Sequence record: DRR723986_2443
Direction: 5' to 3' (one strand)
DNA length: 64,000 nucleotides
Shown: in pieces, positions 1 to 64,000 of the stretch
Numbering within the stretch: position 1 is the first letter of the stretch
How the letters are laid out: each line of letters starts with the position of its first letter
Notes under the pieces: generated by a model
The model's input: the letters and a program-made list of their open reading frames with translations, nothing else
Told to the model about the DNA's origin: nothing
Databases searched by the model: none
Program-made: the position numbers and the translations under genes

Positions 1-7
1 AGAGTTA

Positions 8-946
8 TTGGCGCAATCAGGCATAGAGCAGGGCCTTTTGTCTGACCCAGAAAGCCGTATTGAGCTTCGTCAATATTTCCAGCTGTTTAGAGTAGCGGAG
101 CGGCTAACGGGAAACAGTGATGTCGCCCTATATGCGGGTAGAATTGGTTATCTCACCGGATTAAATCTTCAGCTTTACATGGCCACCATCTGCCATAATT
201 TCCGAGACTATTTAAACTTGATGCCCAGTGTGCTCAAGATGTGGGGCGACATCGGTGAGGTTAAGATACAAGCGGTTGGCGATTTGATCCGACTTGAATG
301 GCACCCAACCGTAAAGGCTTCAAGGTCGGAACGATTTTTGACCGATGTTATGCTGGCGGCATCCGCTGCTATCGTCGACAGCCTGTGTGTCATGCCGGTT
401 CCTGTGAGGCGTACAAGCTTAAGCTATGCCAAACCCGCACAAACTGAACTGCTACACCAGTTATTTGGTGAAAAAATTGACTATGACGCTGATATCAGCT
501 GTTTATATTTTGATCGTGCATCGCTTGATTTTCCGCTCGTAAAACAAAATTATCAGGGTGCTATGGGTACACGGAGCGGTGCCATTCCCTTCGCAGATCT
601 TTTTGACGGTAAGGACCCTAGCGATAAATTTTGGTCGCAGTTGCGCCAATCAATCATGCGAGCATTGCCTCTCGGTGACTTGAGTGTTGGCGATGTGGCG
701 TCAGATATGAATATGTCTCAGCGGACGCTGCAGCGGCGGCTTTTAAAGCGAAACACATGCTTCCGCGATGAAGTGCGGGATATCCGGTCCCAATTGGCGG
801 TTCGCTATATGGCTGACCCGGAAGTCAGCGTGACAGAAGCCGCTTTTCTACTTGGCTATAGTGACCAAGGGGCTTTCTCAAACGCCTTTAAGGCATGGCA
901 TAATTGTGCCCCATCAGAATTTCGCAGCAAAAATGGTTTGGCGTAA
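8..946 (+). CDS. AraC-family transcriptional regulator (OruR-like N-domain + HTH_18); probably 5'-truncated by window edge
   Basis: C-terminal double HTH (VASDMNMSQRTLQRRL ... AAFLLGYSDQGAFSNAFKAW). Frame is open back to position 2. Confidence 0.9.
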   Translation: MAQSGIEQGLLSDPESRIELRQYFQLFRVAERLTGNSDVALYAGRIGYLTGLNLQLYMATICHNFRDYLNLMPSVLKMWGDIGEVKIQAVGDLIRLEWHPTVKASRSERFLTDVMLAASAAIVDSLCVMPVPVRRTSLSYAKPAQTELLHQLFGEKIDYDADISCLYFDRASLDFPLVKQNYQGAMGTRSGAIPFADLFDGKDPSDKFWSQLRQSIMRALPLGDLSVGDVASDMNMSQRTLQRRLLKRNTCFRDEVRDIRSQLAVRYMADPEVSVTEAAFLLGYSDQGAFSNAFKAWHNCAPSEFRSKNGLA

Positions 947-996
947 AAAATATTATTTTGGCGCAAAATAACATGAATATCTGTCGTGTTTCGCAT
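937..996 (+). promoter_or_regulatory. Candidate AraC-type direct-repeat binding site upstream of the atu-like operon
   Basis: TTTGGCG at 937 and 957, and TGTCG at 982 (20-23 bp spacing), directly after the AraC gene. Confidence 0.3.
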
Positions 997-1040
997 ATCT
1001 TTCTTTAAACAGGACTATTTTGAGCCGGGAGGATGCGTGT

Positions 1041-2213
1041 ATGGCGCTGGATTTTGATAGTGCACAATTGCCAAACCCCTACCTAACTGATGACCATCTG
1101 GCATGGCGAGATCAACTACGTCGATTTTTCGATAAAGAGGTTATGCCTTTCGCTGCCGATTGGGACGAAGAGGGTGCCATTCCGCCGGAGCTTTGGACCA
1201 AGTCTGCTGAAATGGGCATTTTGGGTTTGGGCTATCCGGAAGAGTTTGGCGGCACGTTTGACGGTATTGATATTTGGCACAAAAATATCCTTAATGAAGA
1301 GCTTGCGCGTGTTGGTGTTGGCGGTGTTGCCGCCACCTTAATGGTACACGGTATTGGCCTGCCGCCCGTGGTGAATTTTGCACAAGACCATATCAAGCAG
1401 GAAGTTGTGCCTGCTGTGCTTAGTGGTAAAAAACGGATTTCCCTTGGCATCACTGAACCCGGTGCGGGTTCTGACGTAGCGCAGTTAGCCACAACGGCAC
1501 GGCGTGAGGGCGACCATTATATCGTCAATGGTTCCAAAACTTTTATCACCGGCGGTATGAACGCAAACTGGGTAACCACAGCCGTGCGCACCGGCGGCGA
1601 CGGGGCAGGCGGTGTTTCCACATTGCTTATACCCACAGACGCCGAAGGTTTCTCTCGCACGGCACTTGATAAAAAGCAGGGTTGGTGGGCGTCGGACACG
1701 GCCACCTTATATTTTGACAATGTGCGCGTGCCAGTTGACCACTTAATCGGCGGCGAAAACCAGGGCTTTGCCGTGATTATGCGCAATTTCAATAGTGAGC
1801 GTATGGCCATGTCTGTCTCAATGGCGGGTTCTGCGCGTGTGTGCCTTGAAGAAGCGGCGGCGTGGGCGCGTGAGCGCAAAACATTTGGCAAGCGCTTGGC
1901 TGACCATCAAGTTATCCGCCACAAAATTGCCGATATGAAAATGCGCATAAATGCCACAGATGCATACATTCAGGCCATCTCAAAACAGTTGGCTGACGGT
2001 GTTGAGCCAGCCGGTGATATTGCGCTTCTTAAGGTGCAATGCAGTCAAACCATGGAATATTGCGCCCGTGAGGCCATGCAGGTTCTCGGTGGTATTGGCT
2101 ACATGCGTGGTGGCCGTGTTGAGCGCATTTACCGAGAAGTGCGCGTAAATGCCATCGGCGGTGGGTCTGAAGAAATTATGCGTGATCTGGCCGCGCGCCA
2201 GTATGGGCTTTGA
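1041..2213 (+). CDS. Acyl-CoA dehydrogenase
   Basis: ITEPGAGSD, NGSKTFIT, ERKTFGK, IGGGSEEIM motifs. ATG at 1041 follows GGAGG (ORF track starts at 1020). Confidence 0.93.
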   Translation: MALDFDSAQLPNPYLTDDHLAWRDQLRRFFDKEVMPFAADWDEEGAIPPELWTKSAEMGILGLGYPEEFGGTFDGIDIWHKNILNEELARVGVGGVAATLMVHGIGLPPVVNFAQDHIKQEVVPAVLSGKKRISLGITEPGAGSDVAQLATTARREGDHYIVNGSKTFITGGMNANWVTTAVRTGGDGAGGVSTLLIPTDAEGFSRTALDKKQGWWASDTATLYFDNVRVPVDHLIGGENQGFAVIMRNFNSERMAMSVSMAGSARVCLEEAAAWARERKTFGKRLADHQVIRHKIADMKMRINATDAYIQAISKQLADGVEPAGDIALLKVQCSQTMEYCAREAMQVLGGIGYMRGGRVERIYREVRVNAIGGGSEEIMRDLAARQYGL

Positions 2214-2235
2214 GCATGCCATGGAAGGAAAAAAT

Positions 2236-2865
2236 ATGAAGCTTTGGCACTGTCATAACGCGCGCTCGCTTCGCCCCCTGTGGGCACTCGAAGAAATGGG
2301 TTTTGACTATGAACTGGAAATACTGCCGTTTCCGCCGCGGATGTTTAAAAAGGAATTTTTAGGCGTAAATTCGTTGGGCACAGTGCCATTCTTCCAAGAC
2401 GGTGATGTCACCATGACCGAGTCTTCCGGCATTTGCCATTATCTGGTTGAGAAATATCAGCAGGATGCTTTCGGCGTGGCAGTAGACCACCCTGAATACG
2501 GTGACTATTTGAATTGGTTGTACCACAGCGATGCCACGCTGACGTTCCCGCAAACCATCGTACTGCGCTACACCATGCTTGAGCAGGGTGACCGGCGGTT
2601 ACCTCAAGCAGCTGAAGACTATGCCGCCTGGTTCATTGCCCGCCTGCGGCGATTAGATGCTCACATTATCGACCGTGAATTTTTGTGTGCCAATAAATTT
2701 ACTATCGCTGATATCGCCGTTGGCTATGCGCTGCATTTGGGCCAGTCATTGGGTTTGGACGCGCGCTATTCTGATCAAGTTAAAGACTATCTGGCAAGGC
2801 TGCAGGCGCGTCCAGCTTTCCAGAAAACAGTGGTTATGGGTGCTGAATTAAGCCCGTTTAAATAG
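2236..2865 (+). CDS. Glutathione S-transferase family protein
   Basis: MKLWHCHNARSLRPLWALEEMG N-terminus; NSLGTVP and TESSGI G-site motifs; FTIADI C-domain motif. Confidence 0.9.
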   Translation: MKLWHCHNARSLRPLWALEEMGFDYELEILPFPPRMFKKEFLGVNSLGTVPFFQDGDVTMTESSGICHYLVEKYQQDAFGVAVDHPEYGDYLNWLYHSDATLTFPQTIVLRYTMLEQGDRRLPQAAEDYAAWFIARLRRLDAHIIDREFLCANKFTIADIAVGYALHLGQSLGLDARYSDQVKDYLARLQARPAFQKTVVMGAELSPFK

Positions 2866-2874
2866 GAATATTTC

Positions 2875-4035
2875 ATGCGTTTTACCGAAGAACATCACGC
2901 GATCCGCAAGACCATGTCCTCCTTTATTGACAAGGAAGTGAACCCTTACGTTGATGAATGGGAGGCGGAGGGCATTTTCCCGGCTCATATGCTTTTCAAG
3001 AAATTGGGCGACTTGGGCATGCTGGGCATCCATAAGCCTGAAGAGTATGGTGGCCTGGGGTTAGACTATAGCTACCAAATTGTTTTCACCGAGGAAATTG
3101 GCCGTATTCGGTGCGGCGGTGTGCCGATGGCGATCGGTGTGCAAACTGATATGGCGACACCTGCCTTGGCGCGATTTGGCAGCGACGAACTAAGGCGCGA
3201 TTTCTTGGCACCGTCGATTACGGGCGATGCAGTATTTGCACTCGGCGTTAGTGAACCACACGCGGGCTCAGACGTTGCGGCCATCAAAACCACTGCCCGC
3301 AAGGACGGCGATGATTACATCATCAATGGCACGAAAATGTGGATTACCAATTCCACCCAGGCCGATTATATTTGCTTGCTGGTTAACACCAGCGATGATG
3401 CCATGCATAAAAACAAATCTTTGGTGGTGGTGCCAACAAACACGCCGGGCATAAGCTTCTCTGACAGGCTGAATAAGCTGGGTATGCGGTCCAGCGATAC
3501 GGCCCAGATTTTCTTTGATGATGTAAGGGTGCCGCAGCGTTACCGCATTGGTGCAGAGGGCGCGGGCTTCACGTACCAAATGCAGCAATTTCAGGAAGAA
3601 CGTTTGTTTGCCGCCGCCAATGTGCTCAAGGGCTTGGAAAGCAATATCAACGATACAATTGACTATGCACGGGATCGTAAAGCTTTCGGTCAATCTATTC
3701 TCGACAATCAGGTTGTGCATTTCCGACTTGCTGAATTGCAAACCGAGGTCGAGCTGTTGCGGGCTTTGGTTTACGATGCAGTTGAAGGCTATGTGAACGG
3801 CGACGATGTAACCCGGAAAGCCTCAATGGCAAAGCTAAAGGCGGGGCGTTTGGCTCGGGAAGTAACCGACAGTTGCCTGCAATATTGGGGCGGTATGGGC
3901 TTCATGTGGGACAACCCCGTTGCTCGTTCTTATAGAGACACACGGTTAGCGTCCATCGGTGGCGGTGCTGATGAAGTAATGCTGGGTATAATCTGTAAAT
4001 ATATGAACATTATGCCGTCGCGGCATCGTGATTAG
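2875..4035 (+). CDS. atuD: Acyl-CoA dehydrogenase, citronellyl-CoA dehydrogenase-like
   Basis: ACAD motifs (VSEPHAGSD, IGGGADE); GVPMAIGVQTDMATPAL segment resembles AtuD; atu context. Confidence 0.8.
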   Translation: MRFTEEHHAIRKTMSSFIDKEVNPYVDEWEAEGIFPAHMLFKKLGDLGMLGIHKPEEYGGLGLDYSYQIVFTEEIGRIRCGGVPMAIGVQTDMATPALARFGSDELRRDFLAPSITGDAVFALGVSEPHAGSDVAAIKTTARKDGDDYIINGTKMWITNSTQADYICLLVNTSDDAMHKNKSLVVVPTNTPGISFSDRLNKLGMRSSDTAQIFFDDVRVPQRYRIGAEGAGFTYQMQQFQEERLFAAANVLKGLESNINDTIDYARDRKAFGQSILDNQVVHFRLAELQTEVELLRALVYDAVEGYVNGDDVTRKASMAKLKAGRLAREVTDSCLQYWGGMGFMWDNPVARSYRDTRLASIGGGADEVMLGIICKYMNIMPSRHRD

Positions 4036-4049
4036 GTTGGGGCAAGCCA

Positions 4050-5663
4050 ATGGCAGTATTTGAAACAGAAATTGACCCAAACTCGGCGGCTTATAAAGCC
4101 AACCATGAGATCATGTTGGCGGCGGTTGAAGAATTTCGCGGCATTGAAAAGCTGGTGATCGACAAGGCAGCAGAAAAAGCACCACGTTACATCAAACGCG
4201 GGTTACTGCCGCCGCGCGAGCGATTGACGCTTCTACTTGACCCAGGCGCGCCGTTTCTGGAACTTTCAACCCTGTGTGGCTACATGCAGCAAGGCGATAA
4301 AGACGGCAGCGGTGCTGGCGGTAGCTGCATTGTTGGCATTGGCTATGTTAGCGGCGTGCGCGCCATGGTTATGGTGGATGACTATCTCACCAAGGGCGGA
4401 ACAATTACCGAGCTTGCGGGTAAGAAACGCCGCCGCATGATGGATTTGGCGCTGGAGAATAAGCTGCCGCTGATCACATTGGCGCAGAGCGGTGGTGGCG
4501 ACCTGAAATCATTGGGTGATTGGTTTGGCCCGTCGGGCGGTGGCTTTGCCATGCAAGCCAAGCTCTCGGCGGCGGGCATTCCGCAAATTACCGTTGTACA
4601 CGGCAGCGCTACAGCGGGCGGCGCTTACCAGCCGGGCCTGTCAGACTATGTTGTCATGATCCGCAAGCAATCAACGGTGTACTTGGCGGGTCCACCCTTA
4701 TTGAAGGCGGCAACCGGTGAGATTGCAACGGACGAAGAAATTGGCGGCGCAGAAATGCACAGCGAGGTTGCGGGTACATCAGATTATCTGGCTGAAAACG
4801 ACGCAGACGGTATTCGGATCGCCCGTGAAATTGCAGGTAGTTTGGGGTGGAATGATGGTTTGCCAGAGGGCAACAGCGCTCGCTACGAACAGCCAATCTT
4901 GTCTTCCGAGGATATGCTCGGTTTAGTGCCGACCGACCCTAAAACGCCCTATGATGTGCGCGAGATTATCGCACGCTTGGCAGACGGTTCCGACTATCTT
5001 GATTTTAAAGCCGACTTCGATAGCGGTACCGTATGCGGGCATATAAAAATTGAAGGAAAAACCTGCGGGGTTATTGGTAATAACGGTCCAATAACGGCGC
5101 GCGGGGCTGCCAAGGCAGCCCAGTTTATTCAGCTATGCGAACAATCGGCCACACCGCTTCTCTATCTGCATAATACCACCGGTTTTTTGGTGGGTACGGA
5201 AGCCGAGCAGGCAGGTATTATCAAACACGGCGCTAAGCTTATTCAGGCTGTAACCAACAGCACGGTTCCAGCCATTAGCGTCGTGGTTGGTGGCTCATAC
5301 GGGGCGGGCAATTATGCCATGTGTGGGCGGGGCATGGACCCGCGCTTTATGTTTGCATGGCCACGCAGTGTTGTTTCTGTCATGGGGCCAGCGCAAGCGG
5401 GCAGTGTGATGCGCCAGGTGGGCGAAGCGAAAATGAAACGCCATGATGCGGTTAACCACGACCTGTTGGATGCCATGGAAAAAGATGTGGTCGATACCAT
5501 GGAAGCCAAGTCGCGGGCGCTGGCCAACACTGCCCGGCTTTGGGATGACGGCATCATCGACCCGCGTGATACCCGTGCCATTGTTGCCTTTGTGCTGAGC
5601 GTTTGCCGCGAAGGCGATAATCGCACCCTCAACCCCAATAGCTTTGGCATTGCCCGGCTGTAG
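4050..5663 (+). CDS. atuC: Acyl-CoA carboxylase carboxyltransferase subunit (geranyl-CoA carboxylase beta-like)
   Basis: TAGGAY, AGPPLLKAATGE, GSYGAGNYAMCGR, LWDDGIIDPRDTR; next to atuE/F/A-like genes. Confidence 0.8.
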   Translation: MAVFETEIDPNSAAYKANHEIMLAAVEEFRGIEKLVIDKAAEKAPRYIKRGLLPPRERLTLLLDPGAPFLELSTLCGYMQQGDKDGSGAGGSCIVGIGYVSGVRAMVMVDDYLTKGGTITELAGKKRRRMMDLALENKLPLITLAQSGGGDLKSLGDWFGPSGGGFAMQAKLSAAGIPQITVVHGSATAGGAYQPGLSDYVVMIRKQSTVYLAGPPLLKAATGEIATDEEIGGAEMHSEVAGTSDYLAENDADGIRIAREIAGSLGWNDGLPEGNSARYEQPILSSEDMLGLVPTDPKTPYDVREIIARLADGSDYLDFKADFDSGTVCGHIKIEGKTCGVIGNNGPITARGAAKAAQFIQLCEQSATPLLYLHNTTGFLVGTEAEQAGIIKHGAKLIQAVTNSTVPAISVVVGGSYGAGNYAMCGRGMDPRFMFAWPRSVVSVMGPAQAGSVMRQVGEAKMKRHDAVNHDLLDAMEKDVVDTMEAKSRALANTARLWDDGIIDPRDTRAIVAFVLSVCREGDNRTLNPNSFGIARL

Positions 5664-5686
5664 GCATTTGCCAAGGAGGCTACCTT

Positions 5687-6499
5687 ATGACCTATCCAGA
5701 ATGCGCGGAACTGTTATTGAGTGAAGCCAGTGGTGTTCTGACCATAACGCTTAATCGCCCGCATAAACGAAACGCGATGAATGAGCGGCTTGTGCGTGAA
5801 CTGCGAGATGTTTTCACTGCGATTGAGGGCAACCGAGGTGTGCGCGCGGTGGTTTTGCGCGGCGCTGGGGGCAACTTTTGCGCGGGCGGCGATATTTCGG
5901 GCATGCATGATCAAACTGTCGGCGATGAAGCTGCGGCTGCAAAAGCCATGTGGGAATTTAACCGCAATTTCGGGCGCATGGTCACCCAGGTTAATAAGGC
6001 CCCGCAGGTTGTTATTGCTGTGCTGGAAGGCGTTGTGCTGGGTGGGGGGCTTGGTTTGGCCTGTATCTCCGATGTGGCCATTGCTGATGCAAACGCAAAA
6101 ATGGGCATGCCGGAAACTGGTTTGGGCATTATACCGGCGCAAATTGCGCCGTTTGTGGTTGCGCGTATTGGCATAACAGCAGCGCGTCGGCTTGCCTTGT
6201 TGGGCGATTGGATTGATGGCGCTGAAGCCCAATCACTGGGTGTTGCGCATTATGTAACAGACGGCGCGGAGGCGATGGAGGCCGAACTGGCTTCAGTTTT
6301 GAAAAGACTGAGAAAAACAGCACCGGGTGCCAATGCCCTGACTAAAAAGCTGTTGTTAAGCGTTGGCGACACGGAACATGAAGCATTGCTGGACCAAGCC
6401 GCAGACTGGTTTGCCGAAGCACTAGGCAGCGCTGAGGGTATTGAGGGGACAAAGGCGTTTATTGACAAACGAAAACCCAATTGGGCGGAGGACGCGTGA
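5687..6499 (+). CDS. atuE: Enoyl-CoA hydratase (isohexenylglutaconyl-CoA hydratase-like)
   Basis: Crotonase motifs FCAGGDI, LGGGLGL, MPETGLGIIPAQIAPFV. Confidence 0.8.
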   Translation: MTYPECAELLLSEASGVLTITLNRPHKRNAMNERLVRELRDVFTAIEGNRGVRAVVLRGAGGNFCAGGDISGMHDQTVGDEAAAAKAMWEFNRNFGRMVTQVNKAPQVVIAVLEGVVLGGGLGLACISDVAIADANAKMGMPETGLGIIPAQIAPFVVARIGITAARRLALLGDWIDGAEAQSLGVAHYVTDGAEAMEAELASVLKRLRKTAPGANALTKKLLLSVGDTEHEALLDQAADWFAEALGSAEGIEGTKAFIDKRKPNWAEDA

Positions 6500-6502
6500 G
6501 CC

Positions 6503-8473
6503 ATGAATAAGATACTCATTGCTAACCGCGGCGAAATTGCCGTTCGAGTGATTAAAACAGCCCGGAAACTGGGCTACAGAACGGTTGCCGTTTACAGCGA
6601 AGCCGACGCTCATGCGCTGCATACAAAGCTGGCTGATGAAGCCGTTTGCGTTGGCCCCGCACCGGTTGGCGAAAGCTATTTGGTGATAGAAAATATTCTT
6701 GATGCCGCTGTAAAAACCGGTGCTGATGCAGTGCACCCAGGGTATGGGTTTCTGTCAGAAAATGCCCGTTTTGCGCGTGCATGCGCTGATGCTGATTTAA
6801 TCTTTATTGGCCCAAGCGCTGATGCCATTGAGTTAATGGGAAGCAAGCGCCTATCAAAAATTGCAATGCTAAAGGCAGGTGTCCCCTGTGTGCCAGGTTA
6901 TGAGGGTGCCGAGCAAAGTAATGATGTTTTTACAAGCGAGGCCGAAAAAATTGGCTATCCATTGATGATTAAAGCATCTGCGGGCGGTGGTGGTCGTGGC
7001 ATGCGGTTGGTTGAAAACCCAGGCGATTTAATAGAGCAACTGAGAGCCGCGCGGTCAGAAGCGCTTAATGCTTTCGGTAGCGATGAATTGATTCTTGAGA
7101 AAGCTATTATCGAACCACGCCACATCGAATTTCAGATGTTTGGTGACAAACACGGAAACTGCGTTCATTTGTTCGAGCGGGATTGTTCTATCCAGCGCCG
7201 CCACCAAAAGGTAATTGAAGAAGCTCCAAGCCCGTTTATGACCGAAGAACTGCGTGCGCGCATGGGAGCTGCAGCGGTTAATGCCGCCAAGGCCTGCGAT
7301 TATGTTGGTGCTGGCACAGTTGAATTTTTGGTTGATGCTGACCGTAATTTCTATTTCCTCGAGATGAATACCCGACTTCAAGTAGAACACCCTGTAACAG
7401 AGATGGTCACCGGGCTGGATTTGGTTGAGTGGCAAATGTGTGTGGCAGAAGGCAACGCTTTACCGCTTTCGCAAGGCGAAGTGGCCCTGAAAGGGCATGC
7501 GATTGAAGCGCGATTATACACGGAAGACCCGCGACAAGATTTTCTGCCTCAAACTGGCACAGCCGAAGTGTGGCAGGAACCTACCGGCACTGATAAGCAT
7601 GTACGCATTGATGTCGGTATTGCATCAGGGCAGACAATAAGTCCCTATTATGACCCGATGGTCGCGAAAGTAATATGCTGGGGCAATGACCGTAAAGTTG
7701 CTGCACGCAAGCTTGCCGGGGCGCTAGACGATACGAAGCTAATCGGCGTGGCGTCTAACAAGGTGTTTCTTAGCAATATACTGCGATCACCCCCCTTTTT
7801 GGGCGACGATGTAACGACCGCCTTCATTGAGAAGCATTTTTCTAGCGACGCCAGCATGCAGAAGGGTGCAATCGATACCAAGACGATTGCGCGTGCAGCA
7901 TTGATTTCTTTCGTTCAACGGAGCTTAGAACCTCAAGGGTGGGGCAGTGCTGCGGGCGAATGCGCGCATTTTCTATTTGAGGTGAACGGCGAGCGTGTGC
8001 AGGCGAAGGTTGTAAGGCGTGGCCCACAATATAGCATTGATGCTGGCGGTACGAATATCGACGTTGAATTGGTCTCTATAGCGGCGAATGAATGTACTCT
8101 TGTTGAAAACAGTGTTCGCCGAAACTTTGCTTTTGCCCAAAATGGCAAGACCATATTTCTCGAGGCCGAAAACGGTCATGCAGTAGTCAAAAATGTAACA
8201 CACCAACCCGCCACAGTGTCAGGGTCTGCGGGGGACGGCAGAATTAAAGCCCCGATGGACGGTGCCATTATTGAAGTGCGCGTCGGTGAAGGCGATAATG
8301 TAAAGCTCGGCGATATACTCGTGGTTATGGAAGCCATGAAGATGGAACATTCCCTTAAAGCCGACTTTGAAGGCAATATCGAGGCCATTTCCGTCGCAGT
8401 GGGTGACCAAGTAAAAAGCAAGCAAGTTGTGGCTGTTGTGCAGGCACAAACCAATGGTGAGGAAACGTTATGA
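6503..8473 (+). CDS. atuF: Biotin carboxylase/biotin-carrier subunit (geranyl-CoA carboxylase alpha-like)
   Basis: IANRGEIA, HPGYGFLSEN, GGGGRGM, EMNTRLQVEH; biotinylation motif EAMKMEH. Confidence 0.85.
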   Translation: MNKILIANRGEIAVRVIKTARKLGYRTVAVYSEADAHALHTKLADEAVCVGPAPVGESYLVIENILDAAVKTGADAVHPGYGFLSENARFARACADADLIFIGPSADAIELMGSKRLSKIAMLKAGVPCVPGYEGAEQSNDVFTSEAEKIGYPLMIKASAGGGGRGMRLVENPGDLIEQLRAARSEALNAFGSDELILEKAIIEPRHIEFQMFGDKHGNCVHLFERDCSIQRRHQKVIEEAPSPFMTEELRARMGAAAVNAAKACDYVGAGTVEFLVDADRNFYFLEMNTRLQVEHPVTEMVTGLDLVEWQMCVAEGNALPLSQGEVALKGHAIEARLYTEDPRQDFLPQTGTAEVWQEPTGTDKHVRIDVGIASGQTISPYYDPMVAKVICWGNDRKVAARKLAGALDDTKLIGVASNKVFLSNILRSPPFLGDDVTTAFIEKHFSSDASMQKGAIDTKTIARAALISFVQRSLEPQGWGSAAGECAHFLFEVNGERVQAKVVRRGPQYSIDAGGTNIDVELVSIAANECTLVENSVRRNFAFAQNGKTIFLEAENGHAVVKNVTHQPATVSGSAGDGRIKAPMDGAIIEVRVGEGDNVKLGDILVVMEAMKMEHSLKADFEGNIEAISVAVGDQVKSKQVVAVVQAQTNGEETL

Positions 8474-10254
8474 CCGATAAGAAAGTGCGCATCGGCGGGG
8501 CCTCCGCTTTCTACGGCGACAGCCAGTTAGCCACAAGGCAGTTGGTAGACAAAGGCGCGGTTGACTATCTGGTTTTTGACTATCTTGCTGAAGTAACGAT
8601 GGCGATTTTAGCGCGGGCGCACATGCGCGACCCACAATTTGGCTACGCGGTTGATTTTGTTACAGTTGCGATGAAAGATGTGCTTGCGGATTGTGCCAAA
8701 AAGGGCATCAAAATTATCGCCAATGCAGGCGGTGTGAATGTGCCGGGCTGTATTGATGCCCTGCGGCAACTTGCAGATGCGCAAGGGTTGAATCTCACAA
8801 TTGCAGGCGTTTACGGCGATGACTTGTCCAGTCGCACAGTTGACATTGCTGCAGCAGGCTTGCCGGACATAGACAGCGGCGAGGCGTTGCCCGAAAAGCT
8901 CGCCAGCATCAACGCCTATTTGGGTGCAAAACCAATCGCTGATGCCTTGGCTTCTGGTGCAGATATTGTGGTGACAGGCCGTGTGGTTGACAGTGCTGTT
9001 GTGCTTGGTCCGCTTATTCATGAATTTAGCTGGTCAATGAAAGACTACGACAAATTGGCGCAAGGGTCGCTGGCAGGCCACGTGCTCGAGTGCGGCGCGC
9101 AGTGCGCAGGTGGCAATTTTACCGATTGGCATTTGGTGCCAGATTATTCTGATATCAGCTACCCTGTGGCGGAGGTGTCAGATGGCGGTGAATTTACCGT
9201 TGAGATTCCACCGGGCACCGGTGGCATGATCACACGTGCCACGGTCGGTGAGCAGATATTGTATGAAATTGGCGATCCGGCGAATTATCTGCTGCCAGAT
9301 GTTGCTTGCGATTTCAGTGGTGTCTCTCTCTCGGAAGTAGGCAAAGACAAACTAATGGTGAGTGGTGCGAAAGGCCGCGCACCGGGGCCAGACTATAAAG
9401 TATGCGCCACCTACATTGATGGCTACCGCTTAATGGGTTGTTATTTTATTGCAGGACCCCGTGCGGCAGAAAAAGCGCGTACAGGCGCTGAAGCTTGGGT
9501 TAAACGCGTGCAAAAAGCCTTTGTTAACCGCGGAATCGCAGACTTCAGGGATGTATCAATTGAGATTATTGGTACGGAGAGTGTTTATGGACCTCATGCC
9601 CGTGCATCAGATACGCGGGAAGTTATGTGCAAGTTTGGCCTGCATCATGATGATAAACGAGCGCTTGCTTTCGCTTCCGCAGAGTTGGCGTATCTTGGTA
9701 CGTCTGGCACGCCGGGAATGTCGGGCCTCGGCGGAGGACGAGTGAAGCCGCAACCATTGATGCGTATTCATTCTGGCCTGATATCTAAAGCCGATGTGTT
9801 GGTAAAAGTTCAGGTGGGCGATGACCTTATCACCGAAGCAATTTACGATGTGGGAGAAAGCTCAGAAACCGCGCAATGCCCGACTATGCCTGCCGAGCAA
9901 GCATTAGTTACAGAAAATTGGGTTGAAGTGCCTCTGGAAAAATTGGCTTACGCACGCAGTGGTGACAAAGGTAATAAGGCCAATATTGGTATCATGGCAC
10001 GCGAGGATCGGTTCATTGCCATTCTGGAGCATCAAGTTACTGCGGACAAAGTTGCAGAGTATTTTGCCCATGCCATGACAGGCACAGTGACACGGTTCGC
10101 TTTGCCAGGTTTTGGGGCCTTTAACTTCTTGCTCACAGAAGCATTGGGCGGCGGGGCAACGGCTTCCGTTCGCATGGACACGCAAGGCAAAGCCTACGGC
10201 CAGATGTTATTGTCATTGCCGGTAAAAGTTCCCGCTGATTGGGGCCTGTTATAA
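8470..10254 (+). CDS. atuA: Acyclic terpene utilization AtuA-family protein (DUF1446)
   Basis: YGDS...DYLVFDYLAEVTM, GHVLECGAQ, ARSGDKG, DTQGKAYGQ signatures. Confidence 0.9.
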   Translation: MTDKKVRIGGASAFYGDSQLATRQLVDKGAVDYLVFDYLAEVTMAILARAHMRDPQFGYAVDFVTVAMKDVLADCAKKGIKIIANAGGVNVPGCIDALRQLADAQGLNLTIAGVYGDDLSSRTVDIAAAGLPDIDSGEALPEKLASINAYLGAKPIADALASGADIVVTGRVVDSAVVLGPLIHEFSWSMKDYDKLAQGSLAGHVLECGAQCAGGNFTDWHLVPDYSDISYPVAEVSDGGEFTVEIPPGTGGMITRATVGEQILYEIGDPANYLLPDVACDFSGVSLSEVGKDKLMVSGAKGRAPGPDYKVCATYIDGYRLMGCYFIAGPRAAEKARTGAEAWVKRVQKAFVNRGIADFRDVSIEIIGTESVYGPHARASDTREVMCKFGLHHDDKRALAFASAELAYLGTSGTPGMSGLGGGRVKPQPLMRIHSGLISKADVLVKVQVGDDLITEAIYDVGESSETAQCPTMPAEQALVTENWVEVPLEKLAYARSGDKGNKANIGIMAREDRFIAILEHQVTADKVAEYFAHAMTGTVTRFALPGFGAFNFLLTEALGGGATASVRMDTQGKAYGQMLLSLPVKVPADWGLL

Positions 10255-10261
10255 TTTAGGC

Positions 10262-11254
10262 CTAATCTGTGCTGCGTTTGCCGAAAAGCCTTAGCCTGCT
10301 GACACCTCCGTCAGGGTATATGTTCAGCCGAACGTGGCTGACAGGGCCGATGGCAGTGGACGGCGAAAATGTATGTTCATTGTCTGCGGTCAACGGTTGT
10401 TTGGCCAGTAGCTCGGTCCAAGTAGCACTTTCACCGGGAATAGTTTCGTCATCTGCATTTTTGATGTTAGCCGCCTGCAGTGACACAAAAGCCGGGTAAT
10501 TTCCTTTGAAATAGGCTGTGTCGACCATAATTTCTTCAATGATGCCTACATGCCCCAGCTCAACAACGGCCCAGTCATTGCCGGGCTCACGACGCCGCCG
10601 TGTTTCCCAACCGTCTCCCATGTTAATACCTTTGCCGGGTGCCATAATGTTTGCCAGTATGCCGAAATGCTCATTGTTGGCGAAAATGGGTCGCCCACCA
10701 TTTTCCAACGCCAATAAATCAAGAGTTTCTGACGCATCTACACCATACCAGTCTTTGAAAACACGACCGTAAACCCGCAAACGGGCAACGCCGCCATCGG
10801 GATATATATGAAGACGCAAATGCGTCCAGGGTGTTGGGCTGTCAACGGGAACCAAATGCTGGCTATCTCCCGCTAGGTCCATGCGCGGTACAATTTCGGT
10901 CCAATTCGTGTTTTTATCGGGCATTTCATCATCTGAAACACAGGCTTCCAATGACGCTGCGGGTGGGTAGTTGCCAGTGAAATGTCTTGTGTCGATGTCC
11001 ACACCGTGGATAACGCCAGCTTGGCCTAATTTGACGATGCAGTAATCGTGACCGGGCGTGCGCTTTCGGCGAGACTCCCAGCCGTCCATCCACTTACCGT
11101 TGTCATCGTATTTACCTGGAATAAAAACAGGCTCTTCAGGGTCAATCAGGCGCTCTTTGGCGGCGAAAAAATCATCAGTTGAATAGACAACGGAAGCGCC
11201 GAGCCGGGGGGATGCCATGTTAACATAGCGGTTGGTAAAGTCTTTAGATGTCAT
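10262..11254 (-). CDS. alc: Allantoicase
   Basis: Duplicated domain with DGWESRRKR / DGWETRRRR and PDGGVARLR / PDGGVSRLR; ATG at 11254. Confidence 0.95.
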   Translation of the reverse strand: MTSKDFTNRYVNMASPRLGASVVYSTDDFFAAKERLIDPEEPVFIPGKYDDNGKWMDGWESRRKRTPGHDYCIVKLGQAGVIHGVDIDTRHFTGNYPPAASLEACVSDDEMPDKNTNWTEIVPRMDLAGDSQHLVPVDSPTPWTHLRLHIYPDGGVARLRVYGRVFKDWYGVDASETLDLLALENGGRPIFANNEHFGILANIMAPGKGINMGDGWETRRRREPGNDWAVVELGHVGIIEEIMVDTAYFKGNYPAFVSLQAANIKNADDETIPGESATWTELLAKQPLTADNEHTFSPSTAIGPVSHVRLNIYPDGGVSRLRLFGKRSTD

Positions 11255-11271
11255 GGAAGTTTCCAATAAAA

Positions 11272-11787
11272 TTATACAAGCTCGGCTAGTCGAAAACCGG
11301 CGATGCGATGAATTTGGTCAAGTGCAGTGTTAAATTCCTGCTCCCGGTCATGGTTAATGCGCGCGCGGAACGCTGCAAGAATGCTGTGTCTGTCATGGCC
11401 CTTTACCGCGATGATAAATGGAAAGCCAAATTTGCTTTTGTAAGCGGCGTTTAAGGTTTGAAACTCTTCAAATTCTTCTGTAGTGCATGCATCAAGGCCT
11501 GCGCCTTTTTGCTCGGTTTTCGAGTCAGCGGTTAATTCGCCGCGGATGGCGGCTTTGCCGGCCAGGTCCGGGTGCGCGCATATCAAGGCCATTTTCCGGG
11601 CTTCATCAGCGCTATCAACAGTTTTGCGCATAGCGGCTTTCAAACCTTCAAGCGTGTCAACCTCGCTGCCGGTGTGCAGGTCCCAAACAGTTTCGGCAAC
11701 CCACGGTGAATGTTCGTAAACACCACCGTAAACAGAAACAAATGTTGCCCGGTCATATGCACTGGCAGTAATTTTCAAGAGGGTCAT
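11272..11787 (-). CDS. uraD: OHCU decarboxylase
   Basis: YEHSPWVAE, AHPDLAG, EQKGAGL, KFGFPFIIAV. Confidence 0.95.
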   Translation of the reverse strand: MTLLKITASAYDRATFVSVYGGVYEHSPWVAETVWDLHTGSEVDTLEGLKAAMRKTVDSADEARKMALICAHPDLAGKAAIRGELTADSKTEQKGAGLDACTTEEFEEFQTLNAAYKSKFGFPFIIAVKGHDRHSILAAFRARINHDREQEFNTALDQIHRIAGFRLAELV

Positions 11788-12710
11788 GATTTTGCCTTTT
11801 GATAGGGGTGCTCATCACGCCAATGGCGGGCAATGTCTGCCCTTCGTGCAAACCACACTTGTTTATGGCCGCGGGCATAGTCCAAAAATCGACGCAGTGA
11901 CTGTATGCGCCCAGGGCGGCCTATTAACCGGCAATGCAGGCCTACCGACATCATTTTGGGTACATCCGCACCTTCCGCATAAAGCGTATCGAATGTGTCT
12001 TTCAGGTAGCAAAAGAATTGGTCGCCTGAGTTAAACCCTTGCGGGCTGGCAAAACGCATATCGTTGACATCAAGCGTGTAGGGTACAATCAACTGGGGCT
12101 CGTTGTTGATGATTTTCCAAAAGGGCAAGTCGTCAGAATAATCATCGGCGTCATACAAAAAACCGCCATGTTCTGCAACCAAACGGCTGGTGTTTGGCCC
12201 GGTGCGGCCTGTATACCACCCCAATGGTCGTTCGCCGGTTAACGCGGTTAGAATTTCTACTGCTTTTTTAATATGGTCGCGTTCGATATCTTCAGGGACA
12301 TATTGGTAATTAATCCACTTGTAACCATGACTACAGATTTCATGACGGGCTGCAATAAAGGCTTTGGCAAGGTCTGGGTGTCGGGCCAAGGCCGTTGCCA
12401 CAGCAAATACCGTTATGGGAATGTCGAATTCTTTGAAAAGCCTGAGCAATCGCCAAACACCAGAACGACTGCCATATTCATAAATAGACTCCATGCTCAT
12501 GTGGCGCGCGCCTGTGATAGTAGGAGCATTAATGATTTCTGACAGAAATGTTTCCGCGCCTTCATCACCGTGCAACACACAGTTTTCGCCGCCTTCTTCA
12601 TAGTTCAACACAAATTGGACAGCAATGCGCGCACCACCGGGCCAGTTTGCCTGCGGTGGTTGCGGGCCGTATCCTGCCAAATCACGAGGATAGTCTGTTT
12701 GCTCAGTCAT
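11784..12710 (-). CDS. puuE: Allantoinase PuuE (polysaccharide-deacetylase fold)
   Basis: YPRDLAGYG, VLNYEEGGE, ESIYEYGSR, GLHCRLIGRPGR. Confidence 0.95.
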   Translation of the reverse strand: MTEQTDYPRDLAGYGPQPPQANWPGGARIAVQFVLNYEEGGENCVLHGDEGAETFLSEIINAPTITGARHMSMESIYEYGSRSGVWRLLRLFKEFDIPITVFAVATALARHPDLAKAFIAARHEICSHGYKWINYQYVPEDIERDHIKKAVEILTALTGERPLGWYTGRTGPNTSRLVAEHGGFLYDADDYSDDLPFWKIINNEPQLIVPYTLDVNDMRFASPQGFNSGDQFFCYLKDTFDTLYAEGADVPKMMSVGLHCRLIGRPGRIQSLRRFLDYARGHKQVWFARRADIARHWRDEHPYQKAKS

Positions 12711-13399
12711 GCAGTTTTGGCCTCTGTAAAAATTGAATGCAGATCATTGCGGGGCTGTTTTGGGGCAAAGTCCAATTGCGCCTCAATGGTGGTTAAGTGC
12801 GTTGTAAGCAGGCTGTGCGCTTCTGATTGATTACGGCGTTCCAACGCATTTACCAGTTTTAAGTGGTCATCACCGCTGCAATTGGGTGTGGCACTGCGCG
12901 TGCCGTATAGCGCAACAATAAGCGACGTTTGGAAGATAAGCTGTTCCAGAAAAATATACATCAATTGATTACCAGCAAGCTCGGCAAGCAATAAGTGAAA
13001 GGCACCAGTTAGTCTTATCCAGCGAGCAATGTCACCGCTTTCCAAGGCAGTTTTCTCATCCTGTAAATGTACGCGTAGGCGCTTTACGTCTGCAGGTGTT
13101 ATGGCGTCTATTGTTTTTGCTAACAATGCCGTTTCCACCATCAGACGGCTTTCAAAAACCTGCCGTGCTTCTTTAGGGCTGGGGGACGCCACCATAGCGC
13201 CGCGGTTCTTTTGTAGCTCGATGATATTATCGCGTTTAAGCAATAGGAAGGCACGGCGCACGGTGGTTCGCCCTACACCAAATACGGCACAGAGCGATTC
13301 TTCCGTCAGTTTAGTGCCGGGAGACAGCCGCTGCTCAAGCACGCTGTCGCGCACACGCGCGCAAACGTCTTCTTCTGTCACAGGGCTGTTGGTGCTCAT
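12707..13399 (-). CDS. GntR-family (FCD domain) regulator, likely of purine catabolism
   Basis: LSPGTKLTEESLCAVFGVGRTTVRRA wHTH; FHLLLAELAGN FCD segment; overlaps the puuE start. Confidence 0.9.
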   Translation of the reverse strand: MSTNSPVTEEDVCARVRDSVLEQRLSPGTKLTEESLCAVFGVGRTTVRRAFLLLKRDNIIELQKNRGAMVASPSPKEARQVFESRLMVETALLAKTIDAITPADVKRLRVHLQDEKTALESGDIARWIRLTGAFHLLLAELAGNQLMYIFLEQLIFQTSLIVALYGTRSATPNCSGDDHLKLVNALERRNQSEAHSLLTTHLTTIEAQLDFAPKQPRNDLHSIFTEAKTA

Positions 13400-13490
13400 T
13401 AAATTAGTGTCCAGTTACCAATCGGCTTATCAGTATTTTTCTGCAAATATTGGCCGCTTGTTTGGCTGCTTATTGGCGTAAACTCGATAA

Positions 13491-13545
13491 ATTGTCGTCT
13501 ATTCATACAAATTGTCAACAATTTATAGCTAATAATGTCGACGAT
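13491..13545. promoter_or_regulatory. Three candidate GntR operators (consensus ATTGTCGACAAT) in the divergent promoter
   Basis: ATTGTCGTCTAT (13491), near-palindrome AAATTGTCAACAATTT (13509-13524), AATGTCGACGAT (13534). Confidence 0.6.
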
Positions 13546-13617
13546 CTTCTTTACAATTCTCGTTTACTGCTTCAGACTCTATAGTAGGAGACTGCAACCA
13601 ATTTAATGAGGCGATCT

Positions 13618-13971
13618 ATGGGACGTTTAACCACCCATGTGCTGGACACAGCCAATGGCTGTCCGGGCGAAGCAATTCAAATAAAGCTATTTCGCGTTTC
13701 GGGCGATGTGGTTGAGTTGATTAAAGAAGCCGTTACCAATGCAGACGGTCGCGTGCATACGCCGCTTTTAGAGGGCGCGGCCTTTATAGTTGGTGACTAT
13801 GTGCTGGAGTTTTCTGCGGGTGATTATTTCCGCGCGCGCAGTACGACACTGCCTGACCCGGCTTTTCTGGATATTGTGCCCATAAGGTTCGGTATTGCCG
13901 ATGCAGCAGCGCATTATCATGTGCCATTGTTGATATCGCCGTATGGCTACAGTACATATCGGGGCAGCTAG
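13618..13971 (+). CDS. uraH: 5-hydroxyisourate hydrolase
   Basis: MGRLTTHVLDT, TNADGR, HYHVPLL, C-terminal YRGS. Confidence 0.96.
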   Translation: MGRLTTHVLDTANGCPGEAIQIKLFRVSGDVVELIKEAVTNADGRVHTPLLEGAAFIVGDYVLEFSAGDYFRARSTTLPDPAFLDIVPIRFGIADAAAHYHVPLLISPYGYSTYRGS

Positions 13972-13972
13972 T

Positions 13973-15454
13973 ATGAATGCTGAGGCTACAGTTCGCTTTC
14001 TGCTTGATGGTCAACTGCGTGAAGTTGAAAACCCTGACCCAACTGAGACAGTTTTGAATTACCTGCGCTATACTATGGCGCGTACTGGCACCAAAGAAGG
14101 CTGTGCAGAGGGTGACTGCGGTGCTTGTACAGTTGTGGTTGGGGAGCTGCAGGGTGACAGTATGCAATACCGTGCCGTCAATGCGTGCATTTTGTTTTTG
14201 CCGGTGATTGACGGCAAAGAATTGATCATAGTTGAAAGCTTGCGCGCGCCTGATGGTGCTTTAAACCCTGTGCAGCAGGCGATGGTTGATACCCATGGGT
14301 CGCAGTGTGGCTTTTGCACGCCCGGCATCGTTATGTCTTTATTTGCCCTGAACAAACAGCCGGGAGCAGCTGACCGGAATGCCATTGAAGACGCCCTTGC
14401 AGGCAACCTTTGCCGCTGTACCGGGTACGGGCCTATTATTGATGCGGCAGAAAAAGCGCAAAAAACCATTGAAGATGAAAATACTGACAGCATCAGTGTT
14501 GCAGCCTTGAAAAAAATAGCCAGAAAAGAAACCTTAGCGCTGACCTCTAAGAGCAGATTAACAGGCACGGTAAAGAAATATTTTGCGCCGGTAACGCTGG
14601 ATGGCCTGGCGGAAGTGGTGATGAAACACCCGGAGGCCACCATTCTGGCCGGCGGCACAGATGTCGGGCTTTGGGTCACTAAGCAACACCGTGAATTGGA
14701 AACAGTAGTTTATGTTGGCGGTGTGCCAGAACTGCAAAAAGTTGAAGACCAGCCAAACAGTTTAATCATTGGTGCTGGCGTTTCCTACACAGATGCCATG
14801 GATTTACTGGGCGCGCTCTACCCCGACATGGGCGAACTTATTCGTCGCATTGGTTCGGTTCAGATCAGAAACAGTGGCACTATCGGCGGCAACATCGCTA
14901 ACGGCTCTCCTATTGGTGATAGTCCGCCCGCGCTTATCGCAGTGGGGGCAACATTGGTGCTGCGCAAGGGCGACAATGAACGAACCATCGCGCTTGAGGA
15001 TTATTTCATTGATTACGGCAAGCAGGATTTAAAGCCCGGCGAATTTGTTGCCCGCATTATCGTACCCAAGCCAAAAGCCAACCAATATTTTAGGGCCTAT
15101 AAGCTTTCTAAGCGCTTTGATCAGGATATATCGGCCCTGTGCGGATGCTTTGGTCTCAACCTTGAAGACGGCTTTGTTAAGGATGCGCGCATTTGTTACG
15201 GCGGCATGGCGGCAACGCCTAAGCGGGCAAGCAACGCCGAAGCAGCGATGATTGGTAAGCCGTGGACCGAAGAAACCGTCCGGGCAGGCATGCAAGCGAT
15301 GGAGCAGGACTATTCGCCGCTATCTGATATGCGTGCATCCGCAGATTACCGGTTGGCGTCAGCCAGGAATTTGCTGATGAAAGCTTTCATTGAGACCACA
15401 GGAGATGCGCAAATAAGGGTGCTAGCGCGCGGGGAGGTTGCCAATGCCGGGTAA
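13973..15454 (+). CDS. xdhA: Xanthine dehydrogenase small (2Fe-2S/FAD) subunit
   Basis: GCAEGDCGAC, QCGFCTPG, NLCRCTGY, YKLSKRFDQDIS. Confidence 0.96.
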   Translation: MNAEATVRFLLDGQLREVENPDPTETVLNYLRYTMARTGTKEGCAEGDCGACTVVVGELQGDSMQYRAVNACILFLPVIDGKELIIVESLRAPDGALNPVQQAMVDTHGSQCGFCTPGIVMSLFALNKQPGAADRNAIEDALAGNLCRCTGYGPIIDAAEKAQKTIEDENTDSISVAALKKIARKETLALTSKSRLTGTVKKYFAPVTLDGLAEVVMKHPEATILAGGTDVGLWVTKQHRELETVVYVGGVPELQKVEDQPNSLIIGAGVSYTDAMDLLGALYPDMGELIRRIGSVQIRNSGTIGGNIANGSPIGDSPPALIAVGATLVLRKGDNERTIALEDYFIDYGKQDLKPGEFVARIIVPKPKANQYFRAYKLSKRFDQDISALCGCFGLNLEDGFVKDARICYGGMAATPKRASNAEAAMIGKPWTEETVRAGMQAMEQDYSPLSDMRASADYRLASARNLLMKAFIETTGDAQIRVLARGEVANAG

Positions 15455-17765
15455 GCTTTCGGATATCAAAGGCGCAGTACATAAAGACCTTCGTCATGAT
15501 AGCGCTCACAAACATGTTTCGGGCGATGCGATCTATATTGATGATTTGCCTGAACCCAAAGACATGCTGCATCTTTATGTGGCCATGAGCGACAAGGCGC
15601 ATGCGGAAATTGTTGAAATGGACCTAAGCGAAGTTCAATCAGCAAAACATGTTGCTTGCGTGCTGTCCGCGGCTGATATTCCGGGCCACAATGATGTCAG
15701 CCCCTTTGCTGGCGATGATCCGCTGCTGGCGGATGGCTTGGTTGAATATATTGGCCAGCCGATTTTTGCCGTTGCGGCTAAATCAATTGAAGCCGCCCGC
15801 AGCGCAGCACTATTGGCAAAAATTAGCTACAGTGAACGAACCGCCTTGATTAACATTGATCAGGCAATGGAAGCTGGCAGCGTCATCGAGCCCATGCAAA
15901 CTATGGGGCAAGGTGACCCTGACACTGGCCTTGCAGATGCACCGCATCGCCTGCAGGGCAGTTTCCGCATTGGTGGGCAAGATCATTTTTATCTAGAAGG
16001 GCAAATCGCTTTTGCCACGCCGCAGGAAGACGGTGATGTGCATGTTTATTCCTCAACCCAGCACCCGAGCGAGGTGCAGCATTTGGTTGCCCATGTACTG
16101 GGTCGGCCTACTAATGCTGTAACCGTTGAAGTGCGCCGTATGGGTGGCGGTTTTGGCGGCAAGGAAACGCACCCGGCAATTTTTGCGGCGTTGGCCTCAT
16201 TAGCGGCAGTGAAAACCGGCAAGCCTGTGAAGTTACGGCTAGACCGCGACGATGACATGGTGATGACCGGCAAACGCCATGATTTCCGGTATGACTATGA
16301 TGTTGGTTTTGACGGAGACGGCAAAATCCTGGGTATCGAGATTGAGATGGCGTCGCGCTGCGGCCGCTCTACCGACTTGTCGCCAGCAATTAATGACCGG
16401 GCTATGTTCCACGCTGACAATTGTTATTTCCTGGGTGATAGCCGGATAAAGTCACACCGCTGCAAAACCCATACGGTTTCTAACACCGCCTTTCGCGGAT
16501 TTGGGGGGCCACAGGGCATGCTGGGCATAGAATATGTCCTTGATGATATAGCGCGGTCGCTTGGCAAAGACCCCTTCGACATTCGCATGAAAAACCTATA
16601 CGGCGAAGCAGGGCGCAACATCACACCCTACGGCATGACGGTGGAAGACAATGTGGCAGGCGAGTTGATGGCTACATTGGCCAATGACGCTGATTATGCC
16701 GCCCGCCGCGAGGCGGTTGAGGCCTTCAATGCAGCCAATAAATATCTTAAAAAAGGCATTGCCTTAACGCCGGTAAAGTTTGGTATCAGTTTTACCACAA
16801 CGCACCTCAATCAGGCGGGGGCTTTGGTTCATGTGTATGCTGATGGTAGCGTTCACCTTAACCATGGCGGCACCGAAATGGGGCAGGGCTTGTTTGTGAA
16901 AGTGGCACAAGTTGTTGCCGAAGAATTTCAAATTGATGTTGATCATATTAAAATAACCGCCACCACCACAGCAAAGGTGCCTAACACATCTGCAACTGCA
17001 GCCTCGTCGGGTTCTGACCTGAACGGTATGGCCGCCCTGGATGCTGCCCGAAAAATCAAGGAACGGCTTATCGGCTTTGCAGCAGAACACTATGATTGCC
17101 CCAAAGACAGGATAAGTTTCCGCAATAACAATGTTTATATTGAAAATAAGGAAGTGGCCTTTGCCGATTTGGTGAACCAGGCCTATTTAAACCGGGTTTC
17201 CCTGTCCGCTACCGGCTTTTATAAAACGCCGAAAATTCATTATGACCGGGCCAGGCATAAAGGCCGCCCCTTCTTTTATTTTTGCTATGGTGCCGCCGTT
17301 TCGGAGGTGATTATCGACACATTGACGGGTGAAAACAGGGTGTTGCGCACTGATATTCTGCATGATGCGGGTCGCTCGCTTAACCCGGCTATTGACAAAG
17401 GCCAAATTGAAGGCGGTTTCATACAAGGTATGGGCTGGTTAACCACAGAAGAACTGGTTTTTGACGACAGTGGCCGGCTTCGAACACACGCACCAAGCAC
17501 TTATAAAATTCCAACCGCCAGCGACCGCCCTGATGTTATGAACATCAGCCTCTATGAGCGTGGTCGGAATGTGGAAGCCACCATTCACCGCTCTAAAGCG
17601 GTGGGTGAGCCCCCATTAATGTTAGCGAACTCTGTATTTTTGGCATTGAAAGACGCTGTTGCCAGTGTTGGGGATGGTACAATGGCCCCTGTGTTAAACG
17701 CCCCAGCCACACCCGAAGAAATTTTGAAGGCAGTTACCGCGCTGCAGAAAAAAACAGCAGGCTAA
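15444..17765 (+). CDS. xdhB: Xanthine dehydrogenase molybdopterin subunit
   Basis: HDSAHKHVSG, RRMGGGFGGKE, AFRGFGGPQG, SKAVGEPP. Confidence 0.96.
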   Translation: MPGKLSDIKGAVHKDLRHDSAHKHVSGDAIYIDDLPEPKDMLHLYVAMSDKAHAEIVEMDLSEVQSAKHVACVLSAADIPGHNDVSPFAGDDPLLADGLVEYIGQPIFAVAAKSIEAARSAALLAKISYSERTALINIDQAMEAGSVIEPMQTMGQGDPDTGLADAPHRLQGSFRIGGQDHFYLEGQIAFATPQEDGDVHVYSSTQHPSEVQHLVAHVLGRPTNAVTVEVRRMGGGFGGKETHPAIFAALASLAAVKTGKPVKLRLDRDDDMVMTGKRHDFRYDYDVGFDGDGKILGIEIEMASRCGRSTDLSPAINDRAMFHADNCYFLGDSRIKSHRCKTHTVSNTAFRGFGGPQGMLGIEYVLDDIARSLGKDPFDIRMKNLYGEAGRNITPYGMTVEDNVAGELMATLANDADYAARREAVEAFNAANKYLKKGIALTPVKFGISFTTTHLNQAGALVHVYADGSVHLNHGGTEMGQGLFVKVAQVVAEEFQIDVDHIKITATTTAKVPNTSATAASSGSDLNGMAALDAARKIKERLIGFAAEHYDCPKDRISFRNNNVYIENKEVAFADLVNQAYLNRVSLSATGFYKTPKIHYDRARHKGRPFFYFCYGAAVSEVIIDTLTGENRVLRTDILHDAGRSLNPAIDKGQIEGGFIQGMGWLTTEELVFDDSGRLRTHAPSTYKIPTASDRPDVMNISLYERGRNVEATIHRSKAVGEPPLMLANSVFLALKDAVASVGDGTMAPVLNAPATPEEILKAVTALQKKTAG

Positions 17766-17769
17766 AACT

Positions 17770-18558
17770 GTGGTGTCTTCTCCTTTAAATTCACCAGATG
17801 AAGCGGTGTTGATAGTTGTTAGCGAGGCGAAAGGCTCAGCCCCGCGCGAAGCAGGCACAAAGATGATGGTATCCGCTGATGAACAATATGGCACCATTGG
17901 CGGTGGCCGGCTTGAGTTTGAGGCGGTTCTGCAAGCCCGTAAATTACTAAAAAATCCGGCGCAGAAAACCCTGATGCAAAAATATGCCTTGGGGCCTTTG
18001 TTAGAGCAATGTTGCGGCGGCAGTGTGGTGCTTGAACTGACGAAAATGAGTGTAAGTGCTGCCTGCGATGCGTTAACGGTGCCTCAGGCCGGGACAAATG
18101 TTTATATGTTTGGTGCCGGTCATGTAGGCAGGGCAACAGCACAGGCGCTTGCGCCGCTCGTTTTCAATATTACTTGGGTAGACAGCAGGGCCGATGAATT
18201 CCCTGACCATATACCAGCGAGTGTCGCGAAAATAGTTAGTGATGACCCTGTTTCAATTGCTCAAAATGCCAGGAAGGGCTCAATGTTTCTGGTGTTTACC
18301 CATAGCCACCAACTTGATTACGAGATTATATCTGCTGTGCTTGCGCGCGGCGATGCTGCCTATTGCGGCTTGATAGGCTCTACCACAAAACGCACACGCT
18401 TTGAAAAACGGCTGGTAAAGGACGCTGGCATTGACCAAGCAAGGCTCGGAACGCTCACATGCCCGATTGGGGTGCCAGGGGTTAAGGGCAAAGAACCAGA
18501 GGTCATCGCAGCATCAGTTGCGGCACAGCTGCTGGTCGTGCAGTCAGAAATGGTTTAA
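17770..18558 (+). CDS. xdhC: Xanthine dehydrogenase accessory protein
   Basis: KGSAPREAG, GTIGGGRLE, LEQCCGG, FGAGHVG, THSHQLD. Confidence 0.93.
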   Translation: MVSSPLNSPDEAVLIVVSEAKGSAPREAGTKMMVSADEQYGTIGGGRLEFEAVLQARKLLKNPAQKTLMQKYALGPLLEQCCGGSVVLELTKMSVSAACDALTVPQAGTNVYMFGAGHVGRATAQALAPLVFNITWVDSRADEFPDHIPASVAKIVSDDPVSIAQNARKGSMFLVFTHSHQLDYEIISAVLARGDAAYCGLIGSTTKRTRFEKRLVKDAGIDQARLGTLTCPIGVPGVKGKEPEVIAASVAAQLLVVQSEMV

Positions 18559-18600
18559 TGAATATCGCGAGCGCGCTTGCGCCGTTGGTAAGGATAAAAA

Positions 18601-19791
18601 ATGGAACTTGATATCACCCCCTGGATCAACCTTGCGATCCGCTGGCTGCATCTGATTACGGGCATCGCATGGATTGGTTCGTCTTTTTATTTTGTCTGGC
18701 TCGATAATCATTTGGAAGAGCCGAAAGAGAAAAAGAAAGGCATGTCCGGCGAGTTATGGTCGGTGCACGGCGGCGGGTTTTACCATAAGCAGAAATACGC
18801 TGTTGCGCCTGAGCATATGCCAGAAAACCTGCATTGGTTTAAGTGGGAGGCCTATTTCACCTGGATGAGCGGCTTTGCGCTGCTGGCGGTTATCTATTAT
18901 CTGGGGGCAGATTTATTCCTGATTGACCGTGCCAAAATGGACCTGAGCCAGCTTGAGGCCATTGGCATCAGCCTTGCGTTTTTAGTCGGAGGCTGGGTTT
19001 TCTACGACGCGCTGTGCCGGTCGCCCATTGGTGCTAACAACAAGCTAGCAGGCATTATATGGTTTGCCTCCTTGGTGGTGGCGGCATATGGCCTAACCCA
19101 TATATTCAGTGACCGGGCTGCTTTCATCCACATTGGCGCTATTGCAGGGACGGCCATGGCCGCCAATGTGTTTATGGTGATTATTCCCAACCAGAAGAAA
19201 ATTGTGGCTTCGCTGACTGCGGGTGAAGACCCAGACCCAAAACTGGGCCAAATTGGTAAGCAGCGGTCCTTGCATAACAATTACATGACGCTGCCTGTGC
19301 TATTTCTCATGGTGTCTAACCATTACCCGATGACCTTCTCAAACCCGTATAACTGGGTGGTCATTGCGGGCCTTGGGCTTGTGGGTGTTATGGTGCGGCA
19401 TTTCTTTAACCTGCGCCACAAAGGTAAAACCAGTCCGGTGCTTGTTGCGGCATCCATCGTGCTTTTCATCGCCGTTATGGTATTTGCTACAGAAGCCGAA
19501 AAACAAACCCGGGTCGATGTAGGAGACCAAACCGTTAGTATGGGACAAGTGCAAGTGATTGTGGGCAAGCACTGCGTTATGTGCCACACAGCTTCACCGA
19601 CCCACGAGTTTTTTGATGAAGCCCCTGGCGGTGTGTTGTTGGACCGACCCGAGTTGATCCAGCAATATGCTCCGGCGATTATGGAACAGGTTGTGAAGTC
19701 CGACATTATGCCCTTGGGCAATGAAACTGGCATGACGGCTGAAGAGCGGGCACTTATAGGTAAATGGATTGAGGACGGCGCCAAGCAATGA
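18601..19791 (+). CDS. puuD: Membrane urate hydroxylase PuuD with C-terminal cytochrome c
   Basis: [41 protein letters not shown]; CxxCH (CVMCH). Confidence 0.93.
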
Positions 19792-20303
19792 GTGTGCGCA
19801 GCATAACACCAGAACCGCTGACCGCTGAAGCCTTCAAACCATACGGCGATGTGATTGAAGCATCAGCGGGTGCCACACAGCTGGCGATAAATTACGGCAA
19901 CACAACCCGGTTTCATGACTTGGCAGCCATTGATGTGGCAGCAGAAGGCGGCAGGCCGGGTGTTAGCATTTTCCGGTCCACCCCGCTCGCGCTGCCGATC
20001 ACGATTAAATTGATGGAATATCATCCCTTATCCAGTCAGGCGTTCGTGCCTTTGTCGCGAAACCCGTATTTGGTGGTGGTGGCACCGGCTGGTGATTTTG
20101 ATGCTTCAGTTATCCGTGTATTTATCGCGCGCGGCGGTCAGGGTGTGAATTACCATGCAGGTACATGGCACCATTTCAGCCTCGCACTTGACGGCGTGAG
20201 TGATTTTCTGGTCATCGACCGCATTGCTGATGAAACGCCAACAGCCAACTGCGTTGAGCATATTTTAGAAGAAGACGAACAGGTCACGATTACCCTTGCC
20301 TAA
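19788..20303 (+). CDS. allA: Ureidoglycolate lyase
   Basis: [38 protein letters not shown]. Confidence 0.92.
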
Positions 20304-20315
20304 TTGCTTTGTCGT

Positions 20316-20342
20316 TACCCTAAGGTTTTAAACCTTAGGGTA
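20316..20342. terminator. Perfect inverted repeat between convergent genes (probable bidirectional terminator)
   Basis: TACCCTAAGGTTT-T-AAACCTTAGGGTA, 13-bp arms; U-tracts are weak. Confidence 0.55.
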
Positions 20343-20362
20343 TGTTGCCTATTTCATTTTTC

Positions 20363-21916
20363 TCATTTGTCCTCGTGATACTCTTTAACGTAAGCATTCA
20401 AAAGTCGAATGCCGAAGCCGCGAGAGCCCGGTGAGGCTTTGGTTGGGCTTGCTGTGTCCGAATAGGCAATGCCGGCGATATCAAAGTGCGCCCACGGCGT
20501 GGTTTCGCGCACAAAGGTACCAAGGAAAGCGGCCCCTGCGCTTGCGCCCGGCGCCCCGGGGCCCGAGTTCATCACATCGGCCACGTTATTTTTAATTGCC
20601 TTGAAGTGATTGGCGTTCAGCGGCAGGCGCCACAAGGTGTCACCGGTTTTTGTTCCCAGTGCCAAGAGTGTATTGGCTAAATCATCATGGCGCGAGAACA
20701 GCGCGCCGTAATCGCCGCCCAATGCAGCACGCGCAGAACCGGTCAGGGTTGCCAGATTAATCAGCGCAATCGGGTTATAGGTCGTGTCGGCGTAATACAG
20801 GCCGTCTGCCAGCACCAAACGCCCCTCGGCATCGGTTGAGCGAATTTGTATGGTCTTACCCGACAGGGATTTGACCACATCGCCGGGGCGCTGTGCGTTG
20901 CCGCCGGGCATATTTTCAGCCAGCGCCGCAATCGCCACGGCGTTTACTTTGGCTTTGCGTCCTGCCAGTGCATGGATGGTGCCCACCGCACTTGCCGCGC
21001 CCGACATGTCAAACTTCATGTTCCACATATTTGGTGGGTTTTTCAGGCTGATGCCGCCGGTGTCGAAGGTAATACCCTTGCCGGCAATCACCACCGGCGC
21101 ATCGCCGTCTTTGCCGCCCATATATTCAATAATCATCATGCGCGGCGGGCGCTTGCTGCCGCGGCCTACGCCGTATATGGCGCCCATGCCCATTTCCAGC
21201 ATTTCCTGTTCGTCGATTACCTTAATCGAGATATCATCCATGCCGTCAAAATGCGCGGTCCAGCGGTCAACAAAAGACTGTGGGTAGATAACATTGGCGG
21301 GCTCGTTCGAGACATCCCGTGTGTACCAAATGGCGTTGGCCACCGGGTCAAGCTCGGCGCGGAACATGCGCCGCGCATCTCGGTACTCGTCCGCAACAAT
21401 GGTCAGTGTCTCGATGCTTTTTTGCCGGTCTTCGGCAGTGTAATATTTGTCAAAATAATAGCTACCAAGCTTGGCACCGAAGCCAAACTGGGCAAGGGCG
21501 TTGTCTTTGATATCCAGCACAAAGGCAAAGTCGCTTTGAAAGGCCGTAACGGCTTTTTGTGCCGCACTGCCGCCCATGTTCTGGTAGGTCAGGTCATCCT
21601 GCGCGTTTGTTTCTGCGCCAAGCCCAATGAGCAATATTTGTTTCGCATCAATGCCCTCAGCCGCTGGAATCAGCAAGGACTGCATGGGCTGGCCGTTGAA
21701 GCCTGCTGCATTTATCGCATAGGAAAGTGCACCGTCAGAGGCCCGGTCAAGGCGCGCGCCAAAGCCGCCCAGCTTGCCACCTGCAAAAACGCCCAGCGCG
21801 ATGCCTTTGGTTTCTGGCATATCATCGGTGAACTTCACCGTTGTTTGGGCCGTAGCTGAGATGGTGAATACACTCACAAAAAAGGCCACTAAAATCGACT
21901 TAAACAATGCGCTCAT
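20363..21916 (-). CDS. M17 leucyl aminopeptidase with predicted signal peptide
   Basis: GKGITFDTGG, MKFDMSG, STDAEGRLVLAD, WAHFDIAG; hydrophobic N-terminus ending ATA-Q. Confidence 0.9.
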   Translation of the reverse strand: MSALFKSILVAFFVSVFTISATAQTTVKFTDDMPETKGIALGVFAGGKLGGFGARLDRASDGALSYAINAAGFNGQPMQSLLIPAAEGIDAKQILLIGLGAETNAQDDLTYQNMGGSAAQKAVTAFQSDFAFVLDIKDNALAQFGFGAKLGSYYFDKYYTAEDRQKSIETLTIVADEYRDARRMFRAELDPVANAIWYTRDVSNEPANVIYPQSFVDRWTAHFDGMDDISIKVIDEQEMLEMGMGAIYGVGRGSKRPPRMMIIEYMGGKDGDAPVVIAGKGITFDTGGISLKNPPNMWNMKFDMSGAASAVGTIHALAGRKAKVNAVAIAALAENMPGGNAQRPGDVVKSLSGKTIQIRSTDAEGRLVLADGLYYADTTYNPIALINLATLTGSARAALGGDYGALFSRHDDLANTLLALGTKTGDTLWRLPLNANHFKAIKNNVADVMNSGPGAPGASAGAAFLGTFVRETTPWAHFDIAGIAYSDTASPTKASPGSRGFGIRLLNAYVKEYHEDK

Positions 21917-22165
21917 TATCTACTCCCTAAAGAACTTATGTTTTGATACGGTCTGTAGGAAAATTTGCAAGCCCTGTTGACCATTTTGCGGTGAACAGTG
22001 CCAATCCTATGGTGGTGATAGGAAATGCGGTCAAAATGATCCGGTGACAGCGTTGGTTAATGCCGTCAGTTGTATGAAGCTGGACGGTATCGTATACTCT
22101 ACTTTAAACTAAAGTTTTGGGTAGCTCAGAAAAATACGGAGAATAGTCATGAAAGCGTTTAGCGA

Positions 22166-22660
22166 ATGAAAATTGCAAAATATCTACTCATCGTGGTTTT
22201 CAGTATATCAATAGCTTTCAACAGTTATGCTCTAGAACAAGATACCTTTGCTCCTGATTTCACTTTAAAAAGCAACACAGGGGAAAACATCCGCCTCAGT
22301 GACCTTCGCGGCCAAGTCGTCATGGTGAACTTCTGGACCACTTGGTGCGGCCCTTGCCGACAACAAATGCCGATTGCGGAAGCACTCTATCAACGATACA
22401 ACGAACTCGGTTTTATTATTTTAGGTATTAACATTGATTCTGATTCAGACGGAACAAAAAACATTGTCAAAAACTTAGGTATTACCTACCCCATTCTCTT
22501 TGACGAAGACGATAAAGTCAGCAAAAGCTACAATGTTAGCACAATGCCAAGTGTTTTTTTTATCAACCGAGCGGGCAAACTAAGCAATTTGCAAAGAGGA
22601 TTTAGAATGGGTGACGAAAAAAGATATAAGAAAATAATTCGGGGTTTACTCAGAGAGTAA
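22166..22660 (+). CDS. TlpA-like thiol:disulfide oxidoreductase, exported
   Basis: APDFTL, VNFWTTWCGPC; signal peptide. Confidence 0.9.
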   Translation: MKIAKYLLIVVFSISIAFNSYALEQDTFAPDFTLKSNTGENIRLSDLRGQVVMVNFWTTWCGPCRQQMPIAEALYQRYNELGFIILGINIDSDSDGTKNIVKNLGITYPILFDEDDKVSKSYNVSTMPSVFFINRAGKLSNLQRGFRMGDEKRYKKIIRGLLRE

Positions 22661-22762
22661 CCCAGCACAACCCTTGTGGGCTGTATTGGAAGCCTCATGC
22701 TCAACACTGATACAAACAGCTTTGGGTAAGGCGTTAGCAATAGTAGCGGCCCACTTTTCGCG

Positions 22763-24067
22763 TCAGGTTGATCGCCCAAGCATCCGCTCGCCCGCTATCC
22801 AGGTCTCGCCGATGGAGCGGTCATCGCCGAGGATGGAGAGCACAAACAGGGTTTCTTCGATGGTTTTGCAGTGTTTCAAGCGGCGCTCTAACAGCGGGGT
22901 CGCCTTCATATCATACACCAGAAAATCTGCTTCTTTGCCAATCTCTAAAGTACCCACTTTGTCTGTCATATTCAGGGCCTTGGCTCCGCCGAGTGTGGCC
23001 AGGTAGAAGGACTTGAACGGGTCCAACTTGTCGCCGCGCAGTTGGCAAACTTTGTAGGCCTCATTCAGGGTCTCCAGCATGGAAAAGCTGGTGCCTGCGC
23101 CCACATCGGTACCCATGCCCACGGTCACACCGTATTTTTCGGCTTCGCGCAAGTTAAACAGGCCACTGCCCAAAAACAGGTTGGAGGTTGGGCAAAAAGC
23201 AATGGCGGCGTCTGCCTCTGCCATGCGCTGATATTCTGCGCCGTTCATGTGAATACAGTGGGCGAACACGCTTTGGTTGGTGAGCAGGCCAAAGCGGGCA
23301 TAAACATCCAGATATCCGTTCGCGTCAGGGTACAGCTCATTCACCCAGTCAATTTCTGCGGTATTTTCCGAGGCGTGGGTGTGCATCAATACATCGGGAT
23401 GTTCCGCCAGCAATTTGCCCGCGCGGGTCAGCTGGTCATCTGAACAGGCCGGGGCAAAGCGCGGTGTGATGGCATAGCCAAGGCGTCCTTTACCGTGCCA
23501 GCGTTTTATCAGTTCGCGGTTGTCCTTATCGCTGCTTTCCGCTGTGTCGCGCACGGCTTCTGGCACGTTGCGGTCCATCAAGGCCTTGCCTGCGACAATG
23601 CGCATGTTCCGCGCAAATGCGGCACTAAACAGCGCCTCAACTGATTGTTTATGCACAGTGCCGTAGACCAGCGCCGTGGTTGTGCCGTTTCTCAGCAGTT
23701 CTTCCAGGAAAAATTCCGCGCAGTCTTCCGCGTGGGCGGGGTCTGCAAACTTTGCCTCAGCCGGAAAGGTGTAATGCTCAAGCCAGTCCAGCAGTTGGTC
23801 GCCGTATGAGGCGATCATATCAAGCTGGGGGTAATGAATATGCGTGTCGATAAAACCGGGGGTGATAAGCGCGCCTGAATGGTCATGAACTTCTGTTGTA
23901 TTCGCCAGCGTAGGTTCAATGTCAGCGCGTTTGCCAATGGCGACGATATGACCGTCCTCAACCACCAGCGTACCATCTGGGATGTATATGTATGACTGTG
24001 CGGCCCCCACCAATGCGGGGTCGTCGACCATGGTAAAAAGGTCACCGTGGATAGCTTTAACAGTCAC
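22763..24067 (-). CDS. guaD: Guanine deaminase
   Basis: PGFIDTHIHYPQ, TPRFA, HTHASEN, CPTSNLFLGSG, GTDVGAG. Confidence 0.95.
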   Translation of the reverse strand: MTVKAIHGDLFTMVDDPALVGAAQSYIYIPDGTLVVEDGHIVAIGKRADIEPTLANTTEVHDHSGALITPGFIDTHIHYPQLDMIASYGDQLLDWLEHYTFPAEAKFADPAHAEDCAEFFLEELLRNGTTTALVYGTVHKQSVEALFSAAFARNMRIVAGKALMDRNVPEAVRDTAESSDKDNRELIKRWHGKGRLGYAITPRFAPACSDDQLTRAGKLLAEHPDVLMHTHASENTAEIDWVNELYPDANGYLDVYARFGLLTNQSVFAHCIHMNGAEYQRMAEADAAIAFCPTSNLFLGSGLFNLREAEKYGVTVGMGTDVGAGTSFSMLETLNEAYKVCQLRGDKLDPFKSFYLATLGGAKALNMTDKVGTLEIGKEADFLVYDMKATPLLERRLKHCKTIEETLFVLSILGDDRSIGETWIAGERMLGRST

Positions 24068-24222
24068 GCAGTTGTTCCCATTATGGTGCTGTATGCCTAA
24101 TTCCGTTCCACAGACTTTGGCAGATTAGCCGGTTAAGCACCACATTTTCATGGGTGCAACCGATATTGATCAATCCTGACCATAGGGTCAACAAGCAAAT
24201 GAAAACAAATGGCTGAAAAGGG

Positions 24223-24789
24223 CTAAAGCTTTTCCGCTAGTACCAAGAAGCGTTTGGGTGTGGCCGGGTCAATCGCGTCGAATGGCCAACAGGTAATGAG
24301 CATAATCTGATCATTTGTTGGCGGCAGCAGAACGCCTTCACGGACATCATATATTCGAGTTTCGCTTACCCGGTAGGGTATGTCGCCCTGCGATGACTGG
24401 AACGAAAATTCATCGCCGCGCTGCACATGCTCTAGCACCGCAAAATGGGTGTCGCGGTGGCCAGACAGAACATGCGGGCCTTCCGGGCCATATTCTTCGT
24501 GCCGTCCAACACCAAAGGCCATGGCCTGATCAGTGGCGCGGTCCAGCACATGGATTTGCTGGCCGCCTACGGTTAGTTTGCCGAGTACGCCGAAATCTGC
24601 CCATGACCAGGGCTTAACCGGCGCGCCGGTTGCCTGCGCGCCGTCATGGGCAATGTCCAACAGGCTGTATGCCAGTCTTGCCTTAACCGGTATCCACAAG
24701 CCGCCCGCCAACAAAACCGCGCCCGAAAGCGCGGTTAGTATCATTAAGGCCTTTAGGCCTCTCACAAAGCTGCCCGTTGTTTGCGCCAC
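24223..24789 (-). CDS. Class GN (marine proteobacterial) sortase
   Basis: WIPVKA, PWSWAD, SGHRDTHF (His), LITCWPF (Cys), KRFLV (Arg); follows its VIT-vWA target. Confidence 0.9.
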   Translation of the reverse strand: MAQTTGSFVRGLKALMILTALSGAVLLAGGLWIPVKARLAYSLLDIAHDGAQATGAPVKPWSWADFGVLGKLTVGGQQIHVLDRATDQAMAFGVGRHEEYGPEGPHVLSGHRDTHFAVLEHVQRGDEFSFQSSQGDIPYRVSETRIYDVREGVLLPPTNDQIMLITCWPFDAIDPATPKRFLVLAEKL

Positions 24790-26900
24790 ATGAGAACCAT
24801 CATCGCGACCGACAACAGCATTAGGCCAAGCCCCATGAGGATGAGCAATATCATAGGCGATGCTGTGCCGCGCGCACGGACCGGTGGCGCTGAAGCCATC
24901 TCTGCTGAAGCTTGCACCAGCCCACGGCTAATGGTCATGCGTTTGCGCGGGGCTGAGCGGAGTTTTGCTGCGTCCATGCCGGCGGGCAGGTTTGCGGCCA
25001 CTTCGCGTTTGTACAAGGGGTCGGCTGGGTCACGCGCAACCTCTTGCTCAACCGCAACCAAGCTGGTGAATTCACTGACTAGATGATAGCCCAGCGCCAG
25101 TGCCAACACATCGCTGCGTCGGGCTTCAAACGCGTCTTTGCCATGGTGGCCAATATAGGACCGGTTGACCATTTGAATTTTGCGGCGCGCCCAAAGGTTT
25201 GCAACACCTTGTGCGGCGCCGTTTTGCGCACGAGGTACGCTCATTGACCAAGGTTTGCCGTCGCGTTCACCGGTTACTTTCAGGCCGCGTGGAATGCGGC
25301 TTTCGCTTTTGAAAGCGATGATGATGGGCTCCCCGTCATACAGGTCTGGGATGACAGTTGGAACCATGTCTCCATCTTTTAATCCGTCGATCTTGATGTT
25401 GGTTAGCTGCGGCCGTTCGATCTTGGCAAACAGCCGTGCCATGGCATTAAGCACATCATCCTGCATGGCAATGTTGATGAAGGTGCCGCGCCCAAAATGG
25501 GCAGCTTCGCTCATGAAATAATTATTGGGCGCACTGCCGATGCCCACCATAAACAAACGGGCAGAGCCCAGACCGGTTTTGATCTGGGCCATCAGGGCAA
25601 CTTCGTTACCCACCGCACCGTCGGTTACAAAAATAATCTGCTTCAGCGCTGGTTGTTCCGCACTCTCATCACTATTGCCTGCAAGGGCGTGCCCAAGCGC
25701 CGATGACATCTCTGTGCCGCCGCCAGCTTCTATATTGGAAACGAAATCAAGTGCCGCATCGATGCTGCGTTCGTTCACTGGCTGACTGCGCGAAAACAAA
25801 GGCTGTGACGTGCTATCGAAAGCAATGATGTTAAAGGTGTCGCCGCCCTTAAGGCGCATAATCGCGCGACGTACTGCCGCCTTGGCTTGTCTGATGGCCT
25901 GACCACCCATGGAGCCGGACCGGTCGAGCACAATGACCAGTTCGCGCGGTGCGGCTTCAACAGCGCGCGGTGTGGTTGATGGAATAAGCATAAGAAGCTT
26001 ATGGTCGCCCGCCTTGGTCTTTTCGCTGAACATGCCGATTTGCGGGGCGGTGTTGGCCTTGGGTTTCCAGCGCAAAATGAAGTCCTGATCGGCGGGCACT
26101 TCGGTGTTGGCCAGCATGATCAAAGCGCTACGGTCTTGTTCAACGATGGTTATTTCATGGCTCGGGCTTGCCAAATCCTCCATTTCAAAGCCGGGGTTGA
26201 GATTAATTTTGAGCGACACCGGGTTGTGGTTGCGTCCTGCACCATCGATCAGTGGCTGGGTGATTTTGCTACCGTCGGGCACTTCATCTGTGTCGAAACC
26301 CCAACCGAGACGGGCTTGTCGGTCATCAAGCGGTTCACCGGGGTTATAGCGCGGGCGCACCACCATTGGAAACCGAAGCTGAAAAACATTATCGCGCGGT
26401 TCGATCAGGTCCTGATATTCGATGGTGATTTTGATCACCTCACCGGGGCCAATGTTGGCCAGACGGGTAGAGAAAATGTTGGGTCGCCTCTGGATAATAA
26501 GACTGGCCCGCTTGCCGCTGTCGCGGGCCCTTTCAAACGTGCGTTTTGCTTGTGCTTTTTCCTGAATTTCACCTTCGATGATCCGTTCGCCTATCTGCAT
26601 TTTCAGTACGTCGATCGCTGATCCCTTGGGAAGGGGGTAGGTGTATATGCCTTCGACCCAAGCGTCGCTTGTATTCTCAAACCGCTGCGTAACCTGTGTA
26701 CGGACAATTGGGCCGGACACGGTCATAACCACATCGGCCGCCAATGAGGGCGCCCGCACCACACGGCCCGGTTTGTCTGTAGCAAAATATAGCCCGCCGG
26801 GTTCAACGGTGTTGACATCATAGGTGGGGGAGGAAGCAGAAGCGGAAGTAAAAGCGGAAAGAAAAATAGCGATTAGAAGCAACAGGCGGGGTTGTGGCAT
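24762..26900 (-). CDS. Marine proteobacterial sortase target protein (VIT + vWA domains, C-terminal TM anchor)
   Basis: Signal peptide from ATG 26900; VIT domain (EGIYTYPLP, IEGEIQEK); MIDAS DRSGSM; FVTDGAVGNE; C-terminal hydrophobic stretch + RKQR. Confidence 0.88.
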   Translation of the reverse strand: MPQPRLLLLIAIFLSAFTSASASSPTYDVNTVEPGGLYFATDKPGRVVRAPSLAADVVMTVSGPIVRTQVTQRFENTSDAWVEGIYTYPLPKGSAIDVLKMQIGERIIEGEIQEKAQAKRTFERARDSGKRASLIIQRRPNIFSTRLANIGPGEVIKITIEYQDLIEPRDNVFQLRFPMVVRPRYNPGEPLDDRQARLGWGFDTDEVPDGSKITQPLIDGAGRNHNPVSLKINLNPGFEMEDLASPSHEITIVEQDRSALIMLANTEVPADQDFILRWKPKANTAPQIGMFSEKTKAGDHKLLMLIPSTTPRAVEAAPRELVIVLDRSGSMGGQAIRQAKAAVRRAIMRLKGGDTFNIIAFDSTSQPLFSRSQPVNERSIDAALDFVSNIEAGGGTEMSSALGHALAGNSDESAEQPALKQIIFVTDGAVGNEVALMAQIKTGLGSARLFMVGIGSAPNNYFMSEAAHFGRGTFINIAMQDDVLNAMARLFAKIERPQLTNIKIDGLKDGDMVPTVIPDLYDGEPIIIAFKSESRIPRGLKVTGERDGKPWSMSVPRAQNGAAQGVANLWARRKIQMVNRSYIGHHGKDAFEARRSDVLALALGYHLVSEFTSLVAVEQEVARDPADPLYKREVAANLPAGMDAAKLRSAPRKRMTISRGLVQASAEMASAPPVRARGTASPMILLILMGLGLMLLSVAMMVLMWRKQRAAL

Positions 26901-26988
26901 AGAGCAGGTCCTTGAAGTGGTACTGATGGGAACCGCAGTTTTAGGTTGTAAGCATGGCTTGATGATGCCGGAACCATGCCGGGTCCAA

Positions 26989-27014
26989 GGCAATGTTGGG
27001 GCAAATTATGGCAG
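26989..27014 (-). promoter_or_regulatory. Tandem GGCAA/TTGCC repeats, candidate OmpR-type response regulator site
   Basis: GGCAA at 26989 and 27000, GGCAG at 27010 (11 and 10 bp spacing), about 90-115 bp upstream of the sortase target start. Confidence 0.4.
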
Positions 27015-27074
27015 AGGGGCGTTTTCGTTGCAGGCAAGCTTGATTTTTGTCCTCATGTGTGGCCGGTTAGAAAA

Positions 27075-27929
27075 ATGACAGAACCACAAAAGCCTTATCC
27101 TACTGAGCAAGAAACGCTGGACCGCGAATATTCACCGAGCTATTTGGTTGATAGTCTTGATGATTATTTGGTCGAGTATGCTGAGCGGAGTTTAGCGGCA
27201 AGAAAGCTGCTGGCTGATAAGGCTAAAATAGGATTAAAATACGGCCCAAACGCGCGGCACCGGCTTGATTTTTTTCATGCTGACCGACCGGGCGCGCCGT
27301 TGGTGGTATTTTTTCACGGCGGCTTTTGGTCAGCACTTGACGAGAGCGCATTCTCGTTTCCAGCGCCAGCTTTCATCGGTGCCGGGGTTAATTATGCCTC
27401 TGTCACATACCAGCTTGCGCCTGAGACGAGCCTTTCCGGGATTGTCGCTGATGCTCACCTTTCGTTTGCGTGGCTTTCGGCGCAGGCCCACCGACTTGGG
27501 TTTGATCCGAACCAGATTATTATTGCCGGTCATTCCGCAGGCGCTCATTTGGCCGCGATGGTGATGACAAGCAAGCCTGTTCTTAAAGGGGCTTTGTTGA
27601 TCAGCGGCGTGTACGACCTTGAGCCTGTGCGCCTAAGCTATGTGAATGATACGGTCAGTATGAATGCTGCTGAGGCGCGTGAAAATAGCCCGTATGCCAA
27701 AATGCCGGATGCCGCCTATGCGACCCATATTGCGGTCGGATCAATTGAAACTAAAGAGTTTAAGCGCCAATCTGGCTTGTTGCACACCTCTTGGAAGCAC
27801 CATTTGTCTTGCTGTCGGTCCATGGAATATGACGGCCGTGACCATTTTAACATAGTGTTTGACTTGGCAGACCCGTCTTCCGCATTGTTTGGTGAAACCT
27901 TAAATTTGGTGAATGTGAATGCCCCTTAG
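27075..27929 (+). CDS. Alpha/beta hydrolase, likely kynurenine formamidase (arylformamidase type)
   Basis: FFHGGFW, GHSAGAHL, SGVYDL, RDHF; overlaps the kynU start. Confidence 0.75.
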   Translation: MTEPQKPYPTEQETLDREYSPSYLVDSLDDYLVEYAERSLAARKLLADKAKIGLKYGPNARHRLDFFHADRPGAPLVVFFHGGFWSALDESAFSFPAPAFIGAGVNYASVTYQLAPETSLSGIVADAHLSFAWLSAQAHRLGFDPNQIIIAGHSAGAHLAAMVMTSKPVLKGALLISGVYDLEPVRLSYVNDTVSMNAAEARENSPYAKMPDAAYATHIAVGSIETKEFKRQSGLLHTSWKHHLSCCRSMEYDGRDHFNIVFDLADPSSALFGETLNLVNVNAP

Positions 27930-29157
27930 CCTGCAAACAGCGAAAGACTTGGACAAAGCTGACCCGCTCGCCTGGACACGCGGTGAATTTATTCTGCCAG
28001 AAGGTATTATTTACCTGGACGGTAATTCGCTAGGCGCTCTGCCGAAGGCTGCGCCCGCACGGGTGGCAGAAATGGTTGAAAAAGAGTGGGGCGAAGGGCT
28101 AATCAGAAGCTGGGGCAATGCAGGCTGGTTCGATAAACCGCTAGAATTAGGGAACCGCATCGGCGCTCTTATTGGCGCGGCTTCCGGCCAAATTGTGGTC
28201 ACTGATAGTATATCGGTCAATTTATACAAACTTGTTTGCGCGGCACTGGAAATGCAGGCGGGCCGCAGGCGGTTGATAACGGATGTTAGTAACTTCCCTT
28301 CCGACATATATGTGCTGCAAGGTATCGAACGCCTGTGGCCGGGTGTTGAAGTGAAACTTATCGGGCGAGACGGTAGCCTTAACGACCTTTTGGATATCGA
28401 CACGGCAGCGGTATTGTTGACCGGCGTGGACTTCAAAACCGGTGAGATGCCCGACATGCGTTCGATCACAAAACAAGTTCAATCAGTAAGCGCCCTGATG
28501 ATTTGGGACCTAGCCCACAGCGCAGGCGCGGTGCCGGTTGATCTGGACGGAGTGGGTGCGGACATGGCGGTTGGCTGCACATACAAATATCTTAACGCTG
28601 GCCCCGGCGCTCCCGCCTTTCTCTATGTTGCTGAGCGCCATCATAGCAAAGCCCGCAGCCCGATCAGCGGCTGGTTTGGCCACAAAGACCCTTTTGCTTT
28701 CGCTGTGGACTATGAACCTGCAAATGACATCCGCCAGTTCCTGGCGGGTACACCGCCAATTGTAAGCTTCGGTCCCCTCGAGGCGTCCCTTGATATTTGG
28801 GAAAAAGTATCAATAGCAGACGTCAGGGCAAAAAGCATGGCTATGGGCGATCTGTTTATCGAATTGATAAGCGGGCTTGACCCGTCATACGGGTTCCATC
28901 TTGTTTCACCGCGTGATGCTACCCTGCGCGGCAGCCAGGTTTCTTACCGACATGAAAATGGCCTCGCTATCATGCGCACCTTAATTGAAGAAGGCGTAAT
29001 CGGTGATTTTCGTGCCCCTGATATCCTGCGGTTTGGTTTCACGCCGCTAACGCTGAGTTATGAAGACGTCTGGCGTGCAATTAAAACTCTCGATAGCGTC
29101 ATGCAATCCGGCAAGTGGCAACGGGCCGATGCAGGTCGCGGCTCGGGCGTTACCTAA
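27919..29157 (+). CDS. kynU: Kynureninase
   Basis: YLDGNSLG, IWDLAHSAG, GCTYKYLNAGPG (PLP Lys), RGSQVS, GDFRAPD. Confidence 0.95.
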   Translation: MPLSLQTAKDLDKADPLAWTRGEFILPEGIIYLDGNSLGALPKAAPARVAEMVEKEWGEGLIRSWGNAGWFDKPLELGNRIGALIGAASGQIVVTDSISVNLYKLVCAALEMQAGRRRLITDVSNFPSDIYVLQGIERLWPGVEVKLIGRDGSLNDLLDIDTAAVLLTGVDFKTGEMPDMRSITKQVQSVSALMIWDLAHSAGAVPVDLDGVGADMAVGCTYKYLNAGPGAPAFLYVAERHHSKARSPISGWFGHKDPFAFAVDYEPANDIRQFLAGTPPIVSFGPLEASLDIWEKVSIADVRAKSMAMGDLFIELISGLDPSYGFHLVSPRDATLRGSQVSYRHENGLAIMRTLIEEGVIGDFRAPDILRFGFTPLTLSYEDVWRAIKTLDSVMQSGKWQRADAGRGSGVT

Positions 29158-29253
29158 GGTCATAAACAACAGTAATAGATTGGTTGATTGCACGGCGACC
29201 GAACGCTAGGGTTCTCGGAATGCCGGGACCGAGTTTGCGGGGGGAGCCACTGG

Positions 29254-30345
29254 GTGGCCTTAGAGCTGAAAAATGTCACGAAATCAGTGGGTGGGTTAGA
29301 CCACTTATCTGATATTTCGCTTACCCTTGAGCCGGGCTCTTTCAACACGCTGTTGGGGCCAACACTTTCAGGGAAAACAACTTTGTTGCGCTTAATGGCG
29401 GGCTTGGACAAGCCCACAAGCGGGGCGATCACCCTCAACAGCGTGAGCACAGCCGGGCAGTCCGTGCGTAGCCGCAGCGTTGCGTTTGTTTACCAGCAAT
29501 TTATCAATTATCCCGGCTTTACCGTGTTTGACAATATTGCCTCGCCGCTGAAGGTGGAACGTCAACCGGTTGAGCAAATTCGTGAACGCGTGGAAAAGAT
29601 CTCTGATCTATTGTCGATTGGCCATTTGTTGGAGCGCAAACCGCTTGAGCTTTCGGGCGGTCAGCAACAACGGGTGGCGCTTGGCCGGGCATTGGTGAAA
29701 GGTGCCGAGCTTGTTTTGCTGGATGAACCTCTGGCCAATCTGGACTACAAACTGCGTGAGGAATTGCGGGCGGAATTGCCGCGCCTTTTCGCGGGGTCTG
29801 GCTCAATTGTAGTGTATGCCACCGCTGAACCTGAGGAAGCATTGTTGCTTGGTGGGCAAGTGGCAGTGTTGCATGAAGGGCGTGTTCAACAGGTGGGCCC
29901 AACCGCTGAGGTTTACCGCGCCCCGGCATCTATGCAGGCTGCACGTACTTTTTCTGATCCGCCTTTGAATAGCATCACGGTGACAAAGTCAGCTGATAAG
30001 ATTGTGCTAAATAACATCGAAGTTGTGGTCTCAGAGAAAAGTTTGCTGGGTACGTTACCAGACGGTAGCTATCAGTTTGGTTTCCGGCCGCATCAGCTTC
30101 GCACACAACAAACATCACCTCATGCAGTTGCCATTGAAACGGAGGTAATGCTCACAGAAATTACCGGGTCTGAAAGCTTTATCCATGTGACTGCGCTGGG
30201 TGAGCGCTGGACCGCGCTTGCACACGGTATTCATAACCATGCCATGGGCTCAAAGCTGACTTTGTATCTGGATATGGAAGACCTGTTTGTTTTTGATCAA
30301 ATCGGCGCTGTTGTTAGCGGCGAGAGTGGGGTGAGAAGTGGCTGA
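29254..30345 (+). CDS. ABC transporter ATP-binding protein (GlpS-like)
   Basis: GPTLSGKT, LSGGQQQR, LLDEPLANLDYKLREELR; GTG start after GGGGAG. Confidence 0.88.
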   Translation: MALELKNVTKSVGGLDHLSDISLTLEPGSFNTLLGPTLSGKTTLLRLMAGLDKPTSGAITLNSVSTAGQSVRSRSVAFVYQQFINYPGFTVFDNIASPLKVERQPVEQIRERVEKISDLLSIGHLLERKPLELSGGQQQRVALGRALVKGAELVLLDEPLANLDYKLREELRAELPRLFAGSGSIVVYATAEPEEALLLGGQVAVLHEGRVQQVGPTAEVYRAPASMQAARTFSDPPLNSITVTKSADKIVLNNIEVVVSEKSLLGTLPDGSYQFGFRPHQLRTQQTSPHAVAIETEVMLTEITGSESFIHVTALGERWTALAHGIHNHAMGSKLTLYLDMEDLFVFDQIGAVVSGESGVRSG

Positions 30346-31429
30346 AATTCACCTGAAAGATATTTCGCATAGCTATTTGCCCAGCCCGCAGGGGCCGGAG
30401 GACTATGCGCTAAAGTCGCTTGATCATGTGTGGCAGGATGGTGGTGCCTATGCCCTTTTGGGGCCGTCCGGCTGCGGTAAAACGACTTTATTGAATATCA
30501 TATCTGGTCTGCTGACGCCCTCGGACGGCGCAGTTATGTTCGGCGAGCAGGATGTAACGGCAAAAGATACAGCGCACCGTAATATCGCGCAGGTTTTTCA
30601 GTTCCCGGTCATCTACGACACCATGACTGTTCGCCAGAATTTGGCCTTTCCGCTGCGTAACAGGGGGGTGCCTGCGGCTGATATAGACGCGCGCGTAAAC
30701 GAGGTTGCAGATTTGCTCGGTATTACGGACCGTTTGGGCGACAAAGCCGCTGGTCTTACTGCAGATGCCAAACAAATCATCTCATTAGGGCGAGGGCTGG
30801 TACGCAGGGACGTGAATGCCATCTTGTTTGATGAACCGCTCACGGTGATCGATCCGCACCTGAAATGGCAGTTGCGCTCCAAGTTGAAGGCGCTGCACCA
30901 GCAGTTTGGTTTCACCATGATTTACGTCACCCATGACCAGACAGAGGCATTAACCTTTGCAGACAAAGTTGTGGTGATGAACGACGGCGAAGTATTGCAA
31001 ATTGGCACGCCGGAAGAGTTATTTGAAAAACCCACCCACACCTTTGTTGGGTATTTCATCGGCTCACCGGGCATGAATTTCATGGCCGCAAAAGTGGAAG
31101 GCACCCAAGCCACCGTTGCCGGACAAAAAATCAGGCTTTCCTCTGATTATGGCCAGTTAGCGGGGGATAAGGTCGAAATCGGTATTCGCCCTGAGTTTCT
31201 ATCACTCCGCCCTGGTGGTCATGAGACCGAACACGGGATGAGCGTTACCGTGCAGTCTGTTGAAGATTTGGGTCGGCATCGCATTGTGAAAGCAGATGCG
31301 GCGGGTATCGCGGTTACCATCGTTGTGGCGGAGGGTGAAAACATCCCGGACGGTAAGGCAATTCTTGAGTTCGACCCGTCCCGCACCCTTGTTTACCAGA
31401 ACAGCCGGTTGGTTGAGGGGGCAAGCTGA
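30338..31429 (+). CDS. ABC transporter ATP-binding protein (GlpT-like)
   Basis: GPSGCGKT, atypical signature LTADAKQ, FDEPLTVIDPHLKW, YVTHDQ. Confidence 0.88.
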   Translation: MAEIHLKDISHSYLPSPQGPEDYALKSLDHVWQDGGAYALLGPSGCGKTTLLNIISGLLTPSDGAVMFGEQDVTAKDTAHRNIAQVFQFPVIYDTMTVRQNLAFPLRNRGVPAADIDARVNEVADLLGITDRLGDKAAGLTADAKQIISLGRGLVRRDVNAILFDEPLTVIDPHLKWQLRSKLKALHQQFGFTMIYVTHDQTEALTFADKVVVMNDGEVLQIGTPEELFEKPTHTFVGYFIGSPGMNFMAAKVEGTQATVAGQKIRLSSDYGQLAGDKVEIGIRPEFLSLRPGGHETEHGMSVTVQSVEDLGRHRIVKADAAGIAVTIVVAEGENIPDGKAILEFDPSRTLVYQNSRLVEGAS

Positions 31430-32301
31430 TGCAGAAACAGACCAATCAAAAAGCATGGTTTTTGGTGTTGCCGGTATTTTTGCTGGTGGCTTTTTCCGCC
31501 ATTATTCCATTGATGACGGTGGTGAACTACTCGGTGCAGGACAGTTTCGGCGGCAATGAATTTTACTGGGTTGGCACAGAATGGTTCATTGAAATATTGA
31601 ACTCCGAACGGTTCCATAGCGCGCTGGGACGGCAGCTTTTGTTCTCCGGCCTTGTGCTTGCGATCGAGGTGCCGCTGGGCATTTTCATCGCACTAAGTAT
31701 GCCAAAAAAGGGTTGGGCTGCCTCAGTATGCCTTGTGTTAATGGCCCTGCCGTTATTGATTCCGTGGAATGTGGTGGGCACCATATGGCAGATATTTGCT
31801 AGGGAAGACATTGGTTTGCTTGGCCACACGCTTGCTGCTCTCGGCGTGGATTATAACTATACGCAGGATGCACTCGCGGCCTGGATTACAGTTATTGTCA
31901 TGGATGTTTGGCACTGGACCAGCTTGGTGGTGCTACTCTGCTATGCGGGCCTGTCGTCAATCCCTGACGCTTTTTATCAAGCAGCTAAAATAGACGGTGC
32001 GTCGCGCTGGGCGGTGTTCCGTTATATCCAATTGCCCAAAATGAAACGGGTGTTGCTGATCGCCGTGCTGCTTCGGTTCATGGACAGTTTTATGATCTAT
32101 ACCGAACCCTTTGTGGTCACGGGCGGCGGGCCTGGTAACGCCACCACGTTCCTGTCAATTGATCTGGTAAAAATGGCCATTGGCCAATTTGACCTTGGCC
32201 CGGCCGCGGCCTTCTCGTTGGTGTATTTCCTGATTGTTTTGCTGGTTAGCTGGGTGTTTTACACCGTGGTTACCGCGCAGGATGCGGAGGCGAATACATG
32301 A
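31429..32301 (+). CDS. Carbohydrate ABC permease (GlpP-like)
   Basis: Multiple TM helices; QAAKIDGAS EAA-like loop. Confidence 0.88.
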   Translation: MQKQTNQKAWFLVLPVFLLVAFSAIIPLMTVVNYSVQDSFGGNEFYWVGTEWFIEILNSERFHSALGRQLLFSGLVLAIEVPLGIFIALSMPKKGWAASVCLVLMALPLLIPWNVVGTIWQIFAREDIGLLGHTLAALGVDYNYTQDALAAWITVIVMDVWHWTSLVVLLCYAGLSSIPDAFYQAAKIDGASRWAVFRYIQLPKMKRVLLIAVLLRFMDSFMIYTEPFVVTGGGPGNATTFLSIDLVKMAIGQFDLGPAAAFSLVYFLIVLLVSWVFYTVVTAQDAEANT

Positions 32302-33098
32302 TTAAAAATATTCGTTTCACGCCAATTTTTTACATCATCTTCCTGATGCTGCCGATCTATTGGTTGCTCACCATGTCGCTGAAAACCAATGCGGAAATAC
32401 TTGGTGGCTTTTCGCTGTGGCCCGCTGACCCTACGCTCGCCAACTTTAAAACCATCCTCACTGACGCTAGCTGGTATTCCGGTTATATTAACTCCACTAT
32501 TTATGTGGTGCTGAACACCATCATTTCGCTAGCGGTGGCGCTGCCGGCAGCTTACGCCTTTTCGCGCTACCGTTTCTTGGGTGATAAGCACTTGTTCTTC
32601 TGGTTGCTCAGTAACCGTATGGCACCGCCAGCCGTGTTTGTGTTGCCGTTTTTCCAGCTATATAGCTCCATCGGGTTGTTTGACACGCACATTGCGGTGG
32701 CGTTGGCGCATACGCTGTTTAACGTGCCATTGGCGGTGTGGATTCTGGAAGGTTTCATGTCTGGCGTGCCGAAGGAAATTGACGAAACCGCTGAGATAGA
32801 CGGCTACAGTTTCCCGGCTTTCTTCACTCGCATTTTCATGCCGCTGATCGGTTCAGGCATCGGCGTTGCCGCTTTCTTCTGCTTCATGTTCAGCTGGGTT
32901 GAACTGCTGATCGCCCGCACGCTTACCAGTGTTGACGCCAAACCGATCGCGGCGGTGATGACCCGCACAGTATCAGCCTCGGGCATGGACTGGGGCGTGC
33001 TGGCAGCAGCGGGCATCCTCACCATTGTGCCGGGCGCAATTGTCATTTGGTTCGTGCGTAACCACATCGCCAAGGGCTTCGCCCTAGGAAGAGTTTAG
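32298..33098 (+). CDS. Carbohydrate ABC permease (GlpQ-like)
   Basis: TM helices; DETAEIDG loop; C-terminus AKGFALGRV. Confidence 0.88.
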   Translation: MIKNIRFTPIFYIIFLMLPIYWLLTMSLKTNAEILGGFSLWPADPTLANFKTILTDASWYSGYINSTIYVVLNTIISLAVALPAAYAFSRYRFLGDKHLFFWLLSNRMAPPAVFVLPFFQLYSSIGLFDTHIAVALAHTLFNVPLAVWILEGFMSGVPKEIDETAEIDGYSFPAFFTRIFMPLIGSGIGVAAFFCFMFSWVELLIARTLTSVDAKPIAAVMTRTVSASGMDWGVLAAAGILTIVPGAIVIWFVRNHIAKGFALGRV

Positions 33099-33107
33099 GA
33101 GGCAGTA

Positions 33108-33389
33108 ATGGATTTTGCATGGATGGGATGGACGGTGTTTACCGGCGTGTTTTTCGCCAGCATTGCGCTGTTTCTGATTTGCATGATTGTGTGGGAAGTT
33201 GCCCGCCCCGGCGGTGCACCGCGCGTCGGTGTGCTCAGGTTTGAAACCACCCGGGGTGACCGATTGTTTGTGTCATTACTGGGCAGCGCCTTCATTTACT
33301 TGGGTTGGTTGTTCTTCGGCGGTACAGACCTTTGGTGGGCGCTTGGTTTGTCGGCGCTGTATGCCCTCGCGGTGTTTCGCTGGGTTTAA
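33108..33389 (+). CDS. Small membrane protein DUF2160 (GlpU-like)
   Basis: WMGWT...TTRGDRLFVSLLGSAF; position after the permeases. Confidence 0.85.
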   Translation: MDFAWMGWTVFTGVFFASIALFLICMIVWEVARPGGAPRVGVLRFETTRGDRLFVSLLGSAFIYLGWLFFGGTDLWWALGLSALYALAVFRWV

Positions 33390-33494
33390 GGCGGAGCTGG
33401 AGCGATAGCATCGTGCTCTGTACTCGTCCTCTATCGCGCCTTTTGTTCCATACCACTGCTATGTATAGTTGGCTTAATTACAAGGGAGGAAGAC

Positions 33495-33878
33495 ATGCTG
33501 AAGTCACTGCTTTTAGCGGCGCTTTTTGTGCTGAATATCCAGAGTGTATATGCCGCTGATCAGACAAGGCCCGTGCGCGATGTCATTATTGTTGATGTGA
33601 ACGGCGACTTGGATGGGTTTCTTGATCGCATGAAGCGGGTGAAAGGTGTTGCCGACAGGCTGGAATTGCCGGTGACCATGAGGGTGTTTCAAGGCACCTT
33701 TGCAGGTCCGCAAAACGGTGATATTTTTCTTTACTGGGAGCTGCCGAGTTTCATTGAATTTGCCGAAGCCGAAACCGCGATACATCAGGATGCCGAATTT
33801 TTGGAAATTCTCGCAGAACTGGATGCAGCAGGTCAAAGCTTCAAGTCTGAGTTTCTGACGATTGAAATTACCAAATAA
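33495..33878 (+). CDS. Hypothetical exported protein
   Basis: GGAGG RBS, signal peptide (MLKSLLLAALFVLNIQSVYA), 127 aa. Confidence 0.7.
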   Translation: MLKSLLLAALFVLNIQSVYAADQTRPVRDVIIVDVNGDLDGFLDRMKRVKGVADRLELPVTMRVFQGTFAGPQNGDIFLYWELPSFIEFAEAETAIHQDAEFLEILAELDAAGQSFKSEFLTIEITK

Positions 33879-33901
33879 GCATTGATTTTCCGGCGAAGGG
33901 G

Positions 33902-35803
33902 TTACTTACAAGTAAACTGCCCGTCTGAACCGTCTGTGCCGGGGTTGGGTTTGCATAGGTCTGGCCAGCCATGGTTCTGCCATATGTGTAACAGGCCGAT
34001 GCGTTCGGCGAATGTCGGGAAATCAGGGTGCTGCCGCAGGGCTTTCTGATGCGTGTCAAATGGATCCCATAAATTGTTCAATACTTGCAAATTCCCGGCA
34101 AAAACATTGTTTTGATAGTTGGCAAAAAACAGGTCTATCTCACCGACACCTATCAGAGTGCCAAGAATAGTTTGGTTTACCTTTGCATTTGGCTGATTGA
34201 GCAATGCTAAAATAAAGTTTTTTATTTGCCCTTTTGCCTCGTCATCCCCACCCCATCGGGCCTGTGCATAAAGCCTCCATAGCTTAGGGTCGCGGACCTC
34301 ACTTGCATATTGCTCACCCCACTCATCGTAGCCGCCCATAAAGGTCTCAATTGCTCCTTGCGGGTCCCCTTCAGCAAACTTCATTGAGGCCTCGGTAATA
34401 GCGACCGCTCCGAAGCCTAATTCCTTTGCATGGTTGAGGTAGGGCTGTGCAGCTTCAAAATCACCGCGCAAGTAGTACATTTGGCCAATATTCCATATGG
34501 TGTCAGACCGAAGAGGCTCCAGCTCTAATGATTTTTTAAAGTAAGGTATAGCCGCCGTAGTTTGCCCAAACGCTGCAGCAGAGTAAGCCCGGTAAAATAC
34601 ATAATGCTCGTCACCTGATAACTTTTTTTCTGATTTATAGAAAGTATCAGTTGTTTCAGCAAGATTTCCTCGCTGCCAATCATTGATCAGAAGTTGTGTC
34701 TTGGCGGGTAGATAATTTGGGTTTACGGCCAGCACACGGTAGGTTGCGCGTCGAGCCGCATCCAGATGAGCTTCATCATCCGCTGTTGCGTATATAGAAT
34801 ATCCAGAATGAGCGCGCGCAAGGCTATGCCATGCTTCTACAAATTCAGGGTCAATTTCCACCGCTCGTTCAAACAACTCAATAGCTTCGGCAAACGCGCC
34901 TTCTACCCAAAACTGATATTTTTTTTCGTTGCCTTTCAGATAGAGGTCATAGGCCTCGGTGCTGTCCGTCAGCTTTTCTGCAATTCGAACATTGTCATCA
35001 ACATTCAGCAAAACCTTTAACTCGCCAGCGATGGCTCGTGAAATTTCTTCTTGAAGGTCAAATATATTTTCTAGCGTGCCGTCATAGGTTTCCGACCATA
35101 GGTGAATGCCATCTTCAGCCTTGATAAGCTGGGCTGTGATGCGTACTGCATCGCCCTGTTTGCGCACGCTGCCCTCAAGCACGTGCAAAACATTCAGCGC
35201 TGCGCCAATTTCCTGAATAGTGCTGTCTTTGCCCTTGAAAGAAAAAGACGATGTGCGGCCTGCTACGCGCAGTTTTGGCACCTTTACCAGCGCATTCAAT
35301 ATTTCTTCTGCCATTCCGTCCGAGAAATATTCCTGGTCACCTGATGCACTCATGTCCGCAAAGGGCAGCACAGCAATCGAGGTGGAAGATGAGACTTGAA
35401 CTGGTGCATCTGCAGTGGTCTGCGGGTTGCCACCAGCACTTTGCCCTGTTGGTTTAGGCTGAGACACTGTTTGCCAAACAAGCAAACCCGCGACAGCCAC
35501 GAGGCCAGCTAAAATCGCTACATTCAGTTTCTTGCCCGTTTCATCCCGAACGCTCTCGCCTTTTGGCACGGCTTCGGTTCTTTTCATGCCTTCGGGGGTT
35601 AATTCAAACGCCCATGCGACAATCAATGCAATTGGGAAGCCCACAACAAGCAGTAGCGCAAAAAAACTGTCTACCCAATCAGGTAGCAGCAGAGCAGGGG
35701 TCATGACTGAGATAACCTGCATTATCAACCATGATACGACCACATAAACGCCCGCGACCCGGAAGATGTTGCGTCGTTTCAATTCTGTGAAAATGTTATT
35801 CAC
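33902..35803 (-). CDS. Membrane protein with TolB-like (SIAVLPF) domain and TPR repeats
   Basis: ELKRRNIFRV + 3 TM; SIAVLPFADMS...EYFSDGMAEEI, LEGSVRK, LWSETYD; TPR-like helices. Confidence 0.85.
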   Translation of the reverse strand: MNNIFTELKRRNIFRVAGVYVVVSWLIMQVISVMTPALLLPDWVDSFFALLLVVGFPIALIVAWAFELTPEGMKRTEAVPKGESVRDETGKKLNVAILAGLVAVAGLLVWQTVSQPKPTGQSAGGNPQTTADAPVQVSSSTSIAVLPFADMSASGDQEYFSDGMAEEILNALVKVPKLRVAGRTSSFSFKGKDSTIQEIGAALNVLHVLEGSVRKQGDAVRITAQLIKAEDGIHLWSETYDGTLENIFDLQEEISRAIAGELKVLLNVDDNVRIAEKLTDSTEAYDLYLKGNEKKYQFWVEGAFAEAIELFERAVEIDPEFVEAWHSLARAHSGYSIYATADDEAHLDAARRATYRVLAVNPNYLPAKTQLLINDWQRGNLAETTDTFYKSEKKLSGDEHYVFYRAYSAAAFGQTTAAIPYFKKSLELEPLRSDTIWNIGQMYYLRGDFEAAQPYLNHAKELGFGAVAITEASMKFAEGDPQGAIETFMGGYDEWGEQYASEVRDPKLWRLYAQARWGGDDEAKGQIKNFILALLNQPNAKVNQTILGTLIGVGEIDLFFANYQNNVFAGNLQVLNNLWDPFDTHQKALRQHPDFPTFAERIGLLHIWQNHGWPDLCKPNPGTDGSDGQFTCK

Positions 35804-35942
35804 ATAGTCCCCTATATTGCCTTCAGTAATTCCTTACATGATACAGGTTATATTGTCTTGAATATTATCACGGCTGACAATGGTGTTTTGTCTGACCGAA
35901 TTTCGTTCTATGTTACGGACTTAAGGGTCAAGGAGAGAGCAT

Positions 35943-37661
35943 GTGAAGTGTATTATTAAAACAGCGGCGTTGATGGCAGCGCTTGCAGTGTCTGCATCGG
36001 TTCAGGCAAACGATGAAGCAGCACGCAAGTGGATTGACGCTGAATTCCAGCCTTCTACGCTGACCAAAGACCAGCAAGCTAGTGAAATGGCGTGGTTTGC
36101 CGCCGCCGCCGCGCCGTTCAAGGGCATGGAAATTAACGTGGTGTCAGAAACCCTGACCACCCATGAGTATGAAGCCAAAGTGCTGGCGCAGGCCTTTTTT
36201 GAGATTACCGGCATTCGGGTGAACCACGACCTGATCGGTGAAGGCGATGTGGTTGAAAAGCTACAAACCCAGATGCAGTCGGGTCGCAATATTTATGATG
36301 CTTACATCAACGACAGCGACCTGATCGGCACGCATTACCGTTACAACCAAGTGCGGAACCTGACCGACTGGATGGCAGGCGAGGGTGCAAGTGTGACGTC
36401 GCCAACGCTCGATATAGATGATTTCATTGGCAAAAGCTTCACCACCGCACCGGACGGAAAGTTATACCAGCTGCCGGACCAGCAATTCGCCAACCTATAT
36501 TGGTTCCGGTATGACTGGTTCACCAACCCTGACCTGAAAGCGCAGTTTAAAGCCAAATATGGCTATGATTTGGGCGTGCCGGTGAATTGGTCAGCTTATG
36601 AAGACATCGCCAACTTCTTCAGCAATGATGTGGGCGAAATTAACGGCGAAAAAGTATACGGCCATATGGACTACGGCAAGAAAGACCCGTCGCTAGGCTG
36701 GCGTTTCACCGATGCGTGGCTTTCGATGGCGGGTGCGGGCGATGTGGGCCTGCCCAACGGCAAACCGGTGGACGAATGGGGCATTAGGGTTGAAGGCTGC
36801 CACCCTGCGGGTTCAAGCGTAACACGCGGCGGTGCCACCAACGGCCCGGCGGCGGTGTATTCGGTGACCAAATATATTGATTGGTTGCAAAATTATGCCC
36901 CGCCAACCGCAGGCGGCATGACCTTTAGCGAGGCTGGCCCGGTTCCGGCGCAGGGGGCCATTGCCCAGCAAATTTTCTGGTACACTGCTTTTACCGCCGA
37001 CATGGTGAAGCCCGGCATTGCCGTCATGGACGGTGAAAGCCCCAAATGGCGCATGGCGCCAAGCCCGCGCGGCGCTTACTACGACGAAGGCATGAAGCTG
37101 GGGTATCAGGACACCGGCGCATGGACCCTGATGAAATCAACCCCGGTTGATCGGGCGCAGGCGGCTTGGCTTTATGCGCAGTTCGTTGTGTCCAAAACTG
37201 TGAGCTTGAAGAAAAGCCATGTGGGCCTGACCTTTGTGCGCGAAAGCGACATTTGGGATGATAGTATGACGGAGCGCGCGCCCGCGCTGGGTGGGCTGGT
37301 TGAATTTTACCGGTCTAACTCTCGTATTCTCTGGACACCCACCGGCACCAACATTCCTGATTACCCGCGCCTTGCACAGCTATGGTGGCAAGACATCGGC
37401 GATGCGATTTCGGGCGATAAAACCCCGCAAGAGGCCCTGGACAGCCTTGCCAACCAACAAGACCGTATCCTCCGCCGTCTTGAGCGTGCGAACGTGCAGA
37501 AAACCTGCGGGCCAAAGTTGAATGCGCCCAAGAGCGCTGATTATTGGCTCAACCAGCCCGGCGCGCCTAAAGCAAAACTGGCTAACGAAAAACCGCAGGG
37601 CGTGACTGTTGACTATGATGAGTTGATCAAATCGTGGGCGGCAGTGCCGAGAGGCGAATAA
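35943..37661 (+). CDS. ABC substrate-binding protein (GlpV-like)
   Basis: Signal peptide; EFQPSTL, VSETLTTHEYE, QLPDQQFANLYWFR, KKDPSLGWRFTDAW. Confidence 0.88.
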   Translation: MKCIIKTAALMAALAVSASVQANDEAARKWIDAEFQPSTLTKDQQASEMAWFAAAAAPFKGMEINVVSETLTTHEYEAKVLAQAFFEITGIRVNHDLIGEGDVVEKLQTQMQSGRNIYDAYINDSDLIGTHYRYNQVRNLTDWMAGEGASVTSPTLDIDDFIGKSFTTAPDGKLYQLPDQQFANLYWFRYDWFTNPDLKAQFKAKYGYDLGVPVNWSAYEDIANFFSNDVGEINGEKVYGHMDYGKKDPSLGWRFTDAWLSMAGAGDVGLPNGKPVDEWGIRVEGCHPAGSSVTRGGATNGPAAVYSVTKYIDWLQNYAPPTAGGMTFSEAGPVPAQGAIAQQIFWYTAFTADMVKPGIAVMDGESPKWRMAPSPRGAYYDEGMKLGYQDTGAWTLMKSTPVDRAQAAWLYAQFVVSKTVSLKKSHVGLTFVRESDIWDDSMTERAPALGGLVEFYRSNSRILWTPTGTNIPDYPRLAQLWWQDIGDAISGDKTPQEALDSLANQQDRILRRLERANVQKTCGPKLNAPKSADYWLNQPGAPKAKLANEKPQGVTVDYDELIKSWAAVPRGE

Positions 37662-37703
37662 AATTATAACTGGCATAAAACGGCTTTTAGGGAAGACGGC
37701 TAC

Positions 37704-39911
37704 ATGACGGAAATTTCGACCGGCTCGGGTCAAAAAACATCGACTTTTGTTCGAATTTTGCAGGCTTTTTTCATTTTTTTCGGGTTTTTTATTCTGGGAT
37801 CAGCGGTTTGGCTTTACGACCCGCTACCAGAAAACCCGGATTATGCAACTTTGTCTGCAGATGCAGCCAACTATGATGCTGAAATAATTCGTGATAACTG
37901 GGGTGTGCCCCATATTTTTGGCAAGCGCGATGCCGACACCAGTTTTGGTCTAGCCTATGCCCACGCTGAAGATGATTTTGAAACCATTCAAGAGGTTGTT
38001 GCTGCTACTCGCGGCGTGCTCGCGCGCTACCGCGGTGCGGATGCTGCGGCCACGGACTATGTAGTATCGTTTTTGAATGTTTGGCCCACGATGGATGCGC
38101 ACTACGAAGCTGGTGTGCCGGACGATGTGAAAGCAATTGCAGAGGCCTACGCCGCTGGTGTTAACCTTTATGCTGCCGAGCATCCAGAGGCCACTTGGGC
38201 TGGTCTTGCGCCGTTTCGGGCGGAGGATGTTGTTGCGGGCTTTATTTTCAAAACCCCGTTTTTCTACGGGCTTGATAAAGTGATCAGGGGTTTGTTTGAA
38301 GGGGCAGAATCTCGTGAAGTTGCCCGCGCAATATCCTTGGCCCCCACCGAGAAAAACCGTGCTTTCACATTGGCGCCTGATAACGGTGCAGAACTTGGCT
38401 CTAACGCCATTGCAGTGTCGGCGGAGCGAGGCGGGGACGGTATCACCCGCTTGCTGATTAACTCGCACCAGCCGCTTTCCGGTCCGGTAGCTTGGTATGA
38501 GGCGCACTTGTCCTCCGAGGAAGGCCTGAATATGACAGGCGGACTGTTCCCCGGCACGCCGTTGGTATTACATGGGTTTAATGACCATTTGGGCTGGGCC
38601 AACACGGTTAATCATATCGATCTTTCCGATGTGTATGTGCTCACTCGTAACCCCGAGAACCCCCTGCAATATATGCTGGACGGCGAATGGGTTGATTTTG
38701 AAGTGACGGAAGTCACTTTGCCGGTCAAACTGTTTGGGCCGTTTGCTTATCCGGCCAAGCGCCCGCTGTTGCGCTCCAAACACGGGCCGGTGGTTGAGCG
38801 AGAGGGTGCCACTTATGCGCTGCGCTATACGGGCATGGGTGAAGTGCGTCAGCTTGAGCAATATTACCGGTTTAATCAGGCGGAAAACCTGGAAGACTTT
38901 ATGAATGCGATGGCCATGAACGCGCTGCCTAGCATTAACTATGTCTACGGCGATAAAGACAATAATATCGCCTTTATCCACAACGCACAGTACCCCAACA
39001 GACCTGATGGTTGGGACTGGAGCAAGGACATGCCGGGAGACCGGTCAGACCTTATTTGGCAAGGTTACAGGCCGTTTGCACAAGTACCCAAGCTTATCAA
39101 CCCGCAATCTGGCCTTCTGTTTAACGCTAACAACACGCCTTACACTGCCACCGATGGCCCTGACAACTTAACGCCTGCCATGTTCCCGCCCTCAATGGGT
39201 CTGGCAACCAATCAGACCAACCGCGCCCTGCGCTTGATAGAGCTAACAGACGGCACGTCCTTAATTGACCGGGAGCGCTTGCTTGAGATCAAATTTGATG
39301 ATGATTATTCACCGAAGTCACGCCCAGCGCGCCTGCGTGATTTGATGGTGAGCATGGACTGGAGCGCATACCCAGACCTATTGCCTGCAGTAGAACATAT
39401 GAAAGGCTGGGACCTTTCAGCCGATGTGGATAACCGGTACACAGCACTGGTGATTATGGCACTGCGCAAACAAAGCCGCAACGGCGCTGACGATGAAAGC
39501 CCGGCGGCAATGGCCGAGGCGCTGCGCTGGGCGGTGGACTATTTGACCACACACCACGGTGGAATCGATGTTCGCTGGGGCGATGTTAGCAGGCTGGTGC
39601 GCGGTGATGTGAATATCGAAATTGACGGAGGCCCAGACGTGCTTCGGGCGGTTTATGCTGCGGGCGACTATGAAGGGGGTATTGCACCCATGACCCACGG
39701 TGATACCTGGATTGGGCTGGTGGAATGGGACGCGGAGGGCCGCCAAACGGCTGATGTGATCCATAACTATGGTAGCGCTACATTAGACGAAACTTCCCCG
39801 CACTACGCGGACCAAGCCCCCTTGTTTGCCACTAAGAAATGGCGGCGGGCACTGACCACCCGTGCGGAGATTGAGGCAAATGCCACCCGTACTTACAGGC
39901 CCGGAAAGTAG
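37704..39911 (+). CDS. Penicillin acylase family (Ntn) acylase
   Basis: IRDNWGVPHI, AYAHAED, GSNAIAV (N-terminal nucleophile Ser), INSHQP, SPHYADQ; N-terminal TM anchor. Confidence 0.9.
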   Translation: MTEISTGSGQKTSTFVRILQAFFIFFGFFILGSAVWLYDPLPENPDYATLSADAANYDAEIIRDNWGVPHIFGKRDADTSFGLAYAHAEDDFETIQEVVAATRGVLARYRGADAAATDYVVSFLNVWPTMDAHYEAGVPDDVKAIAEAYAAGVNLYAAEHPEATWAGLAPFRAEDVVAGFIFKTPFFYGLDKVIRGLFEGAESREVARAISLAPTEKNRAFTLAPDNGAELGSNAIAVSAERGGDGITRLLINSHQPLSGPVAWYEAHLSSEEGLNMTGGLFPGTPLVLHGFNDHLGWANTVNHIDLSDVYVLTRNPENPLQYMLDGEWVDFEVTEVTLPVKLFGPFAYPAKRPLLRSKHGPVVEREGATYALRYTGMGEVRQLEQYYRFNQAENLEDFMNAMAMNALPSINYVYGDKDNNIAFIHNAQYPNRPDGWDWSKDMPGDRSDLIWQGYRPFAQVPKLINPQSGLLFNANNTPYTATDGPDNLTPAMFPPSMGLATNQTNRALRLIELTDGTSLIDRERLLEIKFDDDYSPKSRPARLRDLMVSMDWSAYPDLLPAVEHMKGWDLSADVDNRYTALVIMALRKQSRNGADDESPAAMAEALRWAVDYLTTHHGGIDVRWGDVSRLVRGDVNIEIDGGPDVLRAVYAAGDYEGGIAPMTHGDTWIGLVEWDAEGRQTADVIHNYGSATLDETSPHYADQAPLFATKKWRRALTTRAEIEANATRTYRPGK

Positions 39912-39931
39912 CAGAACAGGAGGATGCACAC

Positions 39932-40546
39932 ATGGCCATTGATGCCCCAATTAAATGTTCCTGCGGTGCTGTTACCGGCATGGCGCGCGGGCTTTCTGCT
40001 GGTTCCACCAATCATGTGAAATGCAGCTGTAAGGGCTGCCAAAGCTATGCGCATTTCCTTGGCCGCGCTGATGATATGCTGGACGAGGACGGTGGCAGCA
40101 ATATTTTCCAGATGGAGCCAAAAAACTTTGAGATTACCGAGGGTTTGAAGCATCTCGCGTGCATGCGAGTAACAAAGGACGGCCCGGTGCGTTGGTACAC
40201 GGACTGTTGCAAAACCCCGCTCGGTAATGGTTTCCCCACAGGCGGCACCCCCTTTCTGGGGGTGTTGCCTATTTGCCTTGGCCACAAGGGCGCCTCAGAT
40301 GCAGTTGTGGAACTGGTTGGCCCGGTGCGCGGGCACATCAATCAGCAAAATCCTATTGGGCTAGGGGAGAAGTTACGCAACGGCGGCATGTTGGTGCGTT
40401 TTGCCTTCAAGCTGTTAGGTTGGCGTATTCGCGGCGGCAAATCATGGAAACCATTCTTTGATAAGGACAGCCTGCGCCCTATCCGCGAGCCATTGATCAT
40501 CAGCGATGACGAACGCATCGCGCTAGAGGTCAAAGCCGGATTTTAA
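39932..40546 (+). CDS. DUF6151-like protein (GFA-like Cys motifs)
   Basis: CSCG...CSCKGCQSYAHFL, RWYTDCCKTPLGN. Confidence 0.75.
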   Translation: MAIDAPIKCSCGAVTGMARGLSAGSTNHVKCSCKGCQSYAHFLGRADDMLDEDGGSNIFQMEPKNFEITEGLKHLACMRVTKDGPVRWYTDCCKTPLGNGFPTGGTPFLGVLPICLGHKGASDAVVELVGPVRGHINQQNPIGLGEKLRNGGMLVRFAFKLLGWRIRGGKSWKPFFDKDSLRPIREPLIISDDERIALEVKAGF

Positions 40547-40639
40547 GGTTTCAATGCAAGGAACAAAGCCTGCATGAGTTTCTCTCGTCTGCCCTGATCA
40601 AACCTCAGCATTGTGAATTGCTAAGTAACACTGGTAATT

Positions 40640-41161
40640 TTATCTGGTGACCACGTCGCGGTACATGGGCGCGAGTTTCGCCAACAGTTTATTTTGGCTA
40701 CTGAACGGAACGCCTTCTTTGTTCATGGCTTGCTGCATAAGTTCAACCAGAATGTTGAACTCGCGCCGGGTTACACCTTGATCTTTATGGGAGGCTTTCA
40801 TTGTTTGGCCGGTGTAGGTGCAGGGGCCACCAAGCAAGTAACACAGCTGTTCCTTGAGCGTGCGGCGCAGGCGCACCAAATCACTGGCCCGGAAAATGTT
40901 TTTCGTGCGCGGGTCGGTGGTCAGGCGGGCAACCAAATCATCAGTTATTCTGTCAATGCCTTCCTTGCCGTTAAAGGCCTTGAAAAGCTTGTCATTCTCA
41001 AAGGGTTCAGCACCGGCGTTGGCGTTGCTTTGAACATAGGGCTTAACGGCATATTCGCCGTTTGGCAGTTTTTTCTCAATATCATCCTCAGCATCCTGCG
41101 CCAATGAAACGGTGGGCGCCGCCAAAAGCATTACTGCTGCAAATAGCAACTTTATGTCCAT
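40640..41161 (-). CDS. Group I truncated hemoglobin with signal peptide
   Basis: LFKAFNGKEGI, DPR..IF, GGPCTYTG, proximal His in MKASH; Sec signal ending SLA-Q. Confidence 0.88.
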   Translation of the reverse strand: MDIKLLFAAVMLLAAPTVSLAQDAEDDIEKKLPNGEYAVKPYVQSNANAGAEPFENDKLFKAFNGKEGIDRITDDLVARLTTDPRTKNIFRASDLVRLRRTLKEQLCYLLGGPCTYTGQTMKASHKDQGVTRREFNILVELMQQAMNKEGVPFSSQNKLLAKLAPMYRDVVTR

Positions 41162-41162
41162 A

Positions 41163-42038
41163 TTAAAATCCTATCTGTGCCGTCAGGTACACGCCTTGTT
41201 GGTTTTCAAAGGTCACCACATCACCCAAGTTGCCGTATGCAGCCGTTAGGGTGAAATTTTCGGTTGGGGCATAGGCGATAAACACATCAAACCAGTCGTC
41301 TTCGTTCGCGAAGGCGAGGCTATTTGGTTTGAAGCGATATTCACCACCAATAATAAGTTTTCGGGATAGCAGGTAGCCTACAGAAAACTCTGGTTGGATT
41401 GTGGCTTGCGGCCCGAAGCCCAGGAAACCACCTTGGTTGGCGCGGGTGCGGCGCAGTGTTGCGTTTACGAGTAAACTTTGGCTGAGAAACAGTTTTGTTG
41501 CAGAGATGTACAGGTCCACCCCTTCGTTGTCTTCCGCGCCCAAGGCCTGCACCAAACCAGCTTGATTATTGCGTTTATAGAGCGCACCGACGGATATCTG
41601 CGGCAGCAGTGTGTGCTGGTCCAAAACCGCATCACCAATTAAGCGCACTTTGGCGCCGAAAACGTCTTGGTTTATGGTAAAGCCCGCACCCAACCCCAGC
41701 GCGGCACCTGCTTCTTGTGTATCGAAAGCCTGCCTCGAATATGATAGTTCAAACCGGTCGAAAAATCCAACCGCTGCGCCGTAACTTGTGACCTTAAAGT
41801 CATTCACTGACACATGCGTGTAATGCGCTGTAGCACCAATGCCGCGGTCAGTTTCATTGCCGGTGATGATGGCCCACGGTGTAAGGGCACCGCCGCCGCT
41901 ACCTTCCAAAGCGGAAATGCCGCGTGTCAGCAATAGTTTGCCGCCAACCTCAAGGTCGTCAGCGCTGGCAAACTGAGAAGAAAAAATTAGGCCTAACGCG
42001 GCAATAAGTAAGGTCTTGGGTGTCATAATTTTGTTCAC
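41163..42038 (-). CDS. DUF3034-like outer-membrane beta-barrel protein
   Basis: GKLLLTRGISALEGSGGGALTPWAII, LPQISVG, GEYRFKP; C-terminal YLTAQIGF barrel signal. Start may be ATG 42026. Confidence 0.82.
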   Translation of the reverse strand: MNKIMTPKTLLIAALGLIFSSQFASADDLEVGGKLLLTRGISALEGSGGGALTPWAIITGNETDRGIGATAHYTHVSVNDFKVTSYGAAVGFFDRFELSYSRQAFDTQEAGAALGLGAGFTINQDVFGAKVRLIGDAVLDQHTLLPQISVGALYKRNNQAGLVQALGAEDNEGVDLYISATKLFLSQSLLVNATLRRTRANQGGFLGFGPQATIQPEFSVGYLLSRKLIIGGEYRFKPNSLAFANEDDWFDVFIAYAPTENFTLTAAYGNLGDVVTFENQQGVYLTAQIGF

Positions 42039-42163
42039 CGGTTGATATCAGGTCTGTGTACTCTTGAAATTGACGCTAATTGACATGGGTTAATTATACC
42101 TTAAAAGTGATGCCTACTCTGGAGTTAACTGTTCCGTAATTTCTTGCTTGGTATGGTGCCTTT

Positions 42164-42769
42164 ATGAAGACGCTGTGTATTATTTTATTGAGCCTTTTTT
42201 GCTCTGCCACAGGGTATGCTGACGCATTACCTGTAAAAGTAGTGGATGCGGGCGGCTCGCCCGTTGAAAACGCTATTATTACGCTAGAGCGGTCTGACGG
42301 GGAAAGCAAGATTGCGCCCGATGCCGATACCGAAAACTACAGAATGTCTCAGCGTAATTTACAGTTCCGCCCGTTTGTCCTCGTCGTACCTGTCGGCGCG
42401 GAGGTAGAGTTTCCCAATTTGGACCGGGTTCGTCACCACGTATATTCTTTTTCCAAGGGAAATCGGTTCCAATTGAAGTTATACGGCCGCGAAGAAGCCC
42501 GGTTTGTCACCTTTGAAAATGCGGGTGTGGCAGCCATTGGCTGTAACATTCATGATGACATGCTTGCCTTTATCAAAGTTACCGATGCTGTTGTGGTGGG
42601 TAAAACAGACGCTTTGGGCCAAGTAGAACTTGAGATGTCAAATGGAGAAGGCCGCATAAAAATATGGCATCCGTTCATTAAGGGTAATGAGATTGAGGTT
42701 GATCTTAGCCAGCAAGTTGCCGGTGAAGAAATGGTCATATCTATTGAAATAACGGACCCGTCTCAGTAG
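42164..42769 (+). CDS. Exported cupredoxin-domain protein (often annotated 'methylamine utilization protein')
   Basis: FPNLDRVRHHVYSFS ... GCNIHDDM (His, Cys-x2-His-x2-Met type-1 Cu ligands); signal peptide. Confidence 0.82.
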   Translation: MKTLCIILLSLFCSATGYADALPVKVVDAGGSPVENAIITLERSDGESKIAPDADTENYRMSQRNLQFRPFVLVVPVGAEVEFPNLDRVRHHVYSFSKGNRFQLKLYGREEARFVTFENAGVAAIGCNIHDDMLAFIKVTDAVVVGKTDALGQVELEMSNGEGRIKIWHPFIKGNEIEVDLSQQVAGEEMVISIEITDPSQ

Positions 42770-42771
42770 CT

Positions 42772-45009
42772 ATGTTCAAGCAGTTAAGAACAAAATTGAC
42801 CATTGTTTATTGCCTGCTATTCGCAACGGTTATTTCAGTTATTTCTTTTGCAGGCTTTCTTTATATTCAGGCCAATACTGAACAAACGATCAATCGAGAA
42901 CTGGTGAACTCAGTCGGCGTTTTTGAGAAGCTGTGGGACCTGCGCCGCGCGGGCTTGAGAGATAGTTTGGAAGTGGTTTCCAAGGATTTTGGTTTCAGGG
43001 AAGCGGTTGCAACAGAAGATATTCCCACCATTCAATCATCCCTTGCTAATTTGCAGCAAAGGCTGGAGTTGGAGATTGTTTTTGTCGTCACCAGAGCGGG
43101 CGAGGTCATTTCATATGACGAAACCGGGGCTTTGGATACAGACGGCAAGATATATGCCCACTTGCAATCTAATGATACATCCACGGGTGCCTTTTCATTG
43201 AACGGTTCGGTTTACCAAGCGGTTTCTGCACCCATATTAGCACCAACAAAAATGGGCTGGCTTGTTCTTGCGGACGAGCAAGACAGGGAACAATTGCAGG
43301 CTGTTGAAGACCTCACACCTGTACCGGTTTCTGCGACATTAGTATTGGGCGCGAGTGAACAGCAACAAACTCTTACAAAAAGCGATGCTTATCTTTCAAT
43401 CATCAAACCAATCGAGAATTTTTTCGGTGAGCTTGGCCCTCATATCAGTATCACTTTTCCCGTTGAGTTGGCGTTAGAGCCATATGAATCGCTGCTGTTT
43501 GCAATCGCCACTTTCTCGGCGCTAGGCATGATTGTTATTGTGTTTGCAACCTGGCGGTTATCCTCGGATCTGACCAAGCCGATTTCGAGATTGGACCGCG
43601 CGGTGCGCGCCTTTGCGACTGGCGAGAAGGTCGCGGTTGATGTGCGCTCTAATGATGAAGTGAGCAGGCTTGCGGGAAATTTCAATTTAATGGTTGAAGA
43701 AATAACAGACCGCGAAAGTGAAATCATTCGCCTGTCAGAGGAAGACAGTGAAACGCAACTGCCCAATAGACGCGCAATTGAGGGACAACTTGATCAGTTA
43801 GAATCGTTGGACAAAACACTAGCTATTACGCTGCGTATAAAGCGTTTTGGCCACATAAGAAACGCCATTGGCCATCGACTGGCTGCTCAATTGTTGGTGG
43901 AGTTGCGCCAGAGAATTGAGGATATTTTTGATGATGTTGTGGTAGCACGAACGGGTGCCTCGGATGTGTCATTTCTTCTTCCATTAAGAGACTTGGAGGA
44001 ACAAACAGCAGAGCTGGCGGTTGTTGTAACGGATTGCGCCCGGCCAGTTCAATTTGAAGACGGTGACGTTGATTTGCTTTTATGTTGCGGTGTTGCATTA
44101 GGTATTCAAAGTCATGTCTTGCCCATATCATTGGTTGACCAAGCCATTGTTGCCGCTGACCAAGCCGAGCGGGAACACAGACAAATATCTGTTTTCAATA
44201 TTGATGACTACGGCCAGCCAAGCGAGACACTTTCGTTGATGAGTGAAATGATCACGGGATTGCGTGATCGGGACTTGTTTTTAGCACTACAACCCAAATT
44301 ATGTTTACGCACGGGCGCTGTCACAAGCTTTGAAGCGCTTATTCGCTGGAAGCATCCGGAGCGAGGCTTTATTTTCCCCGATCAGTTTATTCCGATGGCG
44401 GAAGAAACCGGCTATATTAAGCAACTAACCGAATGGGTTGTTTCTGAGGCGCTGGTCCAACAAAGTAGCCTGCGCGAGCATGGCTATGATTTGCCGATTG
44501 CTGTTAATGTTTCGGGACGCCAGTTAACCGATAAAAGTTTTATTCACTGGGCCATATCTGCCTGCAAAAAGGCAAAGGGTTCTTTGTATTTTGAAGTAAC
44601 AGAAACTGCCATTATCGCTGATATGACGATTGCAAGCGAACTGATGGTGTTGCTGAAAAAAAATGGTATTCGCATTTCTATCGATGACTATGGAACCGGC
44701 CAATCGTCTTTGTCGTACCTGCAGCAAATACCGGCGGATGAGTTAAAAATTGATCGATGTTTTGTCATGAACCTTGTTAAAAGTGAACAAGACAAATTGT
44801 TGATTAAGTCCACCGTTGAAATTGCTCATGCGATGGGCATGGCCGTGGTTGCAGAGGGCGTGGAAGACGCTGAAACGCTGGAAATTCTCAAAAACTATCA
44901 TGTTGATACGGCACAAGGGTATCATATTATGCGGCCGGCTGCGCTCCCAGAGGCACTCGAGTTTCTTAAAAAGCACAATCAAGAGAGTTTGATAGGCGCG
45001 TTAAGTTAA
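42772..45009 (+). CDS. Membrane sensor-HAMP-degenerate GGDEF-EAL c-di-GMP phosphodiesterase
   Basis: Two TM helices flanking a periplasmic domain; HAMP (DEVSRLAGNFN); GGDEF site reads GASDV; EAL domain intact (QPK, EALIRW, VNVS, EVTE, DDYGTG, KID, AEGVE, QG). Confidence 0.9.
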   Translation: MFKQLRTKLTIVYCLLFATVISVISFAGFLYIQANTEQTINRELVNSVGVFEKLWDLRRAGLRDSLEVVSKDFGFREAVATEDIPTIQSSLANLQQRLELEIVFVVTRAGEVISYDETGALDTDGKIYAHLQSNDTSTGAFSLNGSVYQAVSAPILAPTKMGWLVLADEQDREQLQAVEDLTPVPVSATLVLGASEQQQTLTKSDAYLSIIKPIENFFGELGPHISITFPVELALEPYESLLFAIATFSALGMIVIVFATWRLSSDLTKPISRLDRAVRAFATGEKVAVDVRSNDEVSRLAGNFNLMVEEITDRESEIIRLSEEDSETQLPNRRAIEGQLDQLESLDKTLAITLRIKRFGHIRNAIGHRLAAQLLVELRQRIEDIFDDVVVARTGASDVSFLLPLRDLEEQTAELAVVVTDCARPVQFEDGDVDLLLCCGVALGIQSHVLPISLVDQAIVAADQAEREHRQISVFNIDDYGQPSETLSLMSEMITGLRDRDLFLALQPKLCLRTGAVTSFEALIRWKHPERGFIFPDQFIPMAEETGYIKQLTEWVVSEALVQQSSLREHGYDLPIAVNVSGRQLTDKSFIHWAISACKKAKGSLYFEVTETAIIADMTIASELMVLLKKNGIRISIDDYGTGQSSLSYLQQIPADELKIDRCFVMNLVKSEQDKLLIKSTVEIAHAMGMAVVAEGVEDAETLEILKNYHVDTAQGYHIMRPAALPEALEFLKKHNQESLIGALS

Positions 45010-46358
45010 TCGCCGATAATATGCAGGTTGGTTTGGCGGCCATTGATGTAACGAACTGATTTGCCATCAAAAAACGCGTCTTCCTCAAGCATAATACGCA
45101 CTTTTTGACCACCCCATTCCGGGATCGGTACGGTGGCGTTCAACTCAATCGACCATGCGGTGTTTGCAACCACCGGATAGTAGCCGCGGCCGGGAACACC
45201 GCCTTGATTGTCCCACATACCGATAGTGGCACCGGCTGCATGGCCGTGATAGCCAATGGGATGGGTGTATATGCTGGGTACAATGCCTTCCGAAACAGCT
45301 TGCTTGCGGCTCGCCGCTAAAACCGCGTCACCGCTAAGGCCAACCTTATAATTACTGGTCAAAATGTCTTGCAGCCGGTTACCAACAGCCAGCGCCTTCT
45401 TGATACCTTCAGGCGCATCTGTTTCGCCTTCTTTTAGAATGTAGCCATGATGCTGGGTGTCTGTATTCAACCCAATATACTTGATACCAAAGTCCACATG
45501 GATAAGGTCTCCGCGCCGAATGACGCTGTCTTTAGCCGGGTCAAACAGCTCCAGCATGGTTTGGCCGTTATCGTCCAAGGTGCGCCGCTGGATTGATACT
45601 GTGGGGTGAAACCATGTGATCACCCCTTGCTCTCTAATTTTGTCACGGTACCACCACATAACGTCAGCGGTGGTGGTAATGCCCGGTTCGATTACTTTAG
45701 AGGAAAAGCCTTCTGCGATAATCGCGTGGGCTAGATTGACAATATGAGGGTATTTCTCCATTTCAGCTGGAATGCGGCGTTCAAGCCAACCAATTGCTAA
45801 AGCAGGATCATAGACAATACGCTGCTGCAGATCAGGGCCTATGGCTTTGATCAGGTCTTGGTGTTGGCTGTGGCTCATGCCGTCAGCAAGGGCGAAAGTG
45901 CCTGAAACATTCAGGGCAATTTTGTTCGGGTTACGTGCTTTAATCAGGTCGGCAAGGCGTTGCCATTGGTCAGGGTCTTGCTCAGGGTTCCACGCCGCCT
46001 CGAAAAATTTTCCAACCGGATAGCGGCTGACAGCCAAACGTTCAACGCTGTTACCGTTATCATAAAACATTAAAACTGTGCGGCGCCGTGCTGATATCCA
46101 GGTGGCAGGCAACATGGTTTTTACCACGGGGTCTTCATTGTATTCGCGGGCAACCAGCACCCACATATCAATACCACGATCACGCATTACTGCCGGAATG
46201 ACATTGTCCAGTCGTTCTTCTAGCCATGCATCTTGCAGTGCTGCGCGCTCCTGCATCGACAATACGGTAGGATAGTCGTAAGTTTCTGTTGCATTTGAGC
46301 TTTGAAATATACTTACGGTCAGACCTAAGAATATACTTGCTACTGTGGCTAGTTTCAT
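45006..46358 (-). CDS. M24 family metallopeptidase (Xaa-Pro peptidase-like), exported
   Basis: HVDFG, TDTQ, THPIGYHGH, SIEL, LEED metal-ligand motifs; signal peptide. Confidence 0.85.
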   Translation of the reverse strand: MKLATVASIFLGLTVSIFQSSNATETYDYPTVLSMQERAALQDAWLEERLDNVIPAVMRDRGIDMWVLVAREYNEDPVVKTMLPATWISARRRTVLMFYDNGNSVERLAVSRYPVGKFFEAAWNPEQDPDQWQRLADLIKARNPNKIALNVSGTFALADGMSHSQHQDLIKAIGPDLQQRIVYDPALAIGWLERRIPAEMEKYPHIVNLAHAIIAEGFSSKVIEPGITTTADVMWWYRDKIREQGVITWFHPTVSIQRRTLDDNGQTMLELFDPAKDSVIRRGDLIHVDFGIKYIGLNTDTQHHGYILKEGETDAPEGIKKALAVGNRLQDILTSNYKVGLSGDAVLAASRKQAVSEGIVPSIYTHPIGYHGHAAGATIGMWDNQGGVPGRGYYPVVANTAWSIELNATVPIPEWGGQKVRIMLEEDAFFDGKSVRYINGRQTNLHIIGD

Positions 46359-46450
46359 AATGTATCCCTGTTTTTAGTACCCTGATACCATATTAAAAAG
46401 CTTATTGCCGCCGGGTACAAGGAGAAGCTTTGGGAGGGTTTCACATTCGG

Positions 46451-46924
46451 TTAGGCTAAAGCATGGATGCCAACCTCTTTCACCGCCTGCATAGCAACAA
46501 AACTGGATGTGTGCGCGACATGGGGCAGGGTGGAAATTTTCTCACCTAAAACCTTACGGTATGCATTTATGTCTTTTGAGCGCACCTTGAGCAGATAATC
46601 AAAGGAACCAGCAATCATGTGGCATTGCTCTATTTCCGGGATTTTACGAACTGCTATGTTGAAGGCTTCCAGCGACTTTTCTGTTGTGTTGCTTAATTTT
46701 ACTTCGGCAAAGGCGACATGCTCGCGTTCAAGCTTTGCATCATTCAGAACAGCTCGAAATCCCAGAATGTAACCGTTCTTTTGCAGGCGCTTTAATCTTA
46801 CCTGGCACGGACTTTTGGACAGGCCCACACGGTCTGCAAGTTCAGTAACTGCCATGCGGCCGTCAGCTTCCAGTAGGCTTAATATTCGATTGTCTATTCG
46901 GTCTAATTGGCTGATTTTTTCCAT
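46451..46924 (-). CDS. putR: Lrp/AsnC regulator PutR
   Basis: LDRIDNRIL...LSKSPCQVRLKRL, CHMIAGSFDYLLKV; divergent from putA. Confidence 0.85.
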   Translation of the reverse strand: MEKISQLDRIDNRILSLLEADGRMAVTELADRVGLSKSPCQVRLKRLQKNGYILGFRAVLNDAKLEREHVAFAEVKLSNTTEKSLEAFNIAVRKIPEIEQCHMIAGSFDYLLKVRSKDINAYRKVLGEKISTLPHVAHTSSFVAMQAVKEVGIHALA

Positions 46925-47072
46925 AATAATTTATCTATTTCCTTTAAAATTACACAATTTAAGCACTAATTTTCTTATTTGGTAAGAAAAAAGGCGATAA
47001 GGCTTTACGGAAAAAACTAAACTAATCGCTCATTTTGGTGCTGTAACCACCAGTATTTGCAGGACAAGCCTT

Positions 47073-50000
47073 ATGCGATCAAAAAACACCGCATCGAAAG
47101 CCAGACGTGATGCAAGAGCTGCCGTAAGAGCACAGTACCGTATGGCGGAAGCTGATATTCTCGGCGACTTGATGAAATCATCAGCACCGAACGCACCGAC
47201 CCGGGCTAGGGCTTGCGCTAAAGCCATTGGTTTTGTTGAAACCTTGCGCGCCGAAAAAGACCTGGGCCTTATGGAAGTTTTCCTTGCTGAATACGGCTTG
47301 TCCACCGATGAAGGCGTTGCTTTGATGTGTTTGGCCGAAGCATTGCTGCGGGTGCCCGATACAGAGACAATCGATGCGCTGATTGAAGATAAAATAGTAC
47401 CATCCCGCTGGCAGGACCATGTGGGCGATTCTGAAAGTTCTCTGGTTAATGCGTCTACGCTTGCGTTGATGTTGGCGGGCAAGGTGTTGGACCCTGCGCC
47501 GCCTGCGGGCATATTGGCGGTTGTGCGCGGTGCTACCAAGCGCTTGGGCGAGCCGGTTATACGGGCAGCGGTTGCGCGGTCTATGAAATTGTTGGGAAAG
47601 CAATTTGTCCTCGGGCGCACCATTCAGGAGGCAGTGAAGCAAGGGGTACCGCAGGAAAAAGAAGGCTTTAGTTTTTCCTATGACATGCTCGGCGAGGCCG
47701 CGATGACGGCACGAGACGCTAAAGTTTACTATGATGCCTACAGCGCTTCGATTGCGTTTCTTGCCGAGAAATGCACAAACACCGATATTCGCGATAACCC
47801 GGGCATTTCAATTAAGCTATCTGCGCTGCATTCACGCTATGAAGAAAGCCAGCGTGACCGCGTTCTGACCGAAATGGTGCCTTTGGTAACCAAATTGGCG
47901 GTGGATGCGAAGACGGCAGGCATGGGCTTAAACATAGATGCGGAAGAAGCTGACAGGCTTGATCTATCGTTAGACATTATCGAAGCTGTGCTGCAAAACC
48001 CACGATTGGCCGGATGGGATGGTTTTGGCGTGGTGGTTCAGGCCTACGGTAAGCGCGCCGGGGCGGTTATCGATTGGTTATACCAATTGGCTTGTGACCT
48101 AAACCGCAAGATTATGGTGCGTTTGGTCAAAGGGGCATACTGGGATACGGAAATAAAGCGGGCGCAAGTAGACGGCGTGGCTGATTTTCCAGTGTTTGTG
48201 CGCAAAGCCGCCACCGATGTTTCTTATATTTGCTGCGCCCAAAAATTATTTTCCATGACAGACCGAATTTACCCGCAATTTGCCACCCATAATGCTCATA
48301 CAGTGGCAACAATTCTTGAACTAGCCGGTGAAGACAAACCATTTGAGTTTCAACGCCTGCACGGCATGGGTGAGGCGCTTTTGAACACCGTTATGCAACT
48401 AGAAAATTGCCGGTGCCGTATCTATGCGCCGGTAGGTGCACATAAAGATTTGCTGGCCTATCTTGTGCGCCGGTTGCTTGAAAATGGGGCCAATTCTTCG
48501 TTCGTTAATCAAATTATCGATGAAACGGTGCCTGCTCATGTGGTTGCGGCAGACCCTTTTGATACCCTTGAGAACACAACAGCTACAGTTGAAGGTGTTA
48601 TTGCTGTGCCGCCGAACCTATATGGTCCTAAAAGGCGCAACTCCAAAGGCTGGGATTTGCGCAATATCAGCGACATAAAAGCCTATGATGCTGCGCGCGA
48701 AACATTTAAAGCCCGCCAGTGGCGCGCCGAGCCAACCCATTATAACGGGCTGGGTGGAGAAACGGTTACAATAGCTAACCCTGCAAACGAGAAGGATGTG
48801 GTCGGGGTAGCTATTCATGCTGATGCATCCCTTGTTGAGGCGGCCATTGCCAATGCGCAGGCTTGGAATGCCCCGGTTGCCGAGCGTATAGGTATATTGC
48901 TCGCCGCTGCAGACTTGTTTGAAGATAACAGCGGTGAAATATTCGCCTTGTTAACCCGCGAGGCAGGCAAAACCCCGGTTGATGCGATCGCGGAACTGCG
49001 CGAAGCGGTTGATTTTTTGCGTTTTTATGCCGTTGAGGCTGCAAATCACGCCGATCGCAACCCATGCGGGTTGTTTGCTTGTATTTCGCCTTGGAATTTT
49101 CCGCTCGCCATATTCACCGGCCAAATTGTTGCGGCTTTGGTAACCGGTAACGGGGTTCTAGCGAAACCGGCTGAGGCCACGCCGCTAATTGCTGCCTTAG
49201 CGGTACGCCTGCTGCACAAAGCGGGTGTGCCAAAAACCGCATTGCAATTGGTGCCGGGAACAGGGCCAGTTGTTGGTTCTTTGCTTAGCAGTGACCCGCG
49301 CGTTGGCGGGGTTTGTTTCACGGGTTCAACGGCGACGGCTCAAACGATTAATCGCACCATGGCGCAGCATCTTTCGCCGCATGCCCCGCTTATAGCGGAA
49401 ACGGGGGGCATAAATGCCATGATTGTGGATTCCACCGCCCTTGCTGAGCAAGCTGTGCGGGACATTGTGGCGTCAGCGTTTCAGTCGGCGGGGCAGCGTT
49501 GCTCTGCCTTGCGCGTGCTGTATGTGCAGAAAGACATCGCTGATCATCTGCTCTCTATGCTTTATGGCGCTATGGATGAACTTGTGATTGCTGACCCTTG
49601 GCATTTTGATACGGACCTAGGTCCGGTGATTGACCAAAAGGCAAAAGCGGCAATTATCAAACACTGCCAGCAGGCCGAAACCGAAGGCCGTATTCTAAAG
49701 CAATTGTCCTGCCCGGCGGATGGTCATTTCGTTTCACCAACGGTGATCGCTGTAGATGGCATTGAGCAGCTAAAGCGTGAAATATTCGGACCTGTGCTGC
49801 ATGTGGCTACATTTGAATCTAATGAGATTGATGCCGTGATTGAGGCAGTCAATGCTACCGGCTTTGGCCTTACCTTTGGTTTGCACACCCGGATTAATGA
49901 CCGGGTTGACCATATCGCCCAGCGTATTCGTGTAGGCAACTTTTATATCAATCGTAACCAAATTGGTGCTGTGGTTGGCTCCCAGCCATTTGGCGGTGAA

Positions 50001-50579
50001 GGCTTGTCTGGCACGGGGCCGAAGGCAGGTGGCCCGCACTATTTAAAGCGCTTTTTGCGTGAAAATCACTGCCCCATCAAAACAGACGCTGGAGAGGCTT
50101 TGTTTGTGGATGAAGTTCAGCGAGCAATTGATTTTGTTGGCGTGACGGAGCAACGGCCTTTGGCCACCGTTGATATGCCCGGACCTACGGGAGAGAAAAA
50201 TCAATTGTCTGTGGTTCCGCGCGGGCTCATTTTATGTTTAGGGCCGACGGCAGAATGCGCAAAGCAGCAGGCTGAAATTGCGCGCGAGCAAGGCTGCGCG
50301 GCGCTGGTCGTTGCACCTGGTGCAGAAGGAACGCACGCTCTTTCATGTGTGTTGGAGCTTGATCATTTAGTAAGCCTAACGGGCTTCGCGGCTGTCGCTC
50401 ATTGGGGCGATGAAACAACACAACGCCAAGCCCATACTGCACTTGCGGCACGAAGCGGCGCGCTGATTCCGTTGTTCACTTCTATGGAAATGGCACATTG
50501 GTGTCATTTGGAGCGGCATATCTGTATTGATACAACAGCAGCGGGCGGCAATGCGTCACTGCTGTCTGCCGGTCTCTAG
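47073..50579 (+). CDS. putA: Bifunctional proline dehydrogenase / glutamate-semialdehyde dehydrogenase
   Basis: SYDMLGEAA, IDAEE, RLVKGAYWD, YLVRRLLENGANSSF, SPWNFPLAIF, AGQRCSA. Confidence 0.97.
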   Translation: MRSKNTASKARRDARAAVRAQYRMAEADILGDLMKSSAPNAPTRARACAKAIGFVETLRAEKDLGLMEVFLAEYGLSTDEGVALMCLAEALLRVPDTETIDALIEDKIVPSRWQDHVGDSESSLVNASTLALMLAGKVLDPAPPAGILAVVRGATKRLGEPVIRAAVARSMKLLGKQFVLGRTIQEAVKQGVPQEKEGFSFSYDMLGEAAMTARDAKVYYDAYSASIAFLAEKCTNTDIRDNPGISIKLSALHSRYEESQRDRVLTEMVPLVTKLAVDAKTAGMGLNIDAEEADRLDLSLDIIEAVLQNPRLAGWDGFGVVVQAYGKRAGAVIDWLYQLACDLNRKIMVRLVKGAYWDTEIKRAQVDGVADFPVFVRKAATDVSYICCAQKLFSMTDRIYPQFATHNAHTVATILELAGEDKPFEFQRLHGMGEALLNTVMQLENCRCRIYAPVGAHKDLLAYLVRRLLENGANSSFVNQIIDETVPAHVVAADPFDTLENTTATVEGVIAVPPNLYGPKRRNSKGWDLRNISDIKAYDAARETFKARQWRAEPTHYNGLGGETVTIANPANEKDVVGVAIHADASLVEAAIANAQAWNAPVAERIGILLAAADLFEDNSGEIFALLTREAGKTPVDAIAELREAVDFLRFYAVEAANHADRNPCGLFACISPWNFPLAIFTGQIVAALVTGNGVLAKPAEATPLIAALAVRLLHKAGVPKTALQLVPGTGPVVGSLLSSDPRVGGVCFTGSTATAQTINRTMAQHLSPHAPLIAETGGINAMIVDSTALAEQAVRDIVASAFQSAGQRCSALRVLYVQKDIADHLLSMLYGAMDELVIADPWHFDTDLGPVIDQKAKAAIIKHCQQAETEGRILKQLSCPADGHFVSPTVIAVDGIEQLKREIFGPVLHVATFESNEIDAVIEAVNATGFGLTFGLHTRINDRVDHIAQRIRVGNFYINRNQIGAVVGSQPFGGEGLSGTGPKAGGPHYLKRFLRENHCPIKTDAGEALFVDEVQRAIDFVGVTEQRPLATVDMPGPTGEKNQLSVVPRGLILCLGPTAECAKQQAEIAREQGCAALVVAPGAEGTHALSCVLELDHLVSLTGFAAVAHWGDETTQRQAHTALAARSGALIPLFTSMEMAHWCHLERHICIDTTAAGGNASLLSAGL

Positions 50580-51943
50580 TCCGTTTTGTTTTGCCCATTG
50601 AAACGCACAATAATTTCACCCAATGCCAGCAATACAATTGAACCGCTAAGCACCGGCCATTGAATGCCGCCCTCAGGTGTGTAGATAAACAATATAATCG
50701 TGATGCTTAGGATCAGAGTACATATGGTGGCCAACATAACCGGAAGCCAAGCTGGTCCGCCAATTTGAAAAGGCCTTTCGCGTTCGGGCTCAGTGCGGCG
50801 CAGTTTCAAATAAGCAAACATCATTGCCACATAAGGGATCATAAAAATAACGCCACTGAAGGCAAATAGAGAATAGAAAAGCTCTTCGTTGCTGCCCGCC
50901 AGAAAGCCGTAAAGCACTAGAATAACTGTGCTGGCTATGCCCAGTGCCACTGCGGCACCTACTGGAGTGCCATGTTTTTTGCTTTCCTTGGCGAAAAAGG
51001 CGGGCAACTCTCCTTCAATGGCGGCCTCAGCTGCAGCGCGGTTACTGCCCATTGCCCAGGTAACCCCATTAGAGAAAAACGTATAGAGCGTGCCGATAGC
51101 CAACAGAATTACAAACAATCTACCCAGGTCACTGCCACCAAAAAACAACATTAAAGTATCCACCAGGCCTTCAACCAAGTTGATGTTTGCAACAGGGATA
51201 GCAATCAAAACGGCAACAGTGGAAAGGATATATAGCGCAATGATAATAACGCCCGAAATAAGAATGCCGTAGGGTACGTCTTTCTTAGGGTTTTTTATCT
51301 CGTCGGCACCGGCGCAAATAAGTTCAAACCCCAGCATGCCGTATATGATGACCGGGAGATATTGCAGCCCGTCACCCAGATTGGGTGTGAGTGTAGCCAG
51401 TGAAATTTCGTTGGCGGCCCCATTTTCTGAAAAATACAGCGCCGCACCAATAATGACGGCGGCAAAAACAATCAGCTTAATCACCGCACCTACATTGGGA
51501 ACCCATTTACCGATATCGAGGGTAATGCTGTTCACCAGTACGGTTAGCCATGCCAGACCAACCCCAATCATGATTTGTCCCATTAGCGACATATCTGGCC
51601 AGAACAGCTGTTTGAAAATACCGGCAAATATAATGTAGATCGCGGGGCACCACACTGCCACGTTCACCCAGTAAGACCACGTTATACGCGAGGCCCAACG
51701 GCTTCCGTATGCACGGCGCACCCATGCGTAAATACCGCCTTGGTCAGGGTAGGCACAGCCCAGTTCTGCGGAGATTAACGAGAAAGGAATGAAGAAGACC
51801 AGCCCGAGAAAGACCCACCAAAAAATGCTGGAAGCACCGATAGCCGCACCGGCGGCGACAGTATCGAGCAATAAAATTGCTGAAATACAAAATAAGATGA
51901 TGTCTTTTTTGCCAATGACTTTTTCATGTTCAACAGATGCCAT
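50576..51943 (-). CDS. APC-family amino acid/polyamine permease
   Basis: About 12 TM helices; AELGCAYPDQGGIYAWV; GFEL; ERPF. Confidence 0.88.
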   Translation of the reverse strand: MASVEHEKVIGKKDIILFCISAILLLDTVAAGAAIGASSIFWWVFLGLVFFIPFSLISAELGCAYPDQGGIYAWVRRAYGSRWASRITWSYWVNVAVWCPAIYIIFAGIFKQLFWPDMSLMGQIMIGVGLAWLTVLVNSITLDIGKWVPNVGAVIKLIVFAAVIIGAALYFSENGAANEISLATLTPNLGDGLQYLPVIIYGMLGFELICAGADEIKNPKKDVPYGILISGVIIIALYILSTVAVLIAIPVANINLVEGLVDTLMLFFGGSDLGRLFVILLAIGTLYTFFSNGVTWAMGSNRAAAEAAIEGELPAFFAKESKKHGTPVGAAVALGIASTVILVLYGFLAGSNEELFYSLFAFSGVIFMIPYVAMMFAYLKLRRTEPERERPFQIGGPAWLPVMLATICTLILSITIILFIYTPEGGIQWPVLSGSIVLLALGEIIVRFNGQNKTD

Positions 51944-52033
51944 GGTCGCCCCCTTGTTTTCCCTTCATCACCCTATCGCGCCATGACCCTATAGGCAAAT
52001 GAACCATGCCGTTTGTTAGGTTGAGTCACATTA

Positions 52034-52951
52034 CTATTGCAGCAAGCCAAGCGTCGCTGCTTCGGTGCGGATGAAAGTTGCGGCGTCAATGTCAAATAGC
52101 CCATTACATGAAAGCATACTTGCGGGAAGACTGATCACCGGCAGTTCTTCTAAAAGCTGATTAACAAGCGGGCTTTGGGACAACGACCAGCGCGAAGCCG
52201 GGCGCGGCAATTCAAAATAGCTTGTGATGATTAGGTCAGGCTTGGTTTTGGCGATGGCTTCAAGCGGCAGGGGCTGCCAACCCTGCAAAGCATAGTCTTC
52301 GGCTACTGTGCCCAAGCCGGCCGCAGCGATGATCGAAGTCACGCTGGTGCCGGTGCCAGCCGTGTAACCGCTCGGGGTGACATAAAGCGCCTTTAAGTCA
52401 GATGGCGGCATGGCTTCAAGGTTTGCCTGCATTGCTTTCCGCTCGCTGACAAAAGCGCGGGCCTTGTCGCCGCGACCAATTTTACCGCCAAAATCAACAA
52501 GGGTTTGCAGCGCTTTGTCCGGCGAATTTGCAAACGGTATTGTATGCGCTTCAATGCCTGCTCGCTCAAAAAGGGTATCTATTTGAGGGCTACCGCGCCA
52601 ATGGCGCAAAACCATATCAGGGCCGGACGCAAGAATTTCCTCGGAGTTGCCCCTCAGATGAGGCATGCCAGCGGCGCGATTGCTAAAGAAGGAATAAACA
52701 CTGGAGGCATCGGCAGAAAGGCCCAATATTTGGTCTCTATCAGCAAGCGCCAGAACATATTGGTCAGAACAATAATCCAATGACAGTAACGTTGGTGATG
52801 ACTGAGTTTGCGCGTCTTTGTCCGTGTTGTTTGCCGCCGTGCTGCTCTGGTTTTCTCTCGCCGAAACGAATGGGTCTGGGTGTGCACAGCAGAGAAGACC
52901 CAGCAAGACAATGCGAGCAAGAGAAACATCTGTCAGGCAGCGTTTAATCAT
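52034..52951 (-). CDS. ABC substrate-binding protein, iron-siderophore/cobalamin (BtuF-like) family
   Basis: LSLDYCSDQYVLALAD, EEILASGPDMV, TAGTGT, LEAIAKTKPDLII. Confidence 0.75.
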   Translation of the reverse strand: MIKRCLTDVSLARIVLLGLLCCAHPDPFVSARENQSSTAANNTDKDAQTQSSPTLLSLDYCSDQYVLALADRDQILGLSADASSVYSFFSNRAAGMPHLRGNSEEILASGPDMVLRHWRGSPQIDTLFERAGIEAHTIPFANSPDKALQTLVDFGGKIGRGDKARAFVSERKAMQANLEAMPPSDLKALYVTPSGYTAGTGTSVTSIIAAAGLGTVAEDYALQGWQPLPLEAIAKTKPDLIITSYFELPRPASRWSLSQSPLVNQLLEELPVISLPASMLSCNGLFDIDAATFIRTEAATLGLLQ

Positions 52952-53225
52952 AGATCCTCATGTTCAACTCTGGTGTTGGAACAGACAACCAACCGTGCCT
53001 TTACAGCTAATGGGGCTATACCCAGTTGGCAATATAAACTTGGGTATCTATTGCCGGTACAATTTCCGAGTGGTGGCGGAATCATCACAATTAAGGGGTA
53101 TCAAGCGAAAAAACATACCAAACTGTCATAATAGCGTAGCATAGCGGCATGTCTTGAGGTATTTGACTATATAAAGAAAGCGTTCCAATTGATGGACGCA
53201 AAGAGATGAAGCAGGACTAATTGTA

Positions 53226-54089
53226 ATGTGCCCAGCTATTGTACCTGAGGGCCAGCAGCGCGGTTACCTCGTTCCCATAGGCGGAGCTGAGGACAAAGAA
53301 ACCAAACCAACCATTCTCAAACGGTTTACTGAAATTTGCGGTGGCTCAAAGTCACGTATTGTTGTGATCCCTACGGCGTCAAGGCTTGATGATACCGGTC
53401 GTATGTACCAAAAGCTGTTTAAGCGACTGGGAGCGGGGGATGTGTCTTACATTCCGATAACCAGCCGCGAGGATTGCGATAATCCGGATTATGCTGCTGA
53501 ATGCGATCAGGCAACTGGCATATTTATCACGGGCGGCAATCAGCTGCGGTTGACAACCATTTTGGGTGGGACAGCTGTGGCGCAGTCGATCCGGCGCGGC
53601 AACGCAGTCGGTGTTCACGTGGCAGGAACATCTGCTGGTGCCTCAATTATGGCGGAACATATGATGGCGGGTGGCCGTGGAGACGACGGTGCGCGCGAAG
53701 GCGGCGCCTCGCTTGCGCCGGGACTGGGTCTGACCAATGCAGCGATCATTGATCAACATTTTTCGGAGCGCAACCGTCTGGGTCGTTTGCTTTCAGCGGT
53801 GGCATATAATCCGTTTTTGTTTGGTGTTGGCGTTGACGAAGACACCGCTGCGTTCATTGACCCCTATAATGTGATTGAAGTGGTTGGCAGCGGCGGTGTT
53901 ACCATTGTTGATGGTTCGGGCCTGAAATATTCTTCACTAAGTCAGGCAAGGCAAGGCCAGGCATTGGGGCTTTTGGGGTTAAAACTCGATATATTGCATG
54001 AAGGTTGTCACTATGACCTGAATAACCGCGAGGCCTTTCCGCCTGCAGAGGACGGGCAGGGACATTGCAACATTTCGGTGGGAGACTAG
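53226..54089 (+). CDS. cphB: Cyanophycinase (intracellular)
   Basis: IGGAEDK, GIFITGGNQLRL, AGTSAGA (Ser), IDQHF (His), GVDEDT (Glu). Confidence 0.95.
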   Translation: MCPAIVPEGQQRGYLVPIGGAEDKETKPTILKRFTEICGGSKSRIVVIPTASRLDDTGRMYQKLFKRLGAGDVSYIPITSREDCDNPDYAAECDQATGIFITGGNQLRLTTILGGTAVAQSIRRGNAVGVHVAGTSAGASIMAEHMMAGGRGDDGAREGGASLAPGLGLTNAAIIDQHFSERNRLGRLLSAVAYNPFLFGVGVDEDTAAFIDPYNVIEVVGSGGVTIVDGSGLKYSSLSQARQGQALGLLGLKLDILHEGCHYDLNNREAFPPAEDGQGHCNISVGD

Positions 54090-54158
54090 CCGGGCTGGCC
54101 AGCAAAAGAAATAAATGACGAACACTTATAATTTATAATTCAAGTCGGGGGACGATCG

Positions 54159-56960
54159 ATGAAAATTCTTAGTAGCAATGTCTATGTTGGACCCAATATG
54201 TACGCGAAATTTCGCGTTATTCGACATGTGCTTGATTTGGGTGTTCTGGAAGATTGGCCATCGGTTAAACTCGGCAAAGGCTTCACAGAAGGCTTGGTAG
54301 AAGCCTTGCCAGGATTGGGTGAACATGGTTGTTCCTATAGAACAGAAGGAGGTTTTCTGCGCCGTTTGCGCGAGGACGAAGGTACTTGGATGGGCCACAT
54401 TATGGAACATGTGGCCATTGAATTACAGTGTGTTGCCGGTAACGCTGTAACCTATGGCAGAACCCGCTCAACTGGCGAGCCAGGCCAGTATAATATGGTT
54501 TATGCTTACAAGCACCGTGATGTGGGCTTGGCCGCTGGCCAGTTGGCGATAAAATTGTTAATGCATTTGTTGCCCGCTGAAGTTCAGGCGCAAGTTGACT
54601 ATGAAATTGAAGAAGACTTCGATTGGGATGATGAGTTAACTACCTTCATCCGCCGGGCACAGCGGCACGCATTTGGTCCCAGTACCGGGTCGCTTGTTGC
54701 TGCAGCAGAAGAGCGTGATGTTCCGTGGCTGCGGTTAAATGCGCATAGTTTGGTTCAGTTTGGTCACGGTAAGTATCAGAAGCGTATTCAGGCCACCATC
54801 ACCAGCGAAACCCGGCATATTGCCGTGGAAATATCCTGCGATAAGGAAGACACGCACCGCTTGTTAAATGACTTGGGCCTGCCGGTACCACAGCAATATA
54901 TGATTTACAGCCCGCGCGAGGCCGCACGCGCTGCCAACAAAATTGGCTTCCCTGTGGTGGTGAAACCCTTGAGCGCCAACCATGGCCGTGGTGTAACCAT
55001 CAACATCAACACTGACGAAGAAGCCCGCACGGCATTCGCTATGGCAAAAGAACAGGGCACCAGCCGTGCTGTATTAGTGGAAAGCTTTATCACCGGGTTC
55101 GACCACCGTATGTTGGTGGTAAACAATGAGCTTGTTGCTGTGGCAAAGCGCGTGCCGGGCCACATTGTGGGCGACGGCAAAAAAACCATTGTTGAATTGA
55201 TTGACAAGGTAAACGAAGACCCGCGCCGTGGCGTTGGCCACGAAAAAGTGCTGACGCGCCTTGAGATTGACGCACAAGCAACGCGCTTGATGGAAAAAGC
55301 CGGGTACGATGAGGACACCGTACTTAAGCAAGGCGAGGAATTTTATCTGCGTTCGACTGCGAACCTCTCTACTGGCGGCACGGCGGTGGATATGACCGAT
55401 GTGGTGCACCCCGATAACCGCGAAATGGCGGTGCGCGCGGTGCAGGCCGTTGGCCTTGACGTGGGCGGGGTTGATTTTCTCACCGATGACATCACCCAGT
55501 CATACAAAGACATTGGCGGTGCCATTGTTGAAGTGAACGCAGCGCCCGGTTTCCGTATGCATGTGGCACCCAGCGAAGGCACCCCGCGCGATGTATCCGG
55601 TAAAGTGATTGATATGCTGTTCCCGGTGGACACACCAAGCCGAATTCCCATTGCGGCAATTACCGGCACAAATGGTAAGACAACCACCTCGCGCATGCTG
55701 GCTAACATTATGAAAACATGTGGCTATACGGTGGGCCTTACCACAACTGATGGCATTTATGTGGACGGCAAACAAACTGTGAAAGGTGACACCACCGGGC
55801 CAAAGTCTGCTCAAATGGTGCTGCGCGACCCTACTGTTGATTTTGCCGTCATGGAAACGGCACGCGGTGGTTTGGTGCGCAGTGGTTTGGGCTACGAGTT
55901 CACGGATGTATCTGCTTGTTTGAATGTATCGAGCGACCATTTGGGTATGGGCGGCATTGAAACAATTGAACAGCTAGCCGAAATTAAACGCATCGTTGTA
56001 GAAGCAGCGCGGGGTACGGTTGTGTTAAACGCTGACGACCGTAACTGCCTAATGATGGCAGATTACTGCGATGCTCAGCATATTCTGTATGTAACCATGT
56101 CGCCCGAGCATACATTGGTGAAACAGCATATAAACCTTGGTGGCCGGGCGGTTGTGCTGGAAAAAGGCATGAACGGCGACATGATCACCATTTATGATAA
56201 CGGCACGCACATACCGCTTCTTTGGTCGCACCTTGTGCGCGCCACTATGGAAGGCCGGGCGCGGCACAATGTGCAGAACGCCATGTTCGCTGCTGCGATG
56301 GCCTATAGCTTTGATGTTGATCTGGACAAAATTCGCGATGGTTTACGCACCTTCAACACCAGCTTCTTCCAAGCGCCTGGCCGCATGAATGTATATGACG
56401 AGCATCCGTTCCGGGTCATTCTTGATTATGCACACAACGCAGCTGCTTTTGCTGCCATGGCAAATTTGGTTGGCCAGCTTGACGTACAGGGCAAACGCAT
56501 CGCAGTGATTGCTTGTCCGGGCGACAGGCGGGATGAGGACATTGTTGATAGTGCAGGCACCTTGGCCGGGCATTTTGACCATTATATTTGTAAAGCAGAT
56601 GATAACCGTCGCCGCCGTGGTGTGGATGAAGTACCGCAAATGATGCGCGCCGCTTTGATCAAAAACGGGGTCAGCGATGATGCTATTGAGGTTATTCCTG
56701 ACGAGCAGGAAGCCGTTATGGCAGGGCTGGAACATGCTCAGAAAGGTGATCTGCTGATCGTCTTCGGTGACAATGTGGTCCGTTGTTGGAAACAAATTAT
56801 TCATTACGGCGGAGATGAGCAGCAATCTGAGGGTGCAAGCAATGAAACACAGCCACTGGTGAGCGCCGCCTATGAAGACTTGATTGAAGATGATCAAAAG
56901 TTGATCAGTGATGATCGCGGTGTGCGTTTGGCCCGCGATGATGTTGAAGACGGCGACTAG
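54159..56960 (+). CDS. cphA: Cyanophycin synthetase (CphA1-type, N+G+M domains)
   Basis: N-domain C...HIMEH; ATP-grasp (VVKPLSANHGRGV, ANLSTGG, EVNAAPGFRMH); Mur domain (ITGTNGKTTT, ETARGG, DYAHN). Confidence 0.96.
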   Translation: MKILSSNVYVGPNMYAKFRVIRHVLDLGVLEDWPSVKLGKGFTEGLVEALPGLGEHGCSYRTEGGFLRRLREDEGTWMGHIMEHVAIELQCVAGNAVTYGRTRSTGEPGQYNMVYAYKHRDVGLAAGQLAIKLLMHLLPAEVQAQVDYEIEEDFDWDDELTTFIRRAQRHAFGPSTGSLVAAAEERDVPWLRLNAHSLVQFGHGKYQKRIQATITSETRHIAVEISCDKEDTHRLLNDLGLPVPQQYMIYSPREAARAANKIGFPVVVKPLSANHGRGVTININTDEEARTAFAMAKEQGTSRAVLVESFITGFDHRMLVVNNELVAVAKRVPGHIVGDGKKTIVELIDKVNEDPRRGVGHEKVLTRLEIDAQATRLMEKAGYDEDTVLKQGEEFYLRSTANLSTGGTAVDMTDVVHPDNREMAVRAVQAVGLDVGGVDFLTDDITQSYKDIGGAIVEVNAAPGFRMHVAPSEGTPRDVSGKVIDMLFPVDTPSRIPIAAITGTNGKTTTSRMLANIMKTCGYTVGLTTTDGIYVDGKQTVKGDTTGPKSAQMVLRDPTVDFAVMETARGGLVRSGLGYEFTDVSACLNVSSDHLGMGGIETIEQLAEIKRIVVEAARGTVVLNADDRNCLMMADYCDAQHILYVTMSPEHTLVKQHINLGGRAVVLEKGMNGDMITIYDNGTHIPLLWSHLVRATMEGRARHNVQNAMFAAAMAYSFDVDLDKIRDGLRTFNTSFFQAPGRMNVYDEHPFRVILDYAHNAAAFAAMANLVGQLDVQGKRIAVIACPGDRRDEDIVDSAGTLAGHFDHYICKADDNRRRRGVDEVPQMMRAALIKNGVSDDAIEVIPDEQEAVMAGLEHAQKGDLLIVFGDNVVRCWKQIIHYGGDEQQSEGASNETQPLVSAAYEDLIEDDQKLISDDRGVRLARDDVEDGD

Positions 56961-56975
56961 GTCAGGGGACGATAC

Positions 56976-58724
56976 ATGGTGATGACTGTTGATGAGCTGG
57001 AAACTGCTCTTTCAATTTCGGCCCCTGATGATGCGCGCTTGGTTGTTGATGATTGCAGGCGGTTAACAGGCCCTGGCCTTTTGTGGAAGACATATGGCGC
57101 TATTTTGGACTTGTTTGTCTCAGAAGACATCGACAAGAACGCTGTCGCGGAAGTTTGGGCGGAAGAGGCGCGGCGCACCCTTGATGATGTTGGCTGGTGG
57201 GCTGAAAAAACTATCGCTAGACAGTTCGAAAATGGTTTGAATTTGGCCATTTCAGCGCCGATTGATCAGCTCTATTCCGCTATTTTTGTGGCGCAAATTG
57301 CTTGGCATTTCACAGCACATCGTATGCTCGGAACAGAGCCAGATGATAGAACCAAAATGATTGCCGACGTACGCGGCGTTATGCGCGAGGAGGCCAACCC
57401 GGCGTTGGTGGCGCTGCAAAAAGAAGCGGACATCCGGGCGATTGATTTTCTTAGCGACGATGATCACGTTTCGCTTGGTCACGGTATTGGCTCGAAGACT
57501 TGGCCGGTGCGAGACTTGCCTGCTTTTGATGATATTCCCTGGAACAAGTTGCATAATTTACCGGTTGCGCTGATCACAGGCACCAACGGCAAGTCAACCA
57601 GTGTGCGCTTGTCAGCCGCCATTGGTGAGGCTGCCGGTATTGTCTCTGGCACCACATCAACGGATTATGTGAAAATTGGCGATGATATCTTGGATTACGG
57701 AGATTATTCCGGCCCCGGCGGCGCGCGCATGTTGCTGCGTGACAAACGCCTACAGTTAGCGTTTCTGGAAGTAGCCCGCGGCGGTATCCTTCGGCGAGGC
57801 CTGCCATTGCGTCAGGCGCAGGCGGCCATGGTGACCAACATTGCAGCGGATCATTTGGGCCAATACGGCGTGAATACGGTTGAGGCGTTGGCGGATGCAA
57901 AGTTTGCCGTTGCCCGCACTTTGGCATCGGACGGCACGCTTGTGCTCAACGCCGATGACCCGCTTGTGGTCAACAATGGTTTGAAAGCTGAGCGCAAAGT
58001 GTGCTGGTTCTCACTCAACCCTGAAAACCCGCGAATTATTGCCGCTCGGGCCTCCGGCGGCCTTTGCTGTTGGCTAGATGGCGGCATAATTCACTATTTT
58101 GACGGCTCAACTGCTACCACTGTTCTTGCTGCCGCAGACGCACCGATCACCATGGGCGGCCTTGCCCGCTTTAACATTCGCAATGTGATGGGAGCCTTGT
58201 GTTTGAGTAAGGCGCTGGGCATTTCAGATGCTGCCATTATGAAAGGTCTCACGTCTTTTGAAAGCAAGCCGGAGGATAACCCGGGTCGTTGTAACGAGTT
58301 TCAGGCCAAAGACGCGCGTATTTTCGTTGATTTTGCGCATAACCCCCATTCGGTTGAGGCGGTATCGGAAGCGCTTGCGCATATGCCGTCTAAGCGTAAA
58401 TTTCTGCTCATTGGCCACGCGGGTGATAGGTCTGATCAGGATATCACGGACCTGACCAATAGCGCCCTGGCGTTCGAGCCCGATCAGGTTGTTATCGTTG
58501 AATTGGAAGAATATTTGCGGGGCCGTGCATTAGGCGAGGTGAGCGATATTATTGAAAAAGCATGTTTAGAAAACGGATTGAAAGCGAATGTGCTTAGACG
58601 AGCGGATAGTCCGCCAGCGGGTACAAAGCTCATCCTGGATGATTTGCAGCAAGATGATTTAGCCTTGCTTCTGGTGCTGGATCAACGCGATGCGGTTTTT
58701 GATCTATTGAAAGCCGCCGGATAG
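56976..58724 (+). CDS. CphA paralogue / Mur-ligase-family protein lacking the ATP-grasp core
   Basis: RRLTGPGL CphA-like N-terminus; SLGHG, then ITGTNGKST, EVARGG, NIAADHLG, LNADD, NPGR, DFAHNP. Confidence 0.85.
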   Translation: MVMTVDELETALSISAPDDARLVVDDCRRLTGPGLLWKTYGAILDLFVSEDIDKNAVAEVWAEEARRTLDDVGWWAEKTIARQFENGLNLAISAPIDQLYSAIFVAQIAWHFTAHRMLGTEPDDRTKMIADVRGVMREEANPALVALQKEADIRAIDFLSDDDHVSLGHGIGSKTWPVRDLPAFDDIPWNKLHNLPVALITGTNGKSTSVRLSAAIGEAAGIVSGTTSTDYVKIGDDILDYGDYSGPGGARMLLRDKRLQLAFLEVARGGILRRGLPLRQAQAAMVTNIAADHLGQYGVNTVEALADAKFAVARTLASDGTLVLNADDPLVVNNGLKAERKVCWFSLNPENPRIIAARASGGLCCWLDGGIIHYFDGSTATTVLAAADAPITMGGLARFNIRNVMGALCLSKALGISDAAIMKGLTSFESKPEDNPGRCNEFQAKDARIFVDFAHNPHSVEAVSEALAHMPSKRKFLLIGHAGDRSDQDITDLTNSALAFEPDQVVIVELEEYLRGRALGEVSDIIEKACLENGLKANVLRRADSPPAGTKLILDDLQQDDLALLLVLDQRDAVFDLLKAAG

Positions 58725-58732
58725 TAATCGGG

Positions 58733-59632
58733 TCAGTCGCTGGGGTGAAAGGTTGTTGCTGACAATGCTCTGTCGGAGCTAACACTAGCGCGTTTCATGC
58801 CGTCAGAATTATAGGCCATGATAATGTCACCAGCTTTGTTAATGGCAATAACACCGCCGTCACCGCCCAGACTTTTAACATCGTCCAGCATACGCCAAAC
58901 GGCTTGTTGCAGTGTATCACCAGCCATTTCAATGGCATTTGCAATTTTACCAGCGCCGCCAGCCAAAATGTAATATTCGCCAATACCTGTGCAGGAAACA
59001 GCCACCTCAGTGTCGGCCCAGTTGCCGATGCCAGTTATGGGAGTGTCGCCCAAGCGGCCTTCTGGCTTGCCGAATACACCACCGGTGGAAGTTGCTGCGG
59101 CAAGTTTGCCTGCTGTGTCCAGGGCAACCGCGCCAACTGTACCATGTGAAAGTGTTTCGGTCTGGGTGTCCGCAAGGGTAGTGCCGTCTGGTAGGCGGTA
59201 ATAGTCACTGGCGTCATCTACAGTCGGAATACCTTGTGCTTTGGCGAATTTTGTTGCGCCTTCACCTGCCAGCATAACATAAGGCGTTTCATCCATAACG
59301 GCGCGCGCCGCACTTATTGGATGTTTGGTATCACGAATGGCCGCGACCGAACCTGCGTTTCTCATCGCACCGTCCATGATAGCCGCGTCCATTTCAACAT
59401 ACCCTGCGTTGTTCGTGGCTGACCCGCGCCCCGCTACATACAGGCCAGATGCTTCCATTTCTATGACCATTTTTTCAACCACATCAACGGCAGAAGAGCC
59501 GCCTGCGAGCATGTCTTCGCCGATTTTAGCAAGTCCAGCCAAATGGGCCTCGGCCGCCGAATAGTCACGGCCCTTAGTAGCGCCAGCACCACCGTGCAGG
59601 GCAAGAGCAAATTTTTGTGGTTTGTCTGTCAT
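58733..59632 (-). CDS. iaaA: Isoaspartyl peptidase / plant-type L-asparaginase
   Basis: [25 protein letters not shown] (Thr nucleophile), ATSTGG, GRLGDTP, SCTGIGE. Confidence 0.9.
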
Positions 59633-59769
59633 GGTTGGGCAGCTTTCATTTCATTGTCGCTGTGTAATTATGCGTTTCTTTACAGTCTCGCACATCAGAA
59701 TTGAAGAGTTTGTTTAATCCAGCAACCACTTTATTGCGTTTAAAGAGCAACATATTGAAAGGCTATATA

Positions 59770-60171
59770 ATGAATTTTTTGAAAGCATACATTGGTGTCC
59801 TTATCGTTTTTGTGATTTTGGATGCAATTTGGCTGGGTGTGGTTGCGGTAGATTTCTACGCTGAGAACATCGGTCACTTGATGGCGGAAAATGTTAACTG
59901 GGGCGCAGCCGTTGTGTTTTATGCCATGTATATTGCCGGCATTGCCTATTTTATTAGTATTCCTGCAGGTGAAATTGGCAGCCTTAAAAAGGCCCTTATT
60001 AATGGCACGCTATTTGGTGTCATTGCATATGGTACTTATGACTTAACCAACTTCGCAACCCTGCGCGATTGGCCGTTAAACGTTGTGGTTTACGACATGA
60101 TATGGGGTGGTTTCATAACCGCATCTGCCGCTATCGGTGGTTTCTTCGCGGTGCGCAAAAAAGTAGCTTAA
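59770..60171 (+). CDS. DUF2177-like membrane protein
   Basis: LDAIWLG, AYGTYDLTNFATLRDWP, DMIWG. Confidence 0.85.
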   Translation: MNFLKAYIGVLIVFVILDAIWLGVVAVDFYAENIGHLMAENVNWGAAVVFYAMYIAGIAYFISIPAGEIGSLKKALINGTLFGVIAYGTYDLTNFATLRDWPLNVVVYDMIWGGFITASAAIGGFFAVRKKVA

Positions 60172-60198
60172 TCGGCGCTTTTCTAGGTAAACGCTTAT

Positions 60199-60234
60199 TG
60201 GGTGGCAGCCGTAGCTGCCGCCCATGTTTTCTTT
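60199..60234 (+). terminator. Rho-independent terminator
   Basis: TGGGTGGCAGC-CGTA-GCTGCCGCCCA stem-loop followed by TGTTTTCTTT, between convergent genes. Confidence 0.75.
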
Positions 60235-60243
60235 AAATCGCTA

Positions 60244-62271
60244 TTATTTTTTCCACTCTTTGAACCATTTATCCAGAATGGAAATGGTTCTAAGCATGTT
60301 GGAAGGAATGCTGGTGGTGCCGTGATATTCACCGTGAATAACCACAAGCTTGGTTGGCGTGCCCACCATTTTCAGCGCCGTATACATTTCTTCCGCTTGC
60401 GCGAGAGGTGTGCGCAAATCTTTATCGCCTGTCATAAAGAGTGTTGGCGTTTTGATGTGCGGTGCGCGCATCAAGGGGCTGTGCTTTAGCCAAAGTTCAG
60501 GGTTTTCCCACCAAGGTGTGCGGAAGCGTTTATTGCCCCACGCAATGATGTCGGCAGTACCAGCAAAGCTGATCCAGTTGATCACAGGGCAAAGTGCGGC
60601 TGCACCTGCAAAACGGTCCGTGTTACCAACAACCCATGTTGTAAGGACGCCGCCACCCGAGCAACCGGCCACATACATCTGGCTTTCGTCGATGTAGCCG
60701 CGATTAACCACGGTATCAACACCTGCCATCAGATCGTCAAAATCACGTCGGCCAGGATAGCGATTGTCGATTGCATTGGCGAAATCGGAGCCATAACCAA
60801 CAGAACCACGCGGGTTGGTATAAACCACCACATAGCCCTTGGCAGCAAGCGCTTGCCACATGAAGTTAAAGTTAACGCCGTACATGCCGTGCGGTCCGCC
60901 GTGGATATATAGCAGCATCGGATATTTTTTGCTGGCGTCAAAGTCAGGCGGGGTCATGACCCAGCCTTGCACCTTTGTGTCATCGCTGCTGTCATACCAG
61001 ATTTCTTCCAGTGCACCCGGTGTTATGCCCGCCATTACATCAGCATTTAGCGCGGTTAGCTGGGTCAGTTCGCCGTCTGACACATCGCCTATGGCCAGAT
61101 TATAATCTGTTGTCGAATCGCGGTAGCGACCAACAAATTTGCCTGCAGCGGTCATGCTTTCCAGCGTGATCATCTGTGGGCCTTCGGTAATAGCTTCCAA
61201 GCGGCCATTCATGCGCAAGCGCATAACCTGGCTTTCGCCCTTGGTGCGCGCGGCGAAATAAACCCGGTCACTGCGGCGGCTAAACATAAAGCCACCTGCA
61301 CCTGATGGCAGGTCGTTGTTGATCATCCGCTCGTTGGTGCCATCCATGTTAATGGCCCGTACTTCGTCAGTGCCGTATGTGGAAATGACATCAACTTTAC
61401 CGGCGTAAACAACAGTTGATCCATCAGGGCTAACCGCTGGCGAAGACCAATAGCCCTCTTGTTTGGTTAGCTGCGTAATTTCTTTGCTGGCAATATCAAG
61501 TTTATGAATGTGTGACGTATATTTGGCTTCTTCCACATCGCCTGCGGGGCCGTTACCGTCAAAAATGATAGAACTGCCGTCCGGCGTGAAAGCATAAGCT
61601 GCGTTACCGACCATGCCGGAAAAACGCGACACTGTGTGCCAGCGGCCTTCAGTAAGTTGGCGGGCCGTACCGCCTTCAGATGGCACGATAAACAGGTGGT
61701 CAAAACCGGAAATGGCACCAACTCGGTCTTGACGGTAATGCAGGCTGTCAATCACGGTGGCGTTTTTAGTCCACTTTGCACCTTCTGGTGGTGCAGCAAT
61801 AGTGAATTTCCATTCACTGGATGCTGGCACGCGCGACCGGAAGGCAATTGAGCTGCCATCTGGTGACCAGCGGATCATTTTGGGTGGGTTCTGGTCGTGC
61901 GTTAACTGGCTAACCGCGCCTTCATCGTCCATCCAGCGCACAAAAATTTGAGCAGTGCCATCATCGGCTTGCGCCACATAGGCAACACGGTCACCACTCG
62001 GAGACCAGCGCATGCCGCCGCCTTTCACCAGAAAACGGTTCTTGCTGCCGTTTGCATTCATCAACCAAATTTCCGAGGACCATTTGTCTTCCATTTGATC
62101 GACGCGGGAGCGGACATACAAAATTTGATTGCCGTCTGGCGACAATTGCGCCCCGCTAACCCGTTCCCAGTTCATGTAAATTTCTGGTTTAATTGTGTCA
62201 GCAGATGCGGTGAAAAATCCGGCAGATACCAACATCAACGCGGTGCCCACCGCACGTAATATTTGCAACAT
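60244..62271 (-). CDS. S9 (prolyl oligopeptidase/acylaminoacyl peptidase) family peptidase, exported
   Basis: Beta-propeller repeats (WSPSG, WSPDG); IHGGPH, NPRGSVGYG, GCSGGG nucleophile, DLRT, EYHG. Confidence 0.92.
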   Translation of the reverse strand: MLQILRAVGTALMLVSAGFFTASADTIKPEIYMNWERVSGAQLSPDGNQILYVRSRVDQMEDKWSSEIWLMNANGSKNRFLVKGGGMRWSPSGDRVAYVAQADDGTAQIFVRWMDDEGAVSQLTHDQNPPKMIRWSPDGSSIAFRSRVPASSEWKFTIAAPPEGAKWTKNATVIDSLHYRQDRVGAISGFDHLFIVPSEGGTARQLTEGRWHTVSRFSGMVGNAAYAFTPDGSSIIFDGNGPAGDVEEAKYTSHIHKLDIASKEITQLTKQEGYWSSPAVSPDGSTVVYAGKVDVISTYGTDEVRAINMDGTNERMINNDLPSGAGGFMFSRRSDRVYFAARTKGESQVMRLRMNGRLEAITEGPQMITLESMTAAGKFVGRYRDSTTDYNLAIGDVSDGELTQLTALNADVMAGITPGALEEIWYDSSDDTKVQGWVMTPPDFDASKKYPMLLYIHGGPHGMYGVNFNFMWQALAAKGYVVVYTNPRGSVGYGSDFANAIDNRYPGRRDFDDLMAGVDTVVNRGYIDESQMYVAGCSGGGVLTTWVVGNTDRFAGAAALCPVINWISFAGTADIIAWGNKRFRTPWWENPELWLKHSPLMRAPHIKTPTLFMTGDKDLRTPLAQAEEMYTALKMVGTPTKLVVIHGEYHGTTSIPSNMLRTISILDKWFKEWKK

Positions 62272-62378
62272 ATAACCCTCCCTTAATTTAGATAAGGCAT
62301 TGACTATAGTTTATTTTGGCCGGATTGTCTTGATGATGGTCAAAAAAATTATGCGCTTCACTTGAATAGGGGGTTTCG

Positions 62379-64000
62379 ATGAAAAAGATTTTAATAGTGG
62401 CTCTGGCCGTTCTGGCAATTGTAGGCGGGCTGTATCTTACGAATGAAACTCCGGATACAACGGTTGAATATGACCTTATTGTGAAAAATGGCACTGTTTA
62501 TGACGGCAGTGGCGGCGCAGCCCTTGATGCAGACATCGCGGTTTTGGGCGATAAGATTGTTAAGATGGGTGACCTTGGTAATGCAACGGCTAAACAGGTT
62601 ATTGATGCGGGCGGTAAAGCAGTGGCACCTGGATTTATTAATGTTCTTAGCTGGGCAACAGAAACCTTGCTTGTTGATGGGCGAGGGCAAAGTGATATCC
62701 GCCAAGGTGTAACCACAGAGGTGTTCGGCGAAGGCTGGTCAATGGGACCTTTGAACGCTGAAATGATGCAAACCGCCAAAGAGCAACAAGGCGACCTGAA
62801 GTTTGATATAGCCTGGACCAGCCTTGGTGACTATTTGATGCACCTACAGACCAAAGGCGTCTCGCCCAATGTGGCGTCTTTTATGGGCGCAACAACGGCG
62901 CGCATTCACGTACTTGGTTATGAAGACCGCAAGGCAACAACATCTGAGATTGAGCGGATGCAAGAGTTGGTGGCGGAAGCCATGGAAGAAGGGGCATTGG
63001 GCATTGGGTCATCGCTTATCTATGCGCCGTCGTCCTATGCTGATACCGCAGAATTAATCGCTTTAATGCAAACCGCATCCAGCTACGGCGGCATGTATAT
63101 TTCTCACATGCGCAGTGAAGGCGATAGGTTTGAAGAAGCGGTTGAGGAGTTGATTACCATTGCCCGTGAAACCAATGCGCCAGCCGAAATATACCACTTG
63201 AAAGCGGCGGGTAAATCAAACTGGCATAAGATGGACAAAGTGATTGCCATGATTGAGGCTGCACGCGCCGAGGGCCTGCAAATTACCGCTGATATGTATA
63301 CCTATACCGCCGGTGCCACCGGCCTTGACGCCATGATGCCACCAAGCGTGCAGGCGGGCGGATATGATGCGTGGGCAGAACGGTTGCAAGACCCGCTTAT
63401 TCGCGAACGATTGATTGCAGAAATTTCCGTTCCGCAGGATGGTTGGGAAAACCTGTATTTGGCGGCTGGCGGTGCAGATGGTTTGCTATTGCTTGGCTTT
63501 AAAAATGAAGAGCTTAAGCCCCTGACCGGCAAAACACTGGCTGAGGTGGCTGCCATGCGCGGCAAAGGGCCAATTGAAACTGCAATGGATTTGGTTGTGG
63601 AAGATGGCAGCAGGGTTGGCACTGCCTATTTCATTATGTCGGAAGATAATATTGTTAAGAAAATTCAACAGCCATGGATGAGCTTTGGCTCAGATGCTGG
63701 CGCCCCGGCGACCGAGCTACCCTTCACACTCAGTGGTAATCACCCTCGTGCTTACGGTAATTTTGCCCGGGTATATGCCAAATATGTGCGCGAAGAGGGT
63801 GTGCTAACGCTGGCAGAAGCTGTGCGCAAAATGACGTCACTACCAGCAGAAAACCTGAAACTGCGGGAACGTGGCAGGTTAAAAGAAGGGTATTTTGCTG
63901 ATATTGTGGTCTTTGACCCAGCAACCATTCAAGATCATTCGGTGTTTGATAACCCGCATCAATATTCAACCGGTGTTAACCATGTGGTTGTCAACGGTGT
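62379..64000 (+). CDS. N-acyl-D-amino-acid deacylase-like amidohydrolase, 3'-truncated by window edge (absent from ORF track)
   Basis: Hand-translated segments in one frame from ATG 62379: MKKILIVALAVLAIV..YDLIVKNGTVYDGSG..APGFINVLSW..QGVTTEVFGEG..SHMRSE..EIYHLK..FGSDA..HPRAYG..HVVVNG. Confidence 0.9.
   Translation, partial: MKKILIVALAVLAIVGGLYLTNETPDTTVEYDLIVKNGTVYDGSGGAALDADIAVLGDKIVKMGDLGNATAKQVIDAGGKAVAPGFINVLSWATETLLVDGRGQSDIRQGVTTEVFGEGWSMGPLNAEMMQTAKEQQGDLKFDIAWTSLGDYLMHLQTKGVSPNVASFMGATTARIHVLGYEDRKATTSEIERMQELVAEAMEEGALGIGSSLIYAPSSYADTAELIALMQTASSYGGMYISHMRSEGDRFEEAVEELITIARETNAPAEIYHLKAAGKSNWHKMDKVIAMIEAARAEGLQITADMYTYTAGATGLDAMMPPSVQAGGYDAWAERLQDPLIRERLIAEISVPQDGWENLYLAAGGADGLLLLGFKNEELKPLTGKTLAEVAAMRGKGPIETAMDLVVEDGSRVGTAYFIMSEDNIVKKIQQPWMSFGSDAGAPATELPFTLSGNHPRAYGNFARVYAKYVREEGVLTLAEAVRKMTSLPAENLKLRERGRLKEGYFADIVVFDPATIQDHSVFDNPHQYSTGVNHVVVNG

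Follow-up and report, generated by a model that had tools for sequence, protein, structure and literature searches.

The four adjoining genes described here encode an outer-membrane barrel of the DUF3034 family, an exported truncated haemoglobin, an exported blue-copper protein and an inner-membrane receptor-phosphodiesterase, and they form a conserved module in two halves, barrel-globin and copper protein-receptor. We give an even chance to the proposal that these halves work together as a trans-envelope redox relay, in which a channel-anchored globin would act through a copper shuttle on the receptor and control c-di-GMP; the observed basis of the proposal is gene content, co-occurrence, fusions, predicted folds, conserved ligands and a promoter box. 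The module is apparently undescribed, as the sequence-only reading of this DNA had supposed, and no paper describing it was found. P. syringae chp8 (PSPTO_2907) may lie in the module, but the terms globin, methylamine and operon do not occur in the main text of the paper on this gene, and in the Caulobacter Cu-stress and RusT papers haemoglobin occurs in the references only and is absent from the Cu-stress supplement.

In the window, i.e., the whole 64-kb stretch of DNA that was analysed, the genes are arranged as two divergent, tightly coupled pairs, in agreement with the sequence-only reading. On the minus strand, the globin ORF (40640..41161; 173 aa) and the DUF3034 ORF (41163..42038; 291 aa, with a GTG start and an ATG four codons inside) are 1 bp apart, and on the plus strand the ORFs for the copper protein (42164..42769; 201 aa) and the receptor-phosphodiesterase (42772..45009; 745 aa) are separated by 2 bp. 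Between the pairs lies a divergent promoter region of 125 bp (42039..42163). Envelope targeting holds for all four products.

A neighbourhood census of DUF3034 homologues in a sample of 401 Pseudomonadota genomes bore out the expected co-occurrence. DUF3034 was found in 41 genomes, in every case beside the globin, and 30 of the 41 barrel loci contain all four genes, in at least four gene orders and often as one overlapping operon. The remaining 11 loci are without the copper gene and/or the receptor, and an obligatory four-part unit is not supported. Module-type globins, recognized with a profile built partly from the same loci (at least 135 bits, the next score being 92), are present in 43 genomes, namely the 41 barrel genomes and two others. 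In 81 of the 101 loci with enough room, the Cache receptor gene comes immediately after the copper gene. The association exceeds chance by a wide margin.

The composition of the loci is informative as well. Natural signal-globin-barrel fusions, with the passenger preceding the barrel, occur in L055, P0249/P0393 and P0258; no locus examined has the copper protein fused to the globin, the barrel or the receptor. The EAL/GGDEF output of the receptor is exchanged for a Ser/Thr kinase (L044 and L177), a His kinase (L179 and L180) or an adenylate/guanylate cyclase (L167), and an output domain is missing in L107, L112 and L114; c-di-GMP hydrolysis as the sole output is not supported. In L179/L180, a MauG/CCP haem protein replaces the globin. 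The channel is replaceable, too: an unrelated porin-like family of ~410 aa, with no profile similarity to DUF3034 and no PDB sequence relative, adjoins the copper gene in 11 loci devoid of DUF3034, and on the copper-protein tree the exchange between porin and barrel-globin needs 6 label changes, at least 3 of them forced. Two further matches to this second porin do not lie beside a copper gene. The fusions, output swapping and channel replacement support the view of the genes as a trans-envelope signalling module.

It is possible, if somewhat unlikely, that the halves are separate devices that are co-regulated because the same conditions need both, with barrel-globin serving as an envelope stress effector (O2 buffering, or NO, peroxide or singlet-oxygen handling) and copper protein-receptor as an independent redox sensor. 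An ECF sigma gene lies within 2.5 kb in 6 of the 16 barrel loci without a receptor, as opposed to none of the 55 with one, and anti-sigmas of the RskA and ChrR-cupin types (5 loci each) and ferritin-like genes are found near barrel loci. A Cys pair for oxidative stress is described in the ECF18/19 sigmas that are linked to RskA (PMC7826278). Beside an ECF sigma and a cytoplasmic ChrR-cupin anti-sigma, barrel-globin looks like an output rather than an input, since ChrR-cupin cannot read a periplasmic protein. Furthermore, the halves occupy separate places in four genomes (L158, L159, L161 and L172). DUF3034 is absent among the listed entries of the ECF classification supplement. Retention of all four genes in most barrel loci, across different gene orders, argues against separate devices, as do the repeated recruitment of a second channel and the persistence of the copper gene beside a channel in loci without the receptor (5 DUF3034 loci and 4 porin loci).

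The barrel matches DUF3034 with an E of 7e-93 (Pfam) and, as anticipated, ends in Phe; an aromatic C-terminus (F/Y/W) is kept in 190 of 199 rows of the family alignment. Together with a signal peptide and an even number of strands, this identifies an outer-membrane beta-barrel, for which AlphaFold2 predicts 12 strands and a low-confidence N-terminal segment; the segment is Gly-rich, conserved and probably a plug. Searching with one barrel sequence turned up a single match, weak and partial, that PF11231 failed to confirm in the genome concerned. Among longer candidate fusions (511-2000 aa), the sole instance was a chimera of barrel and beta-lactamase from a 2-kb contig, which we regard as an artefact. 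The nearest folds are those of FapF, KdgM and COG4313. FapF and COG4313 are also 12-stranded barrels with an N-terminal segment inside (PMC5557850), a likeness set against 11-17% identity to FapF, COG4313 and KdgM and the lack of a long periplasmic coiled coil in DUF3034. FapF as a secretion channel is characterized by a trimeric state, a helical plug, a coiled coil in the periplasm and amyloid substrates. No fap genes adjoin the window locus, and amyloid genes are absent beside DUF3034 in the window and the annotated regions.

That the secretion channel FapF is the top fold match (Z 20.0, rmsd 2.7, 217 aligned; plug region pLDDT 45-67), followed by autotransporter barrels (Z 16-17.6), raises the question of whether DUF3034 is a FapF- or autotransporter-like exporter that delivers the globin to the cell surface or the exterior, for haem binding or outside sensing. 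The passenger-before-barrel order of the fusions and the Sec export of the globins, 16 of 55 of which carry a lipobox, would suit such a role. We nevertheless judge it improbable: KdgM and COG4313, which are solute channels, are no more than 1 Z unit away from FapF, the fusion linker is short (16-residue scale), the DNA ahead of the copper gene shows no enrichment of Fur-boxes (0/111), a TonB-dependent receptor accounts for 1 of 42 neighbour ORFs scanned from 11 receptor-less loci, and the copper protein and receptor are left unaccounted for. The barrel also holds a point against the redox relay, in that its 199 rows contain no conserved His, Met or Cys for electron transfer or metal binding; many charged residues are conserved in them.

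The second product, read earlier as a truncated globin with a signal peptide, proved to be just that. It has a Sec signal peptide, scores above the cut-off for Bac_globin (PF01152; E 3e-14, Pfam) and finds its best PDB matches in HbN (E 1e-13); a 2/2 globin profile, GG motifs and a proximal His125 (F8), invariant in all 107 covered rows, place it in group I (TrHbN). TrHbN-1 / HbN proteins are distinguished by Tyr B10 and a hydrogen-bond network with Gln E7/E11. An NO dioxygenase of this type was rejected for the module globins, which have Tyr B10 in 2 of 109 rows, L/F/I/V at E7 and L/F/I at E11. In the window, the distal pocket is non-polar (B10 Val77, CD1 Phe90, E7 Leu98, E11 Leu102 and G8 Leu138), which agrees with the hydrophobic B10, E7, E11 and G8 given for TrHbN-2 in PMC11904497; the assignment to this clade is made from residues, SbHbN being absent from our globin tree. 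SbHbN of Shewanella benthica shares with the module globin the 2/2 fold, His F8, the hydrophobic positions and Cys at E16, and differs in its chain of 116-117 aa, Tyr CD1 and the lack of a second Cys in the EF loop (PMC11904497; PMC4720485). In the module clade, signal peptides go together with Phe CD1, Gln E14, an export-linked Cys pair (Cys107/Cys114 in the window) and a tie to the barrel. Low O2 affinity is predicted for TrHbN-2 / SbHbN in the same sources. Judged by its residues, the module globin is likewise a predicted poor O2 binder, and because it is exported and has a non-polar pocket, a redox relay fits better than an O2 sensor; simple O2 sensing, entertained in the sequence-only reading, is not supported, as the globin has none of the distal hydrogen-bond donors. 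The globin is presumably loaded with haem, and the need to supply a Sec-exported globin with b-haem counts against the relay.

In the copper protein, a cupredoxin domain (residues about 58-140) is inserted, according to the two-domain model, in a transthyretin/CarboxypepD-like sandwich. The type-1 ligand set noticed at the outset is complete, comprising H91, C127, H130 and M133 with amicyanin loop spacing, and is invariant in relatives (H91 in 112/112 rows, the others in 111/111 covering rows). The cupredoxin fold and the His...Cys-x2-His-x2-Met pattern define a type-1 blue-copper protein (amicyanin/plastocyanin class), presumably copper-loaded; structurally, the cupredoxin lies closest to tethered electron-transfer domains and to amicyanin (6hbe, Z 12.6; 1aac, Z 11.4). 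Amicyanin of mau systems is a single-domain protein encoded with methylamine dehydrogenase, and the copper protein was rejected as such on account of its two domains and the lack of MADH genes among the flanking genes scanned. A role in methylamine utilisation, suggested by the name 'methylamine utilization protein' in RefSeq-type annotation, the amicyanin-like loop and a MauG/CCP neighbour in 3 distant loci, is hardly credible and was already disfavoured: no dehydrogenase subunit occurs among the flanking window genes scanned or in three annotated plasmid regions, and the protein matches no NCBIfam model (nor any Pfam family). Alternatively, the system may sense copper (or another metal or solute), with the channel admitting the solute, the cupredoxin becoming loaded, the receptor reading holo versus apo and the globin as an accessory. 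Copper gene-receptor-porin arrangements without any globin (7 loci) and the conserved charged residues of the barrel, which suit a solute channel, speak for this option, which we consider distinctly unlikely given that a type-1 site kept complete and invariant is built for electron transfer, that CueR-boxes number 0/111 and that Cu-resistance genes are missing both next to the window locus and among the scanned neighbours.

The receptor at which the proposed relay would end consists of TM1, a periplasmic dCache_3/CHASE4-like domain (about 42868-43485), TM2, HAMP (43561-43707), a degenerate GGDEF domain (43744-44181) and a catalytically complete EAL domain (44260-44937), all on the plus strand and matching Pfam CHASE4/dCache_3, HAMP, GGDEF and EAL. 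The EAL catalytic set (E(xL), N, E, E, DD, K, E, Q) is invariant in 77/77 relatives, apart from Asp for the second Glu of EGVE in one, and the window protein is a putative active phosphodiesterase. It was dismissed as a diguanylate cyclase, TGASD standing in place of GG(D/E)EF; the claimed dead GGDEF thus stands for the window and fails as a family trait, since 15 of the 77 relatives keep GGDEF. DibA, GepA, DosP, HmsP, LapD and YfiN were rejected as identities (best 239 bits versus an NCBIfam cut-off of 980), and none of the 25 models listed reaches its cut-off (DosP, 195 versus 857 bits). The periplasmic domain has no PDB sequence relative, and its predicted complex with the copper protein, computed with alignments unused, scored 0.13 against a mark of 0.34. 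The Cache domain could also bind some small ligand independently, which counts against the relay.

The promoter region contains a perfect match to the CtrA box consensus TTAA-N7-TTAAC (PMC7200025) at 42089..42104 on the minus strand, the sole zero-mismatch match in the window, which also reads on the plus strand with one mismatch (42090-42105); the box is conserved in related loci. A second, one-mismatch CtrA-like box (42124..42139, minus strand) lies about 25 bp ahead of the copper-protein start, a position conserved in related loci. The orthologous locus of Hyphomonas neptunium is ChIP-bound by CtrA (peak 665 at HNE_2582/HNE_2583, 2.96-fold), and the window promoter, with its box, is a candidate for the same binding. 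HNE_2583 is down 3.5-fold on CckA depletion (p 0.02), unchanged on ChpT depletion and entered as 'direct regulon: No' in the source authors' table. FNR, FixK, Fur, NsrR, CueR, sigma-54 and CRP consensus motifs showed no enrichment in 111 regions upstream of the copper gene, and sigma-70 and terminator scans remained at chance level. With its promoter presumably wired to CtrA in the lineage of the window, the phosphodiesterase arm probably belongs to a motile, low-c-di-GMP programme.

In the relay as we envisage it, the DUF3034 barrel would hold the exported globin at the periplasmic mouth of an outer-membrane channel, and a substance that passes through the channel or reacts there would change the oxidation or ligation state of the haem. 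Electron exchange would take place between the copper protein and either the globin or any substance admitted by the alternative porin; the Cu(I)/Cu(II) state of the copper protein would decide whether it binds or releases the Cache domain, and HAMP would relay the state of that domain to EAL, setting c-di-GMP hydrolysis, with CtrA adding cell-cycle control in the lineage of the window. Of this scheme, we infer the protein contacts, electron direction, stimulus and EAL regulation. The module is probably an unstudied route from envelope redox state to the swim-or-stick decision. Such a scheme would give functions to DUF3034, to an exported TrHbN-2 clade and to the protein misnamed 'methylamine utilization protein'. 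It would also place a truncated haemoglobin of the periplasm in a functional setting for the first time, and would add to the control of c-di-GMP an input based on metalloproteins and present in ~10% of the sampled Pseudomonadota genomes. A broader claim, tentative and on the doubtful side, is that of a new class of signalling pathway, in which an inward electron wire (barrel-tethered globin and type-1 Cu shuttle), similar in design to the porin-haem-blue-copper chain of an iron oxidiser, would end in a Cache-HAMP receptor instead of a terminal oxidase. About a tenth of proteobacterial species might in this way couple the redox state of the periplasm or the exterior directly to outputs through c-di-GMP, kinases, cyclases or ECF sigmas, with a redox-switched metalloprotein as the ligand of the Cache domain. 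Single-chain fusions, output-swapped variants and an H. neptunium orthologue with ChIP and expression data make these ideas directly testable.

Several known systems resemble parts of the module. In DosC/DosP, the haem state controls c-di-GMP turnover from within the cytoplasm, by way of 3/3 sensor globins or PAS haem domains fused in cis, unlike the module globin, which is 2/2, exported and would act in trans. In NspS-MbaA of Vibrio cholerae, a co-encoded periplasmic accessory protein is believed to bind a GGDEF-EAL protein at its periplasmic domain, as proposed here, but NspS is polyamine-binding and the system has no channel, haem or copper. YfiBNR of Pseudomonas aeruginosa also uses an outer-membrane part and a small periplasmic protein to govern an inner-membrane HAMP-linked c-di-GMP enzyme; however, YfiB belongs to the OmpA/Pal lipoproteins, YfiR is free of metal centres and YfiN is a cyclase (PMC2837407), whereas the module combines a beta-barrel with a haem globin, a type-1 copper protein and an EAL-type enzyme whose output can be swapped, and Pfam/NCBIfam assignments of the four proteins do not match the parts of YfiBNR. 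Finally, in the rus operon of Acidithiobacillus ferrooxidans, Cyc2 carries a haem domain N-terminal to an outer-membrane barrel and sends electrons to the periplasmic blue-copper protein rusticyanin, with c-haem, a modelled 16-stranded barrel and a terminal oxidase at the end (bioRxiv 10.1101/2021.03.22.436458). A Cyc2-type porin-cytochrome was rejected because of the globin haem site, the CX6C rather than CxxCH spacing and the 12 strands; the likeness is an analogy, no homology having tested positive, between that chain and one in which a b-haem globin and a 12-stranded barrel would lead to a signalling enzyme.

The four-gene module is real and widespread. In the window it occupies 40640..45009 exactly as the sequence-only reading had described: globin (40640-41161) and DUF3034 barrel (41163-42038) on the minus strand, copper protein (42164-42769) and receptor (42772-45009) on the plus strand, with 1- and 2-bp gaps within the pairs and 125 bp of divergent intergenic DNA (42039-42163) between them. 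Pfam assigns Bac_globin, DUF3034 and CHASE4/dCache_3-HAMP-GGDEF-EAL to the globin, barrel and receptor, and no family to the copper protein; none of the NCBIfam models shown for the module proteins passes its cut-off. The closest named relatives of the barrel are from Hyphomonas (about 70% identity), the G+C content is 46-52% across the module versus about 51% for the whole window, and the flanking genes (acylase, DUF6151, M24 peptidase, Lrp and PutA) are unrelated to the module. Directly 5' of the penicillin-amidase-family acylase, the plus strand encodes a 572-aa exported protein (35943-37661) that resembles an ABC solute-binding protein and has no Pfam match at E 0.001.

Among 401 genomes drawn evenly across Pseudomonadota (counts without relatedness correction), DUF3034 occurs in 41, the copper family in 68 (40 of the 41 with DUF3034 among them), and module-type globins in 43, namely the DUF3034 genomes plus two orphans. 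The co-occurrence expected from the first reading holds for the full set at 30 of 41 loci, counted within 8 kb of the barrel at a single locus per genome (the additional, broken copy in G116 excluded), and fails at 11, where the receptor (five), receptor and copper gene (five) or copper gene only (one) is missing. Metagenomes yielded 80 loci, which as best matches are biased toward close kin, and 24 of the 29 with 4 kb on either side hold all four genes. So do all three plasmids opened out of 16 matches, where the products are annotated as DUF3034, group 1 truncated hemoglobin, methylamine utilization (or carboxypeptidase regulatory-like) protein and EAL protein; taken literally, the third label would assign the module to methylamine use, which we regard as very improbable. 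Gene orders include divergent pairs, cup-receptor-barrel-globin and barrel-globin-cup-receptor, with both pairs intact throughout. The module is apparently undescribed, as had been suspected: a title and abstract search, with thin coverage of subscription journals, supplements and locus-tag naming, found no description, papers matching DUF3034 were by title on retrons and Streptomyces, and PSHAa0458 had no match in the literature searched.

The DUF3034 barrel is predicted to have 12 strands (AlphaFold2, pLDDT 81; residues about 27-67 poorly defined). Compared with 48,161 chains, the model has a top tie of known 12-stranded barrels, FapF (Z 20.0, rmsd 2.7, 217 aligned), KdgM (19.1) and COG4313 (19.0), followed by NanC and autotransporter barrels, and Foldseek gives an agreeing result. 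By comparison with FapF, DUF3034 might export a surface globin, an improbable role for a barrel that matches KdgM and COG4313 in the same tie. Conservation in 199 aligned rows falls on Gly and on charged or polar residues (R95, E97, K130, K155, K182, R196, E217, E233 and R235); His, Met and Cys are nowhere conserved in this alignment. Single-chain signal-globin-barrel fusions occur at L055 and in two further clusters, found by scanning the 11 longer of 150 representatives listed.

The module globin has a group I fold. Across 109 module globins, every row that covers F8 has His there, B10 is Val, Met, Leu or Ile (Tyr in only two), E7 and E11 hold aliphatic residues or Phe, and E14 is Gln in most. 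With its non-polar lining, such a pocket speaks against tight binding of O2 and against NO dioxygenation of the HbN type; we infer from two globin papers that it suits rapid ligand exchange or one-electron chemistry. By simple rules, each of the 55 full-length module globins aligned starts with a hydrophobic segment; 16 carry a lipobox and none a Tat motif. Cys107 and Cys114 are present in 105 and 104 of the 109 rows, respectively. In 23 other group I globins of the same genome sample (3 module-type orphans and 20 lower-scoring matches), the Cys pair occurs in five, each of which has an N-terminus resembling a signal sequence, and is absent from all 14 whose chain begins at the globin domain itself, a pattern suggesting an export-linked disulfide. 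Module-type globins that carry a signal peptide and the Cys pair also occur as orphans with no barrel nearby (L185:5995-6591, L186:5998-6444 and L187:5998-6537), and that of L187 has Tyr at B10. Divergent-type globins share a conserved N-terminal extension, PGE...VDPY..SNANAGA.P (window 41000-41065, minus strand; globin residues about 33-53), which is missing from lipoprotein-form globins. This extension is a candidate barrel-docking arm.

The copper protein model (pLDDT 89) has a cupredoxin (about 58-140) inserted in a transthyretin/CarboxypepD-like sandwich. The cupredoxin is structurally closest to the tethered domain of this type in Thermus NirK (Z 12.6), Nitrosopumilus cupredoxins, plastocyanin and amicyanin (Z 11.4), and the sandwich best matches an N-terminal extension found in a SusC transporter (Z 10.9); all four type-1 copper ligands are invariant among aligned copper proteins. 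The receptor has a Cache-like domain between two hydrophobic segments. Its EAL domain appears intact, as first read, with catalytic residues invariant in all 77 receptor relatives; the GGDEF domain, read as dead, is degenerate in the window receptor, but its motif is intact in 15 of the 77. At L057:2333-11905 and L156, barrel-globin is tandemly duplicated alongside a divergent pair of copper proteins, of which one has a CLLHNWM loop, and at L035-L037 (e.g., L035:1555-7200) a single copper gene is flanked by two paralogous receptor-PDE genes.

A Cache receptor directly follows the copper gene in 81 of 101 loci with enough room, and its output varies: Ser/Thr kinase (L044, with barrel and globin also present, and L177), hybrid His kinase (L179 and L180, each alongside a MauG/CCP haem protein), adenylate/guanylate cyclase (L167), or no output domain at all, leaving TM-Cache-TM-HAMP only in an otherwise complete operon (L107:1719-2846, L112:5671-6795 and L114:1904-3037). 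At L179:1938-6546, L180:5908-9820 and L184, the copper protein occurs together with a Cache-like hybrid histidine kinase and a di-haem protein of the MauG/CCP type. An unrelated exported porin-like family of ~410 aa adjoins the copper gene in 11 of the 28 copper loci retrieved outside DUF3034 neighbourhoods (L157, L162-L165 and L171-L176), replacing DUF3034 and globin beside copper protein and receptor, the latter present in seven of the 11. This family has no Pfam match; 11 of its 13 matches in the 401 genomes are those same loci, a partly circular count, and at L095 (L095:7908-9161) it stands together with DUF3034 and globin. On a 69-row copper-protein tree the porin label changes six times, at least three of them forced by strong branches. 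Sensing of copper or a solute seems to us about as improbable as globin export.

Where the receptor is missing, regulators of another type appear. Of the barrel loci flanked by 3 kb on each side, 6 of the 16 that lack the receptor have an ECF sigma no more than 2.5 kb away, versus 0 of the 55 that contain it, an association to which four shorter loci add. These sigmas stand beside barrel-globin with anti-sigmas of the RskA type (L063:8914-10476, L065:5373-6806, L068:5349-6912, L137 and L140) or the ChrR-cupin type (L102, L104, L121, L124 and L130), accompanied by ferritin-like and Lipoprotein_15 genes. ChrR is linked to singlet oxygen. Over all these variants, the recurrence of channel, metal protein and membrane-crossing or redox regulator supports a putative signalling function and points to redox stress, but the ChrR-type loci show that barrel-globin can also act as a regulated output. 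RskA-linked ECF18/19 sigmas are described in PMC7826278 as having an oxidative-stress Cys pair. Such loci would suit a barrel-globin effector and a copper-receptor sensor that are separate and co-regulated; set beside the 30 complete loci, we consider this arrangement unlikely, if worth keeping in view.

The intergenic DNA holds the sole perfect TTAA-N7-TTAAC of the window (42089-42104) and a one-mismatch CtrA-type copy (42124-42139); a single box proves little alone, because one-mismatch boxes across the window are at chance level (10 vs 13.8 expected). In the 90 bases 5' of the copper gene, a CtrA box with at most two mismatches is present at 37 of 42 divergent-type loci (shuffles: mean 9.0, maximum 15) and one with at most one mismatch at 14 of them (0.8 in shuffles), in most cases equally far from the gene. 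Boxes are not enriched at the remaining 69 loci (1 and 15 at up to one and two mismatches, vs 1.3 and 10.3), and other upstream regions of 30 of those loci gave a match in 2 of 33. The Hyphomonas neptunium orthologue of the copper protein is HNE_2583, to which the product of the likewise divergent locus L211 is identical. In PMC7200025, CtrA ChIP peak 665 (2.96-fold) is common to HNE_2583 and HNE_2582. HNE_2583 drops 3.5-fold (p 0.02) upon CckA depletion, but it does not respond to loss of ChpT and is listed by the authors as 'direct regulon: No'; the 23 supplementary files contain neither HNE_2584 nor HNE_2581. L211 has a two-mismatch CtrA box at the peak summit. Together, the conserved boxes and the ChIP peak make CtrA binding to the module promoter likely.

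The most likely reading, to which we give roughly an even chance, is that a putative chain from channel-anchored globin through copper protein to Cache-HAMP receptor controls c-di-GMP hydrolysis. At the outer membrane the globin would register an oxidant, reductant or haem ligand, the copper protein would carry the globin's state through the periplasm, and the receptor would turn the copper protein's state into c-di-GMP hydrolysis. For the trans-envelope haem/Cu relay of the sequence-only reading, the gene swaps support signalling, whereas tight O2 binding is disfavoured by the globin pocket. There is a real chance that the module represents a redox signalling chain of a new kind, with contacts, stimulus and phenotype all putative. 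Its layout resembles that of Cyc2-rusticyanin on the input side (bioRxiv 10.1101/2021.03.22.436458) and that of YfiBNR on the output side (PMC2837407), although it is a member of neither system; the module belongs with the known class of envelope-spanning c-di-GMP modules, as a fresh variation.

Follow-up and report, generated by a model that had tools for sequence, protein, structure and literature searches.

The gene directly downstream of cphA1 in the window (the whole 64,000-nucleotide stretch of DNA that we analyzed) encodes a cyanophycin synthetase paralog that joins an N domain of CphA type to a complete Mur-ligase (M) domain; of the ATP-grasp (G) domain between them, only the initial ~35 residues are left, and ~265 amino acids (aa) are gone. 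We consider it most likely, at slightly better than an even chance, that this paralog is a catalytically active, ATP-dependent M-type amide ligase that acts together with the upstream CphA1 in cyanophycin synthesis. The CphA1 proteins encoded next to this paralog family carry a conserved C-terminal tail that ends in aspartate, which is a new observation on these enzymes.

The paralog gene in the cyanophycin cluster

The paralog gene lies between cphA1 and a convergent isoaspartyl peptidase gene (Table 1). As the initial annotation of this DNA had stated, 15 bases separate the cphA1 stop codon from the ATG of the paralog. Promoter and terminator scans of positions 52900 to 59800 returned sites no more numerous than in shuffled sequence, and scans of the window for Rfam families and tRNAs gave no matches.

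Table 1. Features of the cyanophycin cluster and of the paralog, in window coordinates
Feature	Position	Strand	Basis
Cyanophycinase, cphB-type, 287 aa; first gene of the cluster	53226..54089	+	TIGR02069, 247 bits (cutoff 126.6); Pfam Peptidase_S51
cphA1, full-length cyanophycin synthetase, 933 aa; N, G, and M domains	54159..56960	+	TIGR02068, 1135.6 bits (cutoff 850); NF010623, 1143 bits; PF18921, ATP-grasp, and Mur domains
Conserved CphA1 C-terminal tail, aa 905-933 (YEDLIEDDQKLISDDRGVRLARDDVEDGD); last residue Asp	56871..56957	+	Homologue comparison
cphA1 stop codon, TAG	56958-56960	+	ORF
AGGGGA in the cphA1-paralog spacer, 6 bases 5' of the ATG; likely ribosome-binding site	56964-56969	+	Read from the sequence; function inferred
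Paralog (582 aa; ATG start), N-M cyanophycin synthetase relative without G domain	56976-58724	+	ORF
N' domain, aa 1-141, probable CphA-type N fold without Cx19HxxEH site; invariant RRxTGPG at aa 28-34	56976..57398	+	Foldseek, hhalign
Remnant of G-domain start, aa 142-176; helix and beta hairpin, GHG at 168-170	57399..57503	+	Junction-segment hhalign; model pLDDT, ~90
M' domain, aa 194-582, Mur-ligase core and lid	57555..58721	+	Profile versus solved CphA1; hhalign
P-loop GTNGKS, aa 202-207 of the paralog	57579-57596	+	Sequence
Isoaspartyl peptidase (IaaA-type, Asparaginase_2), convergent, 8 bases from the paralog stop	58733..59632	-	Pfam PF01112, E 1e-70

The paralog lacks most of the G domain

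The GHG and GTNGK motifs are 301 residues apart in the neighboring CphA (aa 202 to 204 and 503 to 507) and 34 residues apart in the paralog (aa 168 to 170 and 202 to 206); recomputed from the sequences, these positions and spacings agree with the initial annotation. A Pfam search of the paralog returned only Mur_ligase_M (aa 200 to 410; 70 bits against a gathering score of 24) and Mur_ligase_C (aa 437 to 565; 41.2 bits against 28.4), which places the protein in the Mur superfamily, and found neither an ATP-grasp family nor PF18921 at an E value of ≤0.01. The same search of the neighboring CphA gave PF18921, six ATP-grasp families above the curated cutoffs, and both Mur domains. The CphA1 models scored the paralog below threshold: TIGR02068 matched over model positions 474 to 859 only (333.7 bits versus a cutoff of 850), and NF010623 gave 291.7 versus 877. 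No curated Pfam or NCBIfam 20.0 model covers the whole paralog or its N' domain.

An AlphaFold2 model of the paralog (mean pLDDT, 89.7) matched CphA1 chains best in a Foldseek search of the PDB, and did so over the whole length of those chains (7lgj_A; E value, 5.5e-40; TM score on the query, 0.81; 880 columns), with MurE ranking behind (E value, 6e-20). Profile comparison with hhalign aligned paralog aa 22 to 176 with CphA aa 1 to 210 (E value, 8e-5; probability, 61%), and an Atlas lead connected the N' domain to a PF18921 cluster (score, 0.80). No match to the N' domain came from Pfam, from NCBIfam, or from the profile-versus-PDB search. Because PF18921 was unmatched, support for a CphA-type N fold is structural and modest, and the fold match together with the modest profile match suggests that the paralog has this fold. 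The N-domain HxxEH site, which the initial annotation had described as absent, has no string in aa 1 to 190 of the paralog, and the profile alignment pairs no paralog columns with C58 and H80xxE83H84 of CphA.

The short segment between the N' and M' domains probably derives from the start of the G domain. With a 69-sequence family profile, hhalign placed paralog aa 142 to 174 on CphA aa 174 to 208 in a GHG-to-GHG register (E value, 2.5e-4), while the competing register at the end of G covered 8 columns only (E value, 0.028). A shallow profile had preferred the end of G for aa 152 to 167; we rejected this placement since the deeper family profile favors the start of G, the register that the initial annotation had assumed. 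Its estimate of about 267 missing ATP-grasp residues holds as to size, which is firm at about 265 aa, although the exact borders of the gap, judged from these alignments, are moderately supported. Because this much of the ATP-grasp G domain is absent, the paralog cannot extend the Asp backbone.

The M' domain keeps the residues reported for CphA1 catalysis

All of the M-domain motifs listed in the initial annotation are present in the paralog: the P-loop, EVARGG (aa 264 to 269), DH (292 to 293), NADD (325 to 328), PGR (436 to 438), and DFAHN (452 to 456). The M' profile matched solved CphA1 with an E value of 2.7e-75 (paralog aa 194 to 564 to chain residues 488 to 854), and hhalign against a CphA1 profile gave 1.7e-80. 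Identity to the M domain of the neighboring CphA is 29%. Residues reported to bind ATP and Mg or to act in catalysis in the TeCphA1 and SuCphA1 M domains are K499, T500, T522, E558, D585-H586, F692, R731, and H748 (PMC9427784, PMC9262961); they align with paralog K206, S207, T229, E265, D292-H293, F399, R438, and H455. The arginine of the MurE DNPR motif maps to paralog R515. Among the paralog and 120 close homologues, the P-loop, NADD, PGR, AHN, GDR, and LRGR motifs are present in 121/121, EVARGG in 119, and DHLG in 117; among 62 diverse full-length representatives, 60 have the P-loop and 59 have RGR.

Database names would make this protein an ordinary Mur-type ligase of cell wall or folate metabolism ('Mur ligase family protein' from PGAP, 'UDP-N-acetylmuramyl tripeptide synthase' from JGI) that lies beside cphA by chance, or else it might be a decaying copy of cphA. 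There are MurE model matches (E values of 1e-22 to 1e-23), but they are weak and far below the cutoffs. We rejected a cell wall Mur ligase since the best Mur ligase in the M' profile search reached an E value of 2.4e-12 and the N domain is CphA-type, not UDP-binding. Nor does the paralog belong with MurC to MurF: no UDP-MurNAc-binding Pfam domain was found (E value, ≤0.01), and TIGR01085, the best Mur model, scored 82.9 bits versus 257.3. With the linkage and conservation described below, we regard these explanations, taken together, as very improbable.

Comparison of 32 family members with 70 CphA1 proteins showed 42 M-domain positions that are both ≥90% conserved and identical, and a single position that is conserved yet different (G249 in the paralog family, S550 in CphA1). 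The family also has conserved basic residues of its own near the active site (R251, R255, and R274), and three residues conserved in CphA1 are not kept: E849, F806, and R791 of the GDRRD loop, a position that is mostly Ser in the family. S486 is likewise a residue specific to the family. Because of these family-specific basic residues and losses, the specificity for the acceptor or the amino acid may differ from that of CphA1. The paralog could add Lys, Orn, citrulline, Glu, or another residue and so give a mixed or variant polymer, and the G249, R791, E849, and F806 differences fit this idea, as does the report that some CphA1 proteins incorporate Lys (PMC10206079). However, the DNPR-equivalent arginine, LRGR, and GDR are common to the family and CphA1. 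We had also considered that CphA1 E849 corresponds to the Glu with which MurE binds its substrate, in the GHE motif, and the profile alignment to Escherichia coli MurE contradicted this equation. A different amino acid specificity seems to us unlikely.

The paralog belongs to a widespread family linked to cphA

The paralog has the traits of an N-M (G-less) family that we define here by a match to the N' hidden Markov model (HMM), a length of ~580 aa, a P-loop near aa 200, and an adjacent cphA. The N-terminal part alone matched 465 clusters at 50% identity (E value, ≤1e-3), 224 of them at ≤1e-10, and none of the 150 clusters listed from this search has the length of a CphA1. Among the matches listed, 120 homologues have 57 to 88% identity to the paralog and all are 578 to 611 aa long, and family members were seen in Proteobacteria, Acidobacteriota, Planctomycetota, and Myxococcota. 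Because hundreds of clusters share the length and the motifs, we rejected decay or a pseudogene; the strain-specific decay that the initial annotation had named as evidence against its reading was not found.

In a tree of M domains, none of the 70 CphA1 sequences groups with the family, which is sister to an N-M family of Actinobacteria and Chloroflexi (SH-aLRT, 95). An AU test rejected grouping the paralog with the M domains of its partner CphA1 proteins (P = 5e-84). In view of this result and the 29% identity to the neighboring M domain, the paralog is not a deletion derivative of the adjacent gene, a point on which the initial annotation needs correction. The paralog family is old, widespread, so far unnamed, and set apart from CphA1. 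No description of a G-less CphA paralog or of the CphA1 tail was found in the literature, and the initial annotation likewise knew of no characterization of this architecture; mention in Krehenbrink 2002, in Fuser and Steinbuchel 2007, or in later reviews is not excluded.

A cphA gene adjoins the paralog family in 14/14 informative loci outside the window (10 genome and 4 plasmid loci) as well as in the window itself, which argues against a chance neighbor; in these loci the unlinked homologues that the initial annotation had considered did not occur. The census is small, and its genome loci are distant relatives among the matches listed (34 to 43% identity) and include none of the homologues with 57 to 88% identity. 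At least 11 genome loci encode the N' domain, and in all 10 with flanking sequence a cphA homologue is adjacent: the paralog is directly downstream of cphA within ~35 bases in eight, 2 kb downstream in one, and convergent in one. A cyanophycinase gene is also present in 9 of these 10. All four plasmid matches have cyanophycinase, cphA, and then 'Mur ligase family protein,' with spacers of 12 to 14 bases where checked, and two Tara-named proteins are neighbors on one contig. Natural fusions of CphA1 and the paralog did not appear among proteins of 1,020 to 2,910 aa with an N' region, in what was a weak search.

The partner CphA1 proteins form one clade (SH-aLRT, 100), and in 13 linked pairs the pairwise identities of the two proteins are correlated (r = 0.88), with means of 66% for CphA1 and 44% for the paralog. 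Linkage and co-divergence are evidence of co-inheritance, not of binding. The paralog might have no catalytic role and instead bind CphA1 or cyanophycin as a subunit with a structural or regulatory function; it evolves faster than CphA1, its N' domain retains a fold of the polymer-anchoring type, and its partner CphA1 has a full set of three active sites of its own. Against this stands the retention of the P-loop, Mg ligands, DH pair, and lid residues in 117 to 121 of the 121 close members and in most of the 62 distant ones, which is hard to explain without catalysis, and we judge a noncatalytic role improbable.

Partner CphA1 proteins have a tail that ends in aspartate

The tail follows a variable linker (about aa 885 to 904) and in partner CphA1 proteins has the motif RGVRLAR...ED[G/A/S]D. 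Among 121 homologues of the window CphA1, all have RGVR within the last 30 aa, 120 have a C-terminal Asp (the exception is named 'partial'), and 118 end in E[DE][GASN]D-COOH. The tail is present in 13/13 CphA1 proteins that adjoin a paralog and have a complete end (the window, nine genome loci, and three plasmids) and in 0/38 other CphA1 proteins; partners of the Actinobacteria and Chloroflexi N-M family do not have it (0/5). The window CphA1 has the C58...H80xxE83H84 site, whose residues are invariant in 44/44 aligned CphA1 proteins, and the partner proteins keep an intact M domain with catalytic residues invariant in 44/44. The Asp-ended tail, which the initial annotation did not mention, is the most telling feature of the paralog's context.

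Because the M domain of the partner CphA1 is fully intact, there is no obvious need for a second Arg-adding site, and this redundancy favors a specialized role for the paralog, in initiation or on another substrate. As an initiating or priming ligase, it would take over the slow opening steps, at which CphA1 is poor, by arginylating the tail Asp of CphA1 (a protein-borne primer), joining free Asp and Arg, or using very short oligomers; the G and M sites of CphA1 would extend the product, and the N-domain peptidase would free primers. A published model has true de novo initiation by CphA1 as very slow (PMC9262961), all partner CphA1 proteins keep the primer-releasing C...HxxEH site, and the paralog family has extra conserved arginines near its active site. 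The M domain is reported to require a C-terminal Asp unmodified by Arg (PMC9427784), so the tail Asp fits the M site: a flexible linker followed by [G/A/S/N]-Asp-COOH would present a C-terminal Asp with a free beta-carboxyl, the exact M-site substrate. Initiation is, however, wholly inferential, and the tail may instead serve docking, oligomerization, or regulation; in the CphA2 hexamer, the C terminus reportedly mediates dimer-dimer contacts (PMC10273328). The tail and the paralog are also confined to one clade, so that their co-occurrence may be a single evolutionary event, and partners of the sister N-M family have no tail. A role in initiation is therefore a possibility that we hold with low confidence, if a little above a different amino acid specificity.

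Proposed role of the paralog

We return to the reading that we favor, an active M-type ligase that works with CphA1. The paralog would activate an aspartate beta-carboxyl as an acyl phosphate, would then couple the activated Asp to arginine, or to an amino acid like it, through the alpha-amino group, and would act in trans, with chain ends or short precursors as its acceptors. We infer all four elements of this proposal, namely, catalytic activity, cyanophycin or a precursor as the acceptor, an Arg-like added residue, and coupling to CphA1 via the tail. The paralog may also cap chains or form a hetero-oligomer with CphA, two roles that the initial annotation had proposed besides the addition of a residue other than Arg.

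Protein-primed synthesis is a more specific prediction and one that we consider doubtful. The CphA1 tail, ending in a small residue and Asp-COOH, would be the enzyme's own primer and the paralog a dedicated initiator. The paralog would recognize the RGVRLAR motif and add the first Arg to the beta-carboxyl of the terminal Asp; elongation by CphA1 would proceed from the enzyme's own tail, and the peptidase of its N domain would cut the chain off and so seed free primers. Such priming would resemble that of glycogenin and the modification of S6 by RimK and of LysW by LysX.

Cyanophycin is a nitrogen-storage polymer, and its synthetase is studied as a rare template-free amino acid polymerase and as a production enzyme. 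The published forms are CphA1, with three active sites, and CphA2, with G only; the paralog is a third, widespread, M-only form that is inherited with one CphA1 clade and has no curated family. It may help to explain how cyanophycin is started or completed. If active, it would be an isopeptide ligase that works on Asp side chains by itself, of use in polymer tailoring, and would offer a direct experimental route to the origin of the first chain or primer in cells, for which the Asp-ended tail provides a concrete, cheap hypothesis. Genome annotation now labels these genes as cell wall-type Mur ligases, which misleads metabolic reconstructions of how marine Alphaproteobacteria and other groups store nitrogen.

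Comparison with known systems

With MurE and related Mur ligases, MurT, PgsB, and FolC, the paralog shares the central and C-terminal Mur domains, the P-loop, and the DNPR-equivalent arginine; it differs in its CphA-type N-terminal domain, and all curated Mur models score far under their cutoffs. RimK with ribosomal protein S6 and LysX with LysW are ATP-dependent ligases that act on a C-terminal acidic residue of a protein. They are ATP-grasp enzymes that act on Glu, and the analogy applies to protein priming only.

Tandem cphA/cphA' pairs of Betaproteobacteria, reportedly the subject of Krehenbrink 2002 and of Fuser and Steinbuchel 2007, likewise have a second cphA-like gene next to cphA, and we saw pairs of this type at 10 loci (L021, L024, L031, L033, L045, L047, L061, and L072 to L074). 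They are another kind of paralog: both genes (688 to 769 aa and 856 to 872 aa) have G, and the first has a weak M. The N-M proteins of Actinobacteria and Chloroflexi (L010, L013, L016, L038, L063, L066, L067, and others), for which we found no characterization in the literature, are the sister group and also lie beside cphA1, with a cphA homologue in the flanks of 10/12 loci. Their CphA-type N domain (hhalign probability, 96%; E value, 2.5e-9) runs straight into M; unlike the paralog family, they retain nothing of the start of G, are undetected by the N' HMM, are mostly convergent with cphA1, and have partners without the tail.

CphA1 (SuCphA1, PDB 7LG5 and 7LGJ; TeCphA1, 7WAC) shares with the paralog the N and M fold over the whole chain, the reported ATP, Mg, and catalytic residues of M, and the gene cluster. 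The paralog differs in missing ~265 aa of G, in its position on a separate side of the tree from 70 CphA1 proteins, and in having no Cx19HxxEH site, the primer-generating peptidase site reported for 83% of CphA1 proteins (PMC9262961). CphA2, described as a specialized cyanobacterial enzyme whose G domain is active and whose M domain is truncated and inactive (PMC10273328), is likewise a reduced member of the CphA family with one biosynthetic active site left. The reduction is the opposite one, since the paralog has lost G and keeps a full-length M with its lid (Mur_ligase_C, aa 437 to 565), and its initial description as a mirror image of CphA2 is a fair one.

The protein encoded beside cphA1 lacks the G domain

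The initial annotation described the gene after cphA1 as a CphA paralogue that had lost the ATP-grasp core (G domain) but retained the Mur-ligase site (M domain), and all of its numbers were correct. GHG and GTNGK lie 301 residues apart in CphA (aa 202 and 503) but 34 apart in the paralogue (aa 168 and 202), EVARGG, DH, NADD, PGR, and DFAHN were each found, and the gene begins 15 bases after the cphA1 stop, with AGGGGA read six bases ahead of its ATG. The Cx19HxxEH metallopeptidase motif, described as a feature of CphA1 N domains in the available text of PMC9262961 and invariant in all 44 aligned CphA1s, is present in the neighboring CphA and missing from the paralogue, also as annotated.

The only Pfam domains detected in the paralogue were Mur_ligase_M and Mur_ligase_C, versus PF18921, six ATP-grasp families above curated cutoffs, and both Mur domains in the neighbor. 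The TIGR02068 match (333.7 bits against a cutoff of 850) was confined to the M part, and by BLASTP only the M region could be aligned with the neighboring CphA (29% identity, E = 9e-45).

An AlphaFold2 model built from 30 family members was confident (mean pLDDT, 89.7; pTM, 0.83). In the comparison with CphA1 suggested at the outset, the best PDB matches were complete CphA1 chains (7lgj_A, E = 5.5e-40), with MurE and other Mur ligases ranking after them (E = 6e-20 or worse). The query-normalized TM-score of 0.81 over 880 alignment columns means that the 582-aa model fits onto the 870-aa enzyme at both ends, around a large middle gap. The N-terminal domain (N') was not detected by Pfam, NCBIfam, or a profile-versus-PDB search; an Atlas lead pointed to a PF18921 cluster (score, 0.80), and sequence profiles aligned family residues 22 to 176 with CphA 1 to 210 (E = 8e-5, probability 61%). 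Homology of N' to the CphA N domain is supported mainly by the predicted fold, and the profiles agree with less force.

In a 69-sequence profile, the junction at aa 142 to 174 matched CphA 174 to 208 (E = 2.5e-4), the helix and hairpin that open the G domain and include GHG. A rival match to the last strand of G, which a shallower profile had favored, covered eight columns only and was rejected. We conclude that the paralogue consists of an N domain, about 35 first residues of G, a short linker, and the complete M domain, lid included. Some 265 aa of G are absent, and the precise borders are only moderately certain.

The gene cluster and its surroundings

The cluster runs cyanophycinase, cphA1, paralogue, and a convergent IaaA-type isoaspartyl peptidase, and its gene content spans both synthesis and breakdown of cyanophycin. 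Genes for an amino-acid permease and PutA precede it.

Around the cluster are many genes for nitrogen-compound catabolism: xdhABC (xanthine dehydrogenase), a urate oxidase N-domain protein, hydroxyisourate hydrolase, OHCU decarboxylase, allantoinase PuuE, allantoicase, ureidoglycolate lyase, guanine deaminase, PutA, and an amino-acid permease. A class GN ("marine") sortase and its marine proteobacterial sortase target protein are consistent with a marine proteobacterium. At the thresholds used, neither Pfam nor NCBIfam matched three open reading frames (ORFs), the longest of which is flanked by a TPR protein and a PvdQ-like acylase.

Coordinates of the features discussed (window positions unless a locus handle, L001 and so on, marks a locus from the genome scan)
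Feature	Position	Strand	Remark
Cyanophycinase	53226-54089		First of four cluster genes
cphA1	54159-56960	+	933 aa
Insertion in CphA1, aa 671-674	56169-56180		
Tail of CphA1, aa 905-933	56871-56957		
Paralogue	56976-58724	+	ORF, ATG start, 582 aa
Isoaspartyl peptidase, IaaA-type	58733-59632		Convergent; end 8 bases from paralogue's stop
Nitrogen-compound catabolism genes	10262-24067, 47073-51943		
Class GN sortase and target	24223-26993	-	
ORF without match	35943-37661	+	572 aa
ORF without match	42164-42769	+	201 aa
ORF without match	33495-33878	+	127 aa
Degenerate cphA	L001 7720-9531	-	603 aa
Long cyanophycinase ORF	L001 9615-11348	-	577 aa
Long cyanophycinase ORF	L038 9893-11512	-	539 aa
Second N-M family	L010 5656-7341		
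Second N-M family	L013 5500-7338		
Second N-M family	L016 7432-9189	-	
Second N-M family	L038 5352-7058		
Second N-M family	L063 7963-10224	-	
Second N-M family	L066 4961-6658		
Second N-M family	L067 5291-7138		
Second N-M family	L026, L044		

The N-M family is broad and separate from CphA1

Strain-specific decay, which would make the shortened protein a local accident, is ruled against by the 120 best homologues, all of 578 to 611 aa and with a P-loop close to residue 200 (57 to 88% identity, 99 to 100% coverage). Those that carry a source name are called "Mur ligase family protein," "UDP-N-acetylmuramyl tripeptide synthase," or "cyanophycin synthetase." The first 195 residues as query matched 465 clusters (50% identity, E ≤ 1e-3) in 1.84 billion representatives, 224 of them at E ≤ 1e-10. 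Among the 150 clusters listed, 62 had 540 to 625 aa, the others were shorter or fragments, and none was of CphA1 length.

In a maximum-likelihood tree built from 110 M domains, a branch (SH-aLRT, 99) set the 32 family rows apart, with all 70 CphA1s on the opposite side. Grouping the family with the partner CphA1s, an arrangement named after the tree had been seen, cost 242 log-likelihood units (AU P = 5e-84) and was rejected. The family's sister (SH-aLRT, 95) comprises proteins of about 560 to 615 aa from Actinobacteria and Chloroflexi, in which a CphA-type N domain is joined straight to M (hhalign probability 96%, E = 2.5e-9). Because these sisters share the layout, the N-M architecture without G appears to be ancient and probably had a single origin.

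This second N-M family is mostly convergent with cphA1, with a cphA homologue in the fetched flanks of 10 of 12 loci; at one locus, L026, there was none within 6 kb.

The paralogue is inherited with one clade of CphA1

The genome scan gave 77 loci among the matches listed, all distant relatives, of which 11 hold an N' domain; one of these, a 3.1-kb contig without flank, was left out of the linkage count. Linkage to cphA held, with a cphA homologue adjacent in 10/10 flanked loci, a small and phylogenetically related sample. In eight, the paralogue follows cphA directly, on the same strand and at most about 35 bases away; in one it lies 2 kb downstream, and in one it is convergent, 6 bases from a degenerate cphA. 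Cyanophycinase was present in nine of the ten. All four plasmid records matching the N' region (two Ruegeria, Shinella zoogloeoides ATCC 19623, and Roseateles sp. XES5) read cyanophycinase, cphA, and "Mur ligase family protein," with a cphA-paralogue spacer of 12 to 14 bases in the three records read; two proteins with Tara coordinates are neighbors on one contig.

The degenerate cphA, from a Thermoanaerobaculia MAG, has a deleted G lid region, a GSFGK P-loop, no DH pair, and no M lid; the paralogue beside it appears intact. Two cyanophycinase ORFs are about twice as long as the usual ∼280 to 300 aa and could represent fusions, extensions, or ORFs called too long.

Across 13 linked pairs, pairwise identities of paralogue and CphA1 correlated (r = 0.88), the paralogue diverging faster (mean identity, 44% versus 66%). 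The partner CphA1s form their own clade in the M-domain tree (SH-aLRT, 100), within a clade (SH-aLRT, 99) that also takes in CphA1s partnered with the Actinobacteria/Chloroflexi proteins.

Comparing 15 partnered CphA1s with 38 others revealed two clade-specific features. The first is an insertion of 4 to 5 residues, xNGx with an invariant Gly, in the M-core hairpin beside the site of W672 in SuCphA1; according to PMC9262961, changing that Trp to Ala converts the tetramer to a dimer. CphA1s paired with a protein of one or the other N-M family have the insertion, as do some relatives in the clade, versus 0/38 others.

The second is restricted to CphA1s that accompany the N'-type paralogue. From about aa 885 onward, their sequence continues as a variable linker (Pro/Ala/acidic, some 20 to 100 residues) that leads to a conserved tail, (Y/F)E(D/E)(L/M)... 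and then L(I/V)(S/R)D.RGVRLAR..E(D/E)(G/A/S)D-COOH, found also at loci L002, L004-L009, L017, L034, and L079-L081. Tail and final Asp were present in 13/13 partner CphA1s with a complete end (the window, nine genome loci, and three plasmids). Of 121 close CphA1 homologues, all had RGVR in the last 30 residues, 118 ended in E[DE][GASN]D, and 120 had the final Asp, the exception being named "partial." Neither motif nor terminal Asp occurred in the 38 other CphA1s or in five Actinobacteria/Chloroflexi partner-type CphA1s; L062, a sister sequence without a visible paralogue, ends in ETED and lacks the motif. M-domain binding needs a C-terminal Asp unmodified by Arg, according to the available text of PMC9427784, and a C-terminal Asp with a free beta-carboxyl is the kind of substrate on which an M site acts.

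The ligase active site is conserved

The available text of PMC9427784 and PMC9262961 reports K499, T500, T522, E558, F692, R731, and H748 of the TeCphA1 M domain for ATP/Mg binding or activity, and adds D585/H586 from SuCphA1. The aligned counterparts are K206, S207, T229, E265, F399, R438, and H455, with D292/H293, and R515 aligns with the DNPR arginine of Escherichia coli MurE. Between 32 family members and 70 CphA1s, 42 M-domain positions at least 90% conserved were identical, and a single conserved position differed (G249 in the family, S550 in CphA1). The M motifs are kept in 117 to 121 of 121 sequences (the window protein and 120 close homologues); in 62 diverse full-length representatives, the P-loop is kept in 60, RGR in 59, and looser patterns for the remaining motifs in 45 to 60. 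Such conservation of the catalytic site favors an active enzyme over a relic. The family-specific arginines R251, R255, and R274, together with loss of the CphA1-conserved R791, E849, and F806, hint at a different acceptor or donor.

Proposed role

The paralogue has an N-M layout without G, a conserved Mur-type catalytic site, and an ancient separate ancestry, and it is co-inherited with one CphA1 clade and placed in an operon-like cyanophycin cluster. From its sequence, we infer an ATP-dependent ligase that would use M-type chemistry on cyanophycin or its precursors, forming an acyl-phosphate on an Asp beta-carboxyl that the alpha-amine of an amino acid would then attack. It would cooperate with CphA1, possibly by way of the tail. 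Since the partner CphA1 has an intact M site of its own, a specialized role seems more plausible than simple redundancy; the paralogue might initiate chains on very short or protein-borne acceptors, fill in Asp residues left unmodified, or add another residue.

Comparison with known systems

No model for the whole paralogue or the N' domain exists in Pfam or NCBIfam release 20.0, and a full-text literature search returned no description of the paralogue or the CphA1 tail, though subscription papers may hold a prior mention. Ten betaproteobacterial loci (L021, L024, L031, L033, L045, L047, L061, and L072-L074) carry tandem cphA pairs, an arrangement familiar from the literature; the first gene product (688 to 769 aa) has an M domain that matches weakly, and the second is 856 to 872 aa long. 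With G in both genes, these differ in kind from cphA1 plus the paralogue. The paralogue also departs in architecture from CphA1, which is N-G-M with three active sites, and from CphA2, which is N-G with a truncated, dead M according to PMC10273328. It belongs to the Mur-ligase superfamily and is paralogous to the M domain of CphA.
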